Below are positions 1 to 64,000 of a DNA stretch of 64,000 bases, one piece after another. Where the stretch lies: the sequence record LC819008.1. One strand, given 5' to 3'. Made by a program: the position numbers and the translations under genes. Within the stretch, counting starts at the first letter, position 1. Each line of letters opens with the position of its first letter. The notes beneath the pieces were generated by a model. That model was not told the origin of the DNA, made no database searches, and saw only the letters and a list, made by a program, of their open reading frames with translations.

Positions 1-237
1 AACGCTCTGGGCCTGGACCCCGAGATCCATTACGTTACGTTGTCGGAGACGACCAACAAGACGTGGGACGATCACGTGGCTCAGGAGAACACACGCACTG
101 CTGCAATCACGGATGGCAATTCGGATTACATCAAGCGTCTGAATGCCGAGGCTGCTTTGACGGCAGCACAAGCCCAGATCGCAGCACTACAGCAAGTCAT
201 CATCGATGCTGGTTTGACCATCCCGACAAGCTCATAA
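1..237 (+). CDS. 3' end of a gene entering from the left edge, probably virion/tail-associated
   Basis: Frame is open from base 1 (NALGLDPEIHYVTLSETTNK...) to TAA at 235-237, so the track's TTG at 40 is not the true start; short coiled-coil-like C-terminus; followed by a hairpin. Confidence 0.55.
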   Translation, partial: NALGLDPEIHYVTLSETTNKTWDDHVAQENTRTAAITDGNSDYIKRLNAEAALTAAQAQIAALQQVIIDAGLTIPTSS

Positions 238-249
238 ACGAAAAAGACT

Positions 250-275
250 CTACTGCTGGCTTCGGCCAGCAGTAG
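250..275. terminator. Stem-loop, probable intrinsic terminator
   Basis: ctactgctggc-TTCG-gccagcagtag, 11-bp stem with UUCG loop directly after the stop at 237. Confidence 0.65.
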
Positions 276-305
276 TGATCTTGTGAATTTAGAATAGAGG
301 CGTAT

Positions 306-965
306 ATGCAAACCGCGATGCTTTTAAAAAAGAAAGCAGCTATAGGGGTGCTGACCAATCTGTTAATGCCGTTTGACGGAAATTTCACAGATCTGGCAGG
401 TAATACTGGCATCACCCAAGCCAACTATAGTTTCTTGACAAACCAGAAGTTCGGACAACAGGCAGTCAAGTTCGGATCGAATGGCGGAGTGACTGTTCCG
501 CTAACATCGAAAATCACTTATGCTGGCGATTTCACAATCGAGACATGGGTATCGATGGGATCGCTAACCGGCGAGCAGATGCTGATTACTGCTGGGGCTG
601 GGTGTTACATCGACTGCTATACGGGCGGTGCCTATAACGGAGGCGCTCCATGTTTTATTGTTTCGATCAATCCGACGAATAGTCATGCGTCAATGATTGT
701 CGTTGGCAATAGCTGGACAGTTGGGACACTCCATCACCTGGCACTTTGTCGCTCGGGTTCAACCGTAACTTTGTACGGCGACGGGGCGGTGAAGGGAACA
801 GTGACCAATACCAACGTGTGGGCGAATTCAAACTGGACGATCGGCAACTACACGTCGTCTCCGCTCTACGGTTTCTCTGGCGGTGTTCAGCAAGTTCGAG
901 CATCGAATGTCTGCCGCTATACCGGACCATTCACGCCGCCGTCTAGCCCGTTCGTTCTCGATTAA
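306..965 (+). CDS. LamG/concanavalin-A-like tail or receptor-binding protein
   Basis: Motifs DFTIETWV, HHLALCRSGSTVTLYGDG and VRASNVCRYTGPFTPP are typical of phage Laminin_G_3 modules; N-terminus MQTAMLLKKKA; SD gagg upstream. Confidence 0.75.
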   Translation: MQTAMLLKKKAAIGVLTNLLMPFDGNFTDLAGNTGITQANYSFLTNQKFGQQAVKFGSNGGVTVPLTSKITYAGDFTIETWVSMGSLTGEQMLITAGAGCYIDCYTGGAYNGGAPCFIVSINPTNSHASMIVVGNSWTVGTLHHLALCRSGSTVTLYGDGAVKGTVTNTNVWANSNWTIGNYTSSPLYGFSGGVQQVRASNVCRYTGPFTPPSSPFVLD

Positions 966-978
966 GTGAAGGCAGAAT

Positions 979-1509
979 ATGCAAGCACTCGCAAAGATAT
1001 CCGGCACTTGGAAAATTGTTAGACAGATCTTCGTCAAACAAGGCGGAGTCTGGAAAACAGTCAAGCAGGGCTACATCAAAAGTGGAGGAGTCTGGAAACT
1101 CTTCTTCACACTGGGTTTTACCGCTCAGCCACAAACCTTCGTTCTCAGTAGTCATGCGGCTAGTACCGATCTTGCTGAAATTAGTTTAACCGGCATGGGG
1201 GTTACGGATCACGGAGCGCTTCTCTCCGATCTGTTCATGTCGCAGAATTACGATAGTGGCGATGAGAACAGTGTAACGTCGTGGACATATCGAATGATGT
1301 ACGATTCTTCGTCTGCGCCGCCTAGTTGGAGTGGGAATCTGAAAGTAACCAACCTGAGCTCAGGTATTTCTGTAACGCTGTCGCCCACAGCGGACCCCAG
1401 AACGTGGTTGCTTCAAATTCCCAGCGATGGTAGTCAGACGTATCCGGTTAGTCCTTACGACAAATGGATACGTGATTCGATGGATACCTATTCAATCAGT
1501 GAAGCATAA
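979..1509 (+). CDS. Tail-fibre-associated protein with N-terminal (K-x-G-G-x-W-K) repeats
   Basis: KISGTWKIV / KQGGVWKTV / KSGGVWKLF repeats followed by a variable domain. Confidence 0.6.
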   Translation: MQALAKISGTWKIVRQIFVKQGGVWKTVKQGYIKSGGVWKLFFTLGFTAQPQTFVLSSHAASTDLAEISLTGMGVTDHGALLSDLFMSQNYDSGDENSVTSWTYRMMYDSSSAPPSWSGNLKVTNLSSGISVTLSPTADPRTWLLQIPSDGSQTYPVSPYDKWIRDSMDTYSISEA

Positions 1510-1511
1510 AG

Positions 1512-1550
1512 ACATAGACTACTCTCCCGTAAGGGAGAGTAGTCGTATGT
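1512..1550. terminator. Bidirectional terminator between convergent genes
   Basis: gactactctccc-GTAA-gggagagtagtc stem between the stops at 1509 (+) and 1551 (-). Confidence 0.8.
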
Positions 1551-4061
1551 TTAACTGATTACCACATGTTCGTTGTAAACGATATTCGTCGGCAACAACA
1601 CGTTGTCCTTACTCAGCACGCAGGTCTGAGCGAGGTTCGACAAAGCACCGTGGTTAGATTCATAGTGAGACACCATGTAGATCTGACCAAAGGCTTGTTC
1701 GTCCAACAACTTCTTAACGAAGTAGATAGCTGCTTGACGATGAGTATCGTCGAACGCTGCTTCGAACTCGTCCAAGAAGAGGGGCAAGTGTCCAAGCCCA
1801 AGTTGCCTCAGCGCACACATCCGGAAAGCGAAATTGAAAATCGCTAGCATCGAAGCAGAGCCCTCCGCTACATCCTTGTTGGGCTTCCCAGTGCGTTCCT
1901 TCCAGAAAGGGAACTTGTAGTCCATCTCCGCCGTACCATCTTCCATTGTGAAAGGCAGGAGTTCGAGGGGATAGGACCATACGGAACCGACGACCTTGTT
2001 CATCCGCGTCACGAAGACGTTGATAAACCGATGCAGCCCTTCGGCTATGGCACCATTCGTTGGAGACAGAGCGATGTGGGCCGCTTTCGCGATCCGCTCG
2101 TTCATATGTGCTTCCTCCAGCTGATGGGTGATTTCGTCGACCACATACTGCTGCTGAGTAGCAACGTTCAATGCGTCTTCTTTTCTCGCCAGCTGGGTCT
2201 GCAAGGACATGATGAGATACCACAGCAACTCCTGATATCTGGAATAGATGTAATCCCTGGCATACTTGGATTGCATCTGTGTGTTGTTGAGCAACTGTTC
2301 GTTCAGTTTGGCATTCCGATCGTAAGCTGCGATCAGATTCTCAAACGTCGTTACTTCGTCCTGAAGAGTACGGAGCTTCTGGGTCTGGATGCCCATGGTC
2401 TCCTCGATGTGACGCAGTTCTTTCTCGATAGATTCGAGCGAGTCTGCATCCATGTTCTTCTTCAGAGCGATTTGCTCCAACGCATGAGTTATGACCTTAG
2501 CCGCACGCTGCATGTCGATCTGGTGATCCAGATCACTACCAACAGAATGCAAGTCATGAACGATCGTCTGCGGATACAACTTGAGACGATTGTTTTGAGT
2601 GATCTCGTTGAAGTACGCCGACAGAACAGGAGCCGAGCGCATCAGCATGACTACAGCACGGAAGTTCGTGAAGTATTCATTGGCTTCAGCCAGATGCTTG
2701 GCGCGATTCTCACGAATACGCCAGATCGTGTCGAGCCTTTCCTGCAAACTCTTAACGATCCCTTCAGCCTTAACGAGATCTTCTTCGGATGCCTGATTGA
2801 GCCATTTGTGATGGCACGACGGACATTCGATCGAATCCTGCTGAACATGAGAGCGACGATGTGCTATATCCTCCGTCAGACGGGCTATACGGGCCCTCAG
2901 AGGTCCTGCTTCAGCATCGATCTCACGGATGGACTCTTCGTACTTCTGAACGCGCTCAGGCGTGAATACGCCGTCGTTAGCGACCAGACGGTTCAGAGCT
3001 TCGACCAGATCCGACTGCAATTCAAGGAAAGCTTCCTTGGCTTGTTGAGCATCTGACGGAGGCGTGATCTTGTTGAATACCAGATAGTTGGCCTTGAACG
3101 CGATTTCGTCCTGTGCGTCCTTAACCTTCTTTTCCAGTTCGGCAATCGATTCAGTCCCTGCCTTGATCATCAAGTCGTACTTCTTCTTGATGCGGGTATG
3201 ATCCGTAAACAAGTGCTGGGACAGTTGCTGGGTCGAATGGATCTGAAGCTTAGCGGCATCCCGTGCTTCCACGAGTTCGTCGCGAGTCTCGTAGCCGCAG
3301 TTCTCCAGCATCGTGTTGTTCAGGCGATCGACTTCATTACAAGCCGTCTGAAGCATCTGATCGAGACCCGCCATCTGCGTCATGATTGCATCGGGCTTTT
3401 CAGCCTGAGCATTGCGCATGCCGTAGATTTCCTGGATCAGCTTCTTGATCTCATCGGTCTCTTCTTTCATCTGCGCAACGACGGTTTTGTCGATGAGTTT
3501 GTTGGTCTCATCGACTTGTCGTTTTTGCAAACGCTTGATCATGCCTTGAGCATCACGGTGTTGATCCTGAAGCTTCTTGTACGCACTCATGGCATACGTG
3601 AAGTCAGTGTCGGCCAGACGGATCATCCAGTAGCGACGACGGCTAGGACTCATCTCCGTCAGCTTCTCATAACCGAGAGCGAGACTACGGATCTCTTCCG
3701 TTACGCCGAAATGCTCCAGACATAGAGCGCGGCACATTTCGATCTTGTAACCATCGTTCAGTTCAATACCGTCGACGATAAATTCGTGCTTCGGTTTATT
3801 GTTCTCGAACGTGGAGATGATCTGGTATTGCTTGCCGTTGTACGTGCACTGAAAATCTTTCTTGCCTCCAACGCCGAAATCGTCTTTGTTGGCGGGCAGG
3901 GGCCAGAGTTCATGCATGAAAGAACTCTTGCCAGCACCATTGGTGCCGAGAATTGTTTGGAGAGCATAAGCGGAGTCAGGAGTAAACAGAATCCGACTTC
4001 CGGTTAGGCTCATGCGGATATAGTTCACGAGTTCTACGCTCGTGATAATCATCTTGCTCAT
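1551..4061 (-). CDS. sbcC: SbcC/Rad50-like SMC ATPase
   Basis: Walker A GTNGAGKSS, long coiled coil with central CPSC zinc hook, signature AEGSASM, Walker B LFLDEFE, H-loop VSH. Confidence 0.9.
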   Translation of the reverse strand: MSKMIITSVELVNYIRMSLTGSRILFTPDSAYALQTILGTNGAGKSSFMHELWPLPANKDDFGVGGKKDFQCTYNGKQYQIISTFENNKPKHEFIVDGIELNDGYKIEMCRALCLEHFGVTEEIRSLALGYEKLTEMSPSRRRYWMIRLADTDFTYAMSAYKKLQDQHRDAQGMIKRLQKRQVDETNKLIDKTVVAQMKEETDEIKKLIQEIYGMRNAQAEKPDAIMTQMAGLDQMLQTACNEVDRLNNTMLENCGYETRDELVEARDAAKLQIHSTQQLSQHLFTDHTRIKKKYDLMIKAGTESIAELEKKVKDAQDEIAFKANYLVFNKITPPSDAQQAKEAFLELQSDLVEALNRLVANDGVFTPERVQKYEESIREIDAEAGPLRARIARLTEDIAHRRSHVQQDSIECPSCHHKWLNQASEEDLVKAEGIVKSLQERLDTIWRIRENRAKHLAEANEYFTNFRAVVMLMRSAPVLSAYFNEITQNNRLKLYPQTIVHDLHSVGSDLDHQIDMQRAAKVITHALEQIALKKNMDADSLESIEKELRHIEETMGIQTQKLRTLQDEVTTFENLIAAYDRNAKLNEQLLNNTQMQSKYARDYIYSRYQELLWYLIMSLQTQLARKEDALNVATQQQYVVDEITHQLEEAHMNERIAKAAHIALSPTNGAIAEGLHRFINVFVTRMNKVVGSVWSYPLELLPFTMEDGTAEMDYKFPFWKERTGKPNKDVAEGSASMLAIFNFAFRMCALRQLGLGHLPLFLDEFEAAFDDTHRQAAIYFVKKLLDEQAFGQIYMVSHYESNHGALSNLAQTCVLSKDNVLLPTNIVYNEHVVIS

Positions 4062-4127
4062 TCACGTCCTCTTGTTGGACAGCGGGTACAGATAATACGA
4101 TCAACTGATAAATTTTTAGGAACCAAT

Positions 4128-5129
4128 ATGGCTGCGGATACTCCGGCAAATTCGACGCCCGGAACACCTGACCCCACTGGGTCCAAGTTTCATTTCTATT
4201 CTTTCGGGATCGTTGGCGCAAACAAGCCTCGTCATGAGGGCGACGGTCCTTGCATGATGATCGAAGTCTTCCCGCAAGAGAAGTTCACTATGTCGGCTGG
4301 TGAAATCACCGACAACGTGGAGAAGATCGATGTTAAAGGTCAAGACGCTAGTGGCCAGGATTATCAAGGCAAGATCGAGTCGAAGCCGACCATCACTGCC
4401 ATGTGGCTGCCTATCGGAGAGCCAAATCGAGTTACTCCTCCAGACGTACGGCGTAACGAGATGGTCATCATCTATCGATACGCCGACACTCAGTACTACT
4501 TCTGGTCAACCGCTTTCAACAATACCCTACGGAAACTGGAAACTGTAACCCACTGGTATTCTGGCACACCGGACGATGGTCCGAATGCAGATACGGAACG
4601 AACTGCTGACAACGGCTACATCGTTGAAGTGTCCACGCACGACGGTCATATCCTGATCTCGACGTCCAAGAAGAACGGCGAGAAGTGTCGTTACACATGT
4701 GCTTTCGACACCAAGAACGGCAAGTTCAATCTGGAAGACGATCTGGGTAACGAGATCGAACTCGATTCGGTTGCAGGCGTCATGACTGCTACGACGGAAA
4801 ACCAGATCATTCACAACACGAAGAAGTTCACCTCGAATTGTGAAGAGTTTGAAGTGAATGCTTCCAAGAGCGTTCAGTTCAATACGCCTAAGACCGGTAT
4901 GTCTCAAGACATGCAAGTGGATGGCAATTCGCTTCAGAAGGGTTTCGCCAACTTCACGACTGGTATTGGTGGTGGTGGATCTGGCGACACTGGCGCAGAC
5001 CTGGAGTTCAAGGGCAACGTTCAACAGACGGGTTCCTGGACAACCAACGGCAAACAGACCATCAATGGCGAAATCGTCGTTCATGGCACAGGTACTTTCG
5101 ACGGCAACGTCAACGCACCGAACGTGTAA
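4128..5129 (+). CDS. Baseplate central spike / tail-tip protein (phiKZ gp164-like, inferred)
   Basis: N-terminal OB-fold-like region (AMWLPIGEPNRVTPPDVRRNEMV) then beta-helix-like C-terminus ending GNVNAPNV; adjacent to SbcC as in phiKZ-like phages. Confidence 0.65.
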   Translation: MAADTPANSTPGTPDPTGSKFHFYSFGIVGANKPRHEGDGPCMMIEVFPQEKFTMSAGEITDNVEKIDVKGQDASGQDYQGKIESKPTITAMWLPIGEPNRVTPPDVRRNEMVIIYRYADTQYYFWSTAFNNTLRKLETVTHWYSGTPDDGPNADTERTADNGYIVEVSTHDGHILISTSKKNGEKCRYTCAFDTKNGKFNLEDDLGNEIELDSVAGVMTATTENQIIHNTKKFTSNCEEFEVNASKSVQFNTPKTGMSQDMQVDGNSLQKGFANFTTGIGGGGSGDTGADLEFKGNVQQTGSWTTNGKQTINGEIVVHGTGTFDGNVNAPNV

Positions 5130-5170
5130 ACATAGACTACAGAGAGGGCGCAAGCCCTCTCTGTATGTCT
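5130..5170. terminator. Bidirectional terminator
   Basis: tacagagagggc-GCAA-gccctctctgta between convergent stops at 5129 and 5172. Confidence 0.8.
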
Positions 5171-5171
5171 G

Positions 5172-6449
5172 TTATGCCACCTGGATCTGAATCTCTTCTT
5201 CGATGAGTTTCACGAACATGGCGTCACCCAGTGTCCCTGCTTTACCCATCCACATCTGGTTATCCACTGCTACCCGATCATCCGAGCCAACAGTGTTGAA
5301 CAGATAGTTTCGTTTGAATGTGTCGTGGCAGCGCAGCATCCAGCCACCAGCCTCGTATTGCGACCAGTAGACTTCGTGCTTGCCTTCCCCCGTGACCAGA
5401 GGCCACTTAGGTTCTTCCCACGACATGAACGTGTGGGGAACGGTTTGCTTTTCCGGATAGGTACGCTCGACCACCAGATTCGACGTATCGAGCAACACCA
5501 TGAAAGACTGGCTCATGGTGAAGTAGTTCTGGAGGTAAGCCTGCGACTTGAATTGCTGAGCGATCACCCAATTCGGATTGTCGACCTGATGCTGGATGTT
5601 GAACGCCGAGAAGTCCAGATACGGCTCGCTCTCGAAGTAACGCTCCAGGAACGGATACTTGAACGTCTTGAATGTCAGCACGTTCGTATTGGTGAGCAAC
5701 ACCTGATCGTTATCCGGCAAGAGCATGTAGCCGCCGAGTATCAGGATGGGCGTCTTCACACACAGATCACATTCGGTGAATTCGATGTGGACCTTGTCGA
5801 CCAGACCCGTATCCGGATTCAGATCGAACGACAGCATGTCAGGCGTGATTGCATGGATGTCGAACATACCGAAAGTAGCGAACGACAGAAGACCCAGTTG
5901 ATTCGCACCTGACTTCATCCGCGACTTGTTGCCGTCGATGATGTAATAGCCTTTCGAGTCTGCCGCTGAGTTATGGTAGAAACCATTCACGTTGGGCAGG
6001 ATCTTCGAGCGCATGGAGACGTAGTCGAAACCCTGCTGATCGCCAGGACTGTCAGGCTTCACAACGACGTGAGGTTTCTGTTCCTGAGTCAACTCCACAC
6101 CTGCTCCGACCATGTAGTCGATGGAGTCTGCCCAGAAGTCAGCTTCCCACAAATCGCTGAAGATTGCGTTGTTTCGAACGATGACCGGACTACCTACGAC
6201 CGTAGGTAAAGTTTTATTGCCATTCGCGGTCAGATAGTCTGAAATCGTCCCCACATTGGCTTGGATGCCAGCAGCAACGTTTTCCAGATCCAGCGTCAAT
6301 TCCGTGTCGGTGATTCCGTCCGTCAAGACGACGTAGATCTGGCGGTATTTGGTCAGGAGAGTGCTGGTTTGAACAGTCGAAATGTCGACTTCCGCCCAGC
6401 GTTTATTTGTGCCGGGTTCCACGGCGAGAGCACGAACGAAGGTGTACAT
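5172..6449 (-). CDS. Virion structural protein, phiKZ-like conserved
   Basis: 425-aa ORF with genome-typical codon use; N-terminus MYTFVRALAV...WAEVDIS resembles phiKZ-family structural proteins next to the tail-tip gene (recognition from memory, not a search). Confidence 0.6.
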   Translation of the reverse strand: MYTFVRALAVEPGTNKRWAEVDISTVQTSTLLTKYRQIYVVLTDGITDTELTLDLENVAAGIQANVGTISDYLTANGNKTLPTVVGSPVIVRNNAIFSDLWEADFWADSIDYMVGAGVELTQEQKPHVVVKPDSPGDQQGFDYVSMRSKILPNVNGFYHNSAADSKGYYIIDGNKSRMKSGANQLGLLSFATFGMFDIHAITPDMLSFDLNPDTGLVDKVHIEFTECDLCVKTPILILGGYMLLPDNDQVLLTNTNVLTFKTFKYPFLERYFESEPYLDFSAFNIQHQVDNPNWVIAQQFKSQAYLQNYFTMSQSFMVLLDTSNLVVERTYPEKQTVPHTFMSWEEPKWPLVTGEGKHEVYWSQYEAGGWMLRCHDTFKRNYLFNTVGSDDRVAVDNQMWMGKAGTLGDAMFVKLIEEEIQIQVA

Positions 6450-6535
6450 AAATTCCTCTCTCTTGACCCTGGGGGGTCAAGAATAATATGACCTCAAAAT
6501 TAAAGTTTTATCTTATTTAACCGGAGAAAGCAGTT

Positions 6536-8611
6536 ATGTCCGATCCCGTGACTAGCTATCCGTTTGACCCCACAGGGCAGGCGGCTAGCAACCGAATCGT
6601 GGATGAACAGATCGTCGTCCTCCCTCCGGGTGACCGACTGTTCCAGTTCGCCATGCCTGTCTTCTGTCCTTTCTTCGAGGAAGGACACTCACTGAAGCTG
6701 CGTGATATCAATAACAACGTCACACCATTAGTAATGGGTGTCGACTATTACCTCAGTCACAAGTTCATGGATGCCTCCTTGGCTACCATGCACCCGATCT
6801 GGGGTTCGGTCAGCTTTCTGAAGCCGATCAGCGGTGTTCTGCTGATGACGTACAACACCCTCGGTGGTGATTGGACGATCGATCAGGCGACGATTACCGA
6901 AATCCTGATGAACACGAGCCAGAACCCGCGAATCACCACGTGGGAACAGGTCGTGGAACGTCCGGTGGATTTCCCGGTGATCGATCACCCGTGGGATCTC
7001 GCAGATATGGTTGGCATGTCGGAAATCTACGGCGTGCTGGAGAACTTCTACACCGCTTACCTCGCGTCTTTGGACCCGAATGGTGGCGGTGGCGGTTCCT
7101 CGATCATCATCGATCACATCAACAACAAGAACAACCCTCACCAGGTGACGGCGGCTCAGGCCGGTGCTTACAGCACGCTCCAGATCGACACGATGCTGGG
7201 CGGCTATGTCAAGACTACTGGTACTGCTGCGAACTCGACCCAGTTCAACGGGAAGACGTACGCTCAGATGCTCACTGACGTGGCTGGGGTGAAGGTCGCA
7301 AACGCCGCCGCTGCAGACAATGCAACACATGCTGTCACGGCTGATACGGCAACGAACGCCAACGCGCTCGGCAACAAGAGCCTGTCTCAGCTGATGACTG
7401 ACGTCGCAGCTACGAAGGTGGCAAACGCTGCTCACGCAGACAATGCCGACCACGCAACGAACGCTGACCTGGCTACCAACTCCAACCAGTTGGGTGGCCA
7501 GTCGCTGACCCAGGTACTCGCCGCGGCTCAGGCTCAAACGGCTGCAGACTCCGCCAAATTCAACGGCAAGAACTATGCTGATGCAAAGGCAGACATTCTT
7601 TCCGGACAGGCAGCAGACTCGGCTCTGTTCAACGGTCAAACGTTGGCAGAGATCATGGCAACGCTCCAGCAAGCTACGGGCGACGCCAGCACGCTGAATG
7701 GCAAGTCGTATACCGACATCATGGCGGCAGTGAAGACCACCAAGGTCGACAATGCTACCAGTGCGGATACGGCAGCCAACGCAACAGCACTCGGCGGCCA
7801 GACACTCTCGCAGATTCTGACGTCGGTGGCAGGTGTGGTTCCTGACCTGGCGCACAACTCGGAAGCTGTGTACGGCTACACGTTCGACCAGCTGGTCACC
7901 GCTATCGGACAAAGCACGACCTGGGTGAACGGCCTCGACTACCTGTGCGTTGATCTCGATCTGGAACATGCCACGTTGCAGTCGCCGGCGAATGGCGGTA
8001 CGGTTGACAATTCGTACCACTACCTGTATGTCGGTTCGTTCCCGATTCCGACGACGGGTTCCAGCAACCAGTACTACGACCCGACTCAAGAGCTTTATAG
8101 CTCATCGATGGACTTCTTCATCTACGGTCAGTCGAAGACTCAGCGTCTGCGTGCAAACTTGCAGGTGAACGCCGACAACAAGACGATGGGCATCACGTAC
8201 TACAATGATACCGGACTGGATGTATCGGTCGCGGGTCTGGGCTTCCGCACGGTTGCCAGTACGCTGAAGTCCTCGGATAACTCGCAGACGGCAAACGTCA
8301 ACGAAGTTTATCTGAAAGTCAAGACGAGCGAAAACGTCCGTCGTGTTGGTATCTTCCAATTCACGAAGAACAGCTTCGTCATCGACGAATCTGAATCGCT
8401 GAGTCTCTACGACTCGACGTTCGTGAATCTGAATGGCGTGACCTGGGTCAATCCGAGTCAAACCGCTCAGGAAGCCGCAAACGCTGCTGCTGTTACGGCA
8501 GAAGCTTCGGCACGTGGAACTGCTGATGCGGCAATCCGCACGGACACTCAGGCAGCGCTGGACGCACTGGCTGATCAGATCAACTCTCTCACCAGCACTC
8601 CGGCTGCTTAA
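6536..8611 (+). CDS. Tail fibre protein (phiKZ gp131-family N-terminus)
   Basis: YPFDPTG...N-x-I-x-x-E N-terminus, HINNKNNPHQVTAAQ motif, Ala/Asn-rich repeats (NS-x-Q-F/L-N/G-G-K/Q-T/S) and a distinct C-terminal domain. Confidence 0.75.
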   Translation: MSDPVTSYPFDPTGQAASNRIVDEQIVVLPPGDRLFQFAMPVFCPFFEEGHSLKLRDINNNVTPLVMGVDYYLSHKFMDASLATMHPIWGSVSFLKPISGVLLMTYNTLGGDWTIDQATITEILMNTSQNPRITTWEQVVERPVDFPVIDHPWDLADMVGMSEIYGVLENFYTAYLASLDPNGGGGGSSIIIDHINNKNNPHQVTAAQAGAYSTLQIDTMLGGYVKTTGTAANSTQFNGKTYAQMLTDVAGVKVANAAAADNATHAVTADTATNANALGNKSLSQLMTDVAATKVANAAHADNADHATNADLATNSNQLGGQSLTQVLAAAQAQTAADSAKFNGKNYADAKADILSGQAADSALFNGQTLAEIMATLQQATGDASTLNGKSYTDIMAAVKTTKVDNATSADTAANATALGGQTLSQILTSVAGVVPDLAHNSEAVYGYTFDQLVTAIGQSTTWVNGLDYLCVDLDLEHATLQSPANGGTVDNSYHYLYVGSFPIPTTGSSNQYYDPTQELYSSSMDFFIYGQSKTQRLRANLQVNADNKTMGITYYNDTGLDVSVAGLGFRTVASTLKSSDNSQTANVNEVYLKVKTSENVRRVGIFQFTKNSFVIDESESLSLYDSTFVNLNGVTWVNPSQTAQEAANAAAVTAEASARGTADAAIRTDTQAALDALADQINSLTSTPAA

Positions 8612-8622
8612 TCTGAGGAATC

Positions 8623-9744
8623 ATGAGCGACGTCAACATCACTCCCGTCTCACATGTTTTCGACGAGACCGGCACCCTTGCCGAGAACTACGTCGAGAAC
8701 GAACAACGAGATCTGGCACAGCGCAACATCCGCGCTGCTTGCACGCGATACGGTGCTTTCTTCATCGAATCGTTCAAGATCCGGGACGCCAACGGCAATC
8801 CGCTTGCGGCGAACCAATACCAGTTTGGCCTGTTCGCAGAAGAACTGTCCGAAAAGACCGGTAAGGAAATCGCAGGTGCGGTGATCATCACCGACCCGGC
8901 AGTGATTTCGCCTGTCTTCATGGACTACCAATGTGTCGGTGGTCCGTGGGGCGCAACCAACGAGCAGATCATCGATCTGTTCACGGCGTTGATGTCTGAC
9001 GACCGTCCTGTGACGTGGCCGAACATTCTGGGTAAACCGGATGGCTTCAAGCCCGCTCACCACTTCCAGGACATCGGTGACCTCTTCGGTGCCGAGTACT
9101 TCGTCAATGCGCTGGAGCGTCTGACTAACGCGTACCTCATGGGCGACAATGCGTCGCACGATGAGATTCTGCGTAACATCGATCAGCTGCGTCAGGACAT
9201 GAATCAGGGCTTGACTGACCTGAGCAATGCTCTGAAGGCATACGCGGATGCAGGTGATGCACGTGTTCAGGCTAACCTGGATAACGAAGCACAAATCCGC
9301 GCTCAGGCTGATACGACGCTCCAGGGCAACATCAACACGGAAGCGACGACTCGCGGCAATGCCGACACGACTCTGCAGAACAACATCAACGCCGCGATCA
9401 CGCATGCGGATAACGGCGATGCTGCACTTCAGCAGAACATCAACTCGGAAGCCACGGCCCGTCAGAACGCCGACACGGCACTCAATACGAGTATCAATTC
9501 GGTGAACACGGCTCTCGCCACTCACGTGGCCGCAAAGGGCAACGTGCACAGCCTGACACCTGCGCAGCTGGGCGTCTATACGACTGCTCAGGTGGACGCA
9601 CTGATTGCTCAGATCAACAACCAGCTGACCGGCTATGTCAAGAAGAATGCCGGCGAAGACACCTCGCTTACCGTGAGCGGCGGTGTGTTGTATGGCTGGG
9701 TGGGTGGTAACTGGCGTGCAGTTTGGCCGCCCCAGTGGCAATAA
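8623..9744 (+). CDS. Tail fibre protein, paralog of 6536 at the N-terminus
   Basis: VFDETGTLAENYVENE start, WPNILGKP...PAHH motif, E-A-x-x-R-x-N-A-D-T-x-L coiled-coil repeats, HVAAKGNVHSLTPAQLG, Trp-rich tip GWVGGNWRAVWPPQWQ. Confidence 0.75.
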   Translation: MSDVNITPVSHVFDETGTLAENYVENEQRDLAQRNIRAACTRYGAFFIESFKIRDANGNPLAANQYQFGLFAEELSEKTGKEIAGAVIITDPAVISPVFMDYQCVGGPWGATNEQIIDLFTALMSDDRPVTWPNILGKPDGFKPAHHFQDIGDLFGAEYFVNALERLTNAYLMGDNASHDEILRNIDQLRQDMNQGLTDLSNALKAYADAGDARVQANLDNEAQIRAQADTTLQGNINTEATTRGNADTTLQNNINAAITHADNGDAALQQNINSEATARQNADTALNTSINSVNTALATHVAAKGNVHSLTPAQLGVYTTAQVDALIAQINNQLTGYVKKNAGEDTSLTVSGGVLYGWVGGNWRAVWPPQWQ

Positions 9745-9809
9745 AGGGCTGGTAACAAAATAAAAAGCAATAAGCCGTCGGGATATAGTGACTCTATAGG
9801 GGATTGATC

Positions 9810-10298
9810 ATGACCATAGTCTTGAGACATATCTCGTTGGATGATCTACATCTCGACGAGCTGCTGTTTTCGCCGTATCCGTACGAACAACAGATGGTGA
9901 AGTACATCACTGCTGACGGACGACAACTTACGCCGAATGATGCTTCTGAAGTTGGTACCATGAAGCAGTTCGGTACGATCAAAATCGAAGGCATGGAAAA
10001 GATCTCGAAGAAGGTCTTTGATGCTATTAAGAAGTTCTCGCATGATGGTCCTTTGACCTGTCATGTCTTTATCGCAGCTGAAGGTGCCCCCAGTTTTCCG
10101 GATCACACCGATCCGGACGACGTCATGCTTTATGTCGTCGATGGAATAAAAACGGTAATCATTGATGGTACGGCCCATGTTCTGAACGCCGGCCAGTCCA
10201 TTTATATTCCCGCTGGTGTGGTACACCGTGCAATCAACACTTCCTCCTCAGTGATGATGAGCATCGGCTTTGAATCCTACATTGTGGAGAAACTTTAA
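9810..10298 (+). CDS. JmjC/Cupin_4-like Fe(II)/2OG oxygenase
   Basis: SFPDHTDPDDV (HxD), VDGIK, YIPAGVVHRA (distal His); ATG at 9810 after SD agggga. Confidence 0.8.
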   Translation: MTIVLRHISLDDLHLDELLFSPYPYEQQMVKYITADGRQLTPNDASEVGTMKQFGTIKIEGMEKISKKVFDAIKKFSHDGPLTCHVFIAAEGAPSFPDHTDPDDVMLYVVDGIKTVIIDGTAHVLNAGQSIYIPAGVVHRAINTSSSVMMSIGFESYIVEKL

Positions 10299-10300
10299 AA

Positions 10301-11365
10301 ATGCATCGCACGGTATATATCAAAACAACGGAAGCGTGCAATCTGAACTGCAAGCATTGCTTTACCGGGGGCAGTCAACCGAAGCGTGAATTCCTCGATG
10401 TGGAAAGAACGATCGACTGGGTTCGACGTCTGTTTGAACACTTGAGTTTCGAGGACCACACGCACTTCGAACTCCACGGTGGTGAGCCGTTTCTCCTGCC
10501 CGTCAAGCAGTTGAAGGAACTGACCAAAGGTATTCGTACCTGGGGTCCGGTCAAGCACTCGATCGGTGCGACCACGAATCTGGTTTACAAGTTGACGGAT
10601 GAGCTCCTCTGGTTCATTCGCAACGATCTGGAAAGCATCGGGACGTCCTGGGATCCGGATATCCGGTTCAAGAACGACAAGCAGTACCAGCTGTGGTGGG
10701 AGAACATGAAGACCATCACGAATCACTGTGATGTCACACTGAACGTGAGTGTCTCCCGCAAGCTGACGGAAATGAACGTCAGCGATCTGCTGATGTATCT
10801 GCGTGACACTGGTGCTTCCAAGGTGCAATTCGAACGCATCACCCAGAACGGGAACGCGAAGAAGAATCTGGCTCTTTTCCCCACGAATGCAGAAATCAAC
10901 GACTGGTATCTGCGCCTGCACAACGCGTCCGAGAAGCTGAATGCTCGCGACTGGTTTTACAACGCAGCACTGGAAGACGTGTATGCAAAATTCGAAAATG
11001 GCAATGCTTGCTCTGGCACGTTCTGTCGGAATTGCGAAGAGACCATCTTTACGCTCAACGCGGACGGCAGCATTGGGGGTTGCGCCAATTCGGCGCCAGA
11101 GGAATCATTTGGACATATCGACCAGGAGATTTCCGAGCTGTTCTCTTCCCCCCGTCGACTTGATGGAATTGTCAACGAGAGAATCCGTAACGAAAATTGT
11201 TACGTTTGCCCTGTTGCCGCTTACTGTGGCGGGGATTGCCACCGATTGGCTTGGGAAGGTAGTGTCTGTGCTGCACCGCGGCAGCTGATGAAGAAGCTGG
11301 CCGGCCTGCCGTTAGACGAAGCCGTCCTGAACACGAAACGTATTATTCCCATCATGCAGGTATAA
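10301..11365 (+). CDS. Radical SAM/SPASM enzyme 1
   Basis: CNLNCKHC, HGGEP, C-terminal CSGTFCRNC...GGC...CYVCPVAAYCGGDC...C SPASM pattern. Confidence 0.92.
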   Translation: MHRTVYIKTTEACNLNCKHCFTGGSQPKREFLDVERTIDWVRRLFEHLSFEDHTHFELHGGEPFLLPVKQLKELTKGIRTWGPVKHSIGATTNLVYKLTDELLWFIRNDLESIGTSWDPDIRFKNDKQYQLWWENMKTITNHCDVTLNVSVSRKLTEMNVSDLLMYLRDTGASKVQFERITQNGNAKKNLALFPTNAEINDWYLRLHNASEKLNARDWFYNAALEDVYAKFENGNACSGTFCRNCEETIFTLNADGSIGGCANSAPEESFGHIDQEISELFSSPRRLDGIVNERIRNENCYVCPVAAYCGGDCHRLAWEGSVCAAPRQLMKKLAGLPLDEAVLNTKRIIPIMQV

Positions 11366-11371
11366 GGAAAT

Positions 11372-11932
11372 ATGAGTACTTACCGTACAGACGTCGACGC
11401 CGTAGCCCAGGCGTACGTACGTAACCAGGTGAACGGGAGCATTAACCCGTTCCGCTCGGACTGGGCACCGGGCTATACGAACACCGGCTTGCTGGGTTGG
11501 ATCTCGCAAGATCCCCCGGCATCGCATCCGTCGTCCAATGGCGAACTCAGCACCGCCGGTAACACGATGGTGACCAACCAGGTTCGCAATGCGATGATTG
11601 ATCTGGGCAACTACTACGGCTGGATCGCCAAGGGCCATTACGGTCTGCAGTCGACCAACCAGAGCGGCGCGAACTACTTGCAATACGAAGGCTACGGCTA
11701 CTTCGTGTTCAACGGTGCAGCGCCTGGTGCTCAGGATCACGCGAATCGCGTGGCGGCAGATCTGAACACTGCTGGGACGATGAACGGTACGATTCGATAT
11801 CAGTCGCTCATCGACTTCTACAACTTCGCGTGGAGCATCATCTGGAATCGTAAGGACGACCTGCAAGTCGAACTCACGGTTTGCCATTCGTCGTGCCACA
11901 CCTCGTGCCACGGCTCCCGCGGCCGTCGTTAA
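11372..11932 (+). CDS. Putative modification target with C-terminal (CHxS)3-RGRR
   Basis: All three Cys are in the last 16 residues, CHSSCHTSCHGSRGRR; SD aagga; directly downstream of rSAM 1. Confidence 0.75.
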   Translation: MSTYRTDVDAVAQAYVRNQVNGSINPFRSDWAPGYTNTGLLGWISQDPPASHPSSNGELSTAGNTMVTNQVRNAMIDLGNYYGWIAKGHYGLQSTNQSGANYLQYEGYGYFVFNGAAPGAQDHANRVAADLNTAGTMNGTIRYQSLIDFYNFAWSIIWNRKDDLQVELTVCHSSCHTSCHGSRGRR

Positions 11933-11941
11933 GGAGATATC

Positions 11942-13009
11942 ATGATCAATCTGTTCGATCGTGTCTATCTGCGACACGACAACGTTCTCGCCCGTGGTGA
12001 AGGTCAGAAGAAGCTGATCATCAGCCCGAAAGTCAAAGAGATCGCGTACGTCACCGATGCACTTCAGCAACAACAAGCTGGCATCCTCGGCACGTACGAG
12101 ACGTTCGCCGATGCCATCCATTACGCTGGCGACATCAATGCGTTCTGGGGCCAGCTGCGCACCAAGGCGAAGATCGTCATCATCGCTGACCGTGTGACCG
12201 TCGCTACGCTGCTCGTACAGTACTGGAAGGCAATCTTCCAGAACCCGTCGAAAGAAAGCCTGTATCTCCTGTACGAGATCATGGTGAACAACGAGAACCT
12301 GCATTCGCACCGTCCGACGGAAAAGCGCACGCATCTGTTCTCGCCCAATTCGACGCCGGGCGATGTCGAAAAGCTCACGGAAGAAGAGTTCCAGGAAATC
12401 TTCGACAAGAATGAAGCGGCACTGATCGACTTCTCGTCGGATGCTCAGCTGCCGAGCATTCCGTTCGAATATTTGCTGATGTCATATCTGGCAGATCCGA
12501 AGGACGAACTCGTCAAGCGAGTGCTCTTCCAGAAGCTCGACGGCATCATGCGCAGCAACATCGTCGCCAAGCTGATCGGTGGGCGTGAAGAACTCATGTT
12601 CGAATCGCACAACTACTATCTGCTTACGAGCGATGGTCCGGAAGAACTGATCGTCGACCCGATCGGTTACATGAAGAAGAGCGGTCATCTGGCATGGGTC
12701 ATGGACGAAGCATTTGTCTACGGCAACGAAGACGAGATCCTCGCGAAGTATTCGCTGGATCAGATCAAGTTCTTCTTCGAACAGATCAAGCGTCTGGTGC
12801 TGGAAGATGAATCGATCTTCGTGGCGATCGACTGCGTGAAGAAGAAACAATTCGCGCGCCTGATCGAATACGACATCGACGATCATCAGGGTAACTTCTT
12901 CGGCACGGGTGCGTTCGTGAACAAGATCAACGGTCTGTTGGTTTCGTTCGCGTATCAACTCAAGCGCATGGGGAACGTGAATCTCCTGAAGCAGTACGAA
13001 CTGAAGTAA
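11942..13009 (+). CDS. Hypothetical protein, cluster-associated (355 aa)
   Basis: SD aaggag, strong genome-type codon bias; no recognisable motif. Confidence 0.75.
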   Translation: MINLFDRVYLRHDNVLARGEGQKKLIISPKVKEIAYVTDALQQQQAGILGTYETFADAIHYAGDINAFWGQLRTKAKIVIIADRVTVATLLVQYWKAIFQNPSKESLYLLYEIMVNNENLHSHRPTEKRTHLFSPNSTPGDVEKLTEEEFQEIFDKNEAALIDFSSDAQLPSIPFEYLLMSYLADPKDELVKRVLFQKLDGIMRSNIVAKLIGGREELMFESHNYYLLTSDGPEELIVDPIGYMKKSGHLAWVMDEAFVYGNEDEILAKYSLDQIKFFFEQIKRLVLEDESIFVAIDCVKKKQFARLIEYDIDDHQGNFFGTGAFVNKINGLLVSFAYQLKRMGNVNLLKQYELK

Positions 13010-13018
13010 TTCCAACTG

Positions 13019-13057
13019 CTGCCTGACTCCTTCGGGAGTCGGGTAGTATCTTTTTTT
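13019..13057 (+). terminator. Rho-independent terminator
   Basis: ctgcctgactcc-TTCG-ggagtcgggtag followed by tatcttttttt. Confidence 0.85.
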
Positions 13058-13104
13058 CTATTGGTAGGTATTCTTTTTTGACCTATCCCACTGAGGAATA
13101 CGAA

Positions 13105-14259
13105 ATGAGTGAAGAGAAGAAAGACCCGAAGCGGATCAATTCCGAATTCATCAAAAAAGCCGAGCCCGTTGAATTTGTCGAAGATGGTGTTCGTCACATC
13201 TACTACCCGACTGTCCTCGTGACGCCGGAAGACGTGAAGCTGGTTCCGCCCTGGGAAGAATCCCCAGAAGTCATCCACTCGGATTCGAAATCGACGGACG
13301 GCCTGAAAGTCGTCAATGACGAACTGGTGTGGCCGAAAGCAGTCGAAGGCACTGAAATCAGCGAAAGCAGCAAAGTCGAAATGAATGTCGAATTCGCCGG
13401 CGGCTGGGGTGCAGAACTCCCGCCGCAAGAACAAACGCCTGAAGTCCAGACCGGCATTCCGGAAGACAAGTTGCGTGAAGTCACCGTGCCGTTCCCTGCC
13501 GACAAGATCCGCGAGTACTTCCAGGACAAGTCGCTTTTCTTCATCGCGAACTACAGCGAATCGAAGCTGAAGGGCGGTGCGTTCCTCACGTATCTGTCGA
13601 ACATCAACATCCCGTCGGATGTGAAGTTCAATACGCCGATTGGCTACGACGAGTACGCCGAGATCATGAAGGCGTACATGGAACAGCCTGGCGTGATCAA
13701 TTGCGCGGGCCTGCACGTCATGGCGGCTGAAATGCTGCTGGTCGCCAAGGGTCTGCCGTATGAGCGTTCGCCTTACGCTCTGCCGATCGACGAGAAGACC
13801 ATCCTGATGTTCATCGAAGAACATTACGAGATGGTTCAGAAGTGGCTGCACTTCATCGACTCGACGCAAGTGTTCGCCCTGCGTTCGATCAAGGCACTGA
13901 ACGACTTCTACAATCCGGACACGCGTTTCCCGGTCGTGGAAGATCGCAGCTACGTAGGCTGGAACATCGCCCAGCTGTTCCGTATTCCGGAATTCATCGC
14001 CGTGTACTTCTCGATTCCCAATGTCGAGTACAAGTTGTCGTACTTCAAGGACCAGTACGAAGAGTACATGTTCAAGAACGAGACGCTCGCCAAGTACTTC
14101 CAGTCGCAGAACAACTTCGCCGCATTGTACTTCATGCACTATGCGTCGGGCTTGTTCAAGCCGGAAGACATCAACCACGGTCTGTTCCGTATCGGCGTGT
14201 TCGATCCGGAAAGCGAGTTCTTCGAGAAGACTCCGTATGACTTTAGCATTCAAGAGTGA
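13105..14259 (+). CDS. Hypothetical protein with acidic N-terminal region, cluster-associated
   Basis: ATG at 13105 after SD gagga (track start 13078 is TTG); Glu/Pro-rich first ~110 aa then an aromatic-rich helical-looking domain. Confidence 0.75.
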   Translation: MSEEKKDPKRINSEFIKKAEPVEFVEDGVRHIYYPTVLVTPEDVKLVPPWEESPEVIHSDSKSTDGLKVVNDELVWPKAVEGTEISESSKVEMNVEFAGGWGAELPPQEQTPEVQTGIPEDKLREVTVPFPADKIREYFQDKSLFFIANYSESKLKGGAFLTYLSNINIPSDVKFNTPIGYDEYAEIMKAYMEQPGVINCAGLHVMAAEMLLVAKGLPYERSPYALPIDEKTILMFIEEHYEMVQKWLHFIDSTQVFALRSIKALNDFYNPDTRFPVVEDRSYVGWNIAQLFRIPEFIAVYFSIPNVEYKLSYFKDQYEEYMFKNETLAKYFQSQNNFAALYFMHYASGLFKPEDINHGLFRIGVFDPESEFFEKTPYDFSIQE

Positions 14260-14272
14260 TTCCAACTCTTCA

Positions 14273-15337
14273 ATGACGTTGAAGGACGCATCCCAATACC
14301 ACCTGAGCTTGAGTTTGGAGTGGCTAAAGGGATGCCAGTTCAACTGTAAAGGATGCCACGTCAATAAAAAGGCAGGGCTTCCCTTTACCGGCGACGATCT
14401 TGGTAACCTGAATCGGTGGCTTGACAGCATGCGGTGGAAAGGCAATTACCTGCCGACTATCGTGTTTCTGCAGCCCACTGACTTCTTGACTGCCGAGAAT
14501 ACCGCCGACATCCTGAAGAGTCCGTACACATACCCGACTCTGTCTGTGTTCAAACGTCTGTCGCTGCAATCGACGTTCCTGAATATGGACAACGCCGCTG
14601 AGATCGCTTCGATCCTGAAGGCACGGTTCTTTCACATGGAGTTGGAACTTAACTTCATCATCGAACCTGAGAAGGTAAACAACGAAAAGTATCTCGACAC
14701 GATTAAAGCAAATCGTGATCGCTTCATCGAGATGCTGGACTGGAAGAAGCACGTAGCGTCCTTCGCCATCATGAACGTTTATGAATACGATCGGGTGAAG
14801 AAGAACGACGTGAAGAAGATCCTGGCTGATTACCAGGCGCTTCATGACAAGATCAAGGAGAAGTTTGACTCCACGATCGATTTTAACTTCTCCATGACTC
14901 GCAATCCGTGGTGGAGTAATGAAGACGTAGCAGAAGCAGTACGTGGCGTCAGTCGAATCTTCGACGGAGGCGTGGACAATGTTTTTAACCAGACGATCCG
15001 CTTCTCGTTTGGTAAGCTGGAAGACTCGTCCATCGAAAAGCATTACAACTGGCATCAAGGACACTTGTATGTGTCGCCGATGATCTACGAGCGAATCGCA
15101 TCGTTCCATCGGAAGCTTCAGATTCCACATACGTTGTATTCCGTGTGGGAAACAGAAGACTTCGAGCGCCGGTTGCTGATCGATCAGTACCACAACTCCG
15201 AAACCAAGACCGAGTGCAATTCGTGTCGATATCAAGCCTCTTGCATCGAGCGCAATGTCCTGACGTTTATGGACATGCACGAGATCAAGGACTGCATCAT
15301 CGCCCGCAAAGCTCTCGATGCCATTAACGTCATCTGA
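14273..15337 (+). CDS. Divergent radical SAM enzyme 2
   Basis: ATG at 14273 (MTLKDASQY); CQFNCKGC; no GGEP motif (FLQPTD instead); C-terminal CNSCRYQASC...C. Confidence 0.75.
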   Translation: MTLKDASQYHLSLSLEWLKGCQFNCKGCHVNKKAGLPFTGDDLGNLNRWLDSMRWKGNYLPTIVFLQPTDFLTAENTADILKSPYTYPTLSVFKRLSLQSTFLNMDNAAEIASILKARFFHMELELNFIIEPEKVNNEKYLDTIKANRDRFIEMLDWKKHVASFAIMNVYEYDRVKKNDVKKILADYQALHDKIKEKFDSTIDFNFSMTRNPWWSNEDVAEAVRGVSRIFDGGVDNVFNQTIRFSFGKLEDSSIEKHYNWHQGHLYVSPMIYERIASFHRKLQIPHTLYSVWETEDFERRLLIDQYHNSETKTECNSCRYQASCIERNVLTFMDMHEIKDCIIARKALDAINVI

Positions 15338-15341
15338 GACG

Positions 15342-15371
15342 CATATGGAGTGGCCTAGGCCACTCCATATG
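15342..15371. repeat. Perfect 30-bp palindrome
   Basis: catatggagtggcctaggccactccatatg equals its own reverse complement; no U-tract follows. Confidence 0.95.
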
Positions 15372-15386
15372 TCCTGTGAGGAATGT

Positions 15387-16409
15387 ATGAACAACGATAT
15401 CCTGAATGAAATGCTGTCATCCAAAGTGCAAGACAGCACCGAGATCGAACACCACCTGTTCGAGTACTGCAACCTGAACTGCTCCTTCTGCGGTCAGGAT
15501 CATGACTCGAAGGTCGGTATGGAATCGATCATCGAAAAAGCCCACAAGACTGTGGACTTCATATTCCATTCGAAGAAGAAGAAACACACCATCAACGTGA
15601 TGGGTGGTGAGATCTTCAATGACAAGATCGAAACGAATGTTTTCCTGGACTACTACAAGTTCTACGAGATCATCGAAAAGGTCTGTCGCGATCTCGGAGT
15701 GGAATTCCAGATCAACTGGGTCACGAATCTCATCTTCACGGAAAACCGTGAGATGGTTCAGTGGCTTATGAACAAGACGAAGGCACATGCCAGGATCTCG
15801 ACGTCGTATGACTTCGCTGGGCGTGGGTTGGACATCAATCGTTCATTGGTGTTCAAGCACAACCTGAATCTGTTCAAGGAGCATATCGGCGTGGTTGGTT
15901 TCGTTCTCACGAAGCCTGCTATCCGTAAACTCCTCAATAGCACGGACATGTTCTTCCAGACTGTCCTGTATCCAAACTTCCCGTTGTATTTCGACTGGTA
16001 CGTACCGGAGAAGTCCTCGAACAAGATGATGCCATCTGAGCAAGAAATGCTCGATGCGCTTCTCTTTGTCGCGGATAAGTATCCGAACATCGAACCGGTT
16101 AAGTCCATGCTGGAGAACGAGCACAACAAGATGACGTGCTTCAGCCTGAACAAGACCACAATCCTGCCTGATGGTAAGGAAGTAACTTGTCGGTACCTCG
16201 AATACGACAAAGAAAAATTTAACAACGACATTGATTATTCGAGCAATGCCAACATCATCCAGGCCCACCTTGATAGAAACGAATGCTATTCGTGTCCTCA
16301 CTTTGACCGCTGCCAGTTTCGGTGTTTTGTACAAGCTGACTGGGCAGAACTTGAGCGACTCCCTTCCTGCTTCATCCGAACCTTCTTCGACAAAGTGCTC
16401 GCATCATGA
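15387..16409 (+). CDS. Radical SAM/SPASM-like enzyme 3
   Basis: ATG at 15387 after SD gagga; CNLNCSFC, MGGEIF, C-terminal C...C...CYSCPHFDRCQFRC...C. Confidence 0.88.
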   Translation: MNNDILNEMLSSKVQDSTEIEHHLFEYCNLNCSFCGQDHDSKVGMESIIEKAHKTVDFIFHSKKKKHTINVMGGEIFNDKIETNVFLDYYKFYEIIEKVCRDLGVEFQINWVTNLIFTENREMVQWLMNKTKAHARISTSYDFAGRGLDINRSLVFKHNLNLFKEHIGVVGFVLTKPAIRKLLNSTDMFFQTVLYPNFPLYFDWYVPEKSSNKMMPSEQEMLDALLFVADKYPNIEPVKSMLENEHNKMTCFSLNKTTILPDGKEVTCRYLEYDKEKFNNDIDYSSNANIIQAHLDRNECYSCPHFDRCQFRCFVQADWAELERLPSCFIRTFFDKVLAS

Positions 16410-16978
16410 AACTCATTCTTATCGCAGCTGAAGCAGCAAACAAGGTCATCGGCAACGACGGCAAGATGCCGTGGCATATTCCGGAAGACCTGTGGCACTT
16501 CAAGGAAGTGACGTCCGGCCATGCCGTTATCATGGGTCGCAAGACCTGGGAATCGCTCGGCAGCAAGCCTCTTCCCAATCGCACCAACGTAGTCGTATCG
16601 AAAACGCTCGGTCCTTTGGAAGGTGCCCATTCTGTACGCAACTTCAGAACGGCTGTCAAGACGTTGATTGCAGCCGGTTACGATCGCTCTTACGTGATTG
16701 GCGGCGAGTCGCTTTATCGCGCCGCTCTGCCGTGGGCGTCGAAGATCATCCTTACGAAGCTCTACAAGTCGTACGAAGGCGATGCGCATTTCCCGGACAT
16801 CGATCCTTTACAATGGACAGAATACGATAAAGTCGACGTACTCACTGAGCAAGGATACGGATATGTTCAGTTACGCCAAAATACTCATGACACACTTTCC
16901 CAGCCGTTCACGATTTACAAGTATATGAACGTCAATCAGCCTGATGTCGCTCGCTGGGTCGATTTGATCAAGGACTAA
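16406..16978 (+). CDS. folA: Dihydrofolate reductase
   Basis: IGNDGKMPWHIPEDL, IMGRKTWESL, PLPNRTNVVVS, VIGGESLY, GDAHFP; ATGA overlap with rSAM 3; ~30-aa C-terminal extension. Confidence 0.95.
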   Translation: MKLILIAAEAANKVIGNDGKMPWHIPEDLWHFKEVTSGHAVIMGRKTWESLGSKPLPNRTNVVVSKTLGPLEGAHSVRNFRTAVKTLIAAGYDRSYVIGGESLYRAALPWASKIILTKLYKSYEGDAHFPDIDPLQWTEYDKVDVLTEQGYGYVQLRQNTHDTLSQPFTIYKYMNVNQPDVARWVDLIKD

Positions 16979-16979
16979 A

Positions 16980-18056
16980 ATGAACCATCCCTCTTTGATC
17001 ATCAAGCCTACGGAATCGTGTAACTTCAAGTGCACGTTCTGTTCGTCGACCGATATCCAGGGAGATTCCCCTAACCTGGATATCGAGTATATCAAGCTTT
17101 ACCTGGAGCGTTTCCCTCAGACTCCGACCATCATTGTCAATGGTGGTGACCCTCTGATGATGAAGCCTGAGTACTACTGGGCGATCTTGAAGATCATCGA
17201 GGACATGGGTCTTAAAACCACGCTCTCGTTTACAAGCAATCTGTGGGCTTTCTATAAAAAGCCTAGCATGTGGGTGGACTTGTTCCGCCATCCGCTTGTA
17301 GGGGTCTCTACGAGCTTCCAGTACGGTAATTCACGGCTTAAGGGCGACCTTACTCCGTTTACCGAGGAAGAGTTCTGGGAAATTTCCAACATGATGCTCG
17401 AAATGGTTGGATATCGTCCTTCCTTCATCGCAGTCATCACGAAAGAAAATGAACATACCGCGATCAAGACTGTCGAGCTTGCTAAACAGATGGGTGTTGT
17501 CTGCAAGCTTAACTATGCAATGGCGTCGGGACCTAAGACGTGGTTCAAGGGGATCCAGATCGGCAGTGCCGACAGCACCTACGTCCTTGCCGACATCTAT
17601 GAAAAATATATCGAGATCGCCCAAGCGGGTCTCGCGCCGTGGGAACATAACACGACGGTCATGATTAACAGGCTCAAGGGCCTGCAAAATCAGATGTGTC
17701 CTCAGGCTCGCCAGTGCGATGAAGGTATTCGTGCTCTCCAGCCTGGCGGCAAGTATTACAGCTGTGGTGCGTTCGGAGACGATGGATTATATCCTATCGA
17801 CTTCGCCAATGAAATGAAGGGCGGCTTTGAAACCCCTCTTCGTCATCAGCCTGAGCTTCAATCGCTCAAGGACAGCTGCTACGAGTGCCCGATGTTTGAA
17901 ATCTGCAACGGGTGCCGTAAGACCACGCACGATCTAAAACGTCTTGACCTGGTGGAAGTCCACTGCTCCAAGATGAAGACGCTTGCTCCGAAAATCATAG
18001 AACTCAATGGGTTAACAGGAAAGCTTATTCCGACGCCCTATGTCAAGGAGACATGA
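16980..18056 (+). CDS. Radical SAM/SPASM enzyme 4
   Basis: CNFKCTFC, NGGDPL, CPQARQC...SCG...CYECPMFEICNGC...HC. Confidence 0.92.
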   Translation: MNHPSLIIKPTESCNFKCTFCSSTDIQGDSPNLDIEYIKLYLERFPQTPTIIVNGGDPLMMKPEYYWAILKIIEDMGLKTTLSFTSNLWAFYKKPSMWVDLFRHPLVGVSTSFQYGNSRLKGDLTPFTEEEFWEISNMMLEMVGYRPSFIAVITKENEHTAIKTVELAKQMGVVCKLNYAMASGPKTWFKGIQIGSADSTYVLADIYEKYIEIAQAGLAPWEHNTTVMINRLKGLQNQMCPQARQCDEGIRALQPGGKYYSCGAFGDDGLYPIDFANEMKGGFETPLRHQPELQSLKDSCYECPMFEICNGCRKTTHDLKRLDLVEVHCSKMKTLAPKIIELNGLTGKLIPTPYVKET

Positions 18057-18601
18057 TGGAACTGCTTCAGCCTTGGAAAACCAGCATCGGCAAAATGTCT
18101 GTCCTCGAATTCGTGGATATCGATGCGATGCTAAACGAAGTCATGCAGCACCCGATGGTGATGGAGAACCCGCGCAACGGCGCGCTTCGGGTGAAGTATG
18201 AGGAGTTTCCGATCTGTTCGGATGTGCTGGAGCACAAGCTTAAGCCAGAAGTCGAGAAGTACATCGAAATGGTAGGCGGGCGTCGGCCCGATCGTCTTGC
18301 ATGGAGTAGCTGGTTTCATATCTGCATGCATGGCAACGGACTGATTCCGCACTACCACGACGAAGCTCTGAATTCGGTTCTGTATTTTACAACGTCGAAG
18401 GCTAATCTGGTGCTACGCGACCCTCTGTCTTCTCAAGCAAGACAATGGCCGCAGGACATGCGCAAGAAGATGCACGCCGACCAACAGTTTCACCCAGTCA
18501 AGGGCGACTTCCTGATGTTCCCGGGATACGTCGACCATTACGTTATGGCAGATGAACCGGACTTCCGGATCTCCATGGCAACTGACTGGATCTTTAGATA
18601 A
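18053..18601 (+). CDS. Fe(II)/2OG oxygenase, TIGR02466/2OG-FeII_Oxy_5-like
   Basis: PHYH...SVLY...LVLRDP...GDFLMFPGYVDHYV...RISMA pattern. Confidence 0.8.
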   Translation: MMELLQPWKTSIGKMSVLEFVDIDAMLNEVMQHPMVMENPRNGALRVKYEEFPICSDVLEHKLKPEVEKYIEMVGGRRPDRLAWSSWFHICMHGNGLIPHYHDEALNSVLYFTTSKANLVLRDPLSSQARQWPQDMRKKMHADQQFHPVKGDFLMFPGYVDHYVMADEPDFRISMATDWIFR

Positions 18602-18609
18602 GGTAAGTC

Positions 18610-19554
18610 ATGCTGGCTAACGATTCCGGGATCATTAATGTAAGTCTCAACCCGACTTACTACTGCAACTTCCGTTGCGACTTCTGCTACCTCACGAAGA
18701 AGCAGCTGAACACTCAGGACTACCTGCCTGTGTCGGGTATCCGTAAGAAGCTTCAGGAGATCCTGGATTCGGGACACCAGATCGGTCATGTGGATTTCTA
18801 CGGCGGGGAGGTCATGCTCCTGCCGATTCCGTATCTGCTGGAAGTCGAACAGCTGTTGTTCGATGAGTTCAAGATCGAAGATGCGGAGATCATTACCAAC
18901 CTCTCGGCCTACAAAAAACCGATCGTGGAAGACACGCGATTTGGTCTTTCTGTGAGCTACGATTTCGAGCATCGAGCCCAGCACGAACACGTGTGGCAAA
19001 ACATGCTAAAAGTCCCGAAACCCTTTACTGTATTGACTTTGGGGGTGGGGGGCGTGCTTGAGAGTGACCCTGCTGAACTGGTGGAACGCATCAATTTGCT
19101 GGAGAACTGCAAGGCTTGGGAAATCAAGCCGTATAGCAAGAACCAGGCGAATCAGCTGGACGTCACAGACAAACAATTCGAAGAGTTTGTCAAGAAAATC
19201 ATCGAGTATCCGAACAAGCAGTTCGAGTTCTTGAATGAGACGAAACTTCGAACCATCAAGTTCCGCGACTACAACGCATTCTCCGACAACCACGTCTACA
19301 TCACACCCAAGGGTAACTTCGGTGTGTTGGAGTTCGACGAGAATGATCGTGAGTTCTTCCAGGAACTGAAGACCTTCGACGCTTATGTCATGTGGACTCA
19401 AGGCGAGAAGGCCCGCGTCATGTCGAACGCAACCTGTGGTAGCTGCCAGTACATGGGCAAGTGTGCATCCGAGCATCTGCGCGATGTCCAGTCCATGGAG
19501 AACAGCTGCAACGGCTTTTACAACCTGATTCAATGGTACGAGGCACGGCCATGA
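18610..19554 (+). CDS. Radical SAM enzyme 5 with C-terminal Cys cluster
   Basis: CNFRCDFC, YGGEV, CGSCQYMGKC...SC. Confidence 0.9.
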   Translation: MLANDSGIINVSLNPTYYCNFRCDFCYLTKKQLNTQDYLPVSGIRKKLQEILDSGHQIGHVDFYGGEVMLLPIPYLLEVEQLLFDEFKIEDAEIITNLSAYKKPIVEDTRFGLSVSYDFEHRAQHEHVWQNMLKVPKPFTVLTLGVGGVLESDPAELVERINLLENCKAWEIKPYSKNQANQLDVTDKQFEEFVKKIIEYPNKQFEFLNETKLRTIKFRDYNAFSDNHVYITPKGNFGVLEFDENDREFFQELKTFDAYVMWTQGEKARVMSNATCGSCQYMGKCASEHLRDVQSMENSCNGFYNLIQWYEARP

Positions 19555-20108
19555 GCGTAAGTCGTATGTGGGAAACTCCCATCGGCGAACGTAATCTGGA
19601 ACCGAAGGTTACGTTCTACAAATTGCTGGATGAGGTAATGAGTCATCCAGCAATTATGCAAGACATCAAAGTCGGCTCGCTTCGTATCTCCGATCGAAAA
19701 GACGAATTCCCTGAGTGCACGCGTTTCATCGAGCACCATCTCATGGACGAGATGAAAGGGTACGTCTATCAGGAATTCGGCGCTCGCGTCAAAGACGTGA
19801 AGTGGTCGGCCTGGGTTCATACGTGCTTCGGTGGTACGGGACTCGTTCCGCACTACCACATGGGGCCTGAGCATTTCGCCTCCATTCTGTATCTGACTGA
19901 CTCGAAAGCAAGTCTGATCATTCGAGATCCGCGTGCCAACATGGTCCGTAATTTCCCTCAGGAGTTGAAACATAACTTCGCGGACTACAAGGTCGATCCT
20001 CGGGTAGGTGACTTCGTGATTTTCCCTACTTACCTCGATCATTACGTGATGGCGGCTGAGCCTGACATGCGCGTCTCGATCGCAATCGACTGGTGCCTTG
20101 ATGATTAA
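19551..20108 (+). CDS. Fe(II)/2OG oxygenase, paralog of 18053
   Basis: ATGA overlap with rSAM 5; PHYH...SILY...LIIRDPR...GDFVIFPTYLDHYVMAAEPDMRVSIAIDW aligns by eye with 18053. Confidence 0.8.
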   Translation: MSVSRMWETPIGERNLEPKVTFYKLLDEVMSHPAIMQDIKVGSLRISDRKDEFPECTRFIEHHLMDEMKGYVYQEFGARVKDVKWSAWVHTCFGGTGLVPHYHMGPEHFASILYLTDSKASLIIRDPRANMVRNFPQELKHNFADYKVDPRVGDFVIFPTYLDHYVMAAEPDMRVSIAIDWCLDD

Positions 20109-20769
20109 CCCTTTGAAACAAGAAGACATCGACCGTCTGAAGGAAACGATGAAGACTTCTCCCATCATTCTCGAACGCAAGCCGTTCAATTCGACCGACT
20201 TTCTGGGCGATTACCTGACGAAGGGGTTCTACTCCTTTAGTGCGAAGCATCTCATGGCGCCTATCGAAATCCAGCGTTTCGAAGTCGTCAAGGTGAAACA
20301 CGAAGACAACTGCTTTCATGCAGAAGGTCACGAGTTCCACAACGACTACATGCGTCTGTCAATCGAACAACTCGGCCGCGATCTGCGTCGCTGGCTCCAT
20401 GAAGTGCCGGTTGAACTCACGTTCGACTTCTTCACAGACTCGGTCAACGATCACGTGCAGCACTGGCATAGCGATGCGCAGTACGCAATGCCCGAACAAA
20501 ACGCAACCATCAACTGTTTCTTCGACAACACGTCGGAAGCAATCGGCGGGCGTTTCGACATGGCTCCGTATAGCGCGGATATCATCGGTACGAAAAAGCT
20601 CCCGGGCTATTTCACGTCGATCTACCCGCAAGCCTACGACGTGATCATCTTCAACCAGAACCGGAACTTCCTGCATAAGGCAATTCCATCGCACATGAAG
20701 CGTCGCATGGTTTCATTCGCGGCAACCTTCGCAGACATCAACCCACTTCTTCCGAATTGGCAGCCATGA
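20101..20769 (+). CDS. Fe(II)/2OG oxygenase (HxD...H type)
   Basis: WHSD, NCFFD...IGG, IIFNQNRNFLHKA, RRMVSF. Confidence 0.75.
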   Translation: MINPLKQEDIDRLKETMKTSPIILERKPFNSTDFLGDYLTKGFYSFSAKHLMAPIEIQRFEVVKVKHEDNCFHAEGHEFHNDYMRLSIEQLGRDLRRWLHEVPVELTFDFFTDSVNDHVQHWHSDAQYAMPEQNATINCFFDNTSEAIGGRFDMAPYSADIIGTKKLPGYFTSIYPQAYDVIIFNQNRNFLHKAIPSHMKRRMVSFAATFADINPLLPNWQP

Positions 20770-21347
20770 TTGACACCGGCGAATTCATCAGCGAGTATTT
20801 GACCAAAGGCTTCTATCGTTTCGATGCATCGGAGGTTCTTTCCAGATTCGATATCAAGGCTTTTGGGACGATCAAGAAAACGGACGCAACATTCGACACG
20901 GAAGATCCGGCAGAGCGCTACAAGGCGTATACGCCAGCGCAAACGGTACTCCTGCGTCAATTGTTGAAGGATATCTCTGAAGTCTACTTCAGCGACCTCA
21001 ACCATGAGCTCCGTTTCAACGATATGTGGGCGTCGGCGAACCCGTACACCTACTCCTGGCACAACGACACACTGCGCTGCTGGCCTGGTTTCAACAGCAA
21101 TGTGAACTGCTATTTCGATAGCATGGACGAAGGTATCGGCGGTGCGTTGCAGATGCACCCGATGGTGGAAGATTACGATTCGATCGCTGACGACAGCCCG
21201 CTGATTGCCGAAGTCTTCCCCCAGAAGTACGACATCATCGTCATCAACCAGAACAGCACGTTCCTGCACCGCGTCCGTCATACGGAAGAGAAGCGCACGA
21301 TGCTCTCGTTCGCAGCAGGCTTCTTCGACTTCAACCCGGTCTTCTGA
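20766..21347 (+). CDS. Fe(II)/2OG oxygenase, paralog of 20101
   Basis: ATGA overlap; YLTKGFY shared with 20101; WHND, NCYFD...IGG, IVINQNSTFLHRV, RTMLSF. Confidence 0.75.
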   Translation: MIDTGEFISEYLTKGFYRFDASEVLSRFDIKAFGTIKKTDATFDTEDPAERYKAYTPAQTVLLRQLLKDISEVYFSDLNHELRFNDMWASANPYTYSWHNDTLRCWPGFNSNVNCYFDSMDEGIGGALQMHPMVEDYDSIADDSPLIAEVFPQKYDIIVINQNSTFLHRVRHTEEKRTMLSFAAGFFDFNPVF

Positions 21348-21349
21348 TC

Positions 21350-21769
21350 ATGCAAGAATGGAAGATGTGGCGAGAGGTCTACAACAACCTCGTTACGGAT
21401 CACACCGATGCAAGACACAAGCACGCCTTCGTCGTCAGTGACACAGTCGTCGACGACGCAATCGAATACATCACGAATCGCAGTGAACTGGGCCGCTATC
21501 CAGGCAAAAGTCGAATCGTGGCTATCATCTATGCGTTCTGCGTTTCAGAAACTTACGGAGAAGATTTTCTCCAGGTTCTCGACGACCCTGAACTCTTCCA
21601 TAGCCCGGACGAATTCTTTGTCCCGTATTCGCAAGACAAAGACACGTACGACGCGATCATTGCCCGTCTCAAAGACATCCCTGGTTGGATCATGGGGGGT
21701 TGGGCACCAAAGACGGTTGAATACTTCAACCTGGAGTGTACTGAAGCGGGCGTAGCATCGATCAGCTGA
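21350..21769 (+). CDS. Hypothetical protein, last gene of the enzyme run
   Basis: Starts 2 nt after the preceding stop; no recognisable motif. Confidence 0.7.
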   Translation: MQEWKMWREVYNNLVTDHTDARHKHAFVVSDTVVDDAIEYITNRSELGRYPGKSRIVAIIYAFCVSETYGEDFLQVLDDPELFHSPDEFFVPYSQDKDTYDAIIARLKDIPGWIMGGWAPKTVEYFNLECTEAGVASIS

Positions 21770-21801
21770 TCCTATAGTGTCCGACTAACTAGGGGATTAT
21801 T

Positions 21802-22188
21802 GTGGGTTTCGATCTCACCAAACTCGGCAACGCTTTTCAGACTTTGACCACGTGGGTAACCGCTGGTCTGGCAAAGAAAGCAGACGCCACAGCAACATCC
21901 AATGCTCTGGCCACTAAGGCAGATGCTACTGCGACGACCAATGCACTGGCTGCCAAAGCCAATGCTACAGATCTCGCAACCACCAACACAAATCTGTCGA
22001 ACCTCACGACTACCGTGGGAACGAAGGCAGATGCGACGGCAACGTCGAATGCATTGGCAACGAAAGCTGATGCAACCGCCACCACCAATGCCTTGGCAGG
22101 CAAGCAGAGTACGGTTCTGACAGGAACGGCTGCTCCTGCTGCTGGCGTGGGTAATAACGGTGACGTGTTCCTCGTAACCGATACCTGA
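21802..22188 (+). CDS. Short fibre-like protein with 13-aa repeats
   Basis: GTG start after SD agggga; KADATAT(S/T)NALA repeated four times; C-terminal GTAAPAAGVGNNGDVF motif typical of fibre ends. Confidence 0.7.
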   Translation: MGFDLTKLGNAFQTLTTWVTAGLAKKADATATSNALATKADATATTNALAAKANATDLATTNTNLSNLTTTVGTKADATATSNALATKADATATTNALAGKQSTVLTGTAAPAAGVGNNGDVFLVTDT

Positions 22189-22241
22189 TGCACAGACATA
22201 TACTCCTGGGCTTGCGCCCAGGAGTATATGCTCTATGTCTG

Positions 22242-22931
22242 TCAGCCACCGCCGCTATACCAGTTGTTTTCCCAGATGAAACAAGGAACTGCGATTGCTG
22301 CATTCGGGTCACCCGTACCAGTTCCAGGATCCCCTGCCGGATAAGTGACGCCGTTATTGGCTTCGACAAAAGGCGCCGAACCTACTTTGCCTAGCAGCAT
22401 ATAGGCTGAACGATACGCGAAGTTAGCATTGCCATAAATACCAGCAGTGCCGCCGACGCGATAGACGGCCGCTGGCAGGCTGTTTCTCAGACGACCACCA
22501 TACGGTTCATCGAAGCTCACCAACGCAAACAACTGGCCGTTGGGCATTGCGTTGAGGTCGTTGGTCAACGCATCGATCTGACCGCTAACGGGAGGTTGCG
22601 TATTGTCCTTCAGGTACGCATCCTCACCGAAGACGTCATACGCCCTCTGGAAAGTCATGTTGCCGTACTTGTCGAACTGGATCAAGTTATAGCTTCGAGC
22701 AGCAGACTCGATCTGTACGCCGTTTCTCCAGATGCCTTTGTTGGCTTGAGGATACAGCGTTTGCGAAAGACCGAGCGCAAAGATCGAAAAGTTGTGACGA
22801 CCAAACGTTTGCTTCCAGACTCCGCCTTGTTTGACATAGACCGAGTTTACCCGTTTCCAGGCCCCGGCCGCCTTGTAGTAGATTTGAGCAACGTGATGCC
22901 AGGCACTCGCTGCTTTAGAATAAATGGTCAT
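22242..22931 (-). CDS. WK-repeat tail-associated protein with ILEI/PANDER-like lectin domain
   Basis: ATG at 22931 (MTIYSKAASAWHHV...KAAGAWKRV...KQGGVWKQ); SYNLIQFD, YDVFG, ALVSFDEP, YRSAYMLLG resemble ILEI domains. Confidence 0.6.
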   Translation of the reverse strand: MTIYSKAASAWHHVAQIYYKAAGAWKRVNSVYVKQGGVWKQTFGRHNFSIFALGLSQTLYPQANKGIWRNGVQIESAARSYNLIQFDKYGNMTFQRAYDVFGEDAYLKDNTQPPVSGQIDALTNDLNAMPNGQLFALVSFDEPYGGRLRNSLPAAVYRVGGTAGIYGNANFAYRSAYMLLGKVGSAPFVEANNGVTYPAGDPGTGTGDPNAAIAVPCFIWENNWYSGGG

Positions 22932-22932
22932 G

Positions 22933-23655
22933 TTAATTAGGATAAAGTCCGGTACTGGGGGTGAATGCGGAAGTATACAGACAATAATTGTAAATACGAA
23001 CACGATCCAGATAACCGTTAAATCCAGCGTAGGTTGAGCCGGAGAGTCGGTTATCGTAATACCCAGCGATATTCAGATTGCCGCCGAAACCAACAGTACC
23101 CAAGGCTGATGTACTTGATCCCGCCACTGCACCATTCACAAACAGGTAAGTAGTCGATCCAGCACGCCCTAAGGCAAAATGATTCCACGAGTTGTTGGTA
23201 ACGGCGATATTGCCGGTGAGGAAAGCTGTATCGCCCGTTCCACTCGGCGTACGTAGAGCCAGTTTCAGGTTATCAAGATGCCAGCGCCATACGCCGCCAG
23301 TAGCGCTATAGGCACCATACGAAAGGATGGTGTTATAGCCGCCTGTGTAAAGGGTATTACCTTGTCCGAGACAATAACCCCAGGCTTCCATCCAGAAGTC
23401 ACCAGAAAACTTCAGATCGGAGGTAAGCGGAGTTGCAAGATAAACACTTCCTCCCGCGGCCACTTGGCTTTGGTTAAGACTTTTTGTACCGTTCTTCGAT
23501 TGCGCAGTAGATAGAGTGAGTCCGCCGCCTCCACCCGCGGTTGAAAAACTTCGACTGGTAAGAACAGAGTCCTTAACAACTGCATCTTCGAAGTCCAGTG
23601 CCATGCTGAGTCCGGGCACTGAAGCTTTCTTGCTTAAAAGCATCGCGTCTAACAT
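22933..23655 (-). CDS. LamG/concanavalin-like tail or receptor-binding protein
   Basis: ATG at 23655 (MLDAMLLSKKA); DFWMEAW, WNHFALGRAGSTTYLFVNG, LDRVRIYNYCLYTSAFTP. Confidence 0.75.
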   Translation of the reverse strand: MLDAMLLSKKASVPGLSMALDFEDAVVKDSVLTSRSFSTAGGGGGLTLSTAQSKNGTKSLNQSQVAAGGSVYLATPLTSDLKFSGDFWMEAWGYCLGQGNTLYTGGYNTILSYGAYSATGGVWRWHLDNLKLALRTPSGTGDTAFLTGNIAVTNNSWNHFALGRAGSTTYLFVNGAVAGSSTSALGTVGFGGNLNIAGYYDNRLSGSTYAGFNGYLDRVRIYNYCLYTSAFTPSTGLYPN

Positions 23656-23714
23656 AACTGTTCTCAGTAAATGATCATAAAATCTTGTGACAATGCTGCT
23701 TTTTAGGAAACAAT

Positions 23715-24191
23715 ATGTTGACGCCAATAATGATGTCGAAGAAGAAAGCATCGAATATAGGCGGAACTTACAGATACCTTCGCCTAAACAACATCCTGCC
23801 ACCGTCTGGAACCAGTTATGCAATGATAGTTGAAATCGAAGTTTTCGATTCATCTGTCGGGACTAATTGGTGCTGGCAACCTGGAGTAGTGGCTTCAGCT
23901 TCGAGTTCATATACTGGTCAGCCTCCTTCGGCCGCTATCGATGGCGTCATCGATACGAATGCAGGAAATCGCTGGACGTCAAATGGCGGTACTGGCCAAT
24001 GGTTTATGGTCGACTTCGGTCAAGCCCGATACTTTGATTCGATTCAGTTGGCGGTATGGACTGGATTTAACCAGGATCCGACCAGTTTCACCATTCAGGG
24101 CAGTAATAACGGTAGTACTTTTACCGACTTGAAATCCGTGAATCGTGGACTCTATCCCAATCTCACACTTACTGAGGTATACAAGACATGA
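23715..24191 (+). CDS. F5/8 type C (discoidin) domain protein
   Basis: ASASSSY, AIDG...RWTS, QWFMVDFG, FTIQGSNNGSTFTDL; N-terminus MLTPIMMSKKKA. Confidence 0.75.
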   Translation: MLTPIMMSKKKASNIGGTYRYLRLNNILPPSGTSYAMIVEIEVFDSSVGTNWCWQPGVVASASSSYTGQPPSAAIDGVIDTNAGNRWTSNGGTGQWFMVDFGQARYFDSIQLAVWTGFNQDPTSFTIQGSNNGSTFTDLKSVNRGLYPNLTLTEVYKT

Positions 24192-24985
24192 ATTACGATC
24201 CGGTTTACACCGCGGGGATCCAGAAGGCGATCAACGAGAAGGCTGGTCAGAATCTCAAACCCGACGGTGCGTTTGGTCCGATGTCGGTTGCAGCACTGCG
24301 TACGTGCCAGGCAAAGCTGGGTTGTCCGGTTACCGGCGTTTACGATGCGGCAACTTCGGCAATCCTCGATCCGTTCATCCGTCAGAAGTACTTGACGATG
24401 GCAAGCTTCCAGGCGGCCGCTCAGGCGCTGGGTGTCACTCCCGCTCACGTTCGTACTGTGTGTGCTGTGGAATCGAATGGCGCAGGCTTCCTGCCCGATG
24501 GGCGCGTGAAGATCCTCTTCGAGCGTCACTGGTTCGCGGCATCCCTGATCGATCGCAAGATCCCGAACTACCAGGCGCTTGCTGCTGCTAACAGCGACAT
24601 CATCAACCATACGCCTGGTGGTTACATCGGCGGAACGGGCGAGTATCCGCGTCTGGCACGTGCGATCAAGATCGATCCGTACTCGGCTTACTATGCGGCT
24701 TCCTATGGTCTTTTCCAGATCATGGGCTTCAACGCATCGTTCGCGGGTTACGGTTCGCCTGAAGCGCTTTACAATGCCTGCCAGCAATCGGAAACGAATC
24801 AGCTGCTCGCATTCGTGAGCTTCATTAAGAACTACCGTGCTGGTGTTCTGTGGACAGCACTCAAAGCTCAGGACTGGGTGAAGTTTGCTCTGAATTACAA
24901 CGGTTCGAACTACAAAGCGAACCAGTACGATACGAAGCTCGCCACGAACTTCGCGACGTACACCAACAACATCAACGCGGCATAA
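24188..24985 (+). CDS. Modular endolysin: peptidoglycan-binding domain plus N-acetylmuramidase (DUF3380-like)
   Basis: DGAFGPMS...VTGVYD PG-binding repeat; AVESNGAGFLPDGRVKILFERH, SYGLFQIMGFN, FALNYNG, YDTKL. Confidence 0.9.
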   Translation: MNYDPVYTAGIQKAINEKAGQNLKPDGAFGPMSVAALRTCQAKLGCPVTGVYDAATSAILDPFIRQKYLTMASFQAAAQALGVTPAHVRTVCAVESNGAGFLPDGRVKILFERHWFAASLIDRKIPNYQALAAANSDIINHTPGGYIGGTGEYPRLARAIKIDPYSAYYAASYGLFQIMGFNASFAGYGSPEALYNACQQSETNQLLAFVSFIKNYRAGVLWTALKAQDWVKFALNYNGSNYKANQYDTKLATNFATYTNNINAA

Positions 24986-24993
24986 AGCGACTA

Positions 24994-25023
24994 TCCTACT
25001 CCTGCCTTACGGCAGGAGTAGGA
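24994..25023. terminator. Bidirectional terminator
   Basis: tcctactcctgcc-TTAC-ggcaggagtagga between convergent stops at 24985 and 25033. Confidence 0.8.
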
Positions 25024-25032
25024 GTCTTTCGT

Positions 25033-25311
25033 TTAATACGGCATTGTGCTAGACAGACGAACCATCACGCCACTGGTTTCGTCAAAGCGAAGATCGCCTT
25101 TGCGCATCACGCCAGCGTTAGGCTGGCAGAATTCGATGATCTGACCGTCGGCTGTTTTCACGTCGTAGTACGACTTGATGTAACCGTTGCCGTCGAAGGG
25201 ACGCCAATCGAAGTAGTCATATCGGTGTTTAAACCGACCACCACTTTCGAACGATTTGATCTTCTCGTCGTCAAAAGCTTTCTTCGCCTTATCCGCCTTC
25301 AAAAACGACAT
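25033..25311 (-). CDS. Hypothetical protein
   Basis: 92-aa ORF, start overlaps the stop of 25311-26930. Confidence 0.6.
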   Translation of the reverse strand: MSFLKADKAKKAFDDEKIKSFESGGRFKHRYDYFDWRPFDGNGYIKSYYDVKTADGQIIEFCQPNAGVMRKGDLRFDETSGVMVRLSSTMPY

Positions 25312-26930
25312 TAGTCGTCGAAGTTGAATTCAGTGATGTCGAAACCCTTGCCGCTCGGGATCGTCTGGTATTCCAGCTTACGCAGCTGACCAACGTCGAA
25401 CTCGACGATCTGTCCGTTGAACGGGCACTGGATGGTGCGGCCGTTGAACTTGAACTTCTTGACATCGTCGCCGATCAGGATGATCTTGCGCTTGCCTGCC
25501 AGGCTCAGATCGAACCACTTGAGCTTGCCCGGATTGTTCTCGACGAACAGGCGCGTTTCACCATTGCGGTCGGTCTTGATGTTCAGCATGCCGTGGCGTC
25601 CGTCTTTCTGCGGCCACAACGTCATGTCGATCCGCTCGACGTTCTTCTGGTTGCGCGAAACCTCATGCACGGCACCTTCGATCATGCCGATGTAGTCCTT
25701 CGCATCAGCCAGATCTGCCAGCGAGAAGCTTCCCGTTTCCTGCTTGTGGGACGACTTGTGGCCGTCCGAGCCGATGTGGGAGATGGTCTTCGTCGTATGC
25801 TGGCGCGTGGTGAAGAGACCGAAGTCCTTACCGCGGTTGCCGTGGATGATCGTGAGTAGCGGGCCGAGAATCGGAATCAGCGGCGTGACTACTTGACCGA
25901 GCGACGAGAACTCTTCGTTCGAGCTCATGTACGGCTTGAAGTTTTCGGTCGTGGCCTTAGCCAGATCGTCGGTGTCTTGCTTGACTTCCTTTTGCAGGTC
26001 GTCCTTGCCATCACCTTGATCGTCGTCGCCACTGGCGTTGTCGTCCGAACCAGCAGCGTTATCGCCACCACCCGAATCATCGCCACCTGCGTTCTGATCG
26101 TCACCACCAGCACCACCAGTGTCGTCACCGCCACCATTGTCACCAGAGCCGTCGTCTGCCGCAGGCGTACCGCCGTCGGGATTGTCGTTCTGCTTTTGCT
26201 CACCATCTTCGTCAGTCGCACCGCCTGCAGGAGGCGCATCCGAATTGCCGTAGTCGGCGAGCGGCTGGTTCGTGTTCGGCGTGAGGAACATCGTCTGGTA
26301 CATCTGGGCGATCTTCTCTTCCGATTCCGGAGATTGAAGACCTTCGGAACCATCGAGCATCTCGGTGAATTCCATCGGCAGTGCCGGGAGTTCCTTGCCA
26401 CGCGGCCAGCTTTCCAGGTCGATCTTGACCCAGTCGTGGTACTGCGCGCCGGGTTTCGGGAAGCAATCGACTTCCCAGTTCAGGTCGCTGCCTTCGATCG
26501 GGAACGTATAACGATCCTTGATCATGCCGGCGTCGCCGAAGTACTTGAAGATGTTGAACTGGTCGAGCGAGGATTGTTCCGGCGTTTCCGCACAGCTGCC
26601 ACGCTCACCGATGTCCAGCTTCGACGTGAGAACGTACGAAACAGCAGCGCCTGGCTCACGCAGGTTGATCGACTTGCGAACACGGATCGAGCCGGACCCA
26701 GCGTTCTTGTCGGTCTTCGCGATCTTGACAGACCATTGCTCCTGGCGCTCAGCACCAGTTGCACGTTCGAGCCAGGCGAAGTCCTTGACACGAACATAGA
26801 TCACGCGCTCGATCTCAGCCGAGGTACGGCCGGAAACATCTTCCGCCTCGTTGGAAGCCAAGCCCTTGAGGGACTTGACCTCGACTTCCTGAAACGACTC
26901 TGCGATCAGGGTTCTGGGTCCGAAACTCAT
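25311..26930 (-). CDS. CYTH-like domain protein, probable processed head protein
   Basis: EIERVIYV, IRVRK, KDRYTF, WEVDCF, KIDLE match the CYTH pattern; ASNE and SSNE S-x-E sites; Gly/Asp-rich linker. Confidence 0.6.
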   Translation of the reverse strand: MSFGPRTLIAESFQEVEVKSLKGLASNEAEDVSGRTSAEIERVIYVRVKDFAWLERATGAERQEQWSVKIAKTDKNAGSGSIRVRKSINLREPGAAVSYVLTSKLDIGERGSCAETPEQSSLDQFNIFKYFGDAGMIKDRYTFPIEGSDLNWEVDCFPKPGAQYHDWVKIDLESWPRGKELPALPMEFTEMLDGSEGLQSPESEEKIAQMYQTMFLTPNTNQPLADYGNSDAPPAGGATDEDGEQKQNDNPDGGTPAADDGSGDNGGGDDTGGAGGDDQNAGGDDSGGGDNAAGSDDNASGDDDQGDGKDDLQKEVKQDTDDLAKATTENFKPYMSSNEEFSSLGQVVTPLIPILGPLLTIIHGNRGKDFGLFTTRQHTTKTISHIGSDGHKSSHKQETGSFSLADLADAKDYIGMIEGAVHEVSRNQKNVERIDMTLWPQKDGRHGMLNIKTDRNGETRLFVENNPGKLKWFDLSLAGKRKIILIGDDVKKFKFNGRTIQCPFNGQIVEFDVGQLRKLEYQTIPSGKGFDITEFNFDD

Positions 26931-26945
26931 AAGTTTGCTCCTTGC

Positions 26946-27266
26946 TTAGCCAGGCAAGAAGATCTTCATCAACTCGATAATGCTGTCGATAAATTTCTCC
27001 ACCAGCTTGGCCTCAGGTAAAGGTTTTTCGAGAATGAAAGAAAGGAAATAGGTGAGGAAGATGAGAAAGAGCAGAACGATCAAAGCCGTGACGATTCTCC
27101 GTACAAACGGGTTCTTCAAACGTTCCTTCATTTCCTCATCCTCCCGGTCAATGTCGAGAGCATTCTCGACGCGATCCAGAAGATCATCGGTGGAGTTGTG
27201 CTCCTTGTCCTTGGTTTCTTCCGGTTTGGCAGTCATAACTGCCGTCTCAGTTGCTGGCGTTGCCAT
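26946..27266 (-). CDS. Small membrane protein, holin/antiholin candidate
   Basis: One hydrophobic segment IVTALIVLLFLIFLTYFLSFIL; start overlaps the o-spanin gene. Confidence 0.5.
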   Translation of the reverse strand: MATPATETAVMTAKPEETKDKEHNSTDDLLDRVENALDIDREDEEMKERLKNPFVRRIVTALIVLLFLIFLTYFLSFILEKPLPEAKLVEKFIDSIIELMKIFLPG

Positions 27267-27588
27267 CGCTCTGCGCCTTCTTATTCAGCTCGTCGACCTT
27301 CTTGCCGACTTGGGCTTTCCATTCGCGCAGACCTGCTTTGTCGGCGTGTTCCTTACCGATTACGTTCAGGAGGTCAGTGGAGTATTGCGTCCACATGGCT
27401 TCCTTGGCGTCGCAGGACAGCTTGCTGTACTCCACCGACGTATAGGGTGGAGGCGGAGCCGCGTTGTCCTGAAGCAGGTTATCGTTGGGGGTCATGATCG
27501 CATATTTGTCGCGGTACTGAATCTGTGTCCCGCAACCGCTCAGGCTGACTGCTGCGATCATCGCAGCCAGCAAAATCTTCTTCTTCAT
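27247..27588 (-). CDS. o-spanin (Rz1-like lipoprotein)
   Basis: Signal peptide MKKKILLAAMIAAVSLSG|C with lipobox; PPPP; extra Cys; directly downstream of the i-spanin candidate. Confidence 0.75.
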   Translation of the reverse strand: MKKKILLAAMIAAVSLSGCGTQIQYRDKYAIMTPNDNLLQDNAAPPPPYTSVEYSKLSCDAKEAMWTQYSTDLLNVIGKEHADKAGLREWKAQVGKKVDELNKKAQSDGNASN

Positions 27589-28082
27589 TTTTGAGGTCCC
27601 TCGCCTTGTACTTCGCTAGCAGTCGACGCCGGGAGAGCGGCTGCTGCTCGTGCTTTGCACTGGTCATTGGAAGGCTCCACGTTACAGAACGTATCCCACA
27701 CGCTATCCATGCGGGCCACCGAGATTTGCTCCGTTTGCTGTACCGGATCTTTCACGGTCTGTTTGATTGTGGCTTCCTTCTTCTGAAGCGTATTGCGGAC
27801 GACCACAGCCGAAGCTGCCAGGTCTTCCTTTTGTTGGGTGACGACAGTCTGTGCCGCATCGTTGGCTTTGGCGCCAGTGTCAGCGACCACGAGGTTCTGC
27901 TTTTCCTCATGGACCTGTTCTTGCGAGACGGCGATTTTCTGCACGTCCTTGATGTGTTGCTTGTAGAGGAAGTACGCCCCGATGCACATGGCGAGGAGAA
28001 CCCCGCCAATCGCACAGTACAACCCCATCTTGATGCCCTTCACCGCCGGAACGGCATCTTCAACAACTTCTTCAATTCCCAT
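27585..28082 (-). CDS. i-spanin (Rz-like)
   Basis: N-terminal TM segment, coiled-coil periplasmic region, two Cys near the C-terminus; ATGA overlap with the o-spanin. Confidence 0.7.
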   Translation of the reverse strand: MGIEEVVEDAVPAVKGIKMGLYCAIGGVLLAMCIGAYFLYKQHIKDVQKIAVSQEQVHEEKQNLVVADTGAKANDAAQTVVTQQKEDLAASAVVVRNTLQKKEATIKQTVKDPVQQTEQISVARMDSVWDTFCNVEPSNDQCKARAAAALPASTASEVQGEGPQK

Positions 28083-28653
28083 GATTGAGCTCTCTTTTTA
28101 AGGAACAATAGGCGACAGCAAGTGAGTCGACCGCATTGTTATCCATGGAGTCTATATCACCTACCAGAACATCCATGATCTCAGGTATTTTTTTAATTGC
28201 TTCGGTCATGGCGTGTTTTTCACCACTATTACCCTTGACGCCGACAGCATTCTTGATGCTAGAAGGATCAATGCGCTCCAGGCACATGTAAGGGTTATAG
28301 GCGTGAACTTCCTGCTCCGTCATGTACAAACACTCAGCCAAAGGAATGACTGCACCAGGCATTCTCGGGTTGATATACGGATGCTCAGAAGCGATGGCCA
28401 TTGGGCGTTCTTTCTTGAACAAAGCCCGCTGGTACATGCGAAACGCCTGAAGCTTCAGATAGCGCAGGTTCTGGTATTGGAAGTGAGGGTTGCGCTTAGC
28501 CATCTTCTCCAGATTCAGAGCGACAGCAGTAGCACGAACGATTTGCCTCGCTTCGACGTCATAGTGGAGTAAGCCAACCCCGGGAAACGATGTCCCGGGG
28601 TCGAAGCCTACGAACTTGACAATACCATCCCCATCGTGCGGGATGTGAAGCAT
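28072..28653 (-). CDS. ruvC: RuvC-like Holliday junction resolvase
   Basis: VGFDPGTS, IASEHPY, PSSIKNAVGVKG...K, DSLAVAY. Confidence 0.85.
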   Translation of the reverse strand: MLHIPHDGDGIVKFVGFDPGTSFPGVGLLHYDVEARQIVRATAVALNLEKMAKRNPHFQYQNLRYLKLQAFRMYQRALFKKERPMAIASEHPYINPRMPGAVIPLAECLYMTEQEVHAYNPYMCLERIDPSSIKNAVGVKGNSGEKHAMTEAIKKIPEIMDVLVGDIDSMDNNAVDSLAVAYCSLKRELNHGN

Positions 28654-28656
28654 GGG

Positions 28657-29511
28657 TTAGGCGTTCACGCCTTCCAGCTGGAAGAGCGGTTCGCTGATAC
28701 CCAGTTCCAGGTTGTCCGTGAGCGACTCGTTGATGTAGTCGAGCGGGTACATTGCCTGGACGAACGTGGCGACTTGCACGCCGATTGCTTCCGTGAACGG
28801 GAAAGTGCCCGTTTGCGACTGAGCCTGGATGACGGTATCTGCTCCCGTACACAGTGCCAGTTCCGAAACGATCGCACGACCCGACTGCTGGGTGATGATC
28901 TGCGAAGCGTTGCGGATTTCGTTGATGTCGAACGAGTCGAGCGGCAGACCGATGATGGTGGATGCCAGCACCGAGTAACCCGCCAGCAGGTTGGTGCCCG
29001 ATTCCGTCAGGTCCGTCGGAGTCGGGTTCAGCGTCGATTCATCCGGCACTACGTCCGAGACAGTGGACGTACCATCGTCGAGCGTTTGCTTCAGGAACAG
29101 GTCGGTGTCGGCCTGCGAGAAGTCCACGCGCTTGATCCAGTAAGCCCAGTACGGCGTACCGTTGTACTCGACTTGCTGACGCAGTGCGTAACGAGCACGA
29201 TACTGAGCCGGCAGGTCGTTGTCGAGCAGACGCAGCGAGAACGGCATGTGATTGAAGAGCGCGCCATCGTTGGACTTGTGCTGGAGGATCTTCGGATAGG
29301 TCGAACCATCAGCACCAGTTGCCATACCGAGACCACCGCGACCCAGTGCGATATAGCCCAGTTTCGGATAGACGCCAGAGCCCGGGTACTGCTGAGCCAG
29401 GGTGTTGAACTTTTCGTTCAGCGTGGTGTATTTCAACCACTTGTAAGCTGCGCCTCGGACCATTGCGGATTGCAGTGCCGAGAACCACAGCGTGCGGGTT
29501 ACGTGTTCCAT
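28657..29511 (-). CDS. Virion structural (baseplate/tail) protein, phiKZ-like
   Basis: 284-aa ORF with YIALGRGG and HMPFSLR...DL motifs typical of phiKZ-family structural proteins; downstream of 29535. Confidence 0.6.
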   Translation of the reverse strand: MEHVTRTLWFSALQSAMVRGAAYKWLKYTTLNEKFNTLAQQYPGSGVYPKLGYIALGRGGLGMATGADGSTYPKILQHKSNDGALFNHMPFSLRLLDNDLPAQYRARYALRQQVEYNGTPYWAYWIKRVDFSQADTDLFLKQTLDDGTSTVSDVVPDESTLNPTPTDLTESGTNLLAGYSVLASTIIGLPLDSFDINEIRNASQIITQQSGRAIVSELALCTGADTVIQAQSQTGTFPFTEAIGVQVATFVQAMYPLDYINESLTDNLELGISEPLFQLEGVNA

Positions 29512-29534
29512 GAGTGACCTGTCAAAGGGTGAGG

Positions 29535-31736
29535 TTACGATTCAAACAATGAGGTTTTTTGATCGTCGGTCAGGGCCATGTAACGGTCCATGCCAAGGAT
29601 CGATTGAAGCGGAGTACCAGATGTATCCGGCGGATTGACCAGGCCAATCTCCACACGACTCAGACTGAAGTAGTGTTGATGGATCTGACCACGATCGGGT
29701 TCATGCGGACCGTTTCTCAAGTCCACGTAGATCTTGCCCTGACCGTACACCTTGTGCGACAGGATCGTCGAGAAGATGTCGAGGCTAAAGCTTTCGTTAT
29801 TGACGACGTCGGTGTTCTGACTGATCACATCGACTGCGCCAAGACGCATGTACTCGTGACCCTCACCATCGATTTTCTGATCGCCAACACGAACGCTAGG
29901 CAGATCGGTCATGATGGTTTCATCGTCTGCCATTTGCGTGACCACCTGAATGGTGTAGCTCGACAGATCAATGAGTGCGTTAGCCATCGCCTTCTGGATG
30001 TTACGCAGGCTCGGAGCAGTCACAAGTGCTTTACCCAGAGCCGCGGATACCAAAGACGTATAGAGCAAACCGAATTCGTCTTGAGAAAGCGTATCGAAGT
30101 TCAGATTCAGGCCCAGGAGCCATTCGCTGTACGTCGTACCTTCCGGTTCCAGTCGTACGTAAGCGTCACCGTAGAAACGCTCGACATACTTGAAGACTTC
30201 ACCGCGGTCTTGCATACCTTCCTGATACGCAACCAGATTGCGCTGGAAGTTAGCAGATTTGAAGATCCCGTCAGTGGCTGCATAGAACGCATCGATCGAA
30301 ATCATCGGGAATGCTTCGACCACATATTTCTTAGCCGTGTTCCATGCGAAGTCATCGACGTACGTCATGTCAATGCCTTTCTTGAGATCAGCATCCGAGG
30401 GAATCGGATAACGCTGAACCCGCTGGGCGCCGAGAAGAGGAATCACAGGCTGGTCGAAGCCGTACTGTTTGTACATGCAATAGGTCGCCAGAATGTAGGC
30501 GTCCTTCACAGACAGAACAATACGCTCGCTCGTCTTCGGATTTTGTACGTTGACGATCGCCGAATACAGACCGTTGGAAGCGTAATACAGCCAATGCGCC
30601 ACCTGAATGTCTTCGAGCTTGTAGGTCTGAGCGCCAGAGTAATCGACCATCGCCGATTCCAGGAGCTTCGTCTGAACCACATTGGACGGGCTGTCCTTGA
30701 GGAACTGTGTAATGTCGTCCTGACCGTACGTAATCTCGTCGAGGTTATCCGGAGCAAGATTGTCCTCCTTAGCCAGGAAGGTCGGCAAGTCGATATATTC
30801 GGGCGCACCAGAAGACGGAATGACCGTCATATCTGTACGCTTCATGGTGATATCGGCGTAGACGTTTTCCGTCACATTGGTCGTGTCGTGACGCATCGTG
30901 TAATCAGCCAGCGGAATGTTCCGCTTGGTCATCAGAGCGTCGACGAGTTTGTCCAGTGTGTCATTGGCACCCGGATGGCGTTGGTAATACAGGATGTTCC
31001 TGTAGAAGTGCATCGCCTGTTCAAGATTCATGAACTGGTAGTACTGACCCAGATTCGAATTGGATGCCAGATAGTTACTGACGTAGAAGCTGTGAGCTTC
31101 GATCGTCTTGTGTCGCTTCAAGCGCTCGGTCAGGATCAACGGCACGAGCATCATGTAGTAAATCGACATGACCACGCCGTAATACAAACTGTCCGAAATG
31201 TTATACTGCTCGTTATAATAGCGCTTGAAATAAATGGTCGTCCAGTCCTGCAGCGAGTTAACGAGTGTGTACTCATTGGACTCGATTGCGTTAACCGGGT
31301 AGCCCAGTATTGTATGGTCAGGGGCGGCTATAGCAGTCGCCTTATCAACCGGATATAGTACTCCCAGAATGACATCTTCCTGAGTAGGATACTTGGCGAG
31401 AAGCTCGCCATATTGCCGCGTACCGAACTGGTAATCGCGCGCAGTGTTCTTGTGAATGCGGAGATTTGCCGTGGTGAAGTCGATCACATCCAGATTGTCG
31501 GATGAAACGACTTGCATCATGGTGTCTGTCGGATGGTACTCGCCTGCCAGATTCATGTAGTACTTCCATGTTTCTGGCTTATCCGCGTCTGTTTCGTATT
31601 CTTGGAATTGGAGAAGTCTGTCATTCACGCGTTGTGCCACGTACTCGGACTTGATAATCAAAGTCTGAGCCAATGTCAACACGCTATTGAGATAGACCTG
31701 AAATGAATTATCGCTCACGGTAGGTATCCATGTCAT
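29535..31736 (-). CDS. Virion structural protein (phiKZ gp128-like, baseplate, inferred)
   Basis: 733 aa; WKYYMNLAGEYHPTD motif; divergent from the probable portal as in phiKZ-like genomes. Confidence 0.6.
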   Translation of the reverse strand: MTWIPTVSDNSFQVYLNSVLTLAQTLIIKSEYVAQRVNDRLLQFQEYETDADKPETWKYYMNLAGEYHPTDTMMQVVSSDNLDVIDFTTANLRIHKNTARDYQFGTRQYGELLAKYPTQEDVILGVLYPVDKATAIAAPDHTILGYPVNAIESNEYTLVNSLQDWTTIYFKRYYNEQYNISDSLYYGVVMSIYYMMLVPLILTERLKRHKTIEAHSFYVSNYLASNSNLGQYYQFMNLEQAMHFYRNILYYQRHPGANDTLDKLVDALMTKRNIPLADYTMRHDTTNVTENVYADITMKRTDMTVIPSSGAPEYIDLPTFLAKEDNLAPDNLDEITYGQDDITQFLKDSPSNVVQTKLLESAMVDYSGAQTYKLEDIQVAHWLYYASNGLYSAIVNVQNPKTSERIVLSVKDAYILATYCMYKQYGFDQPVIPLLGAQRVQRYPIPSDADLKKGIDMTYVDDFAWNTAKKYVVEAFPMISIDAFYAATDGIFKSANFQRNLVAYQEGMQDRGEVFKYVERFYGDAYVRLEPEGTTYSEWLLGLNLNFDTLSQDEFGLLYTSLVSAALGKALVTAPSLRNIQKAMANALIDLSSYTIQVVTQMADDETIMTDLPSVRVGDQKIDGEGHEYMRLGAVDVISQNTDVVNNESFSLDIFSTILSHKVYGQGKIYVDLRNGPHEPDRGQIHQHYFSLSRVEIGLVNPPDTSGTPLQSILGMDRYMALTDDQKTSLFES

Positions 31737-34735
31737 CCAGCGTTAAAATCGTCGAAAACGTCACGAACGTTTCCAATGGCAAGAAGCTGCCTGTCTTGGA
31801 ATTCGTTCGAACTCATAAGCCACTCGCGGCTGCGATCAGTAAGGCTACGCCTGGTACGGATCGAGTAACGCGCGACGGTCAGGGCAACCGTAAGGTTAGC
31901 TCGCCTGACTATGCTTCGATGATCAGCGTTCACCGCACGATCAGTCGTCGTAACAAAGATGCGAAAATGACTTTCCAGATGTTGCCGGATTTGAAGCTGG
32001 CAATGGAAATGGTCATCTCGCTTATCATGTCGCCCAAAGACATGTTCAGTGATGAGGTTCTCATCCTGTCGGATTCGTCTGAGCTCCTGCCTGCATCGTT
32101 GATGTCTTCGATGCTGCAAGTGACGACGGATTACTTCAAGAAGAACCACAACCTGACGGAATTCATTCAACACATGCTCGAAGAGACTCTCGGCCTGCAG
32201 GGGGCTCTCCCCGTTGCCGTGATTCCTGAGAACGCGCTGGATGATCTCATCAACAACTACAATGCGAATCTGTCGCTGGAACGGTTCAGCACTGAATTTG
32301 ACGTTGAGAGAAATATCCCCCATCCCCTGGGCATGCTTGGTGTACCAGACTATCTGACACCACGAACAAATAATACACGGCCTGTTACGGGCCGTATGAA
32401 GTTTGGCTCGAAGGTGTCGTTTGACCTGCAGTCGTATGAGACGTATCGGTCGATGAATTCGAGTAAGCCTTCTTCGGCTACCTCGGGTATCGCCTTCTCG
32501 AAACTCTTCAGCGACAAGGTCAAAGAAGAAGACAAAAGCAAGCCCTGGACCTTCAAGGTGCCTGAAGGCATGTCGGCTAAACCCGGCTCCGAAGGCAATG
32601 GAAACGAAATCGACGCAGACAATCTGTGCTTCGTGACCGATAACATTTCCATCCTGAAGCTGCCTGTGTTGAAGGAACGCGCTCGTGGTCAGCGCGTGCA
32701 TGAAGTCTTGAAGAAGCGCGGCTATAACAAGCTGCAGGCTTCTCTCGAATCGATGACGCTTGCGCTGTCGAACAAGCAAAAAGAAATCATCAAGAAAGAT
32801 GCGCAAGACAAAGGCCGCACACTCGCCGATAGCGAAGTGGAAAGCCTGCTCTTTAAGAACCGTCGGTTTGCACATACGCCGGTTGCTGCCTTGCGCACGA
32901 ACGGTAACCTCAAACGCAACTCGATCGGCGAAGCCATGATCAAGGAGTTCGATACGGCGTGTTTCATCCCCGTGTCGATTGAGGGCGACCCCACTCGCAA
33001 GCTTGGTGGTTTCATCATGCTGGATGAGGATGGTTATCCTCTTACCACGCATAACGCAGATCCGGAAGAGATCGTCGACCTCTCCACCTACGCTGGTGGT
33101 TCGGGTAACTTCGTCTCCAGCATGAACGATCGAAGCAATTCGATCATGAACGGCAAGACGACTGAGGGCGTGTCGCAATACATGCTCAAGAAGTTCTTCA
33201 CGAAGACGTTTGGCGAGATGGTTGAAAAAGACCTGATCGACCGCGTGAAGAATGGTCAGTACGACAACGGCGTTCAGCTGGCTTCGAATGAAGACTTCTA
33301 CTGGCTGATGTTCACCCGCTGCATGAAGGGTCAGCGTACCCATCTGCTGTGGCTGCCGAACGAGTTCCTGGTGTACTTCGCACTGGACTACGACGAGATG
33401 GGCTTTGGTAAGAGCCTCCTGGACGACATCCGCAACATCACCAGCATGCGTATCATGCTGATGGTCTCGGGTATCGCTGCCTCGCTTCGTAACTCGATTG
33501 GTCGCACCAAAGTGACCGTCAAGCTGGATGAAGACGATCCCGATGCTGAAAAGTCCATCGAAGACATTCAGGATGAAATCCTGAAGAGCCGGATGAACCC
33601 CATCCCGTTCGGTATCAATAACGTAGCGGATATTTCCAAGTATCTGCAACGTTCGTGCTATGAATTCGAGATCTCGGGTTCGAGCGCAATTCCGGACATG
33701 CAGGTTCAGTTCGAGCAATACAACTCGCAGTATCCGAAGCCCGATGAAGATCTGATCAACCAGTTGAAAGAACTGTCGATCCATCACTTCGGTCTGACCA
33801 AAGACATGATCGATGCGGCTGAAGGTGTGGACTTCGCGATTCAAGCGGCGACCAACAACCTGATGACCATGAAGCGCGTGCAACGCTGGCAGCGTAAGGT
33901 TGAACCTCTCGCATCGGAATACGTTCGCAAAGTCGCATTGGCTAGCGAATCGCAAATCGACGACCTGCGTCAGCTCGTCAGCAACAACTTCAAGCAACTG
34001 CAAGTCGAAAAGGTCAAGCGTTACTTCGACCTCAAAGACGATTCGTTGCTCAATGACGAAGACTTCAAGAAGCTCGTCACGGAACAATGTTTGAACGTCT
34101 TCCTGAATAACCTGAAAGTCGAACTGCCTTCTCCGGCTGCGACGACTCTGGAAGCTCAGAAGCAACAGTTCACCGATGCTGCCGAGTTCTACAAGGAAGC
34201 AATCGATTACATCATCAACGAGTCCTTCTTCGACACGTCCGTTATGGGCGAAGACATGAATGGTCACGTCGATATGATCAAAAACATTATCCTGTCGCAT
34301 TACATGCGCGAATACATGGCGAAGAACGCTATTCTGCCCGAACTGTCAGATCTCACTACGATCGGCGAAGACGGCAAGATCGCAGTCAATGTCATGGATA
34401 GCCTGGAGCAGCACATCAAGGCTCTCGGCATGTCGACGGGTAACTTCTTCAAGCGCTTCAAACACTTCGCTCAACTCCAGACGGCACTCATGCAGGGCGT
34501 GGGTGAATCCAGTACGACTGGTGAAACCGACACTGGTGGTGGTAGTTCTGGTGGTGGAGATGACTGGGGTGGTGGCGGAGGCGGTGGTGACGACGATCTG
34601 CCTGGCCTGGATGATATTCCGACCGATGATGGTTCGGGTACCAGCGACGAAACGTCTGATGAAGACACGGGATCTTCGGACGAAGATACGGGTGATGGTG
34701 GAAACGCCAACCCGGATGAAAACGAAGAATCCTAA
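31730..34735 (+). CDS. Probable portal protein (phiKZ gp129-like)
   Basis: 1001 aa; LPDLKLAMEMVISLIMSPKD; internal S-x-E sites; acidic Gly/Asp tail; synteny with the gp128-like gene. Identity is inferred. Confidence 0.6.
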   Translation: MSSSVKIVENVTNVSNGKKLPVLEFVRTHKPLAAAISKATPGTDRVTRDGQGNRKVSSPDYASMISVHRTISRRNKDAKMTFQMLPDLKLAMEMVISLIMSPKDMFSDEVLILSDSSELLPASLMSSMLQVTTDYFKKNHNLTEFIQHMLEETLGLQGALPVAVIPENALDDLINNYNANLSLERFSTEFDVERNIPHPLGMLGVPDYLTPRTNNTRPVTGRMKFGSKVSFDLQSYETYRSMNSSKPSSATSGIAFSKLFSDKVKEEDKSKPWTFKVPEGMSAKPGSEGNGNEIDADNLCFVTDNISILKLPVLKERARGQRVHEVLKKRGYNKLQASLESMTLALSNKQKEIIKKDAQDKGRTLADSEVESLLFKNRRFAHTPVAALRTNGNLKRNSIGEAMIKEFDTACFIPVSIEGDPTRKLGGFIMLDEDGYPLTTHNADPEEIVDLSTYAGGSGNFVSSMNDRSNSIMNGKTTEGVSQYMLKKFFTKTFGEMVEKDLIDRVKNGQYDNGVQLASNEDFYWLMFTRCMKGQRTHLLWLPNEFLVYFALDYDEMGFGKSLLDDIRNITSMRIMLMVSGIAASLRNSIGRTKVTVKLDEDDPDAEKSIEDIQDEILKSRMNPIPFGINNVADISKYLQRSCYEFEISGSSAIPDMQVQFEQYNSQYPKPDEDLINQLKELSIHHFGLTKDMIDAAEGVDFAIQAATNNLMTMKRVQRWQRKVEPLASEYVRKVALASESQIDDLRQLVSNNFKQLQVEKVKRYFDLKDDSLLNDEDFKKLVTEQCLNVFLNNLKVELPSPAATTLEAQKQQFTDAAEFYKEAIDYIINESFFDTSVMGEDMNGHVDMIKNIILSHYMREYMAKNAILPELSDLTTIGEDGKIAVNVMDSLEQHIKALGMSTGNFFKRFKHFAQLQTALMQGVGESSTTGETDTGGGSSGGGDDWGGGGGGGDDDLPGLDDIPTDDGSGTSDETSDEDTGSSDEDTGDGGNANPDENEES

Positions 34736-34749
34736 AAACGAAAGCATTT

Positions 34750-34780
34750 CCACTGGGGGCCGAAGCCCCCAGTGGTTTTA
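34750..34780 (+). terminator. Rho-independent terminator
   Basis: ccactgggggc-CGAA-gcccccagtgg followed by tttt. Confidence 0.8.
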
Positions 34781-34823
34781 TGCCGCGATCTTGTGATAAA
34801 CGATAAAATTGCAAGGGATCATT

Positions 34824-35654
34824 ATGTTAGCAGCTTTTCTAATGAGGAAGCCGGTCTTATCGAGAGGCAGTGCAATCTTCACCACTCCAGGCACCTATGA
34901 CTTCATCGTTCCGGCAGGAGTCACATTGCTGTGTGGTGTGGGTATCGGCGCCGGTGGGGGTGGCTGGCAAAACACAATCGGTGGAACGAGTACTTGGGGT
35001 TCTTCTGGTGGAGGCGGCGGGCTTGGCTGGAAAAACGCAATTCCGGTTACTCCTGGTGAACATCTGATTGTCGTTGTTGGAGCTTTGGGTATTACTGCGG
35101 TCGGTAATGCAATCGGCACCAACGGCGGTGATAGTTATCTCGCTCGCGGATCTACCAAGCTATTTGCTGGGTACGGCGGTCTATGTGGCGGCGCTACTGG
35201 CTCAAACACGTCTTATGGCAAGGGTGGCGGTTATCTAGGCGACGGTGGCGGTAATGGCGGTGCCGGCGTCAACTTTGATTATGCTGCAGCTGGCGGTGGT
35301 GGGGCTGGCGGGTATACAGGTAACGGTGGGCAAGGCACAGATATCTCGCAGGGCGCAGCTGGGTTAGGAGGCGGTGCTTCTGGCGGACGAGGAGGTACTA
35401 ACTATACCGACAACGGTTCCGCAGGCCGTGGGGGCGGTACTGGACTATTTGGTCTTGGCAATAGTGCTGCCGCGCAGACGACCAGATGGGGTAACGGTTT
35501 ACCTGGATCCCAGATCGCAGGCGGTGGAGAATTCGGCGGCGGTTCTTCTTCTTCGCGTGTGATCACTCCGAATACACCAGGTCTTGATGGAGGCTTGCGT
35601 TTGATTTGGGGTAAGAACCGAGCGTACCCGTCGACTGATTGCGGTGCAGATTAA
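34824..35654 (+). CDS. Glycine-rich tail-associated protein
   Basis: ATG at 34824 (MLAAFLMRKP); FTTPGTYDFIVPAGVT...GAGGGG and Gly-rich repeats. Confidence 0.7.
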   Translation: MLAAFLMRKPVLSRGSAIFTTPGTYDFIVPAGVTLLCGVGIGAGGGGWQNTIGGTSTWGSSGGGGGLGWKNAIPVTPGEHLIVVVGALGITAVGNAIGTNGGDSYLARGSTKLFAGYGGLCGGATGSNTSYGKGGGYLGDGGGNGGAGVNFDYAAAGGGGAGGYTGNGGQGTDISQGAAGLGGGASGGRGGTNYTDNGSAGRGGGTGLFGLGNSAAAQTTRWGNGLPGSQIAGGGEFGGGSSSSRVITPNTPGLDGGLRLIWGKNRAYPSTDCGAD

Positions 35655-35655
35655 G

Positions 35656-35689
35656 CATACACTACCTGGCGAAAGCCAGGTAGTGTATG
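35656..35689. terminator. Bidirectional terminator
   Basis: catacactacctggc-GAAA-gccaggtagtgtatg, 15-bp stem between convergent genes. Confidence 0.85.
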
Positions 35690-35714
35690 GTCTAACAGCA
35701 ACGAGTCATGCATT

Positions 35715-36461
35715 TTAATAACCCGTAATAAACGGATTGAAGTTGCCTGTTGTGTAACGAGCGATATTGCTGACGCGCGTTCCGTAGAAATTACCAGAAG
35801 CATACCAGCTAACCGCTCCGCCACTACCTCCTAACATTCGACCAACCAGAAGAGCCGTCGAATAATTCAGGACGTAGTTATAGGCGTCAGCGGCTGGGGC
35901 AGCCAAGGCAGTGCCGTCATAGAACATCTGCCATTGCCCACTCATGCGTTGGTACGCGATGTGATGCCATGCGCCTCTGACGATCTTACCGATCGACGGG
36001 TTTGCGATCTGCTTTTGAGACGACGCATTAGCGTACGTCCAGGCCCACAAGGACGTATAGCCGTACGAGCTTTCCGTATAAGCCAGATCGAAGTTGTATG
36101 GCGATGTACCGTTATGCCACGAACCCCATGAAATGAACGGCCACCAATACGAATTATCCGCGCTCTGGAAAAGGATGTTCTTGACCCAGAAATACGTTTC
36201 GACAGTGAAGTCGTTCGTACCAGCGAGCAGGTAAGTTGGATTAGGTATCGACAGATAAGCGCCACCTGCATCCGGGGTTTTTATCGTGGGATAGCCAAAC
36301 AACTTATTCGTTGAATCGACAGTCATCCCACTGTTGGTGACTACTGCGTTTTTGCTGGAAAAATCTTTGATCGTTCCGCCATAGGCGTTCAGAAGAAGCA
36401 GTGTATTGGAGTCCACAGCAGGACCCACTTGCTTCTTATACAACAGTATTGAATCTAACAT
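35715..36461 (-). CDS. LamG/concanavalin-like tail or receptor-binding protein
   Basis: ATG at 36461 (MLDSILLYKKQ), TGATG overlap with the upstream gene; DFTVETYF, WHHIAYQR, RVSNIARYT. Confidence 0.75.
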   Translation of the reverse strand: MLDSILLYKKQVGPAVDSNTLLLLNAYGGTIKDFSSKNAVVTNSGMTVDSTNKLFGYPTIKTPDAGGAYLSIPNPTYLLAGTNDFTVETYFWVKNILFQSADNSYWWPFISWGSWHNGTSPYNFDLAYTESSYGYTSLWAWTYANASSQKQIANPSIGKIVRGAWHHIAYQRMSGQWQMFYDGTALAAPAADAYNYVLNYSTALLVGRMLGGSGGAVSWYASGNFYGTRVSNIARYTTGNFNPFITGY

Positions 36462-37090
36462 CAGACAGTCGTCCCGTGGGTAATTGAAAGGGAATTGATC
36501 TTCCAGTTTCCCATAGTGGCAAACTGAGTTCCTACGATCGTGCCCGAAGACGTAAGGTAAGAACCCAAGACCCAATCGACATTACACTTGCGTTGAGTTG
36601 CGAAAGTGTTGCTGTAGATGGTATTGCCATTGAGTTTGCAAAGGAAAGCGCTTCCTTTTCGCTGCCAGAAGAAATCAAATGGAGTATTGAGTGCGATGTT
36701 GTTCGAACCACTAGTCGACTGGTAAACGCTTTCTGAAATCGAACCAATCGATAGTCGGACCGTACCATCATTATACCGTTGGAAACAAAATTCTCCCTGA
36801 CCCGCCACTTGCAACCATTTGCCGATGAGGTAAAGCGAGTTTCCATTCCCGGTGTTTTGGCTATATACGACGGCATTCATTCGGATTTCCATATCTTCGC
36901 CGATAGGGTAAGGCGAAGTTCCATAGGGAATCCGAATATAGTCAATCTGAGCGCCGCCCGCAAATGTGTAAGAGCCGTCGCTGCCCTGAGTGACACCAGA
37001 GGACTTAGTCCAGGTGTTCGTCGCACCACCGCCTTCAATGTTGATCACATTTGCGACAGCTTTCTTCTTTAATAAAATTGATTCCAGCAT
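36461..37090 (-). CDS. Concanavalin-like tail or receptor-binding protein
   Basis: MLESILLKKKA N-terminus; beta-rich domain (FLCKLNGNTIY...DWVLGSY). Confidence 0.65.
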   Translation of the reverse strand: MLESILLKKKAVANVINIEGGGATNTWTKSSGVTQGSDGSYTFAGGAQIDYIRIPYGTSPYPIGEDMEIRMNAVVYSQNTGNGNSLYLIGKWLQVAGQGEFCFQRYNDGTVRLSIGSISESVYQSTSGSNNIALNTPFDFFWQRKGSAFLCKLNGNTIYSNTFATQRKCNVDWVLGSYLTSSGTIVGTQFATMGNWKINSLSITHGTTV

Positions 37091-37121
37091 AGCAAGCCCT
37101 GTTTGTCGAATGTCACAGGAT

Positions 37122-37520
37122 TTACTCTCTTGTCATTGCTTCCCTTAAGACCTGGATATCTTTCTCGTCTTTCTTGCGATTCAATGGCAACTTCAGTTCC
37201 AGAAGACTCTTAAGCGACTGGACATGATAGCCGTTGATAATCCGATCGCATTCATGTTTCGTGTCACGTGCATCGATTACGCCACCCACTACCCACATGA
37301 CATCAGGTTTGCCTTTGACAGGCAATTTGTAGTAGACGCCAGTCGTCACCATACGACGACAAACTTCAGTCGGTACGTACAGATCGATATCCGCTGTTAA
37401 ATCTCTCAGTCCTCGCATGACCATGGCTGAACCACCCAGTACTTGGATCTGATTTCGTTCGAGTTTCATGTGCCAACAGAACTCACTGAGTTTATCCAGT
37501 ACCTGCTGTTTGTGTAGCAT
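37122..37520 (-). CDS. Pol-beta-fold nucleotidyltransferase-like protein, copy 2
   Basis: ATG at 37520 (MLHKQQVL); VLGGSAMVMRGLRDLTADIDLYV; NRKKDEKDI. Confidence 0.7.
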   Translation of the reverse strand: MLHKQQVLDKLSEFCWHMKLERNQIQVLGGSAMVMRGLRDLTADIDLYVPTEVCRRMVTTGVYYKLPVKGKPDVMWVVGGVIDARDTKHECDRIINGYHVQSLKSLLELKLPLNRKKDEKDIQVLREAMTRE

Positions 37521-37538
37521 TTCGGCTCCAAAAAGCAA

Positions 37539-37586
37539 AAAAAAATAAGAGTAGACAGAGTGGGCGTGAGCCCACTCTGTTACTTA
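37539..37586 (-). repeat. 48-bp direct repeat copy 1 (stop, hairpin, U-tract)
   Basis: aaaaaaataagagtagacagagtgggcgtgagcccactctgttactta, identical to 38042-38089. Confidence 0.95.
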
Positions 37587-37982
37587 AATCTGCGTCAAAG
37601 CTTGACGAAGACTTTGGATATCTTTCTGATCCTTCGGTCGATTCATATTCAACTTCAATTGAAGAAGACTATCCAACGATTGAACATTGTATCCTTCACA
37701 AATCCAATCACAGAAGAATCTCGTATCCCCAATATCCAACACATCAGTTTCAAACCTCAGAAACTGAGGACCTCTCCTCGCTTCACTGATTTTAAAATCA
37801 CCAGTATCGATTAACCTTTGACAAGTTTCTCGATGAACATACATATCCACATCTGCTGCATAATCCCTCAAACCTCTTAACACCAAAGCCGCACCACTGA
37901 ACACTTCCACTTCACTTTTCTCAACACCATACTTCTCACAGAACTTATTCAATTCTTGGATAATTTGTTCTTTGTTCAACAT
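37584..37982 (-). CDS. Pol-beta-fold nucleotidyltransferase-like protein, copy 1
   Basis: ATG at 37982 (MLNKEQII); VFSGAALVLRGLRDYAADVDMYV; NRPKDQKDI; AT-rich. Confidence 0.7.
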   Translation of the reverse strand: MLNKEQIIQELNKFCEKYGVEKSEVEVFSGAALVLRGLRDYAADVDMYVHRETCQRLIDTGDFKISEARRGPQFLRFETDVLDIGDTRFFCDWICEGYNVQSLDSLLQLKLNMNRPKDQKDIQSLRQALTQI

Positions 37983-38041
37983 TTTAGTTCCTTCATTGTG
38001 GAATGTCACCCGAGTTATATATGGATGAGTTATTCTGCAAC

Positions 38042-38086
38042 AAAAAAATAAGAGTAGACAGAGTGGGCGTGAGCCCACTCTGTTAC

Positions 38087-38089
<3 letters not shown>
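38042..38089 (-). repeat. 48-bp direct repeat copy 2, ligase terminator
   Basis: Identical to 37539-37586; begins at the ligase TAA on the minus strand. Confidence 0.95.
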
Positions 38090-40162
<2,073 letters not shown>

Positions 40163-40170
40163 TCAGAAGA

Positions 40171-40178
40171 GTAATATA
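40171..40178 (-). promoter_or_regulatory. Candidate phiKZ-type early promoter (TATATTAC)
   Basis: gtaatata on + reads TATATTAC on -, ~24 nt upstream of the ligase ATG; matches the reported phiKZ early consensus. Single 8-mer. Confidence 0.4.
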
Positions 40179-40210
40179 TCGGTGAAAAAATAACAGACAT
40201 AAAAGCACTG

Positions 40211-40240
40211 GATACTCCTAGCCCGAAGGCTAGGAGTATC
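40211..40240 (-). terminator. Intrinsic terminator
   Basis: gatactcctagcc-CGAA-ggctaggagtatc after the 40249 stop; aaaa on + gives a U-run on -. Confidence 0.8.
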
Positions 40241-40248
40241 GGATGCGT

Positions 40249-40698
40249 TTACGGCTGAAGCATGAGCGTCTGCGAGACTTCGTACAGATTAGCCCAGACA
40301 CGAAGTGTGACGTAAGCCGATTCGTTCTTATCCAGCTGACTTGCGCCCTTACCTACGCCCGACAGTATCGCTTCCACGGCAGGAGCAACCAGCAGTTGCA
40401 TCTGAGGAAGTTGGACACCGGTATACTGACCGTCGATCCACTTGATCAGAGCAAAGCCTGCCTTGATGTACGTATCCAGATTGTCGAGGAGGTTTCCGCC
40501 AGCACGGATCAGCTGTTGCAGGTCGATGATGCTACGATCGATCTGAACACGGCTCAAGCCCTGTTCCTGCTGAACGCGCGAGCCTGAAAAATGGTTATAC
40601 TTAACCACATAACCAGCCCGCTCATTCATGATCACCACCAGGTCCTCTTTATAGGAATTGATGGCGTCACGAAGCAGATCACTGTTCGTCAGTTGCAT
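40249..40698 (-). CDS. Hypothetical protein
   Basis: 149-aa ORF with SD aaggg in a minus-strand run. Confidence 0.65.
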   Translation of the reverse strand: MQLTNSDLLRDAINSYKEDLVVIMNERAGYVVKYNHFSGSRVQQEQGLSRVQIDRSIIDLQQLIRAGGNLLDNLDTYIKAGFALIKWIDGQYTGVQLPQMQLLVAPAVEAILSGVGKGASQLDKNESAYVTLRVWANLYEVSQTLMLQP

Positions 40699-40707
40699 TA
40701 CGTCCCC

Positions 40708-41328
40708 TTACGAGAGAATGATGCCGGCCGATTCAGCGTTACGACGCGCTTCACGTTCAGCGTGCACTCGGTCGAATTCTTCCTTCGTCACTTCCTTTCC
40801 GTCGACAATGTACTTCGCCGGTTCCGGTTGCCCGCCGTTCACTTCATTGCGCTGTGCGCGCAGGAACGATGCCTGTTCGAACACGTTGGTGTCCGGATAC
40901 AGACGGCCGAGGTTTTGAGCGAAGTCGGCCAGGATCGTGCACGCGAAGACTTCTTCGATCGTCGACTTCTGCAGATCCTTGTTCAGATCGATGATCGTCG
41001 CGTGCGCCAGCTTGACCTGATCTTTCACGTTTTTCACGCCATCGAACAGGTGCGGAATTTCGTTGTAGGCGAGCAGAACCGACGCCGCGCCGATCAGATC
41101 GGTCAGGCGTTTGATTTCCAGATCGCACGACTGAACCTTCTGGACCTGGCCTTGAATTTCCATCGGATTCGGCTTGACGATGACGCTGGCCTGCATCTTC
41201 ATGAACTTCAGGAGCTCTTCAGCGCGACGGTTGACCCAGTCACGCGCGCGATGCGTGTAGAGCGTACGTGCTTCTTCGAGCTTTTCGATTTCAGCGTTCG
41301 TGAATACATGCTTGTTATTTTCGGACAT
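40708..41328 (-). CDS. Hypothetical protein
   Basis: 206 aa, strong genome-type codon bias. Confidence 0.7.
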   Translation of the reverse strand: MSENNKHVFTNAEIEKLEEARTLYTHRARDWVNRRAEELLKFMKMQASVIVKPNPMEIQGQVQKVQSCDLEIKRLTDLIGAASVLLAYNEIPHLFDGVKNVKDQVKLAHATIIDLNKDLQKSTIEEVFACTILADFAQNLGRLYPDTNVFEQASFLRAQRNEVNGGQPEPAKYIVDGKEVTKEEFDRVHAEREARRNAESAGIILS

Positions 41329-41587
41329 TTGCTTGAGATTCCAGTTGTTTGTAACGTTTTACAAGTTTACGAGAGAAACGCCCCATCACAGCAGCCCAGT
41401 GCTCTTCAGGAACAATTTCGAACATGTACTGCACGGCATAACGATACTGCGTCAGCGCCGCAGGCCGAGTCATTGCTTCATGAAACGGAAAGCGGCGCAG
41501 GACTGCATCTTCATGGGTGCCGTTGTGAAGCTGCGTCATCGTGACGTCATGGTCGGCGATCCCGCCGATGAGCCCGCGCCCCATCAT
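41315..41587 (-). CDS. Hypothetical protein
   Basis: 90 aa, SD aaggagg upstream. Confidence 0.6.
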   Translation of the reverse strand: MMGRGLIGGIADHDVTMTQLHNGTHEDAVLRRFPFHEAMTRPAALTQYRYAVQYMFEIVPEEHWAAVMGRFSRKLVKRYKQLESQANVRK

Positions 41588-41593
41588 GCCTCC

Positions 41594-42322
41594 TTAATGC
41601 AAAACAGGCTTGGCTTCGTCTTCTTCCGCCGGCTTAGCGACGAGTTCGTCCTTCTTCTTCAGACGGTCGTTGCTGAAAGGCAGACCATTCAACAGGAACT
41701 CGATCAGCCGATCGCGAATCGAATGGACGACGAAATCCCAGCCGTAGCCACGCAGGTTGTCCTGATTGCCGAAGTAGATAGCCAGTTCGTTGATCTGCTT
41801 TTCGAGTTCGGCCGGCGACTTCGCCTGAAGCTTCTTCTGCGGAATGACGAAGTTGATCTGGTCGTATGCTTCGCTCACGTACTTAGTGGTGTACGGATAC
41901 AGATTGAAGTAGACCAGGTCCTTCGTCCAGTCAGCCAGACTGTCCGGCATCATGGTATCGAACTGCTCCATGTATTGCGACACGTTCAGGATGATCACCG
42001 AACGGATCCGACGCAGTTCCGTGTTGATCATCTTGTCCGTCGGATACTTCGGATCGGTCGTTTCGCCGTCTTCTGTCAGATATGCCTGGCTGAGGAAGTT
42101 CTTGAAACCAACTTCAGCGTGATTGGCCATCGCGCGCGCCGAATTCGGGCCGAACGCCAGCAACGTTGCCGTATGACGCGGACCACCTTCGCGCTGCTGG
42201 AGGTAGTTCTTCTTCTCCCACCAGAAGCGAGTGCGCATCTGTTCCAGACTGTGTACTGCTTTTTCTTCGAGGGTTCCGTTGTGCGGATAAACCTCTTCGT
42301 TATCCATGTCGTGAAAGAACAT
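41594..42322 (-). CDS. Hypothetical protein
   Basis: 242 aa, SD ggaagg, strong codon bias. Confidence 0.7.
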   Translation of the reverse strand: MFFHDMDNEEVYPHNGTLEEKAVHSLEQMRTRFWWEKKNYLQQREGGPRHTATLLAFGPNSARAMANHAEVGFKNFLSQAYLTEDGETTDPKYPTDKMINTELRRIRSVIILNVSQYMEQFDTMMPDSLADWTKDLVYFNLYPYTTKYVSEAYDQINFVIPQKKLQAKSPAELEKQINELAIYFGNQDNLRGYGWDFVVHSIRDRLIEFLLNGLPFSNDRLKKKDELVAKPAEEDEAKPVLH

Positions 42323-42330
42323 CGGCCTTC

Positions 42331-42795
42331 CTAGATATAGTTTTCAAAAGGAAACTCATGAATTTCGTGAGATTCCACCAATGTGGCCTTGTCTTTAACA
42401 ATAGCGACTTGGCCATCAGGATACACAATGTGTTCCTCAGAGTCGTAGATAGCGATGTGAAAGCCCAGTTCACGAAGTAAGACCAGGCTATTCACCGCAC
42501 TCCACAACTTTAAAGCATCTTCAAAAGCGAAGATGTGCTGGCCGTACGTCGTGGCCGGAGCATTGAAGTCCCCCGGCTCAGCCAAGCACACCATCGCATC
42601 CGAGGCAAACCGCCCACGACCACTTTCGTGGGTGAACGGTCCTCTGCGGCTCTCCGGATGTTCTATCCGGAATACGCGCCGGGTTGCGTACTCGGTTTCA
42701 ATGCGGGCAGGGCCGGCGGCTCTGCGGGCATCGGTTCTTGAGTACGTGCCGCGAATTCTTCCAGCTGCTCGACGCGCAGCGCGGTTCTGATCCAT
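42331..42795 (-). CDS. Hypothetical protein with Arg-rich N-terminus
   Basis: SD gagga 9 nt before the ATG at 42795, which lies inside the upstream gene; VFRIEHP...GPF motif. Confidence 0.55.
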   Translation of the reverse strand: MDQNRAARRAAGRIRGTYSRTDARRAAGPARIETEYATRRVFRIEHPESRRGPFTHESGRGRFASDAMVCLAEPGDFNAPATTYGQHIFAFEDALKLWSAVNSLVLLRELGFHIAIYDSEEHIVYPDGQVAIVKDKATLVESHEIHEFPFENYI

Positions 42796-43193
42796 GTATG
42801 GTTATCCTCGCCCACAATGAATACAATGCCGGGCTGTTTGTAACGGGCGGTGCCATCATCTACGTCGACGGCGATGTCCGTTTGCAAAAGTTGAAATTTC
42901 ACCCCGCTTTCGCCTTCAAGCAAAGGCGTCAGCTGATTTAGCACATGCACATCCTCGGGTTTGCGCATGAGTTGCCGGGTGAGTGCGTACGTGTTTTGCA
43001 CCATCAGTTCGTAACGAGATTGCAGGACATAGAGGATTTCATCCTTGTCGTCCGGGTGATGGTAACGAGCCACGTAATTGAGCAGCTTGCGAAGAAACTC
43101 GTTGCCCTCGGAGTACAACCCGAAAGGCAGACCCGTCAACTCGCGTTGAGTCGGGTGCAGATCACGGATATTAACGTACCGTGTTTGATTCAT
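42663..43193 (-). CDS. Hypothetical protein
   Basis: 176 aa, SD aggag. Confidence 0.65.
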   Translation of the reverse strand: MNQTRYVNIRDLHPTQRELTGLPFGLYSEGNEFLRKLLNYVARYHHPDDKDEILYVLQSRYELMVQNTYALTRQLMRKPEDVHVLNQLTPLLEGESGVKFQLLQTDIAVDVDDGTARYKQPGIVFIVGEDNHTWIRTALRVEQLEEFAARTQEPMPAEPPALPALKPSTQPGAYSG

Positions 43194-43220
43194 GACTAGC
43201 TCCTGAGTGAGACCACACCA

Positions 43221-43427
43221 TCAGGCATGAATCGCGGTATCCAGCAGAATCAGGTCCGACAGATGGTTGAGCTCGACGAGCGTGATGGGCGTACTGCGAT
43301 CACGACCCTTAAGAGCGTCGAGACAGAGGTTGTTACCCCCGGCTTTAATCCTGGCAGCATCCACGGCGTCTTGAATCGTGTACTTCTTAACTACTTGCTC
43401 GAAGATCGTCCAGATTTGCTGTGCCAT
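43221..43427 (-). CDS. Small hypothetical protein
   Basis: 68 aa, SD aggag upstream of the ATG. Confidence 0.55.
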   Translation of the reverse strand: MAQQIWTIFEQVVKKYTIQDAVDAARIKAGGNNLCLDALKGRDRSTPITLVELNHLSDLILLDTAIHA

Positions 43428-43512
43428 TGTCTAACTCCTATTTTGAAAGAAGACAGTGAGGCGACGGCCAGCCTCCTCACTATCGTTACGACTGTTTTAA
43501 AATTACAGCTTC

Positions 43513-44742
43513 TTACTTCTTGGGTGCGTGTTTCAATGCACCCTGGATCAAGCCTTCGACCAAAGGCGGGATCTTCTGCTTTGCAGGTTTGACATCTTCC
43601 TGCGCCGCTTGAGCTTGCAATGCCTGCTTACCGAGTTCGTCGATCACTTTGTACGAAAAGTAACCGAGGTGATACCAGATAGCCAGGGCGTCCCACGCCG
43701 CATTGTGTTGAACAGCATCTTTCAAATCCGTCGGGTAAGCGTCGACGTATTCGATCTTGAAAGTGAAATTGCGCATCTGTCCGATACGCTTTCCTTCTCC
43801 CAAGTGAAGAAGTTCTGCGACATAAGCTACGTCAGTCGGGAAATCGACATGGATCACGACGTCTTGGGTCAGAAGACCGTCGGTATGACCCGTCTCGATG
43901 TTCAGAACCTGTTCGAGCCAATCGCTGAACTTGATCTTGTTGCGAACCAGATCCGTCACGAGCGTGCCCTTCGGCACGTCGAGCAGAACCGGAATCACAT
44001 GCTCTTTCAGCCAGTCGCGTTCGACTTCGCCTGCTGCTTTCGAATCGAATGCGTAATACGTCCGGCCGAACTTGTTGGTGATGCCGACAGACAACAGCGT
44101 CTTGGTCGTGTCGTCGAATTCACAATCGACGAACAGATCCATCGGCTGCAACCAGCGGCCCGGGATGCGGAACATCTGACCATCTTCGGTCAAGTAGGCC
44201 CAAGCATACACGTTCTTGAAATCGACCGGGACAAACAGCTTGTCCTGGATCGCACCATCCGTGCCGTACTTTACGGGTGCCGGGCACGAGAATTCGAACT
44301 CACCTTCACGGAGCAATTCCATGAAGACGTATTCAGTACTGATGACACCGTCGTTCACCATTTCGTGGCGAACCATCATGCCTTCGGTGTACGTCCGGCG
44401 ACCAGCAATCTGCACAACGATCGGTGTTTCGAGAGGAGGCCATTCGTCGAGAATGTTCTCCTTCATGCTCGCAGTCGTCTTGATCACAGCCCATTCGCGC
44501 TGCAACTGATCGATCTCGAACTTGTTGGCCGGAACCTTGCCCGGGAAGTACAGACCGTGGGTAATACCCGTCGGTTCGTTCTTCGGAAAGACCACCGCAT
44601 TCTTCAGTTCCAGCTTCGGAATCGGCTTGTCTTCGTGTTCCTTGCCGTCAGCCGGGTCCTTGAAAGCCACGAACCGCAACACAGCCTCGCAACGCTGCTG
44701 GGCGTTGATCTGTTTTTGTGAAAACTTAGCGTCTTTAATCAT
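43513..44742 (-). CDS. Two-domain protein with C-terminal DEDD 3'-5' exonuclease (Rv2179c-like)
   Basis: FVDCEF...LLSVGI...TYYA...WLKEHVIPVL...D...HNAAWDA. Confidence 0.65.
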   Translation of the reverse strand: MIKDAKFSQKQINAQQRCEAVLRFVAFKDPADGKEHEDKPIPKLELKNAVVFPKNEPTGITHGLYFPGKVPANKFEIDQLQREWAVIKTTASMKENILDEWPPLETPIVVQIAGRRTYTEGMMVRHEMVNDGVISTEYVFMELLREGEFEFSCPAPVKYGTDGAIQDKLFVPVDFKNVYAWAYLTEDGQMFRIPGRWLQPMDLFVDCEFDDTTKTLLSVGITNKFGRTYYAFDSKAAGEVERDWLKEHVIPVLLDVPKGTLVTDLVRNKIKFSDWLEQVLNIETGHTDGLLTQDVVIHVDFPTDVAYVAELLHLGEGKRIGQMRNFTFKIEYVDAYPTDLKDAVQHNAAWDALAIWYHLGYFSYKVIDELGKQALQAQAAQEDVKPAKQKIPPLVEGLIQGALKHAPKK

Positions 44743-44802
44743 TGTAAAAAAAGATCCAGGTTAGAGACGTAGGTGGGTTTCCCCACCTACGCTCGGTTAC
44801 GA

Positions 44803-46260
44803 TTACAGCTGGGAAGCCTTTTCTTGCAGGACGTTCTGGATGCGCTCGACATCCTCGTCGGTGATGTAGCCTTCGTTACGAAGCTGATCGACCAGAGGAG
44901 TCCAGAACAGCGTTGCAGGACCCTTGCCGGAGATCTTCACCATTTCCGCGCCGAAGAACTTGTGATCGATGAAGTAGTCGATTGCCATACCTTCAGGCGA
45001 ATCGAGCCATTCTTCGATTTCCGTCGGAACACCAGCACACGTTTCAGCTTCTTCACGCGTGATGACGTCGTCCGGCAGAAGACGATTGACGGTGCCCGTC
45101 GGAACGAAGTCCGAGTTCTTCAGGAAGTCGAGCATCGCGTAACGATCGTCGCCCGTGCGGCCGGTGAAGATGAAGATGTGATGGCCGTTGCGCTTCAGTG
45201 CCTTCAGCGTTTCGATTGCGAAGGGCGATTCCGGTCCGATGGTGGACGGACGCTGATCTTCGACGATGGTGCCGTCGAACGACACGACGAAAACCGCCGG
45301 TTCGTCTTCGATGCCGCGGTCGTCTTCGACATCGGTATCGATTGCCATCATGTCGATTTCCGCCTGTGCGTCCTTGCGGCCGACATGCTGGAATTCTTCA
45401 CCGAAGTTCTGCAGACACCAGTCGAACAGGTGCAGGTCCGTTTCCTTCTTTTCGATCGCGACGTTGTGGTAGCCGGTGACTTCCGCCTGCTTGAACTTCA
45501 CCATCGCGTCGACGTACTGGTCGTCCGGCAGTTTGTCGATGCCTTCCATTTGCTGGAGAGCGACGATGTTCACTTGCTGGTTCTGCACCATCCATTCGTC
45601 GAACGACAGTTGCGAGCCGCTGCGAACATGAGCCTGTTCGAGCGTTTCGCGGTGATCTTCGATCGCTTGACGAACCATGCGACGTGAAGCGCGGCTGTTC
45701 AGCGGAATGTCCTTCAGGTGGATCTTCGGCTTCTGGGCTTCCGGTTCAGCTTCGACCGGATCGGAGTTGGCTGCCCAGTGGTCGTTGCTCCACTTCCACA
45801 TCGGGTGCGTCTGGCCGTATTCCTGGACGTCGATCTTGACGATGCGTTCTTCGATCGCGGTTTCAGCCAGTTCGAATTCGTTGGCCAGAATCACGAAACG
45901 CAGCCACGGCATGTTGCCTTCGTTGACCCAGGCCGCATCGTTGCCGGCGAAGATTGCCGACAGCACCGTGCCGTTCAGCGCGATTGCCGTGCAGAAACGC
46001 TCGTCACCTTCGAGACCGGTTTCGGTGTTCAGGGCGATGTAGGTGAGAAAACCATTCGCCGAGATGTAGAACTCTTGCGGATGGTTCGGGCCGAACAGGC
46101 GGGTGAGGTCGCGCTTGGCGATGACGACACCGACCTTCTTGTTCTTGAAATCGGGCTCTTGCACCAGCACGCCGATGTGTTGCTGGATTTTCGAATGCTC
46201 GGGAAGTCCGAAGCCCGGACGGAAGACTTGAGCCTTTGCGTAAGTAATCGGAGTTTTCAT
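44803..46260 (-). CDS. Multi-domain protein with degenerate C-terminal HAD (BT0820-like) domain
   Basis: VVSFDGTIVE (motif I, first Asp replaced by Ser), IFIFTGR (motif II), YFIDHK (motif IV). Confidence 0.65.
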   Translation of the reverse strand: MKTPITYAKAQVFRPGFGLPEHSKIQQHIGVLVQEPDFKNKKVGVVIAKRDLTRLFGPNHPQEFYISANGFLTYIALNTETGLEGDERFCTAIALNGTVLSAIFAGNDAAWVNEGNMPWLRFVILANEFELAETAIEERIVKIDVQEYGQTHPMWKWSNDHWAANSDPVEAEPEAQKPKIHLKDIPLNSRASRRMVRQAIEDHRETLEQAHVRSGSQLSFDEWMVQNQQVNIVALQQMEGIDKLPDDQYVDAMVKFKQAEVTGYHNVAIEKKETDLHLFDWCLQNFGEEFQHVGRKDAQAEIDMMAIDTDVEDDRGIEDEPAVFVVSFDGTIVEDQRPSTIGPESPFAIETLKALKRNGHHIFIFTGRTGDDRYAMLDFLKNSDFVPTGTVNRLLPDDVITREEAETCAGVPTEIEEWLDSPEGMAIDYFIDHKFFGAEMVKISGKGPATLFWTPLVDQLRNEGYITDEDVERIQNVLQEKASQL

Positions 46261-46263
46261 AAA

Positions 46264-46929
46264 TTACTCGTCGTTGTTGTATTGAGCGAAATTGACGCGG
46301 ATCGGATTGGAGTGGTTCTTCGAATGGTGGTAATGCTCGATCACCGTACCCGCGAAGTCCAGGCGTTCAACTGCGTTCTTATCGAAGCGCATGAACGTCA
46401 TCTGGTAATACTGCTTTTCGGGGATGTCCTCGAACCCATAGCTCCGCTTGTTGATGTCTTCGACATCGGTTTTCGAAAAGAGAAGCAATCCCATCACGTT
46501 CTGGAACATGACGATGTAGCAGGACTGCTCCTCACTGATTTCCAACAGAGGATGTCCCGACATTTCCGCCGAGACAACATCTTTAACCTCCGCAAAGCAT
46601 GGGGAGTAGAAATAAGGATAAACCTGTTTCTCATCCTCCTTCAATTCGTGATTCAGATACCGCATGAAGAATGCGACATCGTCCACGACGATATGCTTCA
46701 GAATCTGAAAATCGACGAACAAGTCGTCCTGGTGTTTCCAGAGAATCGGATCTCCATATCCCTCCCCAAGAAACGTTTCCGGCTGGGGAATATCCGCCAG
46801 CTGGTGATACAGACCGCAAGCCAACTGATCAGCAGTGCGTTCGTCTTGCAAAATCTTGATGCGTGCCACTGCATCGCCGGCAGGTGTGCCGCGCATACGG
46901 TCTAGCAATCTCTTCAGTCCTGCGATCAT
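46264..46929 (-). CDS. Hypothetical protein
   Basis: 221-aa ORF closely spaced with its neighbours. Confidence 0.65.
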   Translation of the reverse strand: MIAGLKRLLDRMRGTPAGDAVARIKILQDERTADQLACGLYHQLADIPQPETFLGEGYGDPILWKHQDDLFVDFQILKHIVVDDVAFFMRYLNHELKEDEKQVYPYFYSPCFAEVKDVVSAEMSGHPLLEISEEQSCYIVMFQNVMGLLLFSKTDVEDINKRSYGFEDIPEKQYYQMTFMRFDKNAVERLDFAGTVIEHYHHSKNHSNPIRVNFAQYNNDE

Positions 46930-46933
46930 GTCA

Positions 46934-47344
46934 TTAGCCCTTGTATTGTTCCAGCTGCTGCGGCAGCCGATATTGGAAGAAACCGTTATGCGACCCAGTG
47001 ATTTCGATTTTCGAATCAGCCATGGCGCAATAGAACAGCCCGAAGTTGTGATTCAGCCATTCGTAAAACACTTCTTCTGCGATCCGCTGAGCGACCATCA
47101 TTCCAGCCATACCTCCCGTCACATCTGGATTTTCCATACGGTAAGAATCCAGTTTGTGGCGCAGAGTCTTGTTCAATTCACGAATCGCATCACGACGCTT
47201 TCGTTCGCCGGTGTCCGCCACAACGACGAACTTATAGTCCTTGAACCGGGCACGTTTATTATTCTGTTTATGCCGGTAAGCCATGATGCCAGACACAACT
47301 GCTGCAATTGCTCCGCTCATCCCGACATACATCATCGCGTCCAT
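46934..47344 (-). CDS. Hypothetical protein with N-terminal membrane anchor
   Basis: MMYVGMSGAIAAVVSGIMAY followed by basic residues. Confidence 0.6.
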   Translation of the reverse strand: MDAMMYVGMSGAIAAVVSGIMAYRHKQNNKRARFKDYKFVVVADTGERKRRDAIRELNKTLRHKLDSYRMENPDVTGGMAGMMVAQRIAEEVFYEWLNHNFGLFYCAMADSKIEITGSHNGFFQYRLPQQLEQYKG

Positions 47345-47477
47345 CTTTTCCTCATTTTAAAAAAGTTGTTATTGACCATTGGTGCTGGGGGTCAAACTGA
47401 TGATATATTTATGTAATAAATTACAAACTTAACGGCTGATTTTATGCTAACACCATCTTTCTGCACATAGGTTAAAA

Positions 47478-48233
47478 ATGAACTTTGATCTCACTAAGCT
47501 CGGTAATGCCTTGTCGGGTTTGACCGACTGGGTCAAAGCGGGCTTCACCACCCATGCGAGCAGGCTCGCTGCACTCGAAGGTAACAAGATTACCGTCGCG
47601 ACGTTTGCTACGCTGCCGACAACAAACGTCGGTCCCGTGTTGGTCGCCGATCTCAATGAGATCTGGACCTGGTCAGCAAGCGCTTACTATACGGGTTATC
47701 GCGCATTCGATTGCGGCGAACCTATTTTGTCAGCGAAAGCAACGCATTCGCCACGACATCTTGACCTCAATGGTCAAGGCGCAATCTCCAAGACGACTTA
47801 TGCAAGTCTCTGGGGTTTCGCTAAAGAACAAGGTCTGGTGGTTGCTGCTGGTAGTTGGGCAGCGGGCCTCTACGCCTTCGTCGATCTGGGCGGAGACAAC
47901 TTCCAACTGCCCGATCTGCGTAATACGTTTTTCCGTGCAACCGGTACGAACAAGGATACGTCTACCACACGAGCCATCGGTAGTTCTCAGGCAGATGCAT
48001 TCGCTGCACACAACCACAATTACTTGACTGAAGCTGGAACGCCGACGTCGAATGACATTCTGGTGTTTAAGGATGGTGGTGTGTCTGGCGACAGTTCTCC
48101 ATGGACTCCGACGAGCGTGAATCAGACGAACACGATTCCGTCCAACAGCTATCCTGCTCCGGCTACCACAAGTACGGGCGGCACGGAAACGCGACCGTAT
48201 AACACGGCATTTGCGCCACGAATCCATATTTAA
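47478..48233 (+). CDS. Tail fibre protein with phage tail-collar domain
   Basis: LNGQGAISKTTYASLWG, FQLPDLRNTFFR, GSSQADAFAAHNH, ETRPYNTAFAPRI. Confidence 0.85.
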   Translation: MNFDLTKLGNALSGLTDWVKAGFTTHASRLAALEGNKITVATFATLPTTNVGPVLVADLNEIWTWSASAYYTGYRAFDCGEPILSAKATHSPRHLDLNGQGAISKTTYASLWGFAKEQGLVVAAGSWAAGLYAFVDLGGDNFQLPDLRNTFFRATGTNKDTSTTRAIGSSQADAFAAHNHNYLTEAGTPTSNDILVFKDGGVSGDSSPWTPTSVNQTNTIPSNSYPAPATTSTGGTETRPYNTAFAPRIHI

Positions 48234-48243
48234 CGGCATAAGT

Positions 48244-48279
48244 CATAATCCACTCTCCCGCAAGGGAGAGTGGATTATG
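48244..48279. terminator. Bidirectional terminator
   Basis: cataatccactctccc-GCAA-gggagagtggattatg, 16-bp stem between convergent genes. Confidence 0.85.
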
Positions 48280-48284
48280 TTCGC

Positions 48285-49424
48285 TTAGTCGTCGAGATCG
48301 AATTCGAAGACTTTGCCGGAGTCGTCGCGGGTCACGGCATTCACCATGTACGCGACAGGAGGTGCTTCTTGCGGCGAAGCTTGCGTCTTGCGCAGATTGA
48401 CGCGGCTGTTCATGTACGGCAGCGGATTATCCATCACCATCGGGAAGTTCACATCCTTCTCGATGCCAAGGAAGTACGCAACGTCCGTACCGCCGAAGTA
48501 GTTGAAGCGCTTGAGTGACGAAGGCGACATGCCGGTATGCTCATGACCGTCTTCATGCATCACATCCACCCAGCGGTCTTCGCCGGCGATTGCCTCGTTG
48601 AGCATCGCGACGATGACGTGCCGGTTGTTCTTGAACGCTTCACGACCACGATCGGTCGACAGGAGCGATTCGATGTTCGCCTTGCCAAACGGCACGTGGA
48701 TTTCCACTTCGTCTTGTGCGATACGCTGCACTGCGTCGCCGATCGGCTGGAACAGGTTCATTGCACAGATGCCGAACGTAACAGCAAACGACGGCATGAA
48801 CTGGCAACGTTCCATGATCAGGAGTGCCACGATGTACAGGAAGATCGCATCGTAGATCTCGTAACGCTCACGATCGGTCAGCGGATACGTTTTCGGATCG
48901 AACTGGTACAGAGCCCAGCGGTGCGATGCGCAGTACGCATTGCCGAACACTTCGGCGACGACCTTAAGACGCAAGTGAGCATCCGAATCGTTCTTGAACT
49001 GAGCCATGGCAGCAACCGGATCGTCGAACGATTGACGAACGATTTCTGCGTAGGTGCGAGCGTGGATCGACTCGTTATCCGAGATGCGCTGATAGCCGGT
49101 CCAGACTTCCGAGGACGAACAGACACCCGACATGATGCCTGAGATCGTCGAGGAGGCCACAGAATCCGTTTCCCACTGCCAGGCGAGGGTACGGATCATG
49201 TCCTTCGCGATGAGCGGATCTACAGTCTTGAATTCCACGCGACAGAGCTCGAATACGAACTCTTTTTCAGTCCAGTCTTGCCCGCGCAGCTTTTCGTAAA
49301 GCTCGTTCTGCTTGGGGTACTGGCGGTTGATAGTGTCCAGCAGACCACGCGGCTGGCCAAGAATGATCGGAGTCTTTTCATAGTCCGTCTTTGCGGCATT
49401 GAAAATGGCTTGGTTAATGGTCAT
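48285..49424 (-). CDS. nrdB: Ribonucleotide reductase class Ia beta subunit
   Basis: ATG at 49424 (MTINQAIFN); WETDS, NESIHARTY (E/H ligands and radical Tyr), ERCQFMPSF, DEVEIH, SPQE. Confidence 0.92.
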   Translation of the reverse strand: MTINQAIFNAAKTDYEKTPIILGQPRGLLDTINRQYPKQNELYEKLRGQDWTEKEFVFELCRVEFKTVDPLIAKDMIRTLAWQWETDSVASSTISGIMSGVCSSSEVWTGYQRISDNESIHARTYAEIVRQSFDDPVAAMAQFKNDSDAHLRLKVVAEVFGNAYCASHRWALYQFDPKTYPLTDRERYEIYDAIFLYIVALLIMERCQFMPSFAVTFGICAMNLFQPIGDAVQRIAQDEVEIHVPFGKANIESLLSTDRGREAFKNNRHVIVAMLNEAIAGEDRWVDVMHEDGHEHTGMSPSSLKRFNYFGGTDVAYFLGIEKDVNFPMVMDNPLPYMNSRVNLRKTQASPQEAPPVAYMVNAVTRDDSGKVFEFDLDD

Positions 49425-49455
49425 TTTGAAATTCGAGCCTATAAGGGGTGTTGAA

Positions 49456-49480
49456 ACTGGGACTACAGAATAGTCCCAGT
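49456..49480. terminator. Hairpin between nrdA and nrdB
   Basis: actgggacta-cagaa-tagtcccagt; only a short U-run on the minus strand, so possibly a partial terminator. Confidence 0.55.
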
Positions 49481-49491
49481 CTCTTACTTTT

Positions 49492-52400
49492 TTACAGCGA
49501 ACAACCTTCGCATTCCATGTGGCCATCGCCACCCGTCTGTTCAGTTTGGAACGTAATGCCTTCCAGACCTGTGAGTTCTTCAGAAGTACTCAGCAGAACA
49601 CCCTTCTCGCCAACAACGACCGATGTCATCGAGACAGGATCGTAGATGACGTCGCCGGGTTTTGGACCAGCTGCTTCGTGGACAGACTTCGAGATCTTCA
49701 TCGAGTCTTCCGAGCCGGGCATGAGCGTGTTGATGTAGTAGCGCGTCTTCACGCCCTTTTCCACACGGTCCATTTCCGCTTCCACGATTTCCGTCGAACT
49801 CACTTCCAGGCGTTCCGTGAAGTCCAGATACCAGTCGGCCGAAATCGACTGATCGCAGAACTTCTGCGGAATTGCGTAGATGCTGTTCTGTTCCGGCAGG
49901 GTGAGTTCCCACATGCGCTGATACAGATACGCAGGATCGTCACCGTACGGTGCGGCCCAACGCAGCATGTTGTTCGCATCGCCCTTGAGCAACACGAGTT
50001 CGCGAATGCCGTAGATGCTGTTCGTAGCACCCAGAGCCTTCGAGGAGCTTTCACCCGGCATGAAGTTGATCAGGCAGCTGTGTGCCAGACCACCGTTTGC
50101 CTTGATCTGCTCGGAAACTTCGTCCCAGTCGTACTGGTATTCGAAGTTGGCCAGTGTGTCGACCTTCTTGCGATACGTCTTGAGCGGAGTCCAACCATCC
50201 GGCCATTTCGTACGCGCAATCCAGGGAGCCAGACCGCGTTCCTTGGAGATGGCGATCGAAGCCTGAATCGCGAAGTACAGGTGACGCTCGTACACGCGGT
50301 GCAGTTCTTGCAGACCTTCCGTGGAGTTGAACTTCAGACGCTTACGCGCCATGTGGGTTGCAACACCCATCATACCGACGCCAGCGTTCATGCGAGCCTT
50401 CGCAGTCACGCCCATGTGCGGCAGGATGTATTCGTTTTCGAGAATGCAGTAGTCGATCATCTTGTACGCGTAGTACATGACGTCGGCATACTCGGCGTCC
50501 GACATCTCTTCCGTGATGTTGGTCGCAGCCAACGAACACAGAGCGACTTCCGGTTCCTTCTTGACGGAGAGGACTTGCTTGACCGTCAAAACGCCGTAGT
50601 CCTTGGAGTTGTGCTGCATGCCGACCTTGACCGACTGAGCAACCCAACGACCCGAGGGACCCGTGACGACTTCCGAAGCCTTGGAGTGGACATGATGTTC
50701 CATGCCGTTTTCGGCGACCGCGACCCACGATGCATGACCCACTTCGACTTCCGAGAAGAGATCTTTCATCGCGTCTTTGCCGTCGTACGGCTGAGTCGGC
50801 TCCGATACTTCCAGACACTGACCGGTCACGACGCCATTGAACATGGCCTTATGACGCTTCGGTTCGCTGAAACAGTACACCGAGTTTTCGACGCCGAGGT
50901 TTTCGATGTCGAGAATCGTCACATCGTCGTGTTCGCCAGCATTGCGCGGATCCTTGAACGATGCGAGCTTGTCGCCACGTTTGAGGTCCTTGGTGCGAAC
51001 TTCGGTCTCGACACCATCACGCATCACATACCACTTGTGATACGAAGTGCAATCGAGGAAGCCCTTACCGCCCTTCACGTAAACGCGCAGGAGCTTCTCC
51101 AGCGGGCTGGTTTGGCGAACAGTCACACGACTCCATTCGAAGCCGTTCCAGACCTCTACGGAACGATCTCGGTACTCGGAGATAGCACGCTCGCCGTATT
51201 CCTTGGTGAGGATGATCGTGCCAGGCGCAACACACAGGTTCGACGAATGGATCGCATCCAGGAACGGCGTGTTGCGGTTCATCTCGTCGATGGAGGCCGC
51301 ATAGATCGTGCCGGTCTGAATACCTTGCTGAACTGCATGCACGACGATGTCGCGAGCAGGAGCGTAGTTCTTCTTGAAGTTCGGGTCGTCTTCGTACTTC
51401 TTGTAGATCTTCGCGAACAGCTGGATATCCGGGCCGTAGAAGGCTTCGTGAAGATCCGGCGCATTCTTGATGTTCCACGTGAAGATATCCTCTCCCTTGG
51501 CCATCTTCATGGTCAGGAAACGATTCGTCATGTACGCGTAGTGCGCATCACGGTTACGAGCCGTGTCGGACGCGCGCGTATCACGCAAGCCTGCGATGAC
51601 TTGAGCTTCCGGATCGAACAGGTTGAAGTACAACGTACCCGCACCACCACGACCACCCTGCAGATTCGCACGGATGTTCTTGCCGAAGGTGGCGATATAC
51701 GGCAGCTTGCCGCGGTGAAGGAAACGACCCTTTTGAACCGGGTCGCCGATGGAACGCGTCATCAGGTTCGTGCCGATACCTGCGGACTGCGTCGTCATCA
51801 TGTATGTGATGTGGTCTCCGGCTGCCAAGCTCCAGCGGCTGTCACCAACCGCGATCAGGCAGCAGCTTGCATACCCCTTGTGGTACGTGCCCAGATTGTT
51901 GTAGTTGGGCGTCGGTGCCGACAAACGTTTGTTCGAGAAGTGACGATAGATGCGAATCACATGTTCCAGACGCGAACGCTTGGCGTATTCCGCATTTTCG
52001 AGCGGATAGCCGGGCATCGTTTCGGGGTGCGACTCGAACAGTGCCATCGCCATGCGCATGTAGATGAACTGCGGCGTCTCGTACTCCGTCTTGGTCGAGA
52101 AATCCTGCAGCGCATACTTGAAGCGCAGCTGTTCGATTGCGAAGTGCGGATACGTCAGATCCTGGTCATGATTGACCGTGGCTTCGATGACGCTCCATTC
52201 GTATTCCGAGTAGTCCAGCTTGCGAGCCAGACCTGCCGAATGCAGTCGGTCTTGCACTGCGCGAACGAGAGGCAGTTCTTTCGTACCGAAGATTTCGATA
52301 CGATCGAGTACAGCACGCAGCCGTCCTGCCATCAGGTAATGCGACCACGTATCACGTGCGAGCAGCGTGTCGATGAGTTTCTGCATCAGACGCTGAACGG

Positions 52401-52551
52401 TTACCTTCTTGGGAAGGTCGCGGACCGTTTCGAGAGCGATGCTGCTCCACTCGTCTTCAGCAACGCCGACGGCGTCCTGTACCCAGTGGTTCAGCTTCTT
52501 GGCGTCGAACTTTTCTTCTTCGCCCTTGAGGTTGATGACGGTTTCAATCAT
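49492..52551 (-). CDS. nrdA: Ribonucleotide reductase class Ia alpha subunit, intein-containing
   Basis: SAPTP, ASCC, RGGAGT, SSNL[intein]CLE, EVALC, PGESSS, DQSISAD, KTRYY, C-terminal CEGCSL. Confidence 0.95.
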   Translation of the reverse strand: MIETVINLKGEEEKFDAKKLNHWVQDAVGVAEDEWSSIALETVRDLPKKVTVQRLMQKLIDTLLARDTWSHYLMAGRLRAVLDRIEIFGTKELPLVRAVQDRLHSAGLARKLDYSEYEWSVIEATVNHDQDLTYPHFAIEQLRFKYALQDFSTKTEYETPQFIYMRMAMALFESHPETMPGYPLENAEYAKRSRLEHVIRIYRHFSNKRLSAPTPNYNNLGTYHKGYASCCLIAVGDSRWSLAAGDHITYMMTTQSAGIGTNLMTRSIGDPVQKGRFLHRGKLPYIATFGKNIRANLQGGRGGAGTLYFNLFDPEAQVIAGLRDTRASDTARNRDAHYAYMTNRFLTMKMAKGEDIFTWNIKNAPDLHEAFYGPDIQLFAKIYKKYEDDPNFKKNYAPARDIVVHAVQQGIQTGTIYAASIDEMNRNTPFLDAIHSSNLCVAPGTIILTKEYGERAISEYRDRSVEVWNGFEWSRVTVRQTSPLEKLLRVYVKGGKGFLDCTSYHKWYVMRDGVETEVRTKDLKRGDKLASFKDPRNAGEHDDVTILDIENLGVENSVYCFSEPKRHKAMFNGVVTGQCLEVSEPTQPYDGKDAMKDLFSEVEVGHASWVAVAENGMEHHVHSKASEVVTGPSGRWVAQSVKVGMQHNSKDYGVLTVKQVLSVKKEPEVALCSLAATNITEEMSDAEYADVMYYAYKMIDYCILENEYILPHMGVTAKARMNAGVGMMGVATHMARKRLKFNSTEGLQELHRVYERHLYFAIQASIAISKERGLAPWIARTKWPDGWTPLKTYRKKVDTLANFEYQYDWDEVSEQIKANGGLAHSCLINFMPGESSSKALGATNSIYGIRELVLLKGDANNMLRWAAPYGDDPAYLYQRMWELTLPEQNSIYAIPQKFCDQSISADWYLDFTERLEVSSTEIVEAEMDRVEKGVKTRYYINTLMPGSEDSMKISKSVHEAAGPKPGDVIYDPVSMTSVVVGEKGVLLSTSEELTGLEGITFQTEQTGGDGHMECEGCSL
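50818..51234 (-). mobile_element. Mini-intein (139 aa, no homing endonuclease) in NrdA, ending in Gln
   Basis: Begins CVAPGTIILT after SSNL, TSYHKW block B, VYCFSEP block F, ends FNGVVTGQ before the +1 Cys of CLE. Confidence 0.92.
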
Positions 52552-52566
52552 GTCAGGTCCGATTGG

Positions 52567-52818
52567 TTAAGCGGTTGCTGAGTGTGCCCGGACAATCTTG
52601 GTGAAGTTCTGCGGCGTGAAGCCCGACATCCATTCACCATTGTCCTCGATCACCGGCAGCTGACGAAACCCCTTCTCGCGCAACATCTGAGCTTGATCCG
52701 GCTGCTCGGCGATGTTGATTTCCTGATATTCGATGGCTTTGATCGACAAAGCCTTCTTCAGGTTCTCACAATTGGGGCACGAATTGCTGCTGTAGACGAT
52801 AACGGGGGCCATTTTCAA
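52567..52818 (-). CDS. nrdH: NrdH/glutaredoxin-like redoxin
   Basis: YSSNSCPNC, GFRQLPVI, WMSGF; upstream of nrdA. Confidence 0.88.
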   Translation of the reverse strand: MKMAPVIVYSSNSCPNCENLKKALSIKAIEYQEINIAEQPDQAQMLREKGFRQLPVIEDNGEWMSGFTPQNFTKIVRAHSATA

Positions 52819-52992
52819 ATACTCCAGGGTACTACTTCAGTTAATCGAAGGTGGTGCTAAAAATTAACGCATTTCGAAAATTGCGAACATAGGTCCTTGC
52901 CCTCCAGACGACTCAAAGTCCGTCTGGAGTACGCATTTTTTGAAATGTGTTTTCTCTCTGTCCAGAGTATAAAAGACCAAAAAAAATAAAAT

Positions 52993-53020
52993 TATCAGAG
53001 TGGGGAAACCCACTCTGATA
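52993..53020 (-). terminator. Intrinsic terminator
   Basis: tatcagagtggg-GAAA-cccactctgata with an A-run on + (U-run on -) after the 53036 stop. Confidence 0.8.
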
Positions 53021-53035
53021 CTATATTTCCGGTCC

Positions 53036-53623
53036 TTACAGATGCCTGAAATAGTCGTAATTCTTCGACGTGAGAGGCGTCACAATGGAAATGACGATCT
53101 TGAGTCGACAGCCTTCGCCATGTTGCTTTTTGTTGTAGCTGGCTACGGCTTCTGCGGTAGTCAGTTCGTCACCAGATGTCGTGAGTAGTTTGATTTTGAT
53201 ATGGTTGCGTAGTTTGCTCTTTTTGATATTGATGAACGTACCATGCATGTAGTAGAACTTCTGCGTGATGACATCGATCGCTGCGTAGAGCTTCAGGTCA
53301 TCGGGAGGAGTCAGCAGCCAGATTTGAGCCTGATACAGTACTGCGAAATGTTGTATTGCATGAGCGATCATCCATTTGCGCTGGTATTTAAGACCCTGAC
53401 ACATCTGAACGTAGATCTGTTCTACGATATCTTCGATCTCCTCATCATAGATCACCTTGTCGCGAGGTGAGATATGTTCATTTACCATCACGGCTGCGTC
53501 GAATTGTGACTTGATGGTTCGGCGTGCAATCCAATACCTGAAGGTAAGTGAGGTGATCCGTATTGCGATCAGCGTCGTGTACAAACCAACGCAAAACAGA
53601 AAGAATTGTCCAATAGTTTCCAT
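53036..53623 (-). CDS. Hypothetical protein with N-terminal TM segment
   Basis: FFLFCVGLYTTLIAIRITSLTF; AT-richer than neighbours. Confidence 0.6.
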   Translation of the reverse strand: METIGQFFLFCVGLYTTLIAIRITSLTFRYWIARRTIKSQFDAAVMVNEHISPRDKVIYDEEIEDIVEQIYVQMCQGLKYQRKWMIAHAIQHFAVLYQAQIWLLTPPDDLKLYAAIDVITQKFYYMHGTFINIKKSKLRNHIKIKLLTTSGDELTTAEAVASYNKKQHGEGCRLKIVISIVTPLTSKNYDYFRHL

Positions 53624-53658
53624 TGTTCTTAACCTTCATTGCAAAAAAAGATGACATA

Positions 53659-53686
53659 ACTACCATGGGGTCTCCCCCATGGTAGT
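53659..53686 (-). terminator. Intrinsic terminator
   Basis: actaccatgggg-TCT-ccccatggtagt with an A-run on + after the 53697 stop. Confidence 0.75.
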
Positions 53687-53696
53687 CAGTCGATCG

Positions 53697-55787
53697 TTAC
53701 TGGATCATGCGCAGCAGGATCGCCTTGTCGTTCATGTACGAACGGCTAGCTTCGATCACGCGCATGTCAGCGGTCTGGATATAGAAGCGACCATACGCGT
53801 CGCCGTCCTTCGTGAGCAGATCTTGAGCCAGATCATGGAAGAACGGATTCGTTTCGGCCAGAATCTGCGATGCGACTTCAGGCACCATGTCGATGTCGAG
53901 GTTGTAGCCGACTTCGTTCAGGTAAATGAACTTGGTCGGCATCGACACGACGAACGGCTTCACGCCGCCGTTACCTTCAGGCAGCTGGGTCAGCACATAG
54001 ATTTCCGCTTCCTGGTCGTAATGGAACAGGTTGCGGATTTCGCGCTCTTGATGCGTTTGAATTGCATCGCGATAGCCATCGCCGAACTTCTCGGTGATGT
54101 ATGCGAACAGTTCCAGCCAGTCGCTCGTGAACGACGTGATCTTCAGCGAGTTGATCGACAGATGTTGACGCAGGATGCGATTCACAGCCTTCGTCAGATA
54201 CCGGTCAAGTTGCAGCCAGAGTTCCGGCGTGAGCTTCTTCGACAGGTTCTTCATCTTCTCGGCCAACTTCGTGAACGACGACACTTGACGCAGTTCTTCG
54301 ATCAGGCCCGACTCGTCTTCATTTGCGATGAACGAATCGATGATCAATGCACGGCCGACAGCGATTTCCACCGGATGGTAGGTATCGCCATTGGGCTGCT
54401 TGCGTTCTTGCGTGAAACGACGATAGTTCAGACGCACGAGCACGTCCTTCAGACCATACGACATGAAGGTGTGATCGGTGAAGTCCAGCCGGTTGTGATA
54501 CGTGACCGTTTCTTCTGAACCTTCCACATTGAACTCTTCCGTCGGATTGAGGAGAGCTTCATGCATCTTGTTCAGTCGAGCGTTCACGCCCTGGCTGTTG
54601 TCGTCGAAACGTGCGAAGTCTTTCGGCGAGGTGCCAAAGGACATCGACGCGTGTGCGTAGTAGTCCACGATCTGATCCTTGTCGATGGTGCGCGGGATCA
54701 CCACACCATGATCGATGTCCATTTCGTACATCAATTCCTGATTGTGGTTGAACACCAGCGGATGCGGATACTTCTGGCTCGGCACCCACGCATCCAGATT
54801 CTCATACGCCGAGAGCAGCGGGCCACTGGTTCGAGCGCCTGCTACTTCTTCGCCGCGTCCCAATTCCTTGGTCTGCATGTTCTTCCCTTCTTGTTGTGCT
54901 TCACGAGCCAATGCGTCCTCGATGTCGCTTTCATCTTGCATGCGACCCGGCAGACGCTGAACGCGACTACCGCCCGACGACTCACGACGCAGCGGCGCTG
55001 CATCCTGATAACGATCGTCTTCACGACGGCTAACGCGCCGATCATCACGGTCGTCATCCCGACGATCGTCACGGCGCGAGGACGTATCAGCATTGTCTTC
55101 GAAGCGATCGTCCTGGTCTGTATTACCGAACCGGTTTTCACGCGTTTCGAGACGACGACGCGGAGAACCGCTTACGCCGCCACGAACTGCACCGCGATCC
55201 CAACGATCACGACGATTGCTACGGCTGCGGCCGCCGCGATCATCACGACGATCATCACGATCATAATCGCGGTCCCGTCCGCGACCACGATCACGACCAC
55301 CCGGAATGCGGTTGCCGTTGCGACGATACGCTTCGATCGCGTCCAGATACTTCTTGAACGTAGCGATACCGCGATCGATGTCGCGCTCGCTGCGACGTTC
55401 GACATATTCCATCAGTTCCGGATATTCGTCGCACGTGTAAGCGATATGCAACATGATGACGTCTTCGACACATGCCGGCACCGCTTCACGCGTATCACGG
55501 AACTTGCCTTCTTGCATCGCAATGTCGATCACATCGCCGATCGTGCCCACGAGGTCTTCGAAGTCACGATTGCGATAGTCGTTGTCCGACATCATGTTGA
55601 AGTAATGAATGCGCAACTCGTTGTCACGAGCACGCTCCTGGATTACGTCGATGGCGTTATAGATGATGTCATCCATAATTTCATCGATGTCGCGCACCGG
55701 GTGGCTGAGTCGGACGGGGACGTCACCACGACGAAGGTTGATTTCCTGACCTTCGATACGCGTCGGAGAGAATTTGAGTCTAGCCAT
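53697..55787 (-). CDS. Large hypothetical protein with Arg/Asp-rich disordered region
   Basis: 696 aa, strong codon bias, immediately downstream of the RNAP subunit. Confidence 0.75.
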   Translation of the reverse strand: MARLKFSPTRIEGQEINLRRGDVPVRLSHPVRDIDEIMDDIIYNAIDVIQERARDNELRIHYFNMMSDNDYRNRDFEDLVGTIGDVIDIAMQEGKFRDTREAVPACVEDVIMLHIAYTCDEYPELMEYVERRSERDIDRGIATFKKYLDAIEAYRRNGNRIPGGRDRGRGRDRDYDRDDRRDDRGGRSRSNRRDRWDRGAVRGGVSGSPRRRLETRENRFGNTDQDDRFEDNADTSSRRDDRRDDDRDDRRVSRREDDRYQDAAPLRRESSGGSRVQRLPGRMQDESDIEDALAREAQQEGKNMQTKELGRGEEVAGARTSGPLLSAYENLDAWVPSQKYPHPLVFNHNQELMYEMDIDHGVVIPRTIDKDQIVDYYAHASMSFGTSPKDFARFDDNSQGVNARLNKMHEALLNPTEEFNVEGSEETVTYHNRLDFTDHTFMSYGLKDVLVRLNYRRFTQERKQPNGDTYHPVEIAVGRALIIDSFIANEDESGLIEELRQVSSFTKLAEKMKNLSKKLTPELWLQLDRYLTKAVNRILRQHLSINSLKITSFTSDWLELFAYITEKFGDGYRDAIQTHQEREIRNLFHYDQEAEIYVLTQLPEGNGGVKPFVVSMPTKFIYLNEVGYNLDIDMVPEVASQILAETNPFFHDLAQDLLTKDGDAYGRFYIQTADMRVIEASRSYMNDKAILLRMIQ

Positions 55788-55794
55788 TTTCTAA

Positions 55795-57474
55795 TTACCG
55801 CCCTTTAATTTTGTCTTGAGTACGTTTTCGGATTGCAGCAAACACGGGGTTCGGATTCTCCACGGTAATGAAACCCGGAGAGAGCGTCGCCCACATGCCG
55901 ATACGAGTCCGGCCGGTTGGTGTCTTCTTCTGAATGTTCAGATAGCCACCAATTTCCGCGATAGATTCATCCAGGATCTTGGAGGACCCTTGCGAGGAAC
56001 TATCTCTTCTTGCGCCTTTCTTGCTGCTGCTAGTCTGCGGAACCAGCAGCGAAGTCAGCTTCGTGGCCATGTTATCGCCGGGAATTGCAATCGACGATAC
56101 GCCAGGCCGCCCGTTAGTGATCTTGAAAATCGGTCCGGGCTTCAACTTCTTTTTGAAAATCTCCTCGATGGTCTTCTGAGTCAGAGGACGCTTCGGATCA
56201 GTCAAGGAGCGACGATAAGCCGTATGGATTGCAAAGTTCGTTTCGACGATCGCATGCGTGATGTCGTACAGAACGTAATTCAGAACACTGAGTTCCTTGC
56301 CAAACATACTGCTGATCTTGTTCGAGTCCTGCAAGATCCATGCATTGCAATTTTTCATCACATGCATGAAGAAGTCGTAGGTGCTCGATACTTCGATCCC
56401 GATGGACTTGAGCTTTTGCTGCGTGATCAAGTCCATGTACTGGTCAATCGACTTGAAGTGGTCGCGCACCTTGTCGTGGAGCAGACCTTCATTCATGTCA
56501 CCAGTCCAGAGAATGTGGCCCATCAGAACACGCCACAACCAGAGGTTGTCGATGTCCTTCAGGATCATTCGCTTGGGGAAATGGTCGATCAGGTAGAACA
56601 GAGCACCGACCAGGTTCTCTGCATCCATCGTGAATTGATTGCGACGAATCGCCACGCGGATCTTGCTGCGAACGAAATCCATGCGAGGATTACCGTCGGG
56701 CTGCTTGCCGCGTGTTTCACAGATGACCCAATCTTCCGTCGGGAAGCGTTCAGGATCGATATCGTCCGCTGTGCCAAAGAACGGCTCGATACCGAGATAA
56801 TTCCTGAACGTATCCGTCACACCGTACTTACAAAACAGATAGTGCGCAAGGCACGTTTCCATCTTGATTGTCGGCTGAAGTTTTAGCATGTCCTTGGTCT
56901 TGTTATAGATATTGGACCACACGACCTGGACACTTCTTGTTCTGCCATCGACCAGATATGCATAGTCGAGGCGCCGGAAGATCAACTTGATACACAGCAG
57001 CTGTGCAAACACGTTGTCGTCATCCGGCGAGATCACGATGTCTTGCAAGACAGGACTGATTGCGAATCGCGAACCAGCAATCGTGATCAATCCACCCTTC
57101 GTCACAAAGGGCAGATACAGGAAACGCGGCGGAAGATCGACTCCCTGGAATCGGAAGAAGAACTTCACGAGAAAGACATCAGAGCGCGCCACATCAAACG
57201 CGGTCTTCGGTGCTTTCTTCAACTTGGTCTCGACACGCTTGGAGGTTTTTGTCGGCGAACGTTTCTTTGCGCCTTCCCGATATTCATCAGGCGGCAGACA
57301 ACGTTCATACCCGGCATACACCAGACCTTCCGGAAACTCCCGGCTGATCGATTGCCAAACCTGGTCGATGAACTTCAACGCACGCGGGATGTGCGTGGTT
57401 GCAATCCCGCTAGCGATCGCATGATTGAATTTTGGAATGATGCGATCTCGGAGTTCAACGAATGTTGGGTCCAT
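55795..57474 (-). CDS. Split RNA polymerase beta subunit, N-terminal part (phiKZ gp123-like, non-virion RNAP)
   Basis: PKFNHAIASG, LYLPFV...I..SRFAISPVLQD, HYLFCKYG, SIAEIGGY...PTGR..I; position downstream of the capsid gene as in phiKZ. Confidence 0.7.
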   Translation of the reverse strand: MDPTFVELRDRIIPKFNHAIASGIATTHIPRALKFIDQVWQSISREFPEGLVYAGYERCLPPDEYREGAKKRSPTKTSKRVETKLKKAPKTAFDVARSDVFLVKFFFRFQGVDLPPRFLYLPFVTKGGLITIAGSRFAISPVLQDIVISPDDDNVFAQLLCIKLIFRRLDYAYLVDGRTRSVQVVWSNIYNKTKDMLKLQPTIKMETCLAHYLFCKYGVTDTFRNYLGIEPFFGTADDIDPERFPTEDWVICETRGKQPDGNPRMDFVRSKIRVAIRRNQFTMDAENLVGALFYLIDHFPKRMILKDIDNLWLWRVLMGHILWTGDMNEGLLHDKVRDHFKSIDQYMDLITQQKLKSIGIEVSSTYDFFMHVMKNCNAWILQDSNKISSMFGKELSVLNYVLYDITHAIVETNFAIHTAYRRSLTDPKRPLTQKTIEEIFKKKLKPGPIFKITNGRPGVSSIAIPGDNMATKLTSLLVPQTSSSKKGARRDSSSQGSSKILDESIAEIGGYLNIQKKTPTGRTRIGMWATLSPGFITVENPNPVFAAIRKRTQDKIKGR

Positions 57475-57492
57475 GCATTCTCCGAAAGTTAT

Positions 57493-58641
57493 TCAATTTG
57501 AAAACAGACTCTTTAACGCAACAATGGCTGCCCCCGCACCCATTACGACAGTGGGAATGAACTTCCACATCTCGGACGAATCCTTTCGTTCAATACTTCT
57601 TTCCTCGTAATAATCCTTCGTTCTTAGTTGGTCGAGTTTCGTCACATGGTCCTCTCGGGCATAGCGACGATTCAACTCATTTTCAAAGTGCCGGACTCTG
57701 CGCTCTTCTTCCTCCAGTTGCGCTTGGAGTTTCTGATTGCGATGTTCCAGTTCCAGTTTTTCCTTGTCTTGCTCAGCTTTCAGATTGCTGGTTTCAGCAG
57801 CCGTCTTCTTGCCTTGCAGATCCAGGTGCTTTAATTCCAAACCGAGCTCAACTTCATGCTCAGGAGCGGTACGGGCCTCGGCGTAAGACCTATACAACCA
57901 CTTTGCTTCGGGCATTTGCTCGGGCGGGATATACTCGACAACATCTTCCACAGGACCTTGTGCAGACGTCATCATCCCCCGATACTTCAGATATACGCCA
58001 TCTCTCTTGAGCGCATTCTTGACAGCATCGATCCGCATGACCTTCCCAAGTAGCCGCATATACCTGGGTCCAATCCTTTCTTGATTATCGATTATCTCGA
58101 CAGACAGACCATTTTCGCCCAGGGTCCTCGTTCCCTTAGGTGCTTTGGTCATCGCCTCGTAACTGAACGGATGCAACGGTATATCATTGTGTCTGGTCGA
58201 TAGAATAATATCTTGCTCGACCAGATAAATGCATCCACCGTTGTCGTTTATCGTCCTCGGCGTTACTTCATAGTCATACCGCATAGCAACGCTATGCGTC
58301 TGATCACGATAAGCCTTGAGAAACAGATCCTCGAAATTCTTCAGATCGTCGCTCTTCGGTCCTTCATGACTTATTAGTCTGTCTCGCACAGAGTGTTTGA
58401 TGTTGTCGGAGAAATACAACTCCTGACGAACGATGAACGCTTGACTAATGCGAGACTGTCGACTAGGCACGTCGACAACCACTCCACTTCTGAACCCCAA
58501 CGAAATCGGTCGCCCGGAATAATTGAGGAACTTGGTATAGAGGGTTACATCGCAGCTTTCGTTAACCGAATGCTGATGGGACGTTGATTCTTTAAGTGGA
58601 ACCGACCAATACGCCGGTTCCATTCCCCGGTCAGAATCCAT
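57493..58641 (-). CDS. Conserved phiKZ-like hypothetical protein with coiled coil and C-terminal hydrophobic segment
   Basis: 382 aa; KDYYEERS...WKFIPTVVMGAGAAIVAL; lies between the capsid and RNAP genes. Confidence 0.7.
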   Translation of the reverse strand: MDSDRGMEPAYWSVPLKESTSHQHSVNESCDVTLYTKFLNYSGRPISLGFRSGVVVDVPSRQSRISQAFIVRQELYFSDNIKHSVRDRLISHEGPKSDDLKNFEDLFLKAYRDQTHSVAMRYDYEVTPRTINDNGGCIYLVEQDIILSTRHNDIPLHPFSYEAMTKAPKGTRTLGENGLSVEIIDNQERIGPRYMRLLGKVMRIDAVKNALKRDGVYLKYRGMMTSAQGPVEDVVEYIPPEQMPEAKWLYRSYAEARTAPEHEVELGLELKHLDLQGKKTAAETSNLKAEQDKEKLELEHRNQKLQAQLEEEERRVRHFENELNRRYAREDHVTKLDQLRTKDYYEERSIERKDSSEMWKFIPTVVMGAGAAIVALKSLFSN

Positions 58642-58769
58642 CTTTTTAACGGTCCTACGTGAATTGGCACATCATCTTAAAATCGTATAAGCAATTATCT
58701 AAAGACGTTGCTTATTCTTCTCAACTTCGATTTAATGATATATTTCTGATTTTTAATAGACAGCATAAG

Positions 58770-58805
58770 CTCCTACTCTCCTAGCTTGCGCTAGGAGAGT
58801 AGGAG
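58770..58805 (-). terminator. Terminator after the major capsid gene
   Basis: ctcctactctcctagc-TTGC-gctaggagagtaggag, 16-bp stem. Confidence 0.8.
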
Positions 58806-58892
58806 ATGTGCTTCTGGTTGGCTACGACAGATCAGTTAATGAACCTGTAGGTACCAGGTTCACTAACACGATCGTAACGCACCGTGATCCCG

Positions 58893-61130
58893 TTAGGGAG
58901 TGGTGGTGTCGTTGTCGAGAAAGGCCGTTGCGTTGGTGACCTCGACACCGAGGACAGCCTGCTGCGACAGCGCTTCTTGCAGGTTCGTCACGGTCAGCAC
59001 GCCGAGGATCGGGCACAGGGGGATGTGACGGAACGACGGGTGAACGATCAGTTCACGCGAGTGGCTGGTACGCGACAGGTTCAGCGCTGCCACGACTTCC
59101 GGCTTGTTCAACATCATGCCGTGGTCGAGCGGGTGCGGAACGCCCGGGTTGTTGCTCGGGTAGCCCAGCGCGATGAAGATCTTGCCACGCACGCGGCTGT
59201 CCGGCGTCCATGCCTTCTCGTACGAGAAGTCGGGACCCATCGTACGCGTATCGCCTTCGACCATGAGGTACTGCGTGAGCACCATGTCCGTACCGAGCTT
59301 GACGACCGGCAGCTGAGCTTCCGTGCCTTCGAGCAGGTTGGCCGCGGCTTGCCAGTTCGACAGCTGCCACAGCTTGTAGGCCATGATCTTGCAGGTGTCG
59401 GTCAGGATTGCCGTGATGTCCGAGTAACGCTCGTGCTGAGCGGTCGTCGTGACGGCCTTCAGCAGGTCGATCGAGACTTCTTGCAGGACCGGTTCGATCA
59501 GGTACGACGAGATGCCCATGATTTCCGGCTGACGGCCGATGACATCCGAGCGCTTCGCGTACTGACGCAGCGTGTCGACTTCCGACAGCAGTTGCGTCAC
59601 AGCCAGGTTCGACTGACGGACCTTGCACAGGTACGACAGAGCGGCTGCGTGCAGTGCGTCTTGCGCATCGCCGTTCGTGATCGGACGTTGCACCGACAGC
59701 GGGCTGCCGAGCGAGACGCCGTAGATCTGGCGATACGTGTTGAAGTCAGCCAGCTGGCCGAGTTCACGCAAGTTGCTGTTCACGCGGCGAACGTCGATGT
59801 CCACGCCGATGATCTTGCCGCCTTCGAGCAGCGTGACCATTGCAGCCTGGCCAGCGTCGGTCACGTCGAGCGACACGCCGTTGATGTTCTTGATCGTGTT
59901 GACGACGATCGAGCCCGTGATGATTTCGTAGGACGAATCTTGCAGGTTGATGTCACCACGGACCGAGAACGACAGCCATGCGGTGTTTGCCGATGCGCCT
60001 TGGAACGCGCCCAGGAGCGTCGATGCTGCGTTGTTGAACAGCGTCGTGTTCGGGCCGATCATTGCCGAGTCCGTCGTGAACTGGAGGTCCATACGACGGG
60101 TTTGGCCTTGCAGGGCTTCCGTGAACTGGTTCAGCGGGCTGTTCGACGTGTCGAAACGGACCACTTCCTTCTTGCTGCCGTCGGCGTTCGAGAACACGAC
60201 GTACACGCCCTTCAGGACGGCACCCGGGTCCAGCGCATCGGTCTGGTCCAGCACGCCCTTCGCGAGTTGCGTGTCGGTCAGAGCCAGGCGGAACAGCGAC
60301 GTGCGGTAGTTCGTCTTCAGCGGAGCCGTCTGGATCGCTTCGCCTTCGTCGGTCGTTGCCGCGTACGGTGCGACCAGCGCCGGATCGACGAATGCATCTG
60401 CCGTCTGAGCGCGCACGACCGGGATGATCTTCAGCGTGTCGTTCTTCAGGATCGTCGCGTCGATTTCAGCGTTGACGATGTTGCGACGGTTGTAGTCCGT
60501 CAGGCGCTTTTCGAGCTCGTAGCGCACTTGATCGTACACGGAAATCAGCGGGATTTCCATTTCGATCGCGTACTGGTCCGGCGACAGGTTCACCGTCTTG
60601 TAGAACATTTCGCCGAAGCGGTTCTGCGTTGCGGTCGCGAGCGCGAAAGCTGCCGTGAAGTTCAGCGTTTCGTCGTTCGGCTTCGTGTCGTACGCTTCCA
60701 TCGAGCGCTGACCGAGCTTGGCCGGATCCAGGCCGCTGTTGTCGGGAATGAACACTTCGAAAGCGTTCGAACCCTTCATGCCCTTCATCGCCACGCGGCG
60801 CGCGAGCGAATCCTTCGGGGCCATGGCCGACGCCAGAGCGAACGACACAGCTTCTTGTTGCTGCGGGGTAATCTTCACGCCGAGCTTGGCGCCGTCCATC
60901 TTGAAGAACGATTCGACGCTGGCTTGCACGTCGCCGAGCATCTTGAACGCGGCTTGTTCGATGTCAGCCGAGAACGACTCGTTCGAGACGAGTGCTTTGC
61001 CGATTGCGGGGTCGTTGCGGAGCGAGCCTTCACGGCTCAGGTGTTCAACCATCTTGAACGCAGCGCCAGCAACATTTACATGTTCCTTGTCTGCATTCTT
61101 GGCGAACTTCGAAGTGGTCACGAAAGACAT
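58893..61130 (-). CDS. Major capsid protein (phiKZ gp120-like)
   Basis: 745 aa, most extreme codon bias in the window, S-x-E sites (VSNE, RSME) in the N-terminal region, GEMFYKTV and HPSFRH motifs; DnaB / small gene / capsid synteny. Confidence 0.88.
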   Translation of the reverse strand: MSFVTTSKFAKNADKEHVNVAGAAFKMVEHLSREGSLRNDPAIGKALVSNESFSADIEQAAFKMLGDVQASVESFFKMDGAKLGVKITPQQQEAVSFALASAMAPKDSLARRVAMKGMKGSNAFEVFIPDNSGLDPAKLGQRSMEAYDTKPNDETLNFTAAFALATATQNRFGEMFYKTVNLSPDQYAIEMEIPLISVYDQVRYELEKRLTDYNRRNIVNAEIDATILKNDTLKIIPVVRAQTADAFVDPALVAPYAATTDEGEAIQTAPLKTNYRTSLFRLALTDTQLAKGVLDQTDALDPGAVLKGVYVVFSNADGSKKEVVRFDTSNSPLNQFTEALQGQTRRMDLQFTTDSAMIGPNTTLFNNAASTLLGAFQGASANTAWLSFSVRGDINLQDSSYEIITGSIVVNTIKNINGVSLDVTDAGQAAMVTLLEGGKIIGVDIDVRRVNSNLRELGQLADFNTYRQIYGVSLGSPLSVQRPITNGDAQDALHAAALSYLCKVRQSNLAVTQLLSEVDTLRQYAKRSDVIGRQPEIMGISSYLIEPVLQEVSIDLLKAVTTTAQHERYSDITAILTDTCKIMAYKLWQLSNWQAAANLLEGTEAQLPVVKLGTDMVLTQYLMVEGDTRTMGPDFSYEKAWTPDSRVRGKIFIALGYPSNNPGVPHPLDHGMMLNKPEVVAALNLSRTSHSRELIVHPSFRHIPLCPILGVLTVTNLQEALSQQAVLGVEVTNATAFLDNDTTTP

Positions 61131-61239
61131 GTTGTATTACCTCTTATTCCTAGGAAAAAGGTTTTCTGGGAAAACGAAAACTACGATTCTGTACAAAACC
61201 GGTTTTGGCAGTGATTACCACCAAACTATTGAGACTGTT

Positions 61240-61881
61240 TTATTTCAAGAGATCCAGTTCGGTGAGATACCATTCGAACCAGTTCGTCTTATGTACCACG
61301 TTCAGGTCGTAGTACTGCTGCAGCTTTTCGACCACGGACCGCAGGATCGACAGGCGCAGCTCTTCTTTGCGGTTGAAAATCACCGGCGACAGAATTCCCT
61401 GATTGAGGGCCACAACAATCAGTTTGCTCGATGCCGAATAAACGCTATAAGATTGATGAAGATCAACCTTGTTAGCCGCCTCTTGCTTGAGGTGATCCAG
61501 AACATACTGGTTCACCAGCTTGAGGCTGTATTCTTTTTTGTCTGCGAGTTCCGAGATCTGGTTCCTCGCATATTTATCTGCTTCAGTTCCGTTGACGGAC
61601 TGCCCGGCTTCTTCCGGGAAGAACCACAGGTAACCGAGACTCTTCGTGTACTTCTGGCGACGGTCCGACACATGCGGGATCGTACCATTAGTCCAGAAAA
61701 TGGAAAGGCCGTCACCGGAGAATGCGTCCAGTGCCACCAGCTGCTCCTGAGTGAACCATTGGCGCATCAGGGAGAAGTTGAGGACATCCTCGATCTTGCC
61801 TTTCTTGGCAAGCTGCCGGTAAGCCCAGTCCGGAATCACCACGACCTGGTCACCAGGATTCACGTTCATGAACAAACTCAT
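61240..61881 (-). CDS. Conserved hypothetical protein (phiKZ gp119 position)
   Basis: 213-aa ORF between the capsid gene and DnaB. Confidence 0.7.
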   Translation of the reverse strand: MSLFMNVNPGDQVVVIPDWAYRQLAKKGKIEDVLNFSLMRQWFTQEQLVALDAFSGDGLSIFWTNGTIPHVSDRRQKYTKSLGYLWFFPEEAGQSVNGTEADKYARNQISELADKKEYSLKLVNQYVLDHLKQEAANKVDLHQSYSVYSASSKLIVVALNQGILSPVIFNRKEELRLSILRSVVEKLQQYYDLNVVHKTNWFEWYLTELDLLK

Positions 61882-61980
61882 GCTCTTCGCCTTTATCCGG
61901 TATGAAAATAAAATAAAAAACTTGCCCGTTCTTATTTGAACGCTGCAACAGAAATCCTACCAATCCAGCAGGTCTAGACA

Positions 61981-63504
61981 ATGACCCCAAGACTTCTTCT
62001 TCTCAAGATCATCACGCTCCTGCACCTCGAATCACAGATCGAAGGTGAGAATGCACGATCGTCTGACTTGGCTACCAGCCTGCTCGCCACCGTCAAAATT
62101 CCTGAGGCCGACGTGGGCCTCATAGACAGTGAACGAGAGATTATTGGCTCGCTCTACAACATATGTCGCAAACTCGCCACCGCTACGCCGGGCGACGAGA
62201 TGGACAAATCAGACCTCCTTCAGGAAGTCCGGTTGCATTGTGGCAGTGAAATCGATCTGTTCGAATCCTTCAAAGAAGGGATCGCGATTGAACTATCACA
62301 AGATGGTCTCAAAAAGCGTGTTGGCTTCATCCGTAAAGAGCTCAAATCGTATCTGCATTACGAGGGTACGAAAAAGCGCATCATGGATGCTGCTCATGCG
62401 CTGCGTTTCAAGGAGAACTCGATTGAAGATATGGACAAGTATCTTCGCGACTTCTCAACTGACATTGAATCATCGCTCAGTAAATCCAGCAAGCAGGACG
62501 AAGCTATTCTCGGCACAATCGACATGGCAGATAAAGAGTCGGTTGTGAAAGCTGCATGTTCCGTGTCAGATGAGCAATCGGGTGCCGGTAAGCTCAAGAC
62601 GCATTTGCAAGATCTGAATGACATGATGAATGGCGGCATGCGCCGTGGTGAATTCGTCTGTACTTCGGCTCTTCCGCACAATAACAAGACCGGCTTTTCG
62701 TTGGACATCTTCGCTGGTGTCGCAATCAACAACGATCCGTATCTGATTGATCCGAAGAAGAAGCCTTTGCTTCTGCGCATCTCGTTCGAAGATGACGTCG
62801 AAATGAACTTCAACCACCTCTATAAGCACTTCTGGGAACAGGAGCATGGCGAGGTGGCAGTGATGGTCGGCAAATCGGAAGACGAAATCGCCCAGTACGT
62901 CATGGACAAGATGACGGCACGTGGCTGGCATGTTCGAATGTACAAGGTTGACCCTTCGATGTGGTCGATCTTCGATCTGTTTGCATTCGTGCGCGATCTG
63001 GAATCGCAGGGTTATGAAATTGCCCTGTGTATGCTGGACTATATGCGGAAGATGCCGACTACGGGCTGCGTACAGGGCATTGCAGGCGCTGACGTCAGAG
63101 ACATGGCTCGTCGTTGCCGTAACTTCTTCAATGCCCGTAAAACGGCGTTTTACACGCCGCACCAGATCTCGACTCAGGCTAAGGAAATCCAACGTTCGGT
63201 GCCTAAGGACTTTGTCAAGATGCTGCCGGGTGGTGGTTACTACGACGGCTGTAAGAGTCTGGACGCAGAAATCGATCTGGAAATCTTCCAGCATATCGAG
63301 AAGCACAATGGTCATTCGTATCTGACCTTGCAGCGTGGCAAGCATCGTAACGCTCCGGTACTGGCAGAAGAACTGAAGTATCTGGTTTACCAATTCTACG
63401 ACATCGGTGGTATTCCTCCTGACATTGGCGGAGAGCGTTCCGGTTTGCGTAAGGTTGGTGGCAAGCGTGCTTCGGAAGCTGAAACCGATTTCGATTGGCT
63501 TTAA
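61981..63504 (+). CDS. dnaB: Replicative DnaB-like helicase (phiKZ gp118-like)
   Basis: GGMRRGE, variant Walker A SALPHNNKTG, ISFED, MLDYM Walker B, TPHQIS, LQRGKHR. Confidence 0.88.
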   Translation: MTPRLLLLKIITLLHLESQIEGENARSSDLATSLLATVKIPEADVGLIDSEREIIGSLYNICRKLATATPGDEMDKSDLLQEVRLHCGSEIDLFESFKEGIAIELSQDGLKKRVGFIRKELKSYLHYEGTKKRIMDAAHALRFKENSIEDMDKYLRDFSTDIESSLSKSSKQDEAILGTIDMADKESVVKAACSVSDEQSGAGKLKTHLQDLNDMMNGGMRRGEFVCTSALPHNNKTGFSLDIFAGVAINNDPYLIDPKKKPLLLRISFEDDVEMNFNHLYKHFWEQEHGEVAVMVGKSEDEIAQYVMDKMTARGWHVRMYKVDPSMWSIFDLFAFVRDLESQGYEIALCMLDYMRKMPTTGCVQGIAGADVRDMARRCRNFFNARKTAFYTPHQISTQAKEIQRSVPKDFVKMLPGGGYYDGCKSLDAEIDLEIFQHIEKHNGHSYLTLQRGKHRNAPVLAEELKYLVYQFYDIGGIPPDIGGERSGLRKVGGKRASEAETDFDWL

Positions 63505-63523
63505 AGCAAAAAAAAATAAGAGT

Positions 63524-63547
63524 CTCTACTCCCTCACGGGAGTAGAG
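63524..63547. terminator. Bidirectional terminator
   Basis: ctctactccc-TCAC-gggagtagag, preceded on + by aaaaaaaaataagagt. Confidence 0.8.
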
Positions 63548-63565
63548 CTCTGGCCTTATGTCGGC

Positions 63566-63952
63566 TTAGTGCAAGTTCGTGCCCATGACTTCATCGGGAA
63601 CGAAATCGCTATAAAGCTTGTCGGCATCCGTCCCAGGTTGGTCCGAATAAACTCGGGAGAAAAGATCCCGATCGTTGACAGACATGAAGCAGGTTCCGGT
63701 AACCATGTCCGACGGATTTTGACTCGAAGCAGGAATCACCGAGAATTCCCACAGATAGCCGAACGACAATCCAGGAGCGCTGGGAAGTCGAGCTTTTCCA
63801 GGAGTGAGCGTCGATGCGACACGGATCGGAACATTCCGACCTTTAGTCACGGCTTCGACGATACTCATGCCGAAATGCATCTGGATTTTCTTGACAGGAG
63901 AGTTCGATGCCTTATTGGAAACGAAATCGATAATCTCCTTCGGATCCGTCAT
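63566..63952 (-). CDS. Hypothetical protein
   Basis: 128-aa ORF convergent with DnaB. Confidence 0.65.
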   Translation of the reverse strand: MTDPKEIIDFVSNKASNSPVKKIQMHFGMSIVEAVTKGRNVPIRVASTLTPGKARLPSAPGLSFGYLWEFSVIPASSQNPSDMVTGTCFMSVNDRDLFSRVYSDQPGTDADKLYSDFVPDEVMGTNLH

Positions 63953-64000
63953 GGTTATTTTCTTTCTGGCGGAGAGAGATGTACCAAGACTCGTCTTGAC

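Follow-up and report, generated by a model that had tools for sequence, protein, structure and literature searches.

A radical-SAM and oxygenase cassette linked to an invariant Cys-His-x-Ser protein tail in Ralstonia phage FLC4-4C, with a probable role in virion protein maturation

The window analysed in this study is a stretch of 64,000 nucleotides (LC819008.1, 62001-126000, at 100% identity) from the jumbo phage FLC4-4C of Ralstonia, in which positions 9810-21769 correspond to gp68-gp82 (g1 to g15 in Table 1). All 15 ORFs lie on the plus strand, contain no internal stops and mostly overlap, the intergenic gaps being -23, -8, -4 (four cases), 1, 2, 2, 6, 8, 9, 49 and 68 nt. Five radical-SAM (rSAM) proteins, five cupin or 2OG-type oxygenases, a dihydrofolate reductase (DHFR), three proteins of unknown function and a 186-aa protein were recognized; the ORF check and domain searches thus confirm the 15-gene co-oriented enzyme cluster with a Cys-His repeat protein described in the original prediction. 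Its placement as an insertion among tail-fibre genes agrees with the flanks, which match tail, tail-fibre and virion-structural PHROGs. Upstream, gp67 is annotated as a putative virion structural protein and also matches tail and tail-fibre PHROGs. On the other side, a minus-strand gene for a concanavalin-like protein comes after the Ala/Thr-repeat protein.

Table 1. Features of the cassette and its neighbours (positions in the window).
Feature	Position	Strand	Assignment	Basis or remark
gp66	6536..8611	+	691-aa tail or tail-fibre-like virion protein	Upstream neighbour; PHROG matches: virion structural, tail, tail-fibre
gp67	8623..9744	+	373-aa virion structural or tail-fibre-like protein	Upstream neighbour; phrog_2163 E 2e-85
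g1	9810..10298	+	Cupin-fold metalloenzyme, HxD...H pattern, JmjC-like C-terminal motif	Cupin_2 53.7 bits, JmjC_2 32.3 bits
g2	10301..11365	+	Radical SAM/SPASM enzyme without N-terminal recognition domain	PF04055 and TIGR04085 above cut-off; CX3CX2C at residue 13, full SPASM cysteine array at residue 300
g3	11372..11932	+	186-aa family-specific globular protein, proposed substrate and virion component	Body residues 1-168
g3 tail	11882..11932	+	Residues 171-186, CHSSCHTSCHGSRGRR, plus stop codon	Invariant across homologues to 35% identity
g4	11942..13009	+	355-aa conserved partner, fold and function unassigned	Family fam5/28
g5	13078..14259	+	393-aa protein, variable N-terminal extension and conserved ~270-aa domain	Obligate partner of tail gene
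g6	14237..15337	+	Divergent radical SAM, partial C-terminal cysteine array	CX3CX2C at residue 33, CX2CX5C at residue 327
g7	15387..16409	+	Radical SAM/SPASM enzyme	PF04055 23.4 bits, below cut-off; CX3CX2C and full SPASM array
g8	16406..16978	+	Dihydrofolate reductase	PF00186 E 5e-47
g9	16980..18056	+	Radical SAM/SPASM enzyme	PF04055 46 bits; CX3CX2C at residue 14, SPASM-like array at residue 300
g10	18053..18601	+	2OG-Fe(II) oxygenase (Oxy_5 type)	PF13759 34.2 bits, cut-off 27
g11	18610..19554	+	Radical SAM enzyme, partial auxiliary cysteine array	PF04055 30.3 bits
g12	19551..20108	+	2OG-Fe(II) oxygenase (Oxy_5 type)	PF13759 37.8 bits, above cut-off
g13	20101..20769	+	Divergent 2OG-oxygenase-like protein	fam6; HxD pattern; Pfam matches below cut-off
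g14	20766..21347	+	Divergent 2OG-oxygenase-like protein, g13 paralogue	PF13640 17.8 bits, below cut-off; fam6
g15	21350..21769	+	139-aa conserved partner, closes cassette	Family fam14
	21802..22188	+	128-aa Ala/Thr-repeat protein	Downstream neighbour; repeats seen in translation; fibre genes resume

AlphaFold2 modelled g3 as a confident globular fold (pLDDT 88) with a tail, at pLDDT below 50, that is predicted to be disordered and accessible. No PDB fold match was returned by structure search, and the BFVD structure matches were members of its own family only. The tail is made up of three Cys-His-x-Ser units followed by Arg-Gly-Arg-Arg at the carboxyl end, the stop coming directly after CHSSCHTSCHGSRGRR. 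A profile search placed at least 589 representative sequence clusters in the family, almost all of which terminate exactly at the tail. The body evolves fast, falling to 23-35% identity between homologues and accommodating large inserted variable domains (124-319 aa), whereas the 16-residue tail is nearly invariant as a peptide. Its codons vary freely, with 14 peptides encoded by 63 DNA versions, indicating that selection acts on the peptide. Nor is the motif a product of chance, since 91 ORFs from 79 viral contigs carry it together with its stop, at the C-terminus in 91/91. In some members of the family the tail retains just one Cys, so cysteine cross-links cannot be the sole essential modification.

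In g2, g6, g7, g9 and g11, the CX3CX2C motif falls within the N-terminal 33 residues; starting at residues 13-33, it allows no space for a recognition domain ahead of it. PF04055 was matched above cut-off by g2, g9 and g11, below threshold by g7 and not at all by g6. A full SPASM-type cysteine array (CX2CX5CX2-3C) is present in g2, g7 and g9, and g6 and g11 have only CX2CX5C. The expected five rSAM proteins therefore stood, but the expected four clear SPASM-like arrays and one divergent are closer to three full and two partial. The family of g6 retains the Cys motif in 31/31 members and was related to other rSAM families at 81-89% probability in profile-profile comparison (hhalign). It was also observed that the GenBank start truncates g6. 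The g11 family (fam9), found in 12/14 long loci, shows a relationship to fam0 at 98.9%; g7 is likewise conserved in the cassette. The best weak matches of these rSAM proteins are to maturases of peptides or proteins (DynA, PapB, anSME, YhhB, FxsB, HxsB and HxsC): g2 gave weak, near full-length alignments to the DynA, PapB and anSME models, g9 weakly matched DynA, anSME and HxsC, and the top NCBIfam match of g7 was HxsB at 25 bits. Every match to a characterised maturase model is far below its curated cut-off, making the chemistry unreadable from homology, and the HxsB, HxsC or CXXX-type membership envisaged earlier fails at these thresholds in HMM scans.

The cupin g1 is a core member of the cassette, its family being found upstream in 42/54 loci. 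Its JmjC_2 match is short and its PDB relatives are generic cupins; it may use 2OG. Both g13 and g14 fall in one PHROG, and their family reaches 2OG families at 93-94% probability with HxD...H kept. DHFR, previously counted as a pathway member, proved to be a lineage-specific passenger, occurring in only 2 of ~80 loci and in the RSL2 group only, with two copies in relatives. Of the partner proteins, g4 matched nothing in Pfam or NCBIfam and no annotated PHROG, and its family is present in 14/14 loci whose downstream DNA extends for 7.5 kb or more. The g5 family alignment contains many invariant polar residues and its AlphaFold2 core exceeds pLDDT 90, with no PDB match by sequence or by fold. 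No known domain was found in g15 by Pfam, NCBIfam and PHROG searches; its family follows the g11-type rSAM in both phage and Bdellovibrionota loci.

This survey revealed the cassette in uncultured phages, numbering hundreds, and in Bdellovibrio-like predatory bacteria. The tail gene is accompanied by the same set of enzymes in marine T4-like phages, in several lineages of jumbo phages and on chromosomes of Bdellovibrionota. The order cupin, rSAM, tail gene, g5, g4, rSAM, 2OG, rSAM, 2OG, rSAM, g15 is conserved in distant lineages. An rSAM gene is directly upstream of the tail gene in 46/54 loci with enough upstream DNA and the g5 partner is downstream in 61/65, while all 15 GenBank phage records with a g2 or g5 homologue have the tail gene between the two. 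Linkage of the tail gene to the enzymes is obligate. The co-occurrence of enzymes and a CHxS-repeat ORF, on which the original prediction depended, also holds from the partner side: 79/79 evaluable IMG/VR loci found by g5 homology have an upstream ORF with a Cys-His repeat/RxRR end. The minimal Bdellovibrionota loci comprise the tail gene and two rSAMs only; lspA and lolA are their neighbours, and the 8-kb stretches covered contain no fibre gene. No description of this tail-maturation system was found in the literature, and no curated family covers the g3-tail cassette.

In phages, the cassettes are always located among baseplate and tail-fibre genes, their neighbours being a gp8-like wedge protein, a giant DUF4815 protein, a 75-aa virion protein, fibre-like proteins and an LtfC-like protein. 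Evidence from virions comes from one distant homologue of g3, gp170 of Agrobacterium phage Atu_ph07 (exact mass agreement, 31.89 kDa), which was detected by virion proteomics with 8 peptides and 35% coverage (PMC6102473 Table S5). The g5-like, rSAM and cupin proteins gp169, gp171 and gp172 are missing from the same virion list (PMC6102473 Table S5). The homologue gp170 peaked in the top gel slice (slice 1), alongside peaks of ~76-139 kDa proteins (PMC6102473); two more proteins (32 and 36 kDa), each represented by few peptides, likewise peak there, and an SDS-resistant oligomer instead of a covalent link could account for the position of gp170. A g3 orthologue is missing from the predicted virion protein lists of FLC6 and S13. 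The earlier suggestion that a virion or tail component is decorated thus gains direct support for its virion part.

Dedicated maturation of the tail of a virion protein, rather than a released peptide or DNA modification, is the most likely reading of these observations. The cassette is probably self-contained, with its enzymes maturing the g3 tail and the whole protein then being built into the virion. A multi-step modification pathway acting on the 186-aa protein, as originally proposed, is supported by the linkage tests and the virion homologue, the tail being the putative substrate. Late in infection, the co-encoded enzymes would covalently modify this tail in the cytoplasm, the set comprising four to six rSAM enzymes of SPASM-like, protein-acting build without a leader-recognition domain, together with the cupin, several 2OG-type oxygenases, g4, g5 and g15. 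The likeliest reactions would be radical cross-linking of the cysteines (thioether), of the His-x-Ser units or of both, in the His-x-Ser case as a carbon bridge or cyclophane-like link comparable with that of the HXS effector, in addition to hydroxylations. The matured whole protein may then enter the baseplate or tail-fibre region, its rigid, cationic and possibly metal-binding or cross-linking end acting at the host envelope. Maturation of whole proteins by rSAM enzymes is known for the HXS effector (+8 Da on a His/Ser motif; PMC13128918) and for CrpA/CrpC (PMC13692751).

It is unlikely that the tail stays unmodified as a metal- or iron-sulfur-binding end, with g3 either providing a fibre metal site or assisting the rSAMs as scaffold or electron partner, in which case the true rSAM targets would be the adjacent giant or fibre proteins. 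Cys/His pairs are classic metal ligands, histidine-bound metal is known in phage fibres and spikes (the T4 fibre tip and spike tips), and genes for fibres and giant structural proteins are always next to the cassette. However, simple metal sites need no enzymes, yet here tail gene and enzymes are inseparable. The minimal Bdellovibrionota loci have two rSAMs and no fibre gene in the 8-kb stretches covered, and conservation of the tail far exceeds that of any adjacent structural protein. Less likely again is a classical RiPP, in which the g3 body (170 residues) would be a long leader and the modified tail would be cleaved to give a diffusible metallophore, signal or inhibitor. The conserved cassette is without a recognisable protease or exporter, its rSAMs have no room for a leader-recognition domain, and the body is a confidently predicted fold kept family-wide despite its inserted domains and, in the Atu_ph07 homologue, is present in virions. 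These points outweigh what suits a RiPP, namely a long N-terminal region and a short invariant C-terminal core beside SPASM enzymes, the predicted accessibility of the tail, and the fact that invariant cores are typical of peptide-derived cofactors. The released small effector among the earlier suggestions is disfavoured by the same lack of a recognisable protease or exporter, the folded N-domain and the presence of the protein in virions.

Hypermodification of DNA or nucleotides, with DHFR giving folate chemistry and g3 incidental, appears very improbable, even though DHFR lies inside the cluster and was placed with pyrimidine metabolism by the authors of related phage genomes, and rSAM enzymes occur in some phage base-modification pathways. 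DHFR is limited to the RSL2 group as noted above, the conserved set is without a kinase, glycosyltransferase, nucleotide-binding or DNA-binding family, the enzymes are SPASM-type, and the cassette lies among structural genes and is linked with a virion protein.

Among known systems, the metal-stapled tips of phages (T4 long-fibre tip and spike apex proteins) resemble the g3 system as proposed here in that a tail-associated protein has a short His-rich repeat at its working tip, and in the fibre and baseplate gene context. To our knowledge, such sites form without dedicated enzymes, whereas linkage to 4-6 rSAMs and oxygenases is obligate for the g3 tail; the g3 fold is also unlike every solved structure in the PDB fold search. 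With the triceptides (His-based HaaB and HtkB; PMC11499958) the g3 tail shares three aromatic-x-small units (His-x-Ser), and g2, g9 and g11 weakly match the cyclophane-forming maturases YhhB, FxsB, AmcB, GrrM and XyeB. These matches are far below cut-offs, however, and triceptides come from short precursor peptides recognised through a leader, whereas the cassette rSAMs have no room for such recognition. The SPASM enzymes of ranthipeptides or SCIFF peptides (PapB, CteB-type) turn closely spaced cysteines into thioether bridges, as CrpC does on a protein substrate in CrpA/CrpC (PMC13692751). Although g2 matches the PapB model full-length, it scores 49 bits against a cut-off of 340; a SCIFF-type precursor is absent, some g3-family tails are single-Cys, and a thioether is only a candidate here.

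The anSME enzymes are similar in size (~350-370 aa), in their extreme N-terminal rSAM motif without a recognition domain and in their SPASM domain, and their target residue, Cys or Ser, belongs to a short motif within a full-length folded protein (sulfatase). Alignments of g2 and g9 extend across nearly the full anSME model, but at 46 and 34 bits, respectively, against a cut-off of 349. The sulfatase domain is absent, the g3 tail bears only a loose resemblance to the sulfatase motif, and there are multiple enzymes per target. The closest analogue of the g3 cassette is the bacterial HXS defence effector (HxsA/B/C/D; PMC13128918), a whole protein whose His-x-Ser units are, as in g3, flanked by basic residues and which is matured by paired rSAM enzymes, the +8 Da being mapped to the His/Ser motif (PMC13128918). 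HxsB or HxsC is the best NCBIfam match of g7 and a secondary one of g9 and g11, although at 16-30 bits against cut-offs of 268-370, and both systems may act at the phage-envelope interface. In contrast to HXS, g3 has neither a signal peptide nor a peptidoglycan-binding domain, its His-x-Ser units number only three and are interleaved with Cys at the extreme C-terminus, its cassette has 4-6 rSAMs, oxygenases and three more unassigned partners, and the system is phage-encoded with its product in the virion.

The analysed region is 100% identical to Ralstonia phage FLC4-4C (LC819008.1), window base 1 being record base 62001, and this phage is a member of the RSL2/RSF1/FLC6/SURPRISE13 group of phiKZ-related jumbo phages. 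The 15 genes of the cluster (gp68-gp82, here g1-g15) all lie on the plus strand and have no internal stops. Their starts mostly overlap or abut the preceding stop (gaps of -23, -8, -4 (four times), 1, 2, 2, 6, 8 and 9 nt), and the flanking genes encode tail-fibre-like or virion structural proteins. The original prediction of a 15-gene radical SAM/oxygenase cluster with a Cys-His repeat protein was borne out with minor corrections, which concern the SPASM arrays and two of the oxygenases. In GenBank the start of g6 (gp73) is placed downstream of its CX3CX2C motif (near window 14333), and the protein is labelled 'hypothetical' because the motif is missed. Starting from an upstream ATG, g6 overlaps g5 by 23 nt and regains the motif, which is present in 31 of 31 family members. 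A naive longest-ORF gene call replaced the real genes over g3-g7 with antisense ORFs of 340-496 aa; these lack family support and most likely reflect sequence composition.

All five of the putative radical SAM (rSAM) proteins, g2, g6, g7, g9 and g11, carry CX3CX2C within their first 33 residues. When this motif was taken together with a PF04055 score of at least 29.5 bits, the cluster was found to contain genuine superfamily members: g2 (30.6 bits), g9 (46.0) and g11 (30.3) pass and g7 (23.4) is below the cut-off, while g6, with no match to PF04055, is placed among rSAM proteins solely by family-level profile comparison (hhalign to rSAM families). The SPASM subfamily, defined by TIGR04085 at 27 bits or more plus a seven-Cys auxiliary array, is represented by g2 (32.2 bits), with g9 below the cut-off at 21.0 bits. 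Full SPASM-type arrays (CX2CX5CX2-3C) were observed in g2, g7 and g9 and partial ones in g6 and g11, so that the five rSAM proteins first proposed stand, but the count of four clear SPASM-like arrays and one divergent has to be revised to three full and two partial. A length of ~350 aa and a cluster motif placed at the very N-terminus make these proteins similar in architecture to protein-acting SPASM enzymes. Their best matches, all far below threshold, were to DynA, PapB, anSME, cyclophane-forming maturases and HxsB/HxsC, and no PDB relatives of g2 and g9 were returned by profile or sequence searches.

Assignment to the 2OG oxygenases was based on a Pfam model above its gathering score plus the iron-binding triad. 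On this basis g10 (34.2 bits) and g12 (37.8 bits against PF13759) belong to the superfamily as Oxy_5-type enzymes. The proteins g13 and g14, which are divergent, are linked to it only through family-level hhalign (93-94%) and an HxD...H pattern, and g1 is a Cupin_2 protein with an HxD...H pattern and a short, partial JmjC_2-like match. The five Fe(II)/2OG oxygenases that had been predicted are therefore upheld overall, two of them on weak evidence. A clear DHFR is encoded by g8. FLC4-4C has one DHFR copy, located in the cassette, and SURPRISE13, RSF1, RsoM3USA and others have two in tandem.

By hhalign the remaining partners, g4, g5 and g15, show no relationship to the rSAM or 2OG families; g4 and g5 as degenerate rSAM proteins were ruled out at a probability below 1%. 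The conserved domain of g5 has a confident AlphaFold2 fold with no match in the PDB by Foldseek (E 0.001 or better), nor by profile or sequence search. NCBIfam holds no model for g3, g4, g5, g15 or their Bdellovibrionota versions, and the matches in PHROGs were to 'unknown function' families only.

The proposed substrate, g3, is a 186-aa protein with the C-terminal sequence CHSSCHTSCHGSRGRR, directly followed by a stop. Its last 16 residues, referred to here as the tail, comprise three Cys-His-x-Ser units and Arg-Gly-Arg-Arg. A g3 query of 5.8 billion proteins found homologues down to 35% identity in which the last 17 residues were unchanged in all, and further proteins with barely alignable bodies yet an identical ending. 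A back-translated motif scan of IMG/VR recovered 91 ORFs (124-319 aa) on 79 viral contigs, with the stop directly after the motif in 91/91. Similarly, a g3-family profile search of 1.84 billion representatives gave 589 clusters at E 0.001 or better, nearly all aligned to the protein end. Among the members listed, the first Cys-His, the last His and the terminal Arg-x-Arg-Arg are near-universal; the middle units vary slightly and a few members have a single Cys, a variant for which a scan of IMG/VR found no example. At the DNA level, 63 distinct 48-nt tail sequences encode 14 peptides, with Ser drawn from both codon families, and 19 DNAs for one identical peptide average 72% identity. This codon diversity under a constant peptide indicates selection on the tail peptide rather than on an RNA or DNA element, and the constancy of the peptide does not stem from recent transfer.

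In the AlphaFold2 model of g3, a disordered tail follows a confident globular alpha/beta body (pLDDT 88, pTM 0.81). Foldseek found nothing in the PDB at E 0.001 or better, and searches of BFVD returned uncharacterised family members only, larger paralogues among them. The g3 fold was also noted in three proteins of 504-660 aa from one uncultured myovirus (A0A8S5USJ8, A0A8S5USJ7 and A0A8S5USV2, Myoviridae sp. ctijX18), and so occurs in much larger paralogous proteins as well.

The tail gene (g3 or a homologue) is firmly linked to its enzymes. The recurrent order in the fetched loci is g1 cupin, g2 rSAM/SPASM, g3 tail gene, g5-like, g4-like, g7 rSAM, a ~190-aa protein, g9 rSAM, 2OG proteins, g11 rSAM and g15, with 4-6 rSAM genes per complete locus. 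Frequencies of the individual neighbours are listed in the table. From the partner side, a tail-bearing ORF lies upstream in 79/79 evaluable IMG/VR loci retrieved through g5 homology, 37 of which have tail variants overlooked by the strict motif scan; this result comes from a diverse g5 alignment, an RSL2-biased one having given only three loci. Among GenBank phages, the same 15 records hold g2 and g5 homologues, with the tail gene between them in each: the RSL2 group, Agrobacterium phage Atu_ph07, Sinorhizobium phage Phosso and Pseudomonas phage pPa_SNUABM_DT01. The check that had been proposed, whether the repeat ORF always accompanies the enzymes, thus came out in its favour, as enzyme clusters without the target were not observed in either set.

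Coordinates of features and frequencies of cassette neighbours (L001, L002, L003 and L133 are fetched homologous loci)
Feature	Sequence or scope	Coordinates	Loci
Cluster, g1-g15	window	9810-21769 (+)	
g6 as deposited (gp73)	window	14429-15337 (+)	
g6 from upstream ATG	window	14237-15337 (+)	
Antisense ORF	window	12955-14445 (-)	
Antisense ORF	window	14324-15472 (-)	
Antisense ORF	window	11312-12334 (-)	
DHFR, single copy (g8)	window	16406-16978 (+)	
DHFR, tandem pair	L001	12458-13635	
DHFR, tandem pair	L002	12689-13805	
DHFR, tandem pair	L003	12787-13915	
GIY-YIG nuclease gene, RSF1	L002	4514-5431	
gp170 (tail gene), Atu_ph07	L133	10044-10934	
rSAM upstream of tail gene	loci with enough upstream DNA		46/54
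Cupin upstream of tail gene	loci with enough upstream DNA		42/54
g5 downstream of tail gene	loci with enough downstream DNA		61/65
g5, g4 and at least one further rSAM	loci with at least 7.5 kb downstream		14/14
g11-type rSAM	loci with at least 7.5 kb downstream		12/14
A 2OG protein	loci with at least 7.5 kb downstream		12/14

Some variation was noted around this common plan. In RSF1 only, a GIY-YIG nuclease gene lies just upstream of the cupin gene and looks like a homing-endonuclease insertion at the cassette border. Four IMG/VR loci (L022, L029, L059 and L054) form a sub-type in which a giant protein is directly followed by a tandem pair of short tail-bearing genes (124 and 127 aa) and these by up to five tandem paralogues of the divergent g6-type rSAM. 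Searches of GenBank phages with marine family members (tblastn) gave essentially nothing. A run of radical SAM, Fe-S oxidoreductase, MoaA-like and MgoB-like genes has been reported in Ralstonia phages RP12 and RP31 (PMC5468394); neither was returned by tblastn with g2, g3 and g5, and these related jumbo phages may carry a more distant version of the cassette.

The cassette is not confined to phages. When one genome per GTDB species was scanned with a looser pattern, 47 loci were obtained, ~39 of them genuine in having a tail ORF with the same enzyme families, and ~27 of these ~39 are in Bdellovibrionota assemblies (loci L106, L108 and L129 and ~24 more), a strong enrichment. Some 220-250 kb 'MAG' contigs with the tail gene may be binned jumbo phages. 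Three contigs are chromosomal (1.29, 2.45 and 2.84 Mb), and two of these carry a minimal set, the tail gene and two rSAMs, adjoining lspA and lolA. The matches L117 (an Actinokineospora chromosome), L087-L092, L109 and L120 were rejected as false positives with no family ORF or enzymes nearby; such matches are in unrelated high-GC genomes, for example in a Cys-His dipeptide run.

In marine contigs, genes for a baseplate wedge resembling T4 gp8, a giant DUF4815 protein, a virion protein of 75 aa and a fibre-like protein come before the cassette, and one for an LtfC-like fibre-assembly protein comes after it. A giant structural protein precedes it in Atu_ph07 and Phosso, the central spike gene is nearby in DT01, and in the RSL2 group it lies between fibre-like genes. 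The baseplate/fibre block is thus the cassette site in very different phages.

Direct evidence for a place in the particle was found in Atu_ph07, whose virion proteins have been tabulated by gel slice (PMC6102473, Table S5). The tabulated masses of gp170 (31.89 kDa), gp176 (66.07 kDa) and gp177 (21.66 kDa) are exactly the computed masses of AUZ94952, AUZ94958 and AUZ94959, and AUZ94952 is the tail-bearing homologue of g3. Eight unique peptides of gp170 (35% coverage) were detected across slices 1-9 with the maximum in slice 1, as for proteins of ~76-139 kDa; sheath and wedge proteins of 117-137 kDa peak in slice 2 and other ~30-kDa virion proteins in slices 7-8 (PMC6102473). Among proteins below 40 kDa with at least three peptides, gp170 alone peaks in slice 1 (Table S5, PMC6102473), and the maximum of a 31.9-kDa protein in the top slice is an anomaly passed over in the original paper (PMC6102473). 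The adjacent g5-like, rSAM and cupin proteins (gp169, gp171 and gp172) are absent from the virion list (PMC6102473). This shows that a member of the g3 family belongs to the particle, in a high-mass form stable to SDS and heat; a covalent link and a very stable oligomer would each account for such a form.

The cluster thus probably encodes a pathway dedicated to maturing the tail of a virion protein post-translationally. Leads as to the chemistry, which are not results, are thioethers at Cys, a His/Ser carbon bridge as in HxsA and links of the cyclophane type; the cupin and 2OG enzymes may in addition hydroxylate His or Arg. Release of the tail as a free peptide, which had been entertained for a product of such enzymes, is unlikely: there is no recognisable protease or exporter, the g3 body is folded and conserved, and the body of a g3 homologue is present in virions. 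The protein g3 may instead be a passive metal site or have a cofactor role, but this would leave both the obligate enzyme linkage and the minimal bacterial loci unexplained. Hypermodification of DNA should be marked by a jointly conserved set of enzymes that act on nucleotides or DNA, namely a kinase, transferases and pyrimidine enzymes dependent on folate. Among the cluster genes only the DHFR fits, and in homologous cassettes it occurs in the RSL2 group only, being absent from nearly all others. With the DHFR lineage-specific, this reading was dropped as very unlikely.

A wider reading of the maturation pathway is tentative, and we hold it to be rather doubtful: that in unrelated phage lineages and predatory Bdellovibrionota a dedicated rSAM/oxygenase pathway forges a cross-linked Cys/His/Arg end-piece on a surface or virion protein, working at the Gram-negative envelope. 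Such an end-piece would serve to adhere, to lock covalently onto a giant baseplate protein, to capture metal or to escort DNA through the periplasm. That the tail is near-constant across T4-like marine phages, soil jumbo phages of 490 kb and Bdellovibrio-like predators points to a common, important envelope target or mechanism. Virion protein maturation is usually seen as folding, proteolysis and, rarely, autocatalytic cross-links. If the cross-linked end-piece is real, it would be the first covalent 'warhead' or staple of a virion to be made by enzymes, and a pathway in which about ten enzymes serve just 16 residues of a single virion protein would add a new layer to the chemistry of phage assembly. 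The cassette further defines several new enzyme families, with five clades of rSAM and the folds of g4, g5 and g15. To have a likely substrate for them is an unusual advantage in enzymology, and there are cultivable carriers in the RSL2/FLC group, Atu_ph07, Phosso and pPa_SNUABM_DT01.

Among known systems, the closest analogue in kind is the bacterial antiphage system HXS, in which rSAM enzymes mature a His-x-Ser protein acting at phage DNA entry (PMC13128918). A His/Ser carbon bridge (+8 Da) has been reported for its HxsA, and effectors of this type are processed N-terminally for export, carry a peptidoglycan-binding domain and tandem His-x-Ser repeats, and are accompanied by a small HxsD (PMC13128918). 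The protein g3 has three His-x-Ser units but no domain at all in Pfam or NCBIfam, and neither database gave a match to HxsA or HxsD in the cluster, so that g3 is not an effector of the HxsA type. The idea that the enzymes might belong to the HxsB or HxsC families had to be given up, as g7 (25.0 bits) and g11 (20.9) are far from the HxsB cut-off (TIGR03978, 370 bits), and g9 (30.0) and g7 (15.9) from that of HxsC (TIGR03977, 267.9 bits). The HXS defence, described recently, and the phage cassette may lie on opposite sides of one interface, and a cross-linked end-piece may be the attack-side counterpart of the HXS effector, which blocks DNA entry.

The cluster likewise falls outside the other maturation systems compared. 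Scores against the anaerobic sulfatase maturase model TIGR03942 were 46.2 and 34.2 bits (cut-off 349), and there is no sulfatase domain in the cluster. For SCIFF/ranthipeptide enzymes, the PapB model NF047865 gave 48.9 bits (cut-off 340) and a ScfB-related model 15.5 bits; g3 had no match to the precursor families. The three His-x-Ser units of the tail agree with the aromatic-x-x repeat of triceptides at the motif level only, but no triceptide maturase (XyeB, GrrM, FxsB, YhhB, AmcB) was recognised, the best score being 46.5 bits against 445 for YhhB. Unlike in classical RiPP pathways, the CX3CX2C motif lies at residues 13-33 of the cluster rSAMs, leaving no space for an N-terminal recognition domain, and the conserved cassette includes no recognisable peptidase or transporter family; a novel one may be among g4, g5 and g15. 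No description of the cassette was found in the literature or curated families, and papers on the carrier phages give its genes only as accessory radical-SAM or 2OG proteins. The maturation of proteins by rSAM enzymes is known; what is new is its setting, a virion protein common to phages and bacterial predators.

Follow-up and report, generated by a model that had tools for sequence, protein, structure and literature searches.

A nearly invariant Cys-His-x-Ser tail on a putative virion protein is encoded within a radical-SAM and oxygenase gene cassette of large phages and Bdellovibrionota-binned contigs

Ralstonia phage FLC4-4C encodes a small protein, gp70, that ends in a flexible-looking tail of 16 residues. 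Because this tail is nearly invariant and lies inside one cassette of radical-SAM (rSAM) enzymes and oxygenases in over 100 loci, it is probably part of an enzyme-modified virion protein. We put the probability that gp70 is associated with the virion and that the surrounding enzymes modify its tail at roughly 60%.

We analyzed a window of 64,000 nucleotides from the genome of FLC4-4C (LC819008.1), a 225-kb jumbo phage that is close to RSL2, RSF1, FLC6/FLC8, and SURPRISE13. All coordinates are window positions, which are positions in LC819008.1 minus 62000. gp70 is the open reading frame at 11372..11932 on the + strand, encodes 186 amino acids, and is annotated as a hypothetical protein. It has two parts:

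11372..11881, + strand: N-terminal domain of gp70 (residues 1-170), compact alpha/beta in the AF2 model
11882..11932, + strand: C-terminal tail of gp70 (residues 171-186 and the stop codon), three C-H-x-S units and then R-G-R-R

A preliminary description of this DNA, made from the letters alone, had pointed out a 186-residue reading frame with a terminal Cys-His tail, and we confirmed the three C-H-x-S units, the R-G-R-R end, and the stop codon. It had also placed all of the Cys and His residues in the tail. This is correct for the three Cys (171, 175, and 179) but for only three of the six His (172, 176, and 180); His52, His89, and His123 lie upstream and are not invariant among the relatives of gp70. 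The richness in Gly, Asn, Tyr, and Trp that it described for the first ~169 residues is there, at a moderate level (19, 17, 12, and 5 residues). PHROG 35144, a family of unknown function, matches gp70 over its full length (residues 1-186, E = 2.4e-124). There was no match to the gp70 sequence in Pfam or NCBIfam (considering E values up to 0.1), in PADLOC, or among PDB sequences.

The tail recurs in many other proteins. In a search of 5.8 billion proteins, we found 12 full-length relatives of gp70, down to 35% identity, all with an identical tail, and 5 further proteins that match gp70 detectably in the tail alone. With a profile we obtained 275 matches among 1.84 billion representatives, and a degenerate DNA pattern found the tail on 79 contigs from IMG/VR. 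The tail is common to 272 distinct proteins and is C-terminal in every case; for the copies that were found first, the stop codon follows directly in 101 of 101. Tail-bearing proteins have 112-319 amino acids, and 191 of the 272 have no Cys outside the tail. Across the 272 proteins, the Cys and His of each unit are 100% conserved and the final four residues are R (98%), G (92%), R (100%), and R (100%), but the search pattern itself fixed the Cys, the His, and the last two Arg, and it restricted the [RG] position, so that the 98% there is only partly informative. The informative columns are therefore the Ser at the fourth position of units 1, 2, and 3 (96%, 89%, and 92%), the Gly at the third position of the last unit (80%), and the G of the basic end.

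Selection acts on the peptide, since as many as 24 DNA versions encode one identical tail, every third codon position varies, and both families of Ser codons are used. The free variation at third codon positions excludes a DNA or RNA element. We can also exclude a chance run of low complexity, given this synonymous variation and given that the window contains the three-unit DNA pattern a single time and 100 shuffles do not contain it at all.

The N-terminal parts of these proteins fall into at least seven groups by BLAST, and the group of gp70 is a small one. These domains are highly divergent, and some pairs are unrecognisable by sequence. A tblastn search of cultured phages with P0015, from the largest subfamily, gave no match; the cultured carriers were found via gp72. 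That the tail is invariant while the N-terminal domains diverge is one reason to view the tail as the substrate of the cassette.

Some tails do vary. The endings are slightly different in the distant cultured phages Atu_ph07, Phosso, and pPa_SNUABM_DT01, and tails with four units exist, including some copies on bacterial contigs (L108 and L112). Among 14 retrieved proteins without the canonical tail, 8 still have C-H-x-S as the start of the tail and H-S-[SA]-R-G-R-R as its end, and in most of these 8 the third Cys, or the second and the third, is replaced by another residue. Some close relatives of gp70 (P0020-P0031) have the middle unit and the third Cys replaced but retain C-H-x-S in the first unit and H-S-S-R-G-R-R at the end. 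Since one or two Cys can be missing, the full motif is not obligatory, and the H-x-S and the basic end are more indispensable than the Cys. Three other proteins, P0032 (1038 amino acids), P0038 (457), and P0083 (856), have no tail, and a stretch of ~50 residues of the gp70 profile matches each of them 7-11 times. As judged from these matches, they may be repeat proteins that are built from a related hairpin unit, or the matches may be compositional.

The variants bear on the idea that the tail is an unmodified metal site, with Zn, Fe, Ni, or Cu coordinated by the three Cys and three His of a single chain or of several chains in an oligomer, and that the enzymes act on other substrates. The composition and the regular spacing of the Cys and His would suit such a site, as would a tail that is modelled as flexible and the lack of other Cys in many of the proteins. 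But variants that lack Cys and still have H-x-S would weaken a Cys3His3 site, and metal binding would leave the near-invariant Ser, the R-G-R-R end, and the near-universal adjacency to rSAM/SPASM genes (see below) unexplained. We consider it unlikely that the tail is an unmodified metal site.

The AF2 model of gp70 (pLDDT 86.4, pTM 0.79) has four helices and a beta-hairpin, which bears out the earlier suggestion that the N-terminal part is a folded domain rather than a short leader. For the same reason, gp70 is not a classical leader-core RiPP precursor. From about residue 170 onwards the model has low confidence; a tail that is disordered, as modelled, would be accessible to enzymes. No fold in the PDB matched the gp70 model (Foldseek, best E = 0.36). 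In BFVD, the fold matches are to uncharacterised phage proteins only, including gp170 of Atu_ph07 and others of ~175 amino acids. Since the comparison of folds ties gp70 to the protein from Atu_ph07, the N-terminal domains may form one very divergent fold family.

gp70 is surrounded by genes on the same strand:

6536..8611, + strand: gp66, hypothetical protein of 691 amino acids; first gene of the co-oriented block, with structural-like codon bias
8623..9744, + strand: gp67, virion structural or tail-fibre-like protein (annotation; PHROG 2163, E = 2.3e-85, and several PHROGs of tail fibres)
9810..10298, + strand: gp68, small JmjC-like cupin oxygenase (Pfam Cupin_2, 1.7e-14; JmjC_2, 8.2e-8)
10301..11365, + strand: gp69, radical-SAM/SPASM enzyme, directly upstream of gp70
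11942..13009, + strand: gp71, 355 amino acids, no family; strongest codon bias of the block and last gene before the hairpin
13017..13058, + strand: terminator-like hairpin of 14 pairs and then a T run, directly 3' of gp71
13105..14259, + strand: gp72, conserved partner in the cassette (AF2 core with pLDDT mostly >85)
14273..15337, + strand: gp73, long form of 354 amino acids, rSAM-like, with CxxxCxxC near the N-terminus; no family match
15387..16409, + strand: gp74, radical-SAM enzyme with a SPASM-like C-terminal Cys set
16406..16978, + strand: gp75, dihydrofolate reductase (Pfam DHFR_1, 5e-47)
16980..18056, + strand: gp76, radical-SAM/SPASM enzyme
18056..18601, + strand: gp77, 2OG-Fe(II) oxygenase (Pfam 2OG-FeII_Oxy_5, 3.3e-8)
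18610..19554, + strand: gp78, radical-SAM enzyme (Pfam Radical_SAM, 30.3 bits)
19533..20108, + strand: gp79, 2OG-Fe(II) oxygenase (Pfam 2OG-FeII_Oxy_5, 2.9e-9)
20101..21769, + strand: gp80, gp81 (weakly 2OG-like), and gp82, conserved accessory genes of the cassette

In its codon usage, gp70 differs from the window as a whole (GC3 of 0.737 and Nc of 41.3, versus means of 0.604 and 48.6). Its Nc is near those of gp66 (40.0), gp67 (42.3), and gp71 (35.9), and the neighbouring enzyme genes have Nc of 47.5-56.5. The proposal that its codon use is like that of structural genes was thus confirmed in part. Within the co-oriented block, the strong hairpin at 13017-13058 separates gp66-gp71 from gp72 and the genes after it. 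Together with the codon bias that gp66, gp67, gp70, and gp71 have in common, its position after gp71 suggests that gp66-gp71 are one unit. The most codon-biased gene of the window is at 58893-61130 on the - strand (GC3 of 0.81, Nc of 29.3, 745 amino acids) and presumably encodes a major structural protein.

The rSAM assignments are clearest for gp69, which passes the cutoffs of Pfam Radical_SAM (30.6 bits vs. 29.5) and of SPASM TIGR04085 (32.2 bits vs. 27). Its CxxxCxxC (C13, C17, and C20 are invariant) and its C-terminal Cys set are conserved in 25 relatives. More broadly, the families of gp69, gp74, and gp76 each have CxxxCxxC and a C-terminal set of 7-8 Cys. Among the enzymes of the cassette, gp76 is conserved best, with E values down to 1e-119 against Bdellovibrionota-binned copies, and gp78 has homologues in 38 loci. 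In LC819008, gp73 is annotated from 14429 (302 amino acids), there is an in-frame start at 14273, and the orthologue in SURPRISE13 is annotated with 366 amino acids. From these reading frames, the start of gp73 was probably annotated too far downstream, and the gene is probably the sixth of the rSAM-like type.

The other genes are harder to place. For gp72, no fold in the PDB matched the model (best E = 0.26), and we found no relationship of gp72 to gp74 or gp73 by hhalign, or of gp71 to gp73 by BLASTP. The dihydrofolate reductase gene gp75 is found inside the cassette only in the RSL2-like lineage (4 loci), and it is probably not part of the modification system. SURPRISE13 has two genes annotated as dihydrofolate reductase at this position. 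We detected no peptidase family among the genes of the FLC4-4C cassette.

The distribution strongly supports a link between the tail and these enzymes. The preliminary description had connected the tail to rSAM and 2OG enzymes, and it had named a motif that is mostly found away from rSAM genes as the outcome that would count against this connection. Instead, among the loci with at least 3 kb of flanking sequence, an rSAM homologue lies within 6 kb of the tail gene in 102 of 103, which supports the connection. The gene order is nearly fixed: cupin (gp68), rSAM/SPASM (gp69), tail protein, gp72, gp74, gp76, gp78, and gp82, with 2OG oxygenases interspersed among the downstream genes. A gp68 homologue is upstream of the tail gene in 51 loci, and the gene immediately upstream is of the gp69 type in 50 of 79. 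The gene immediately downstream is of the gp72 type in 63 of 87. gp72 homologues occur in 70 loci and gp71 homologues in 12. The proximity of rSAM genes and the fixed order are further reasons to view the tail as a substrate.

The cassette always adjoins genes for tail, baseplate, or fibre proteins. In FLC4-4C the neighbour is gp67 and in DT01 it is the gene for a central spike; Atu_ph07 and Phosso have a giant structural protein there, and one metagenomic contig has a DUF4815 protein of 2055 amino acids.

We also noticed departures from the usual arrangement. In a second architecture, two tandem tail proteins of ~125-140 amino acids are followed by up to five gp73-like paralogues, and the pair of gp69 and gp72 is absent (L025, L026, L032, L038, L057, L058, L061, L062, L083, L087, L106, and L117). 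One metagenomic cassette (L003, 13889-15445) encodes a B12-binding radical-SAM enzyme of 518 amino acids. Enzymes of this type are usually linked to methylation, and its presence hints at extra chemistry in some lineages.

The cassette is carried by three cultured lineages of jumbo phages, by the IMG/VR contigs, and by contigs that are binned to Bdellovibrionota. In GTDB genomes, 27 contigs match a relaxed pattern, about 17 of them from Bdellovibrionota MAGs, and almost every contig with a callable tail ORF carries cassette enzymes as well. The whole cassette and the tail protein are found in contigs binned to Bdellovibrio, Bacteriovoracaceae, Halobacteriovoraceae, and Pseudobdellovibrionaceae. 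(The Bdellovibrionota-binned and other bacterial-looking contigs are loci L093-L116, L119, and L120.) On a Halobacteriovoraceae contig of 1.29 Mb, the genes around the cassette are cellular (serine dehydratase and ParA), and a Peptidase_S74 protein is encoded beside it. A second bacterial-looking contig, of unassigned taxon and with a cytochrome c gene nearby, likewise has Peptidase_S74, a fibre chaperone, as a neighbour. Bdellovibrio uses S74-terminated fibres to recognize its prey.

The tail protein and cassette enzymes are also found on a 4.3-kb contig of the Firmicutes isolate Dysosmobacter segnis (L107) and on a contig of an archaeal MAG (L118); both may be phage contigs. A T4-like marine environmental viral genome that is reported to carry 12 radical-SAM genes (PMC5332604) may hold the cassette too. 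We did not find a description of the motif or of the cassette in the literature on phages, rSAM enzymes, and RiPPs.

The evidence that a tail protein is part of the virion comes from Atu_ph07. The protein in the position of gp70, AUZ94952, has a computed mass of 31.89 kDa, which matches gp170 in the published Table S5, so we identify AUZ94952 as gp170. The masses of its neighbours (66.07 and 21.66 kDa) match gp176 and gp177. In this table, gp170 is listed as detected in virions by MS/MS (8 unique peptides, coverage of 35%). It is present in gel fragments 1 to 9 with its peak in fragment 1, at the top, and the 117.5-kDa sheath protein peaks in fragment 2. These data support gp170 as a virion protein that migrates much more slowly than its monomer would, either as an SDS-stable oligomer or in a covalent complex, within a gel table that is coarse and in which several other proteins also smear over many slices. 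The cassette enzymes of Atu_ph07 are absent from the portion of the virion table that runs in gene order past the cassette region. The preliminary description had offered either a precursor or a modified virion protein; the virion option fits the published proteomics of gp170, and gp70 is not a short secreted RiPP precursor.

The same data bear on two other roles for gp70. It might be a scaffold whose tail serves for the synthesis of a small product or cofactor of peptide origin, which is then cut off. An invariant C-terminal core next to many tailoring enzymes does resemble the logic of cofactor-type RiPPs. But the carrier is a folded protein of 112-319 amino acids and not a short peptide, the homologue in Atu_ph07 is retained in virions, the codon bias of gp70 looks structural, and a peptidase to release the product was not detected in the FLC4-4C cassette. 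A scaffold role is thus quite improbable. Alternatively, the tail protein might be an accessory of the enzymes and not their substrate, as an Fe-S or electron carrier or as a chaperone of the rSAM enzymes. The tail does offer Cys and His ligands, and the phage encodes five or six Fe-S enzymes, which need clusters and reductant. Set against this, Pfam and NCBIfam gave no Fe-S family for the motif, the model shows a disordered tail, the codon bias of gp70 is higher than that of the enzymes, and the Atu_ph07 homologue is found in virions, where the enzymes are not listed in the portion of the table that runs past the cassette. We see very little chance that gp70 is such an accessory.

If the tail is a substrate, then which chemistry might be involved? 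None of the cassette enzymes reaches the cutoff of a characterised maturase family in NCBIfam (20-50 bits, vs. cutoffs of 268-450). Our attempt to assign a chemistry from these models failed, because anSME, DynA, YhhB, PapB, DarE, and QhpD score alike and far below their cutoffs. We compared the cassette with the known systems individually instead.

The closest known system is the HXS defence system. Its target HxsA is a protein of about 214 amino acids in which HxS is repeated five times; maturation by two rSAM enzymes, HxsB and HxsC, together with HxsD shifts the mass of one of the repeats by +8 Da (PMC13128918). HxsA is thus a precedent for viewing the gp70 tail as a substrate: a protein of this size with HxS repeats that is covalently matured by rSAM enzymes. 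As with gp70, the substrate is a basic-rich protein of ~200 residues with tandem His-x-Ser that is encoded with paired rSAM enzymes. There are also clear differences. The units of gp70 have a leading Cys and a period of 4, and HxsA has a period of 3; the three (rarely four) units of gp70 are at the extreme C-terminus and are followed by R-G-R-R; and the phage cassette has five or six rSAM-like genes as well as the cupin and the 2OG oxygenases, in a baseplate/fibre context. In NCBIfam and Pfam, gp70 matches neither the HxsA model nor a peptidoglycan-binding domain. gp74 scores 25.4 bits against HxsB (cutoff 370), gp76 scores 30 bits against HxsC (cutoff 267.9), and there is no match to HxsD among gp71, gp72, and gp73.

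These comparisons also speak to the idea that the cassette is a phage-borne member, or a mimic, of this bacterial anti-phage system. The H-x-S units of the tail, the weak matches of gp74 and gp76 relatives to HxsB and HxsC, and the similar nature of HxsA would fit. But those matches are far below the cutoffs, the models for HxsA and HxsD have no match at all, and the repeat period, the position of the repeats in the protein, and the gene order all differ. Furthermore, HXS is 99.7% Pseudomonadota chromosomal. It is highly improbable that the cassette is an HXS system or a mimic of one. The preliminary description had proposed that the tail defines a separate class of targets. The difference in period stands, but because variant tails lose Cys and keep H-x-S, the tail may be a relative of the His-x-Ser targets and not a fully separate class. 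By analogy, the retained H-x-S points to chemistry like that of the HXS system or of the triceptides.

The triceptide enzymes HtkB, HaaB, and YhhB are rSAM/SPASM enzymes that form three-residue cyclophanes with links from His-C2 to C-beta (PMC11499958). Like the gp70 cassette, these systems have repeated H-x-x units next to rSAM/SPASM enzymes, and the three H-x-S units of gp70 agree with the aromatic-x-x pattern of triceptide targets. The models for YhhB, FxsB, and AmcB match 24-25 of 25 members of the gp69 family, at scores that for gp69 itself stay below the cutoffs of these cyclophane synthases (46.5 vs. 445, 33.7 vs. 370, and 26.6 vs. 425 bits). Unlike triceptide precursors, the gp70 substrate is a folded protein of virion type, and its invariant Cys has no counterpart in triceptides.

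The anaerobic sulfatase-maturing enzyme (anSME) is a SPASM enzyme that acts on a full-length protein, and its model matches 25 of 25 relatives of gp69 (best E = 5e-18). In the last unit of the tail, the Cys is followed by Arg four residues on, which we take to recall the formylglycine motif of sulfatases. However, some variant tails lack the Cys of this unit, gp69 scores 46.2 bits against TIGR03942 (cutoff 349.45), and gp70 has no sulfatase domain.

Regularly spaced target Cys are found in thioether systems as well (the PapB ranthipeptides, QhpD/QhpC, and the CXXX-repeat system of TIGR04115). PapB matches 24 of 25 gp69 relatives and QhpD matches 15 of 25, with scores far below the cutoffs; gp69 itself scores 48.9 bits against PapB (cutoff 340), and gp70, as a folded protein of 186 amino acids, does not fall among the ranthipeptides or sactipeptides. 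The gp70 tail also differs from these targets in having no acidic acceptor residues, and in some variants its Cys are dispensable. The target does have the C-x-x-x period of the CXXX-repeat system, and TIGR04115 matches 18 of 25 gp69 relatives (best E = 6e-9); a dozen other SPASM families match at least as well.

Returning to gp70 as a modified virion protein, we propose the following scheme. gp70 would be a virion-associated protein of the baseplate/fibre module, and its folded N-terminal domain would carry the flexible tail. The tail would be the substrate of the enzymes around it, which are the rSAM/SPASM paralogues gp69, gp74, and gp76, the rSAM-like gp73 and gp78, the JmjC-like cupin, and the 2OG oxygenases. 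Together they would install covalent modifications on the His, Ser, and Cys side chains of the three units. Thioether or His-to-C-beta cross-links would be the candidates, and His or Arg might be hydroxylated as well. The product would be a rigid, cationic, possibly metal-binding knob at the C-terminus of a structural protein, and it could be used in assembly or at the cell envelope. The enzymes could instead have a different target, for instance the fibre proteins encoded nearby.

The known targets of rSAM/SPASM maturation are short peptides and a few cellular proteins, and we know of no virion structural protein that is matured in this way. Here, up to ten enzyme-like genes are kept beside a single tail of 16 residues, in unrelated large phages and apparently in predatory bacteria as well. 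By analogy with HxsA, the system would belong with the rSAM-matured proteins that bear motifs of the His-x-Ser type. We suggest, tentatively and as something more conceivable than probable, that this is the first rSAM-dependent system of post-translational modification that is dedicated to a virion protein, that its three SPASM paralogues and several oxygenases make a cross-linked, cationic, and possibly metal-binding knob, that large phages and Bdellovibrionota-like predators share it within the apparatus with which they attack cells, and that it may have common ancestry with the HxS-repeat chemistry of the HXS effector. If the tail is modified, it would be a new class of substrate, with new protein chemistry at the interface between phage and host. 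If true, this would also explain why many large phages from marine and soil environments carry so many radical-SAM genes.
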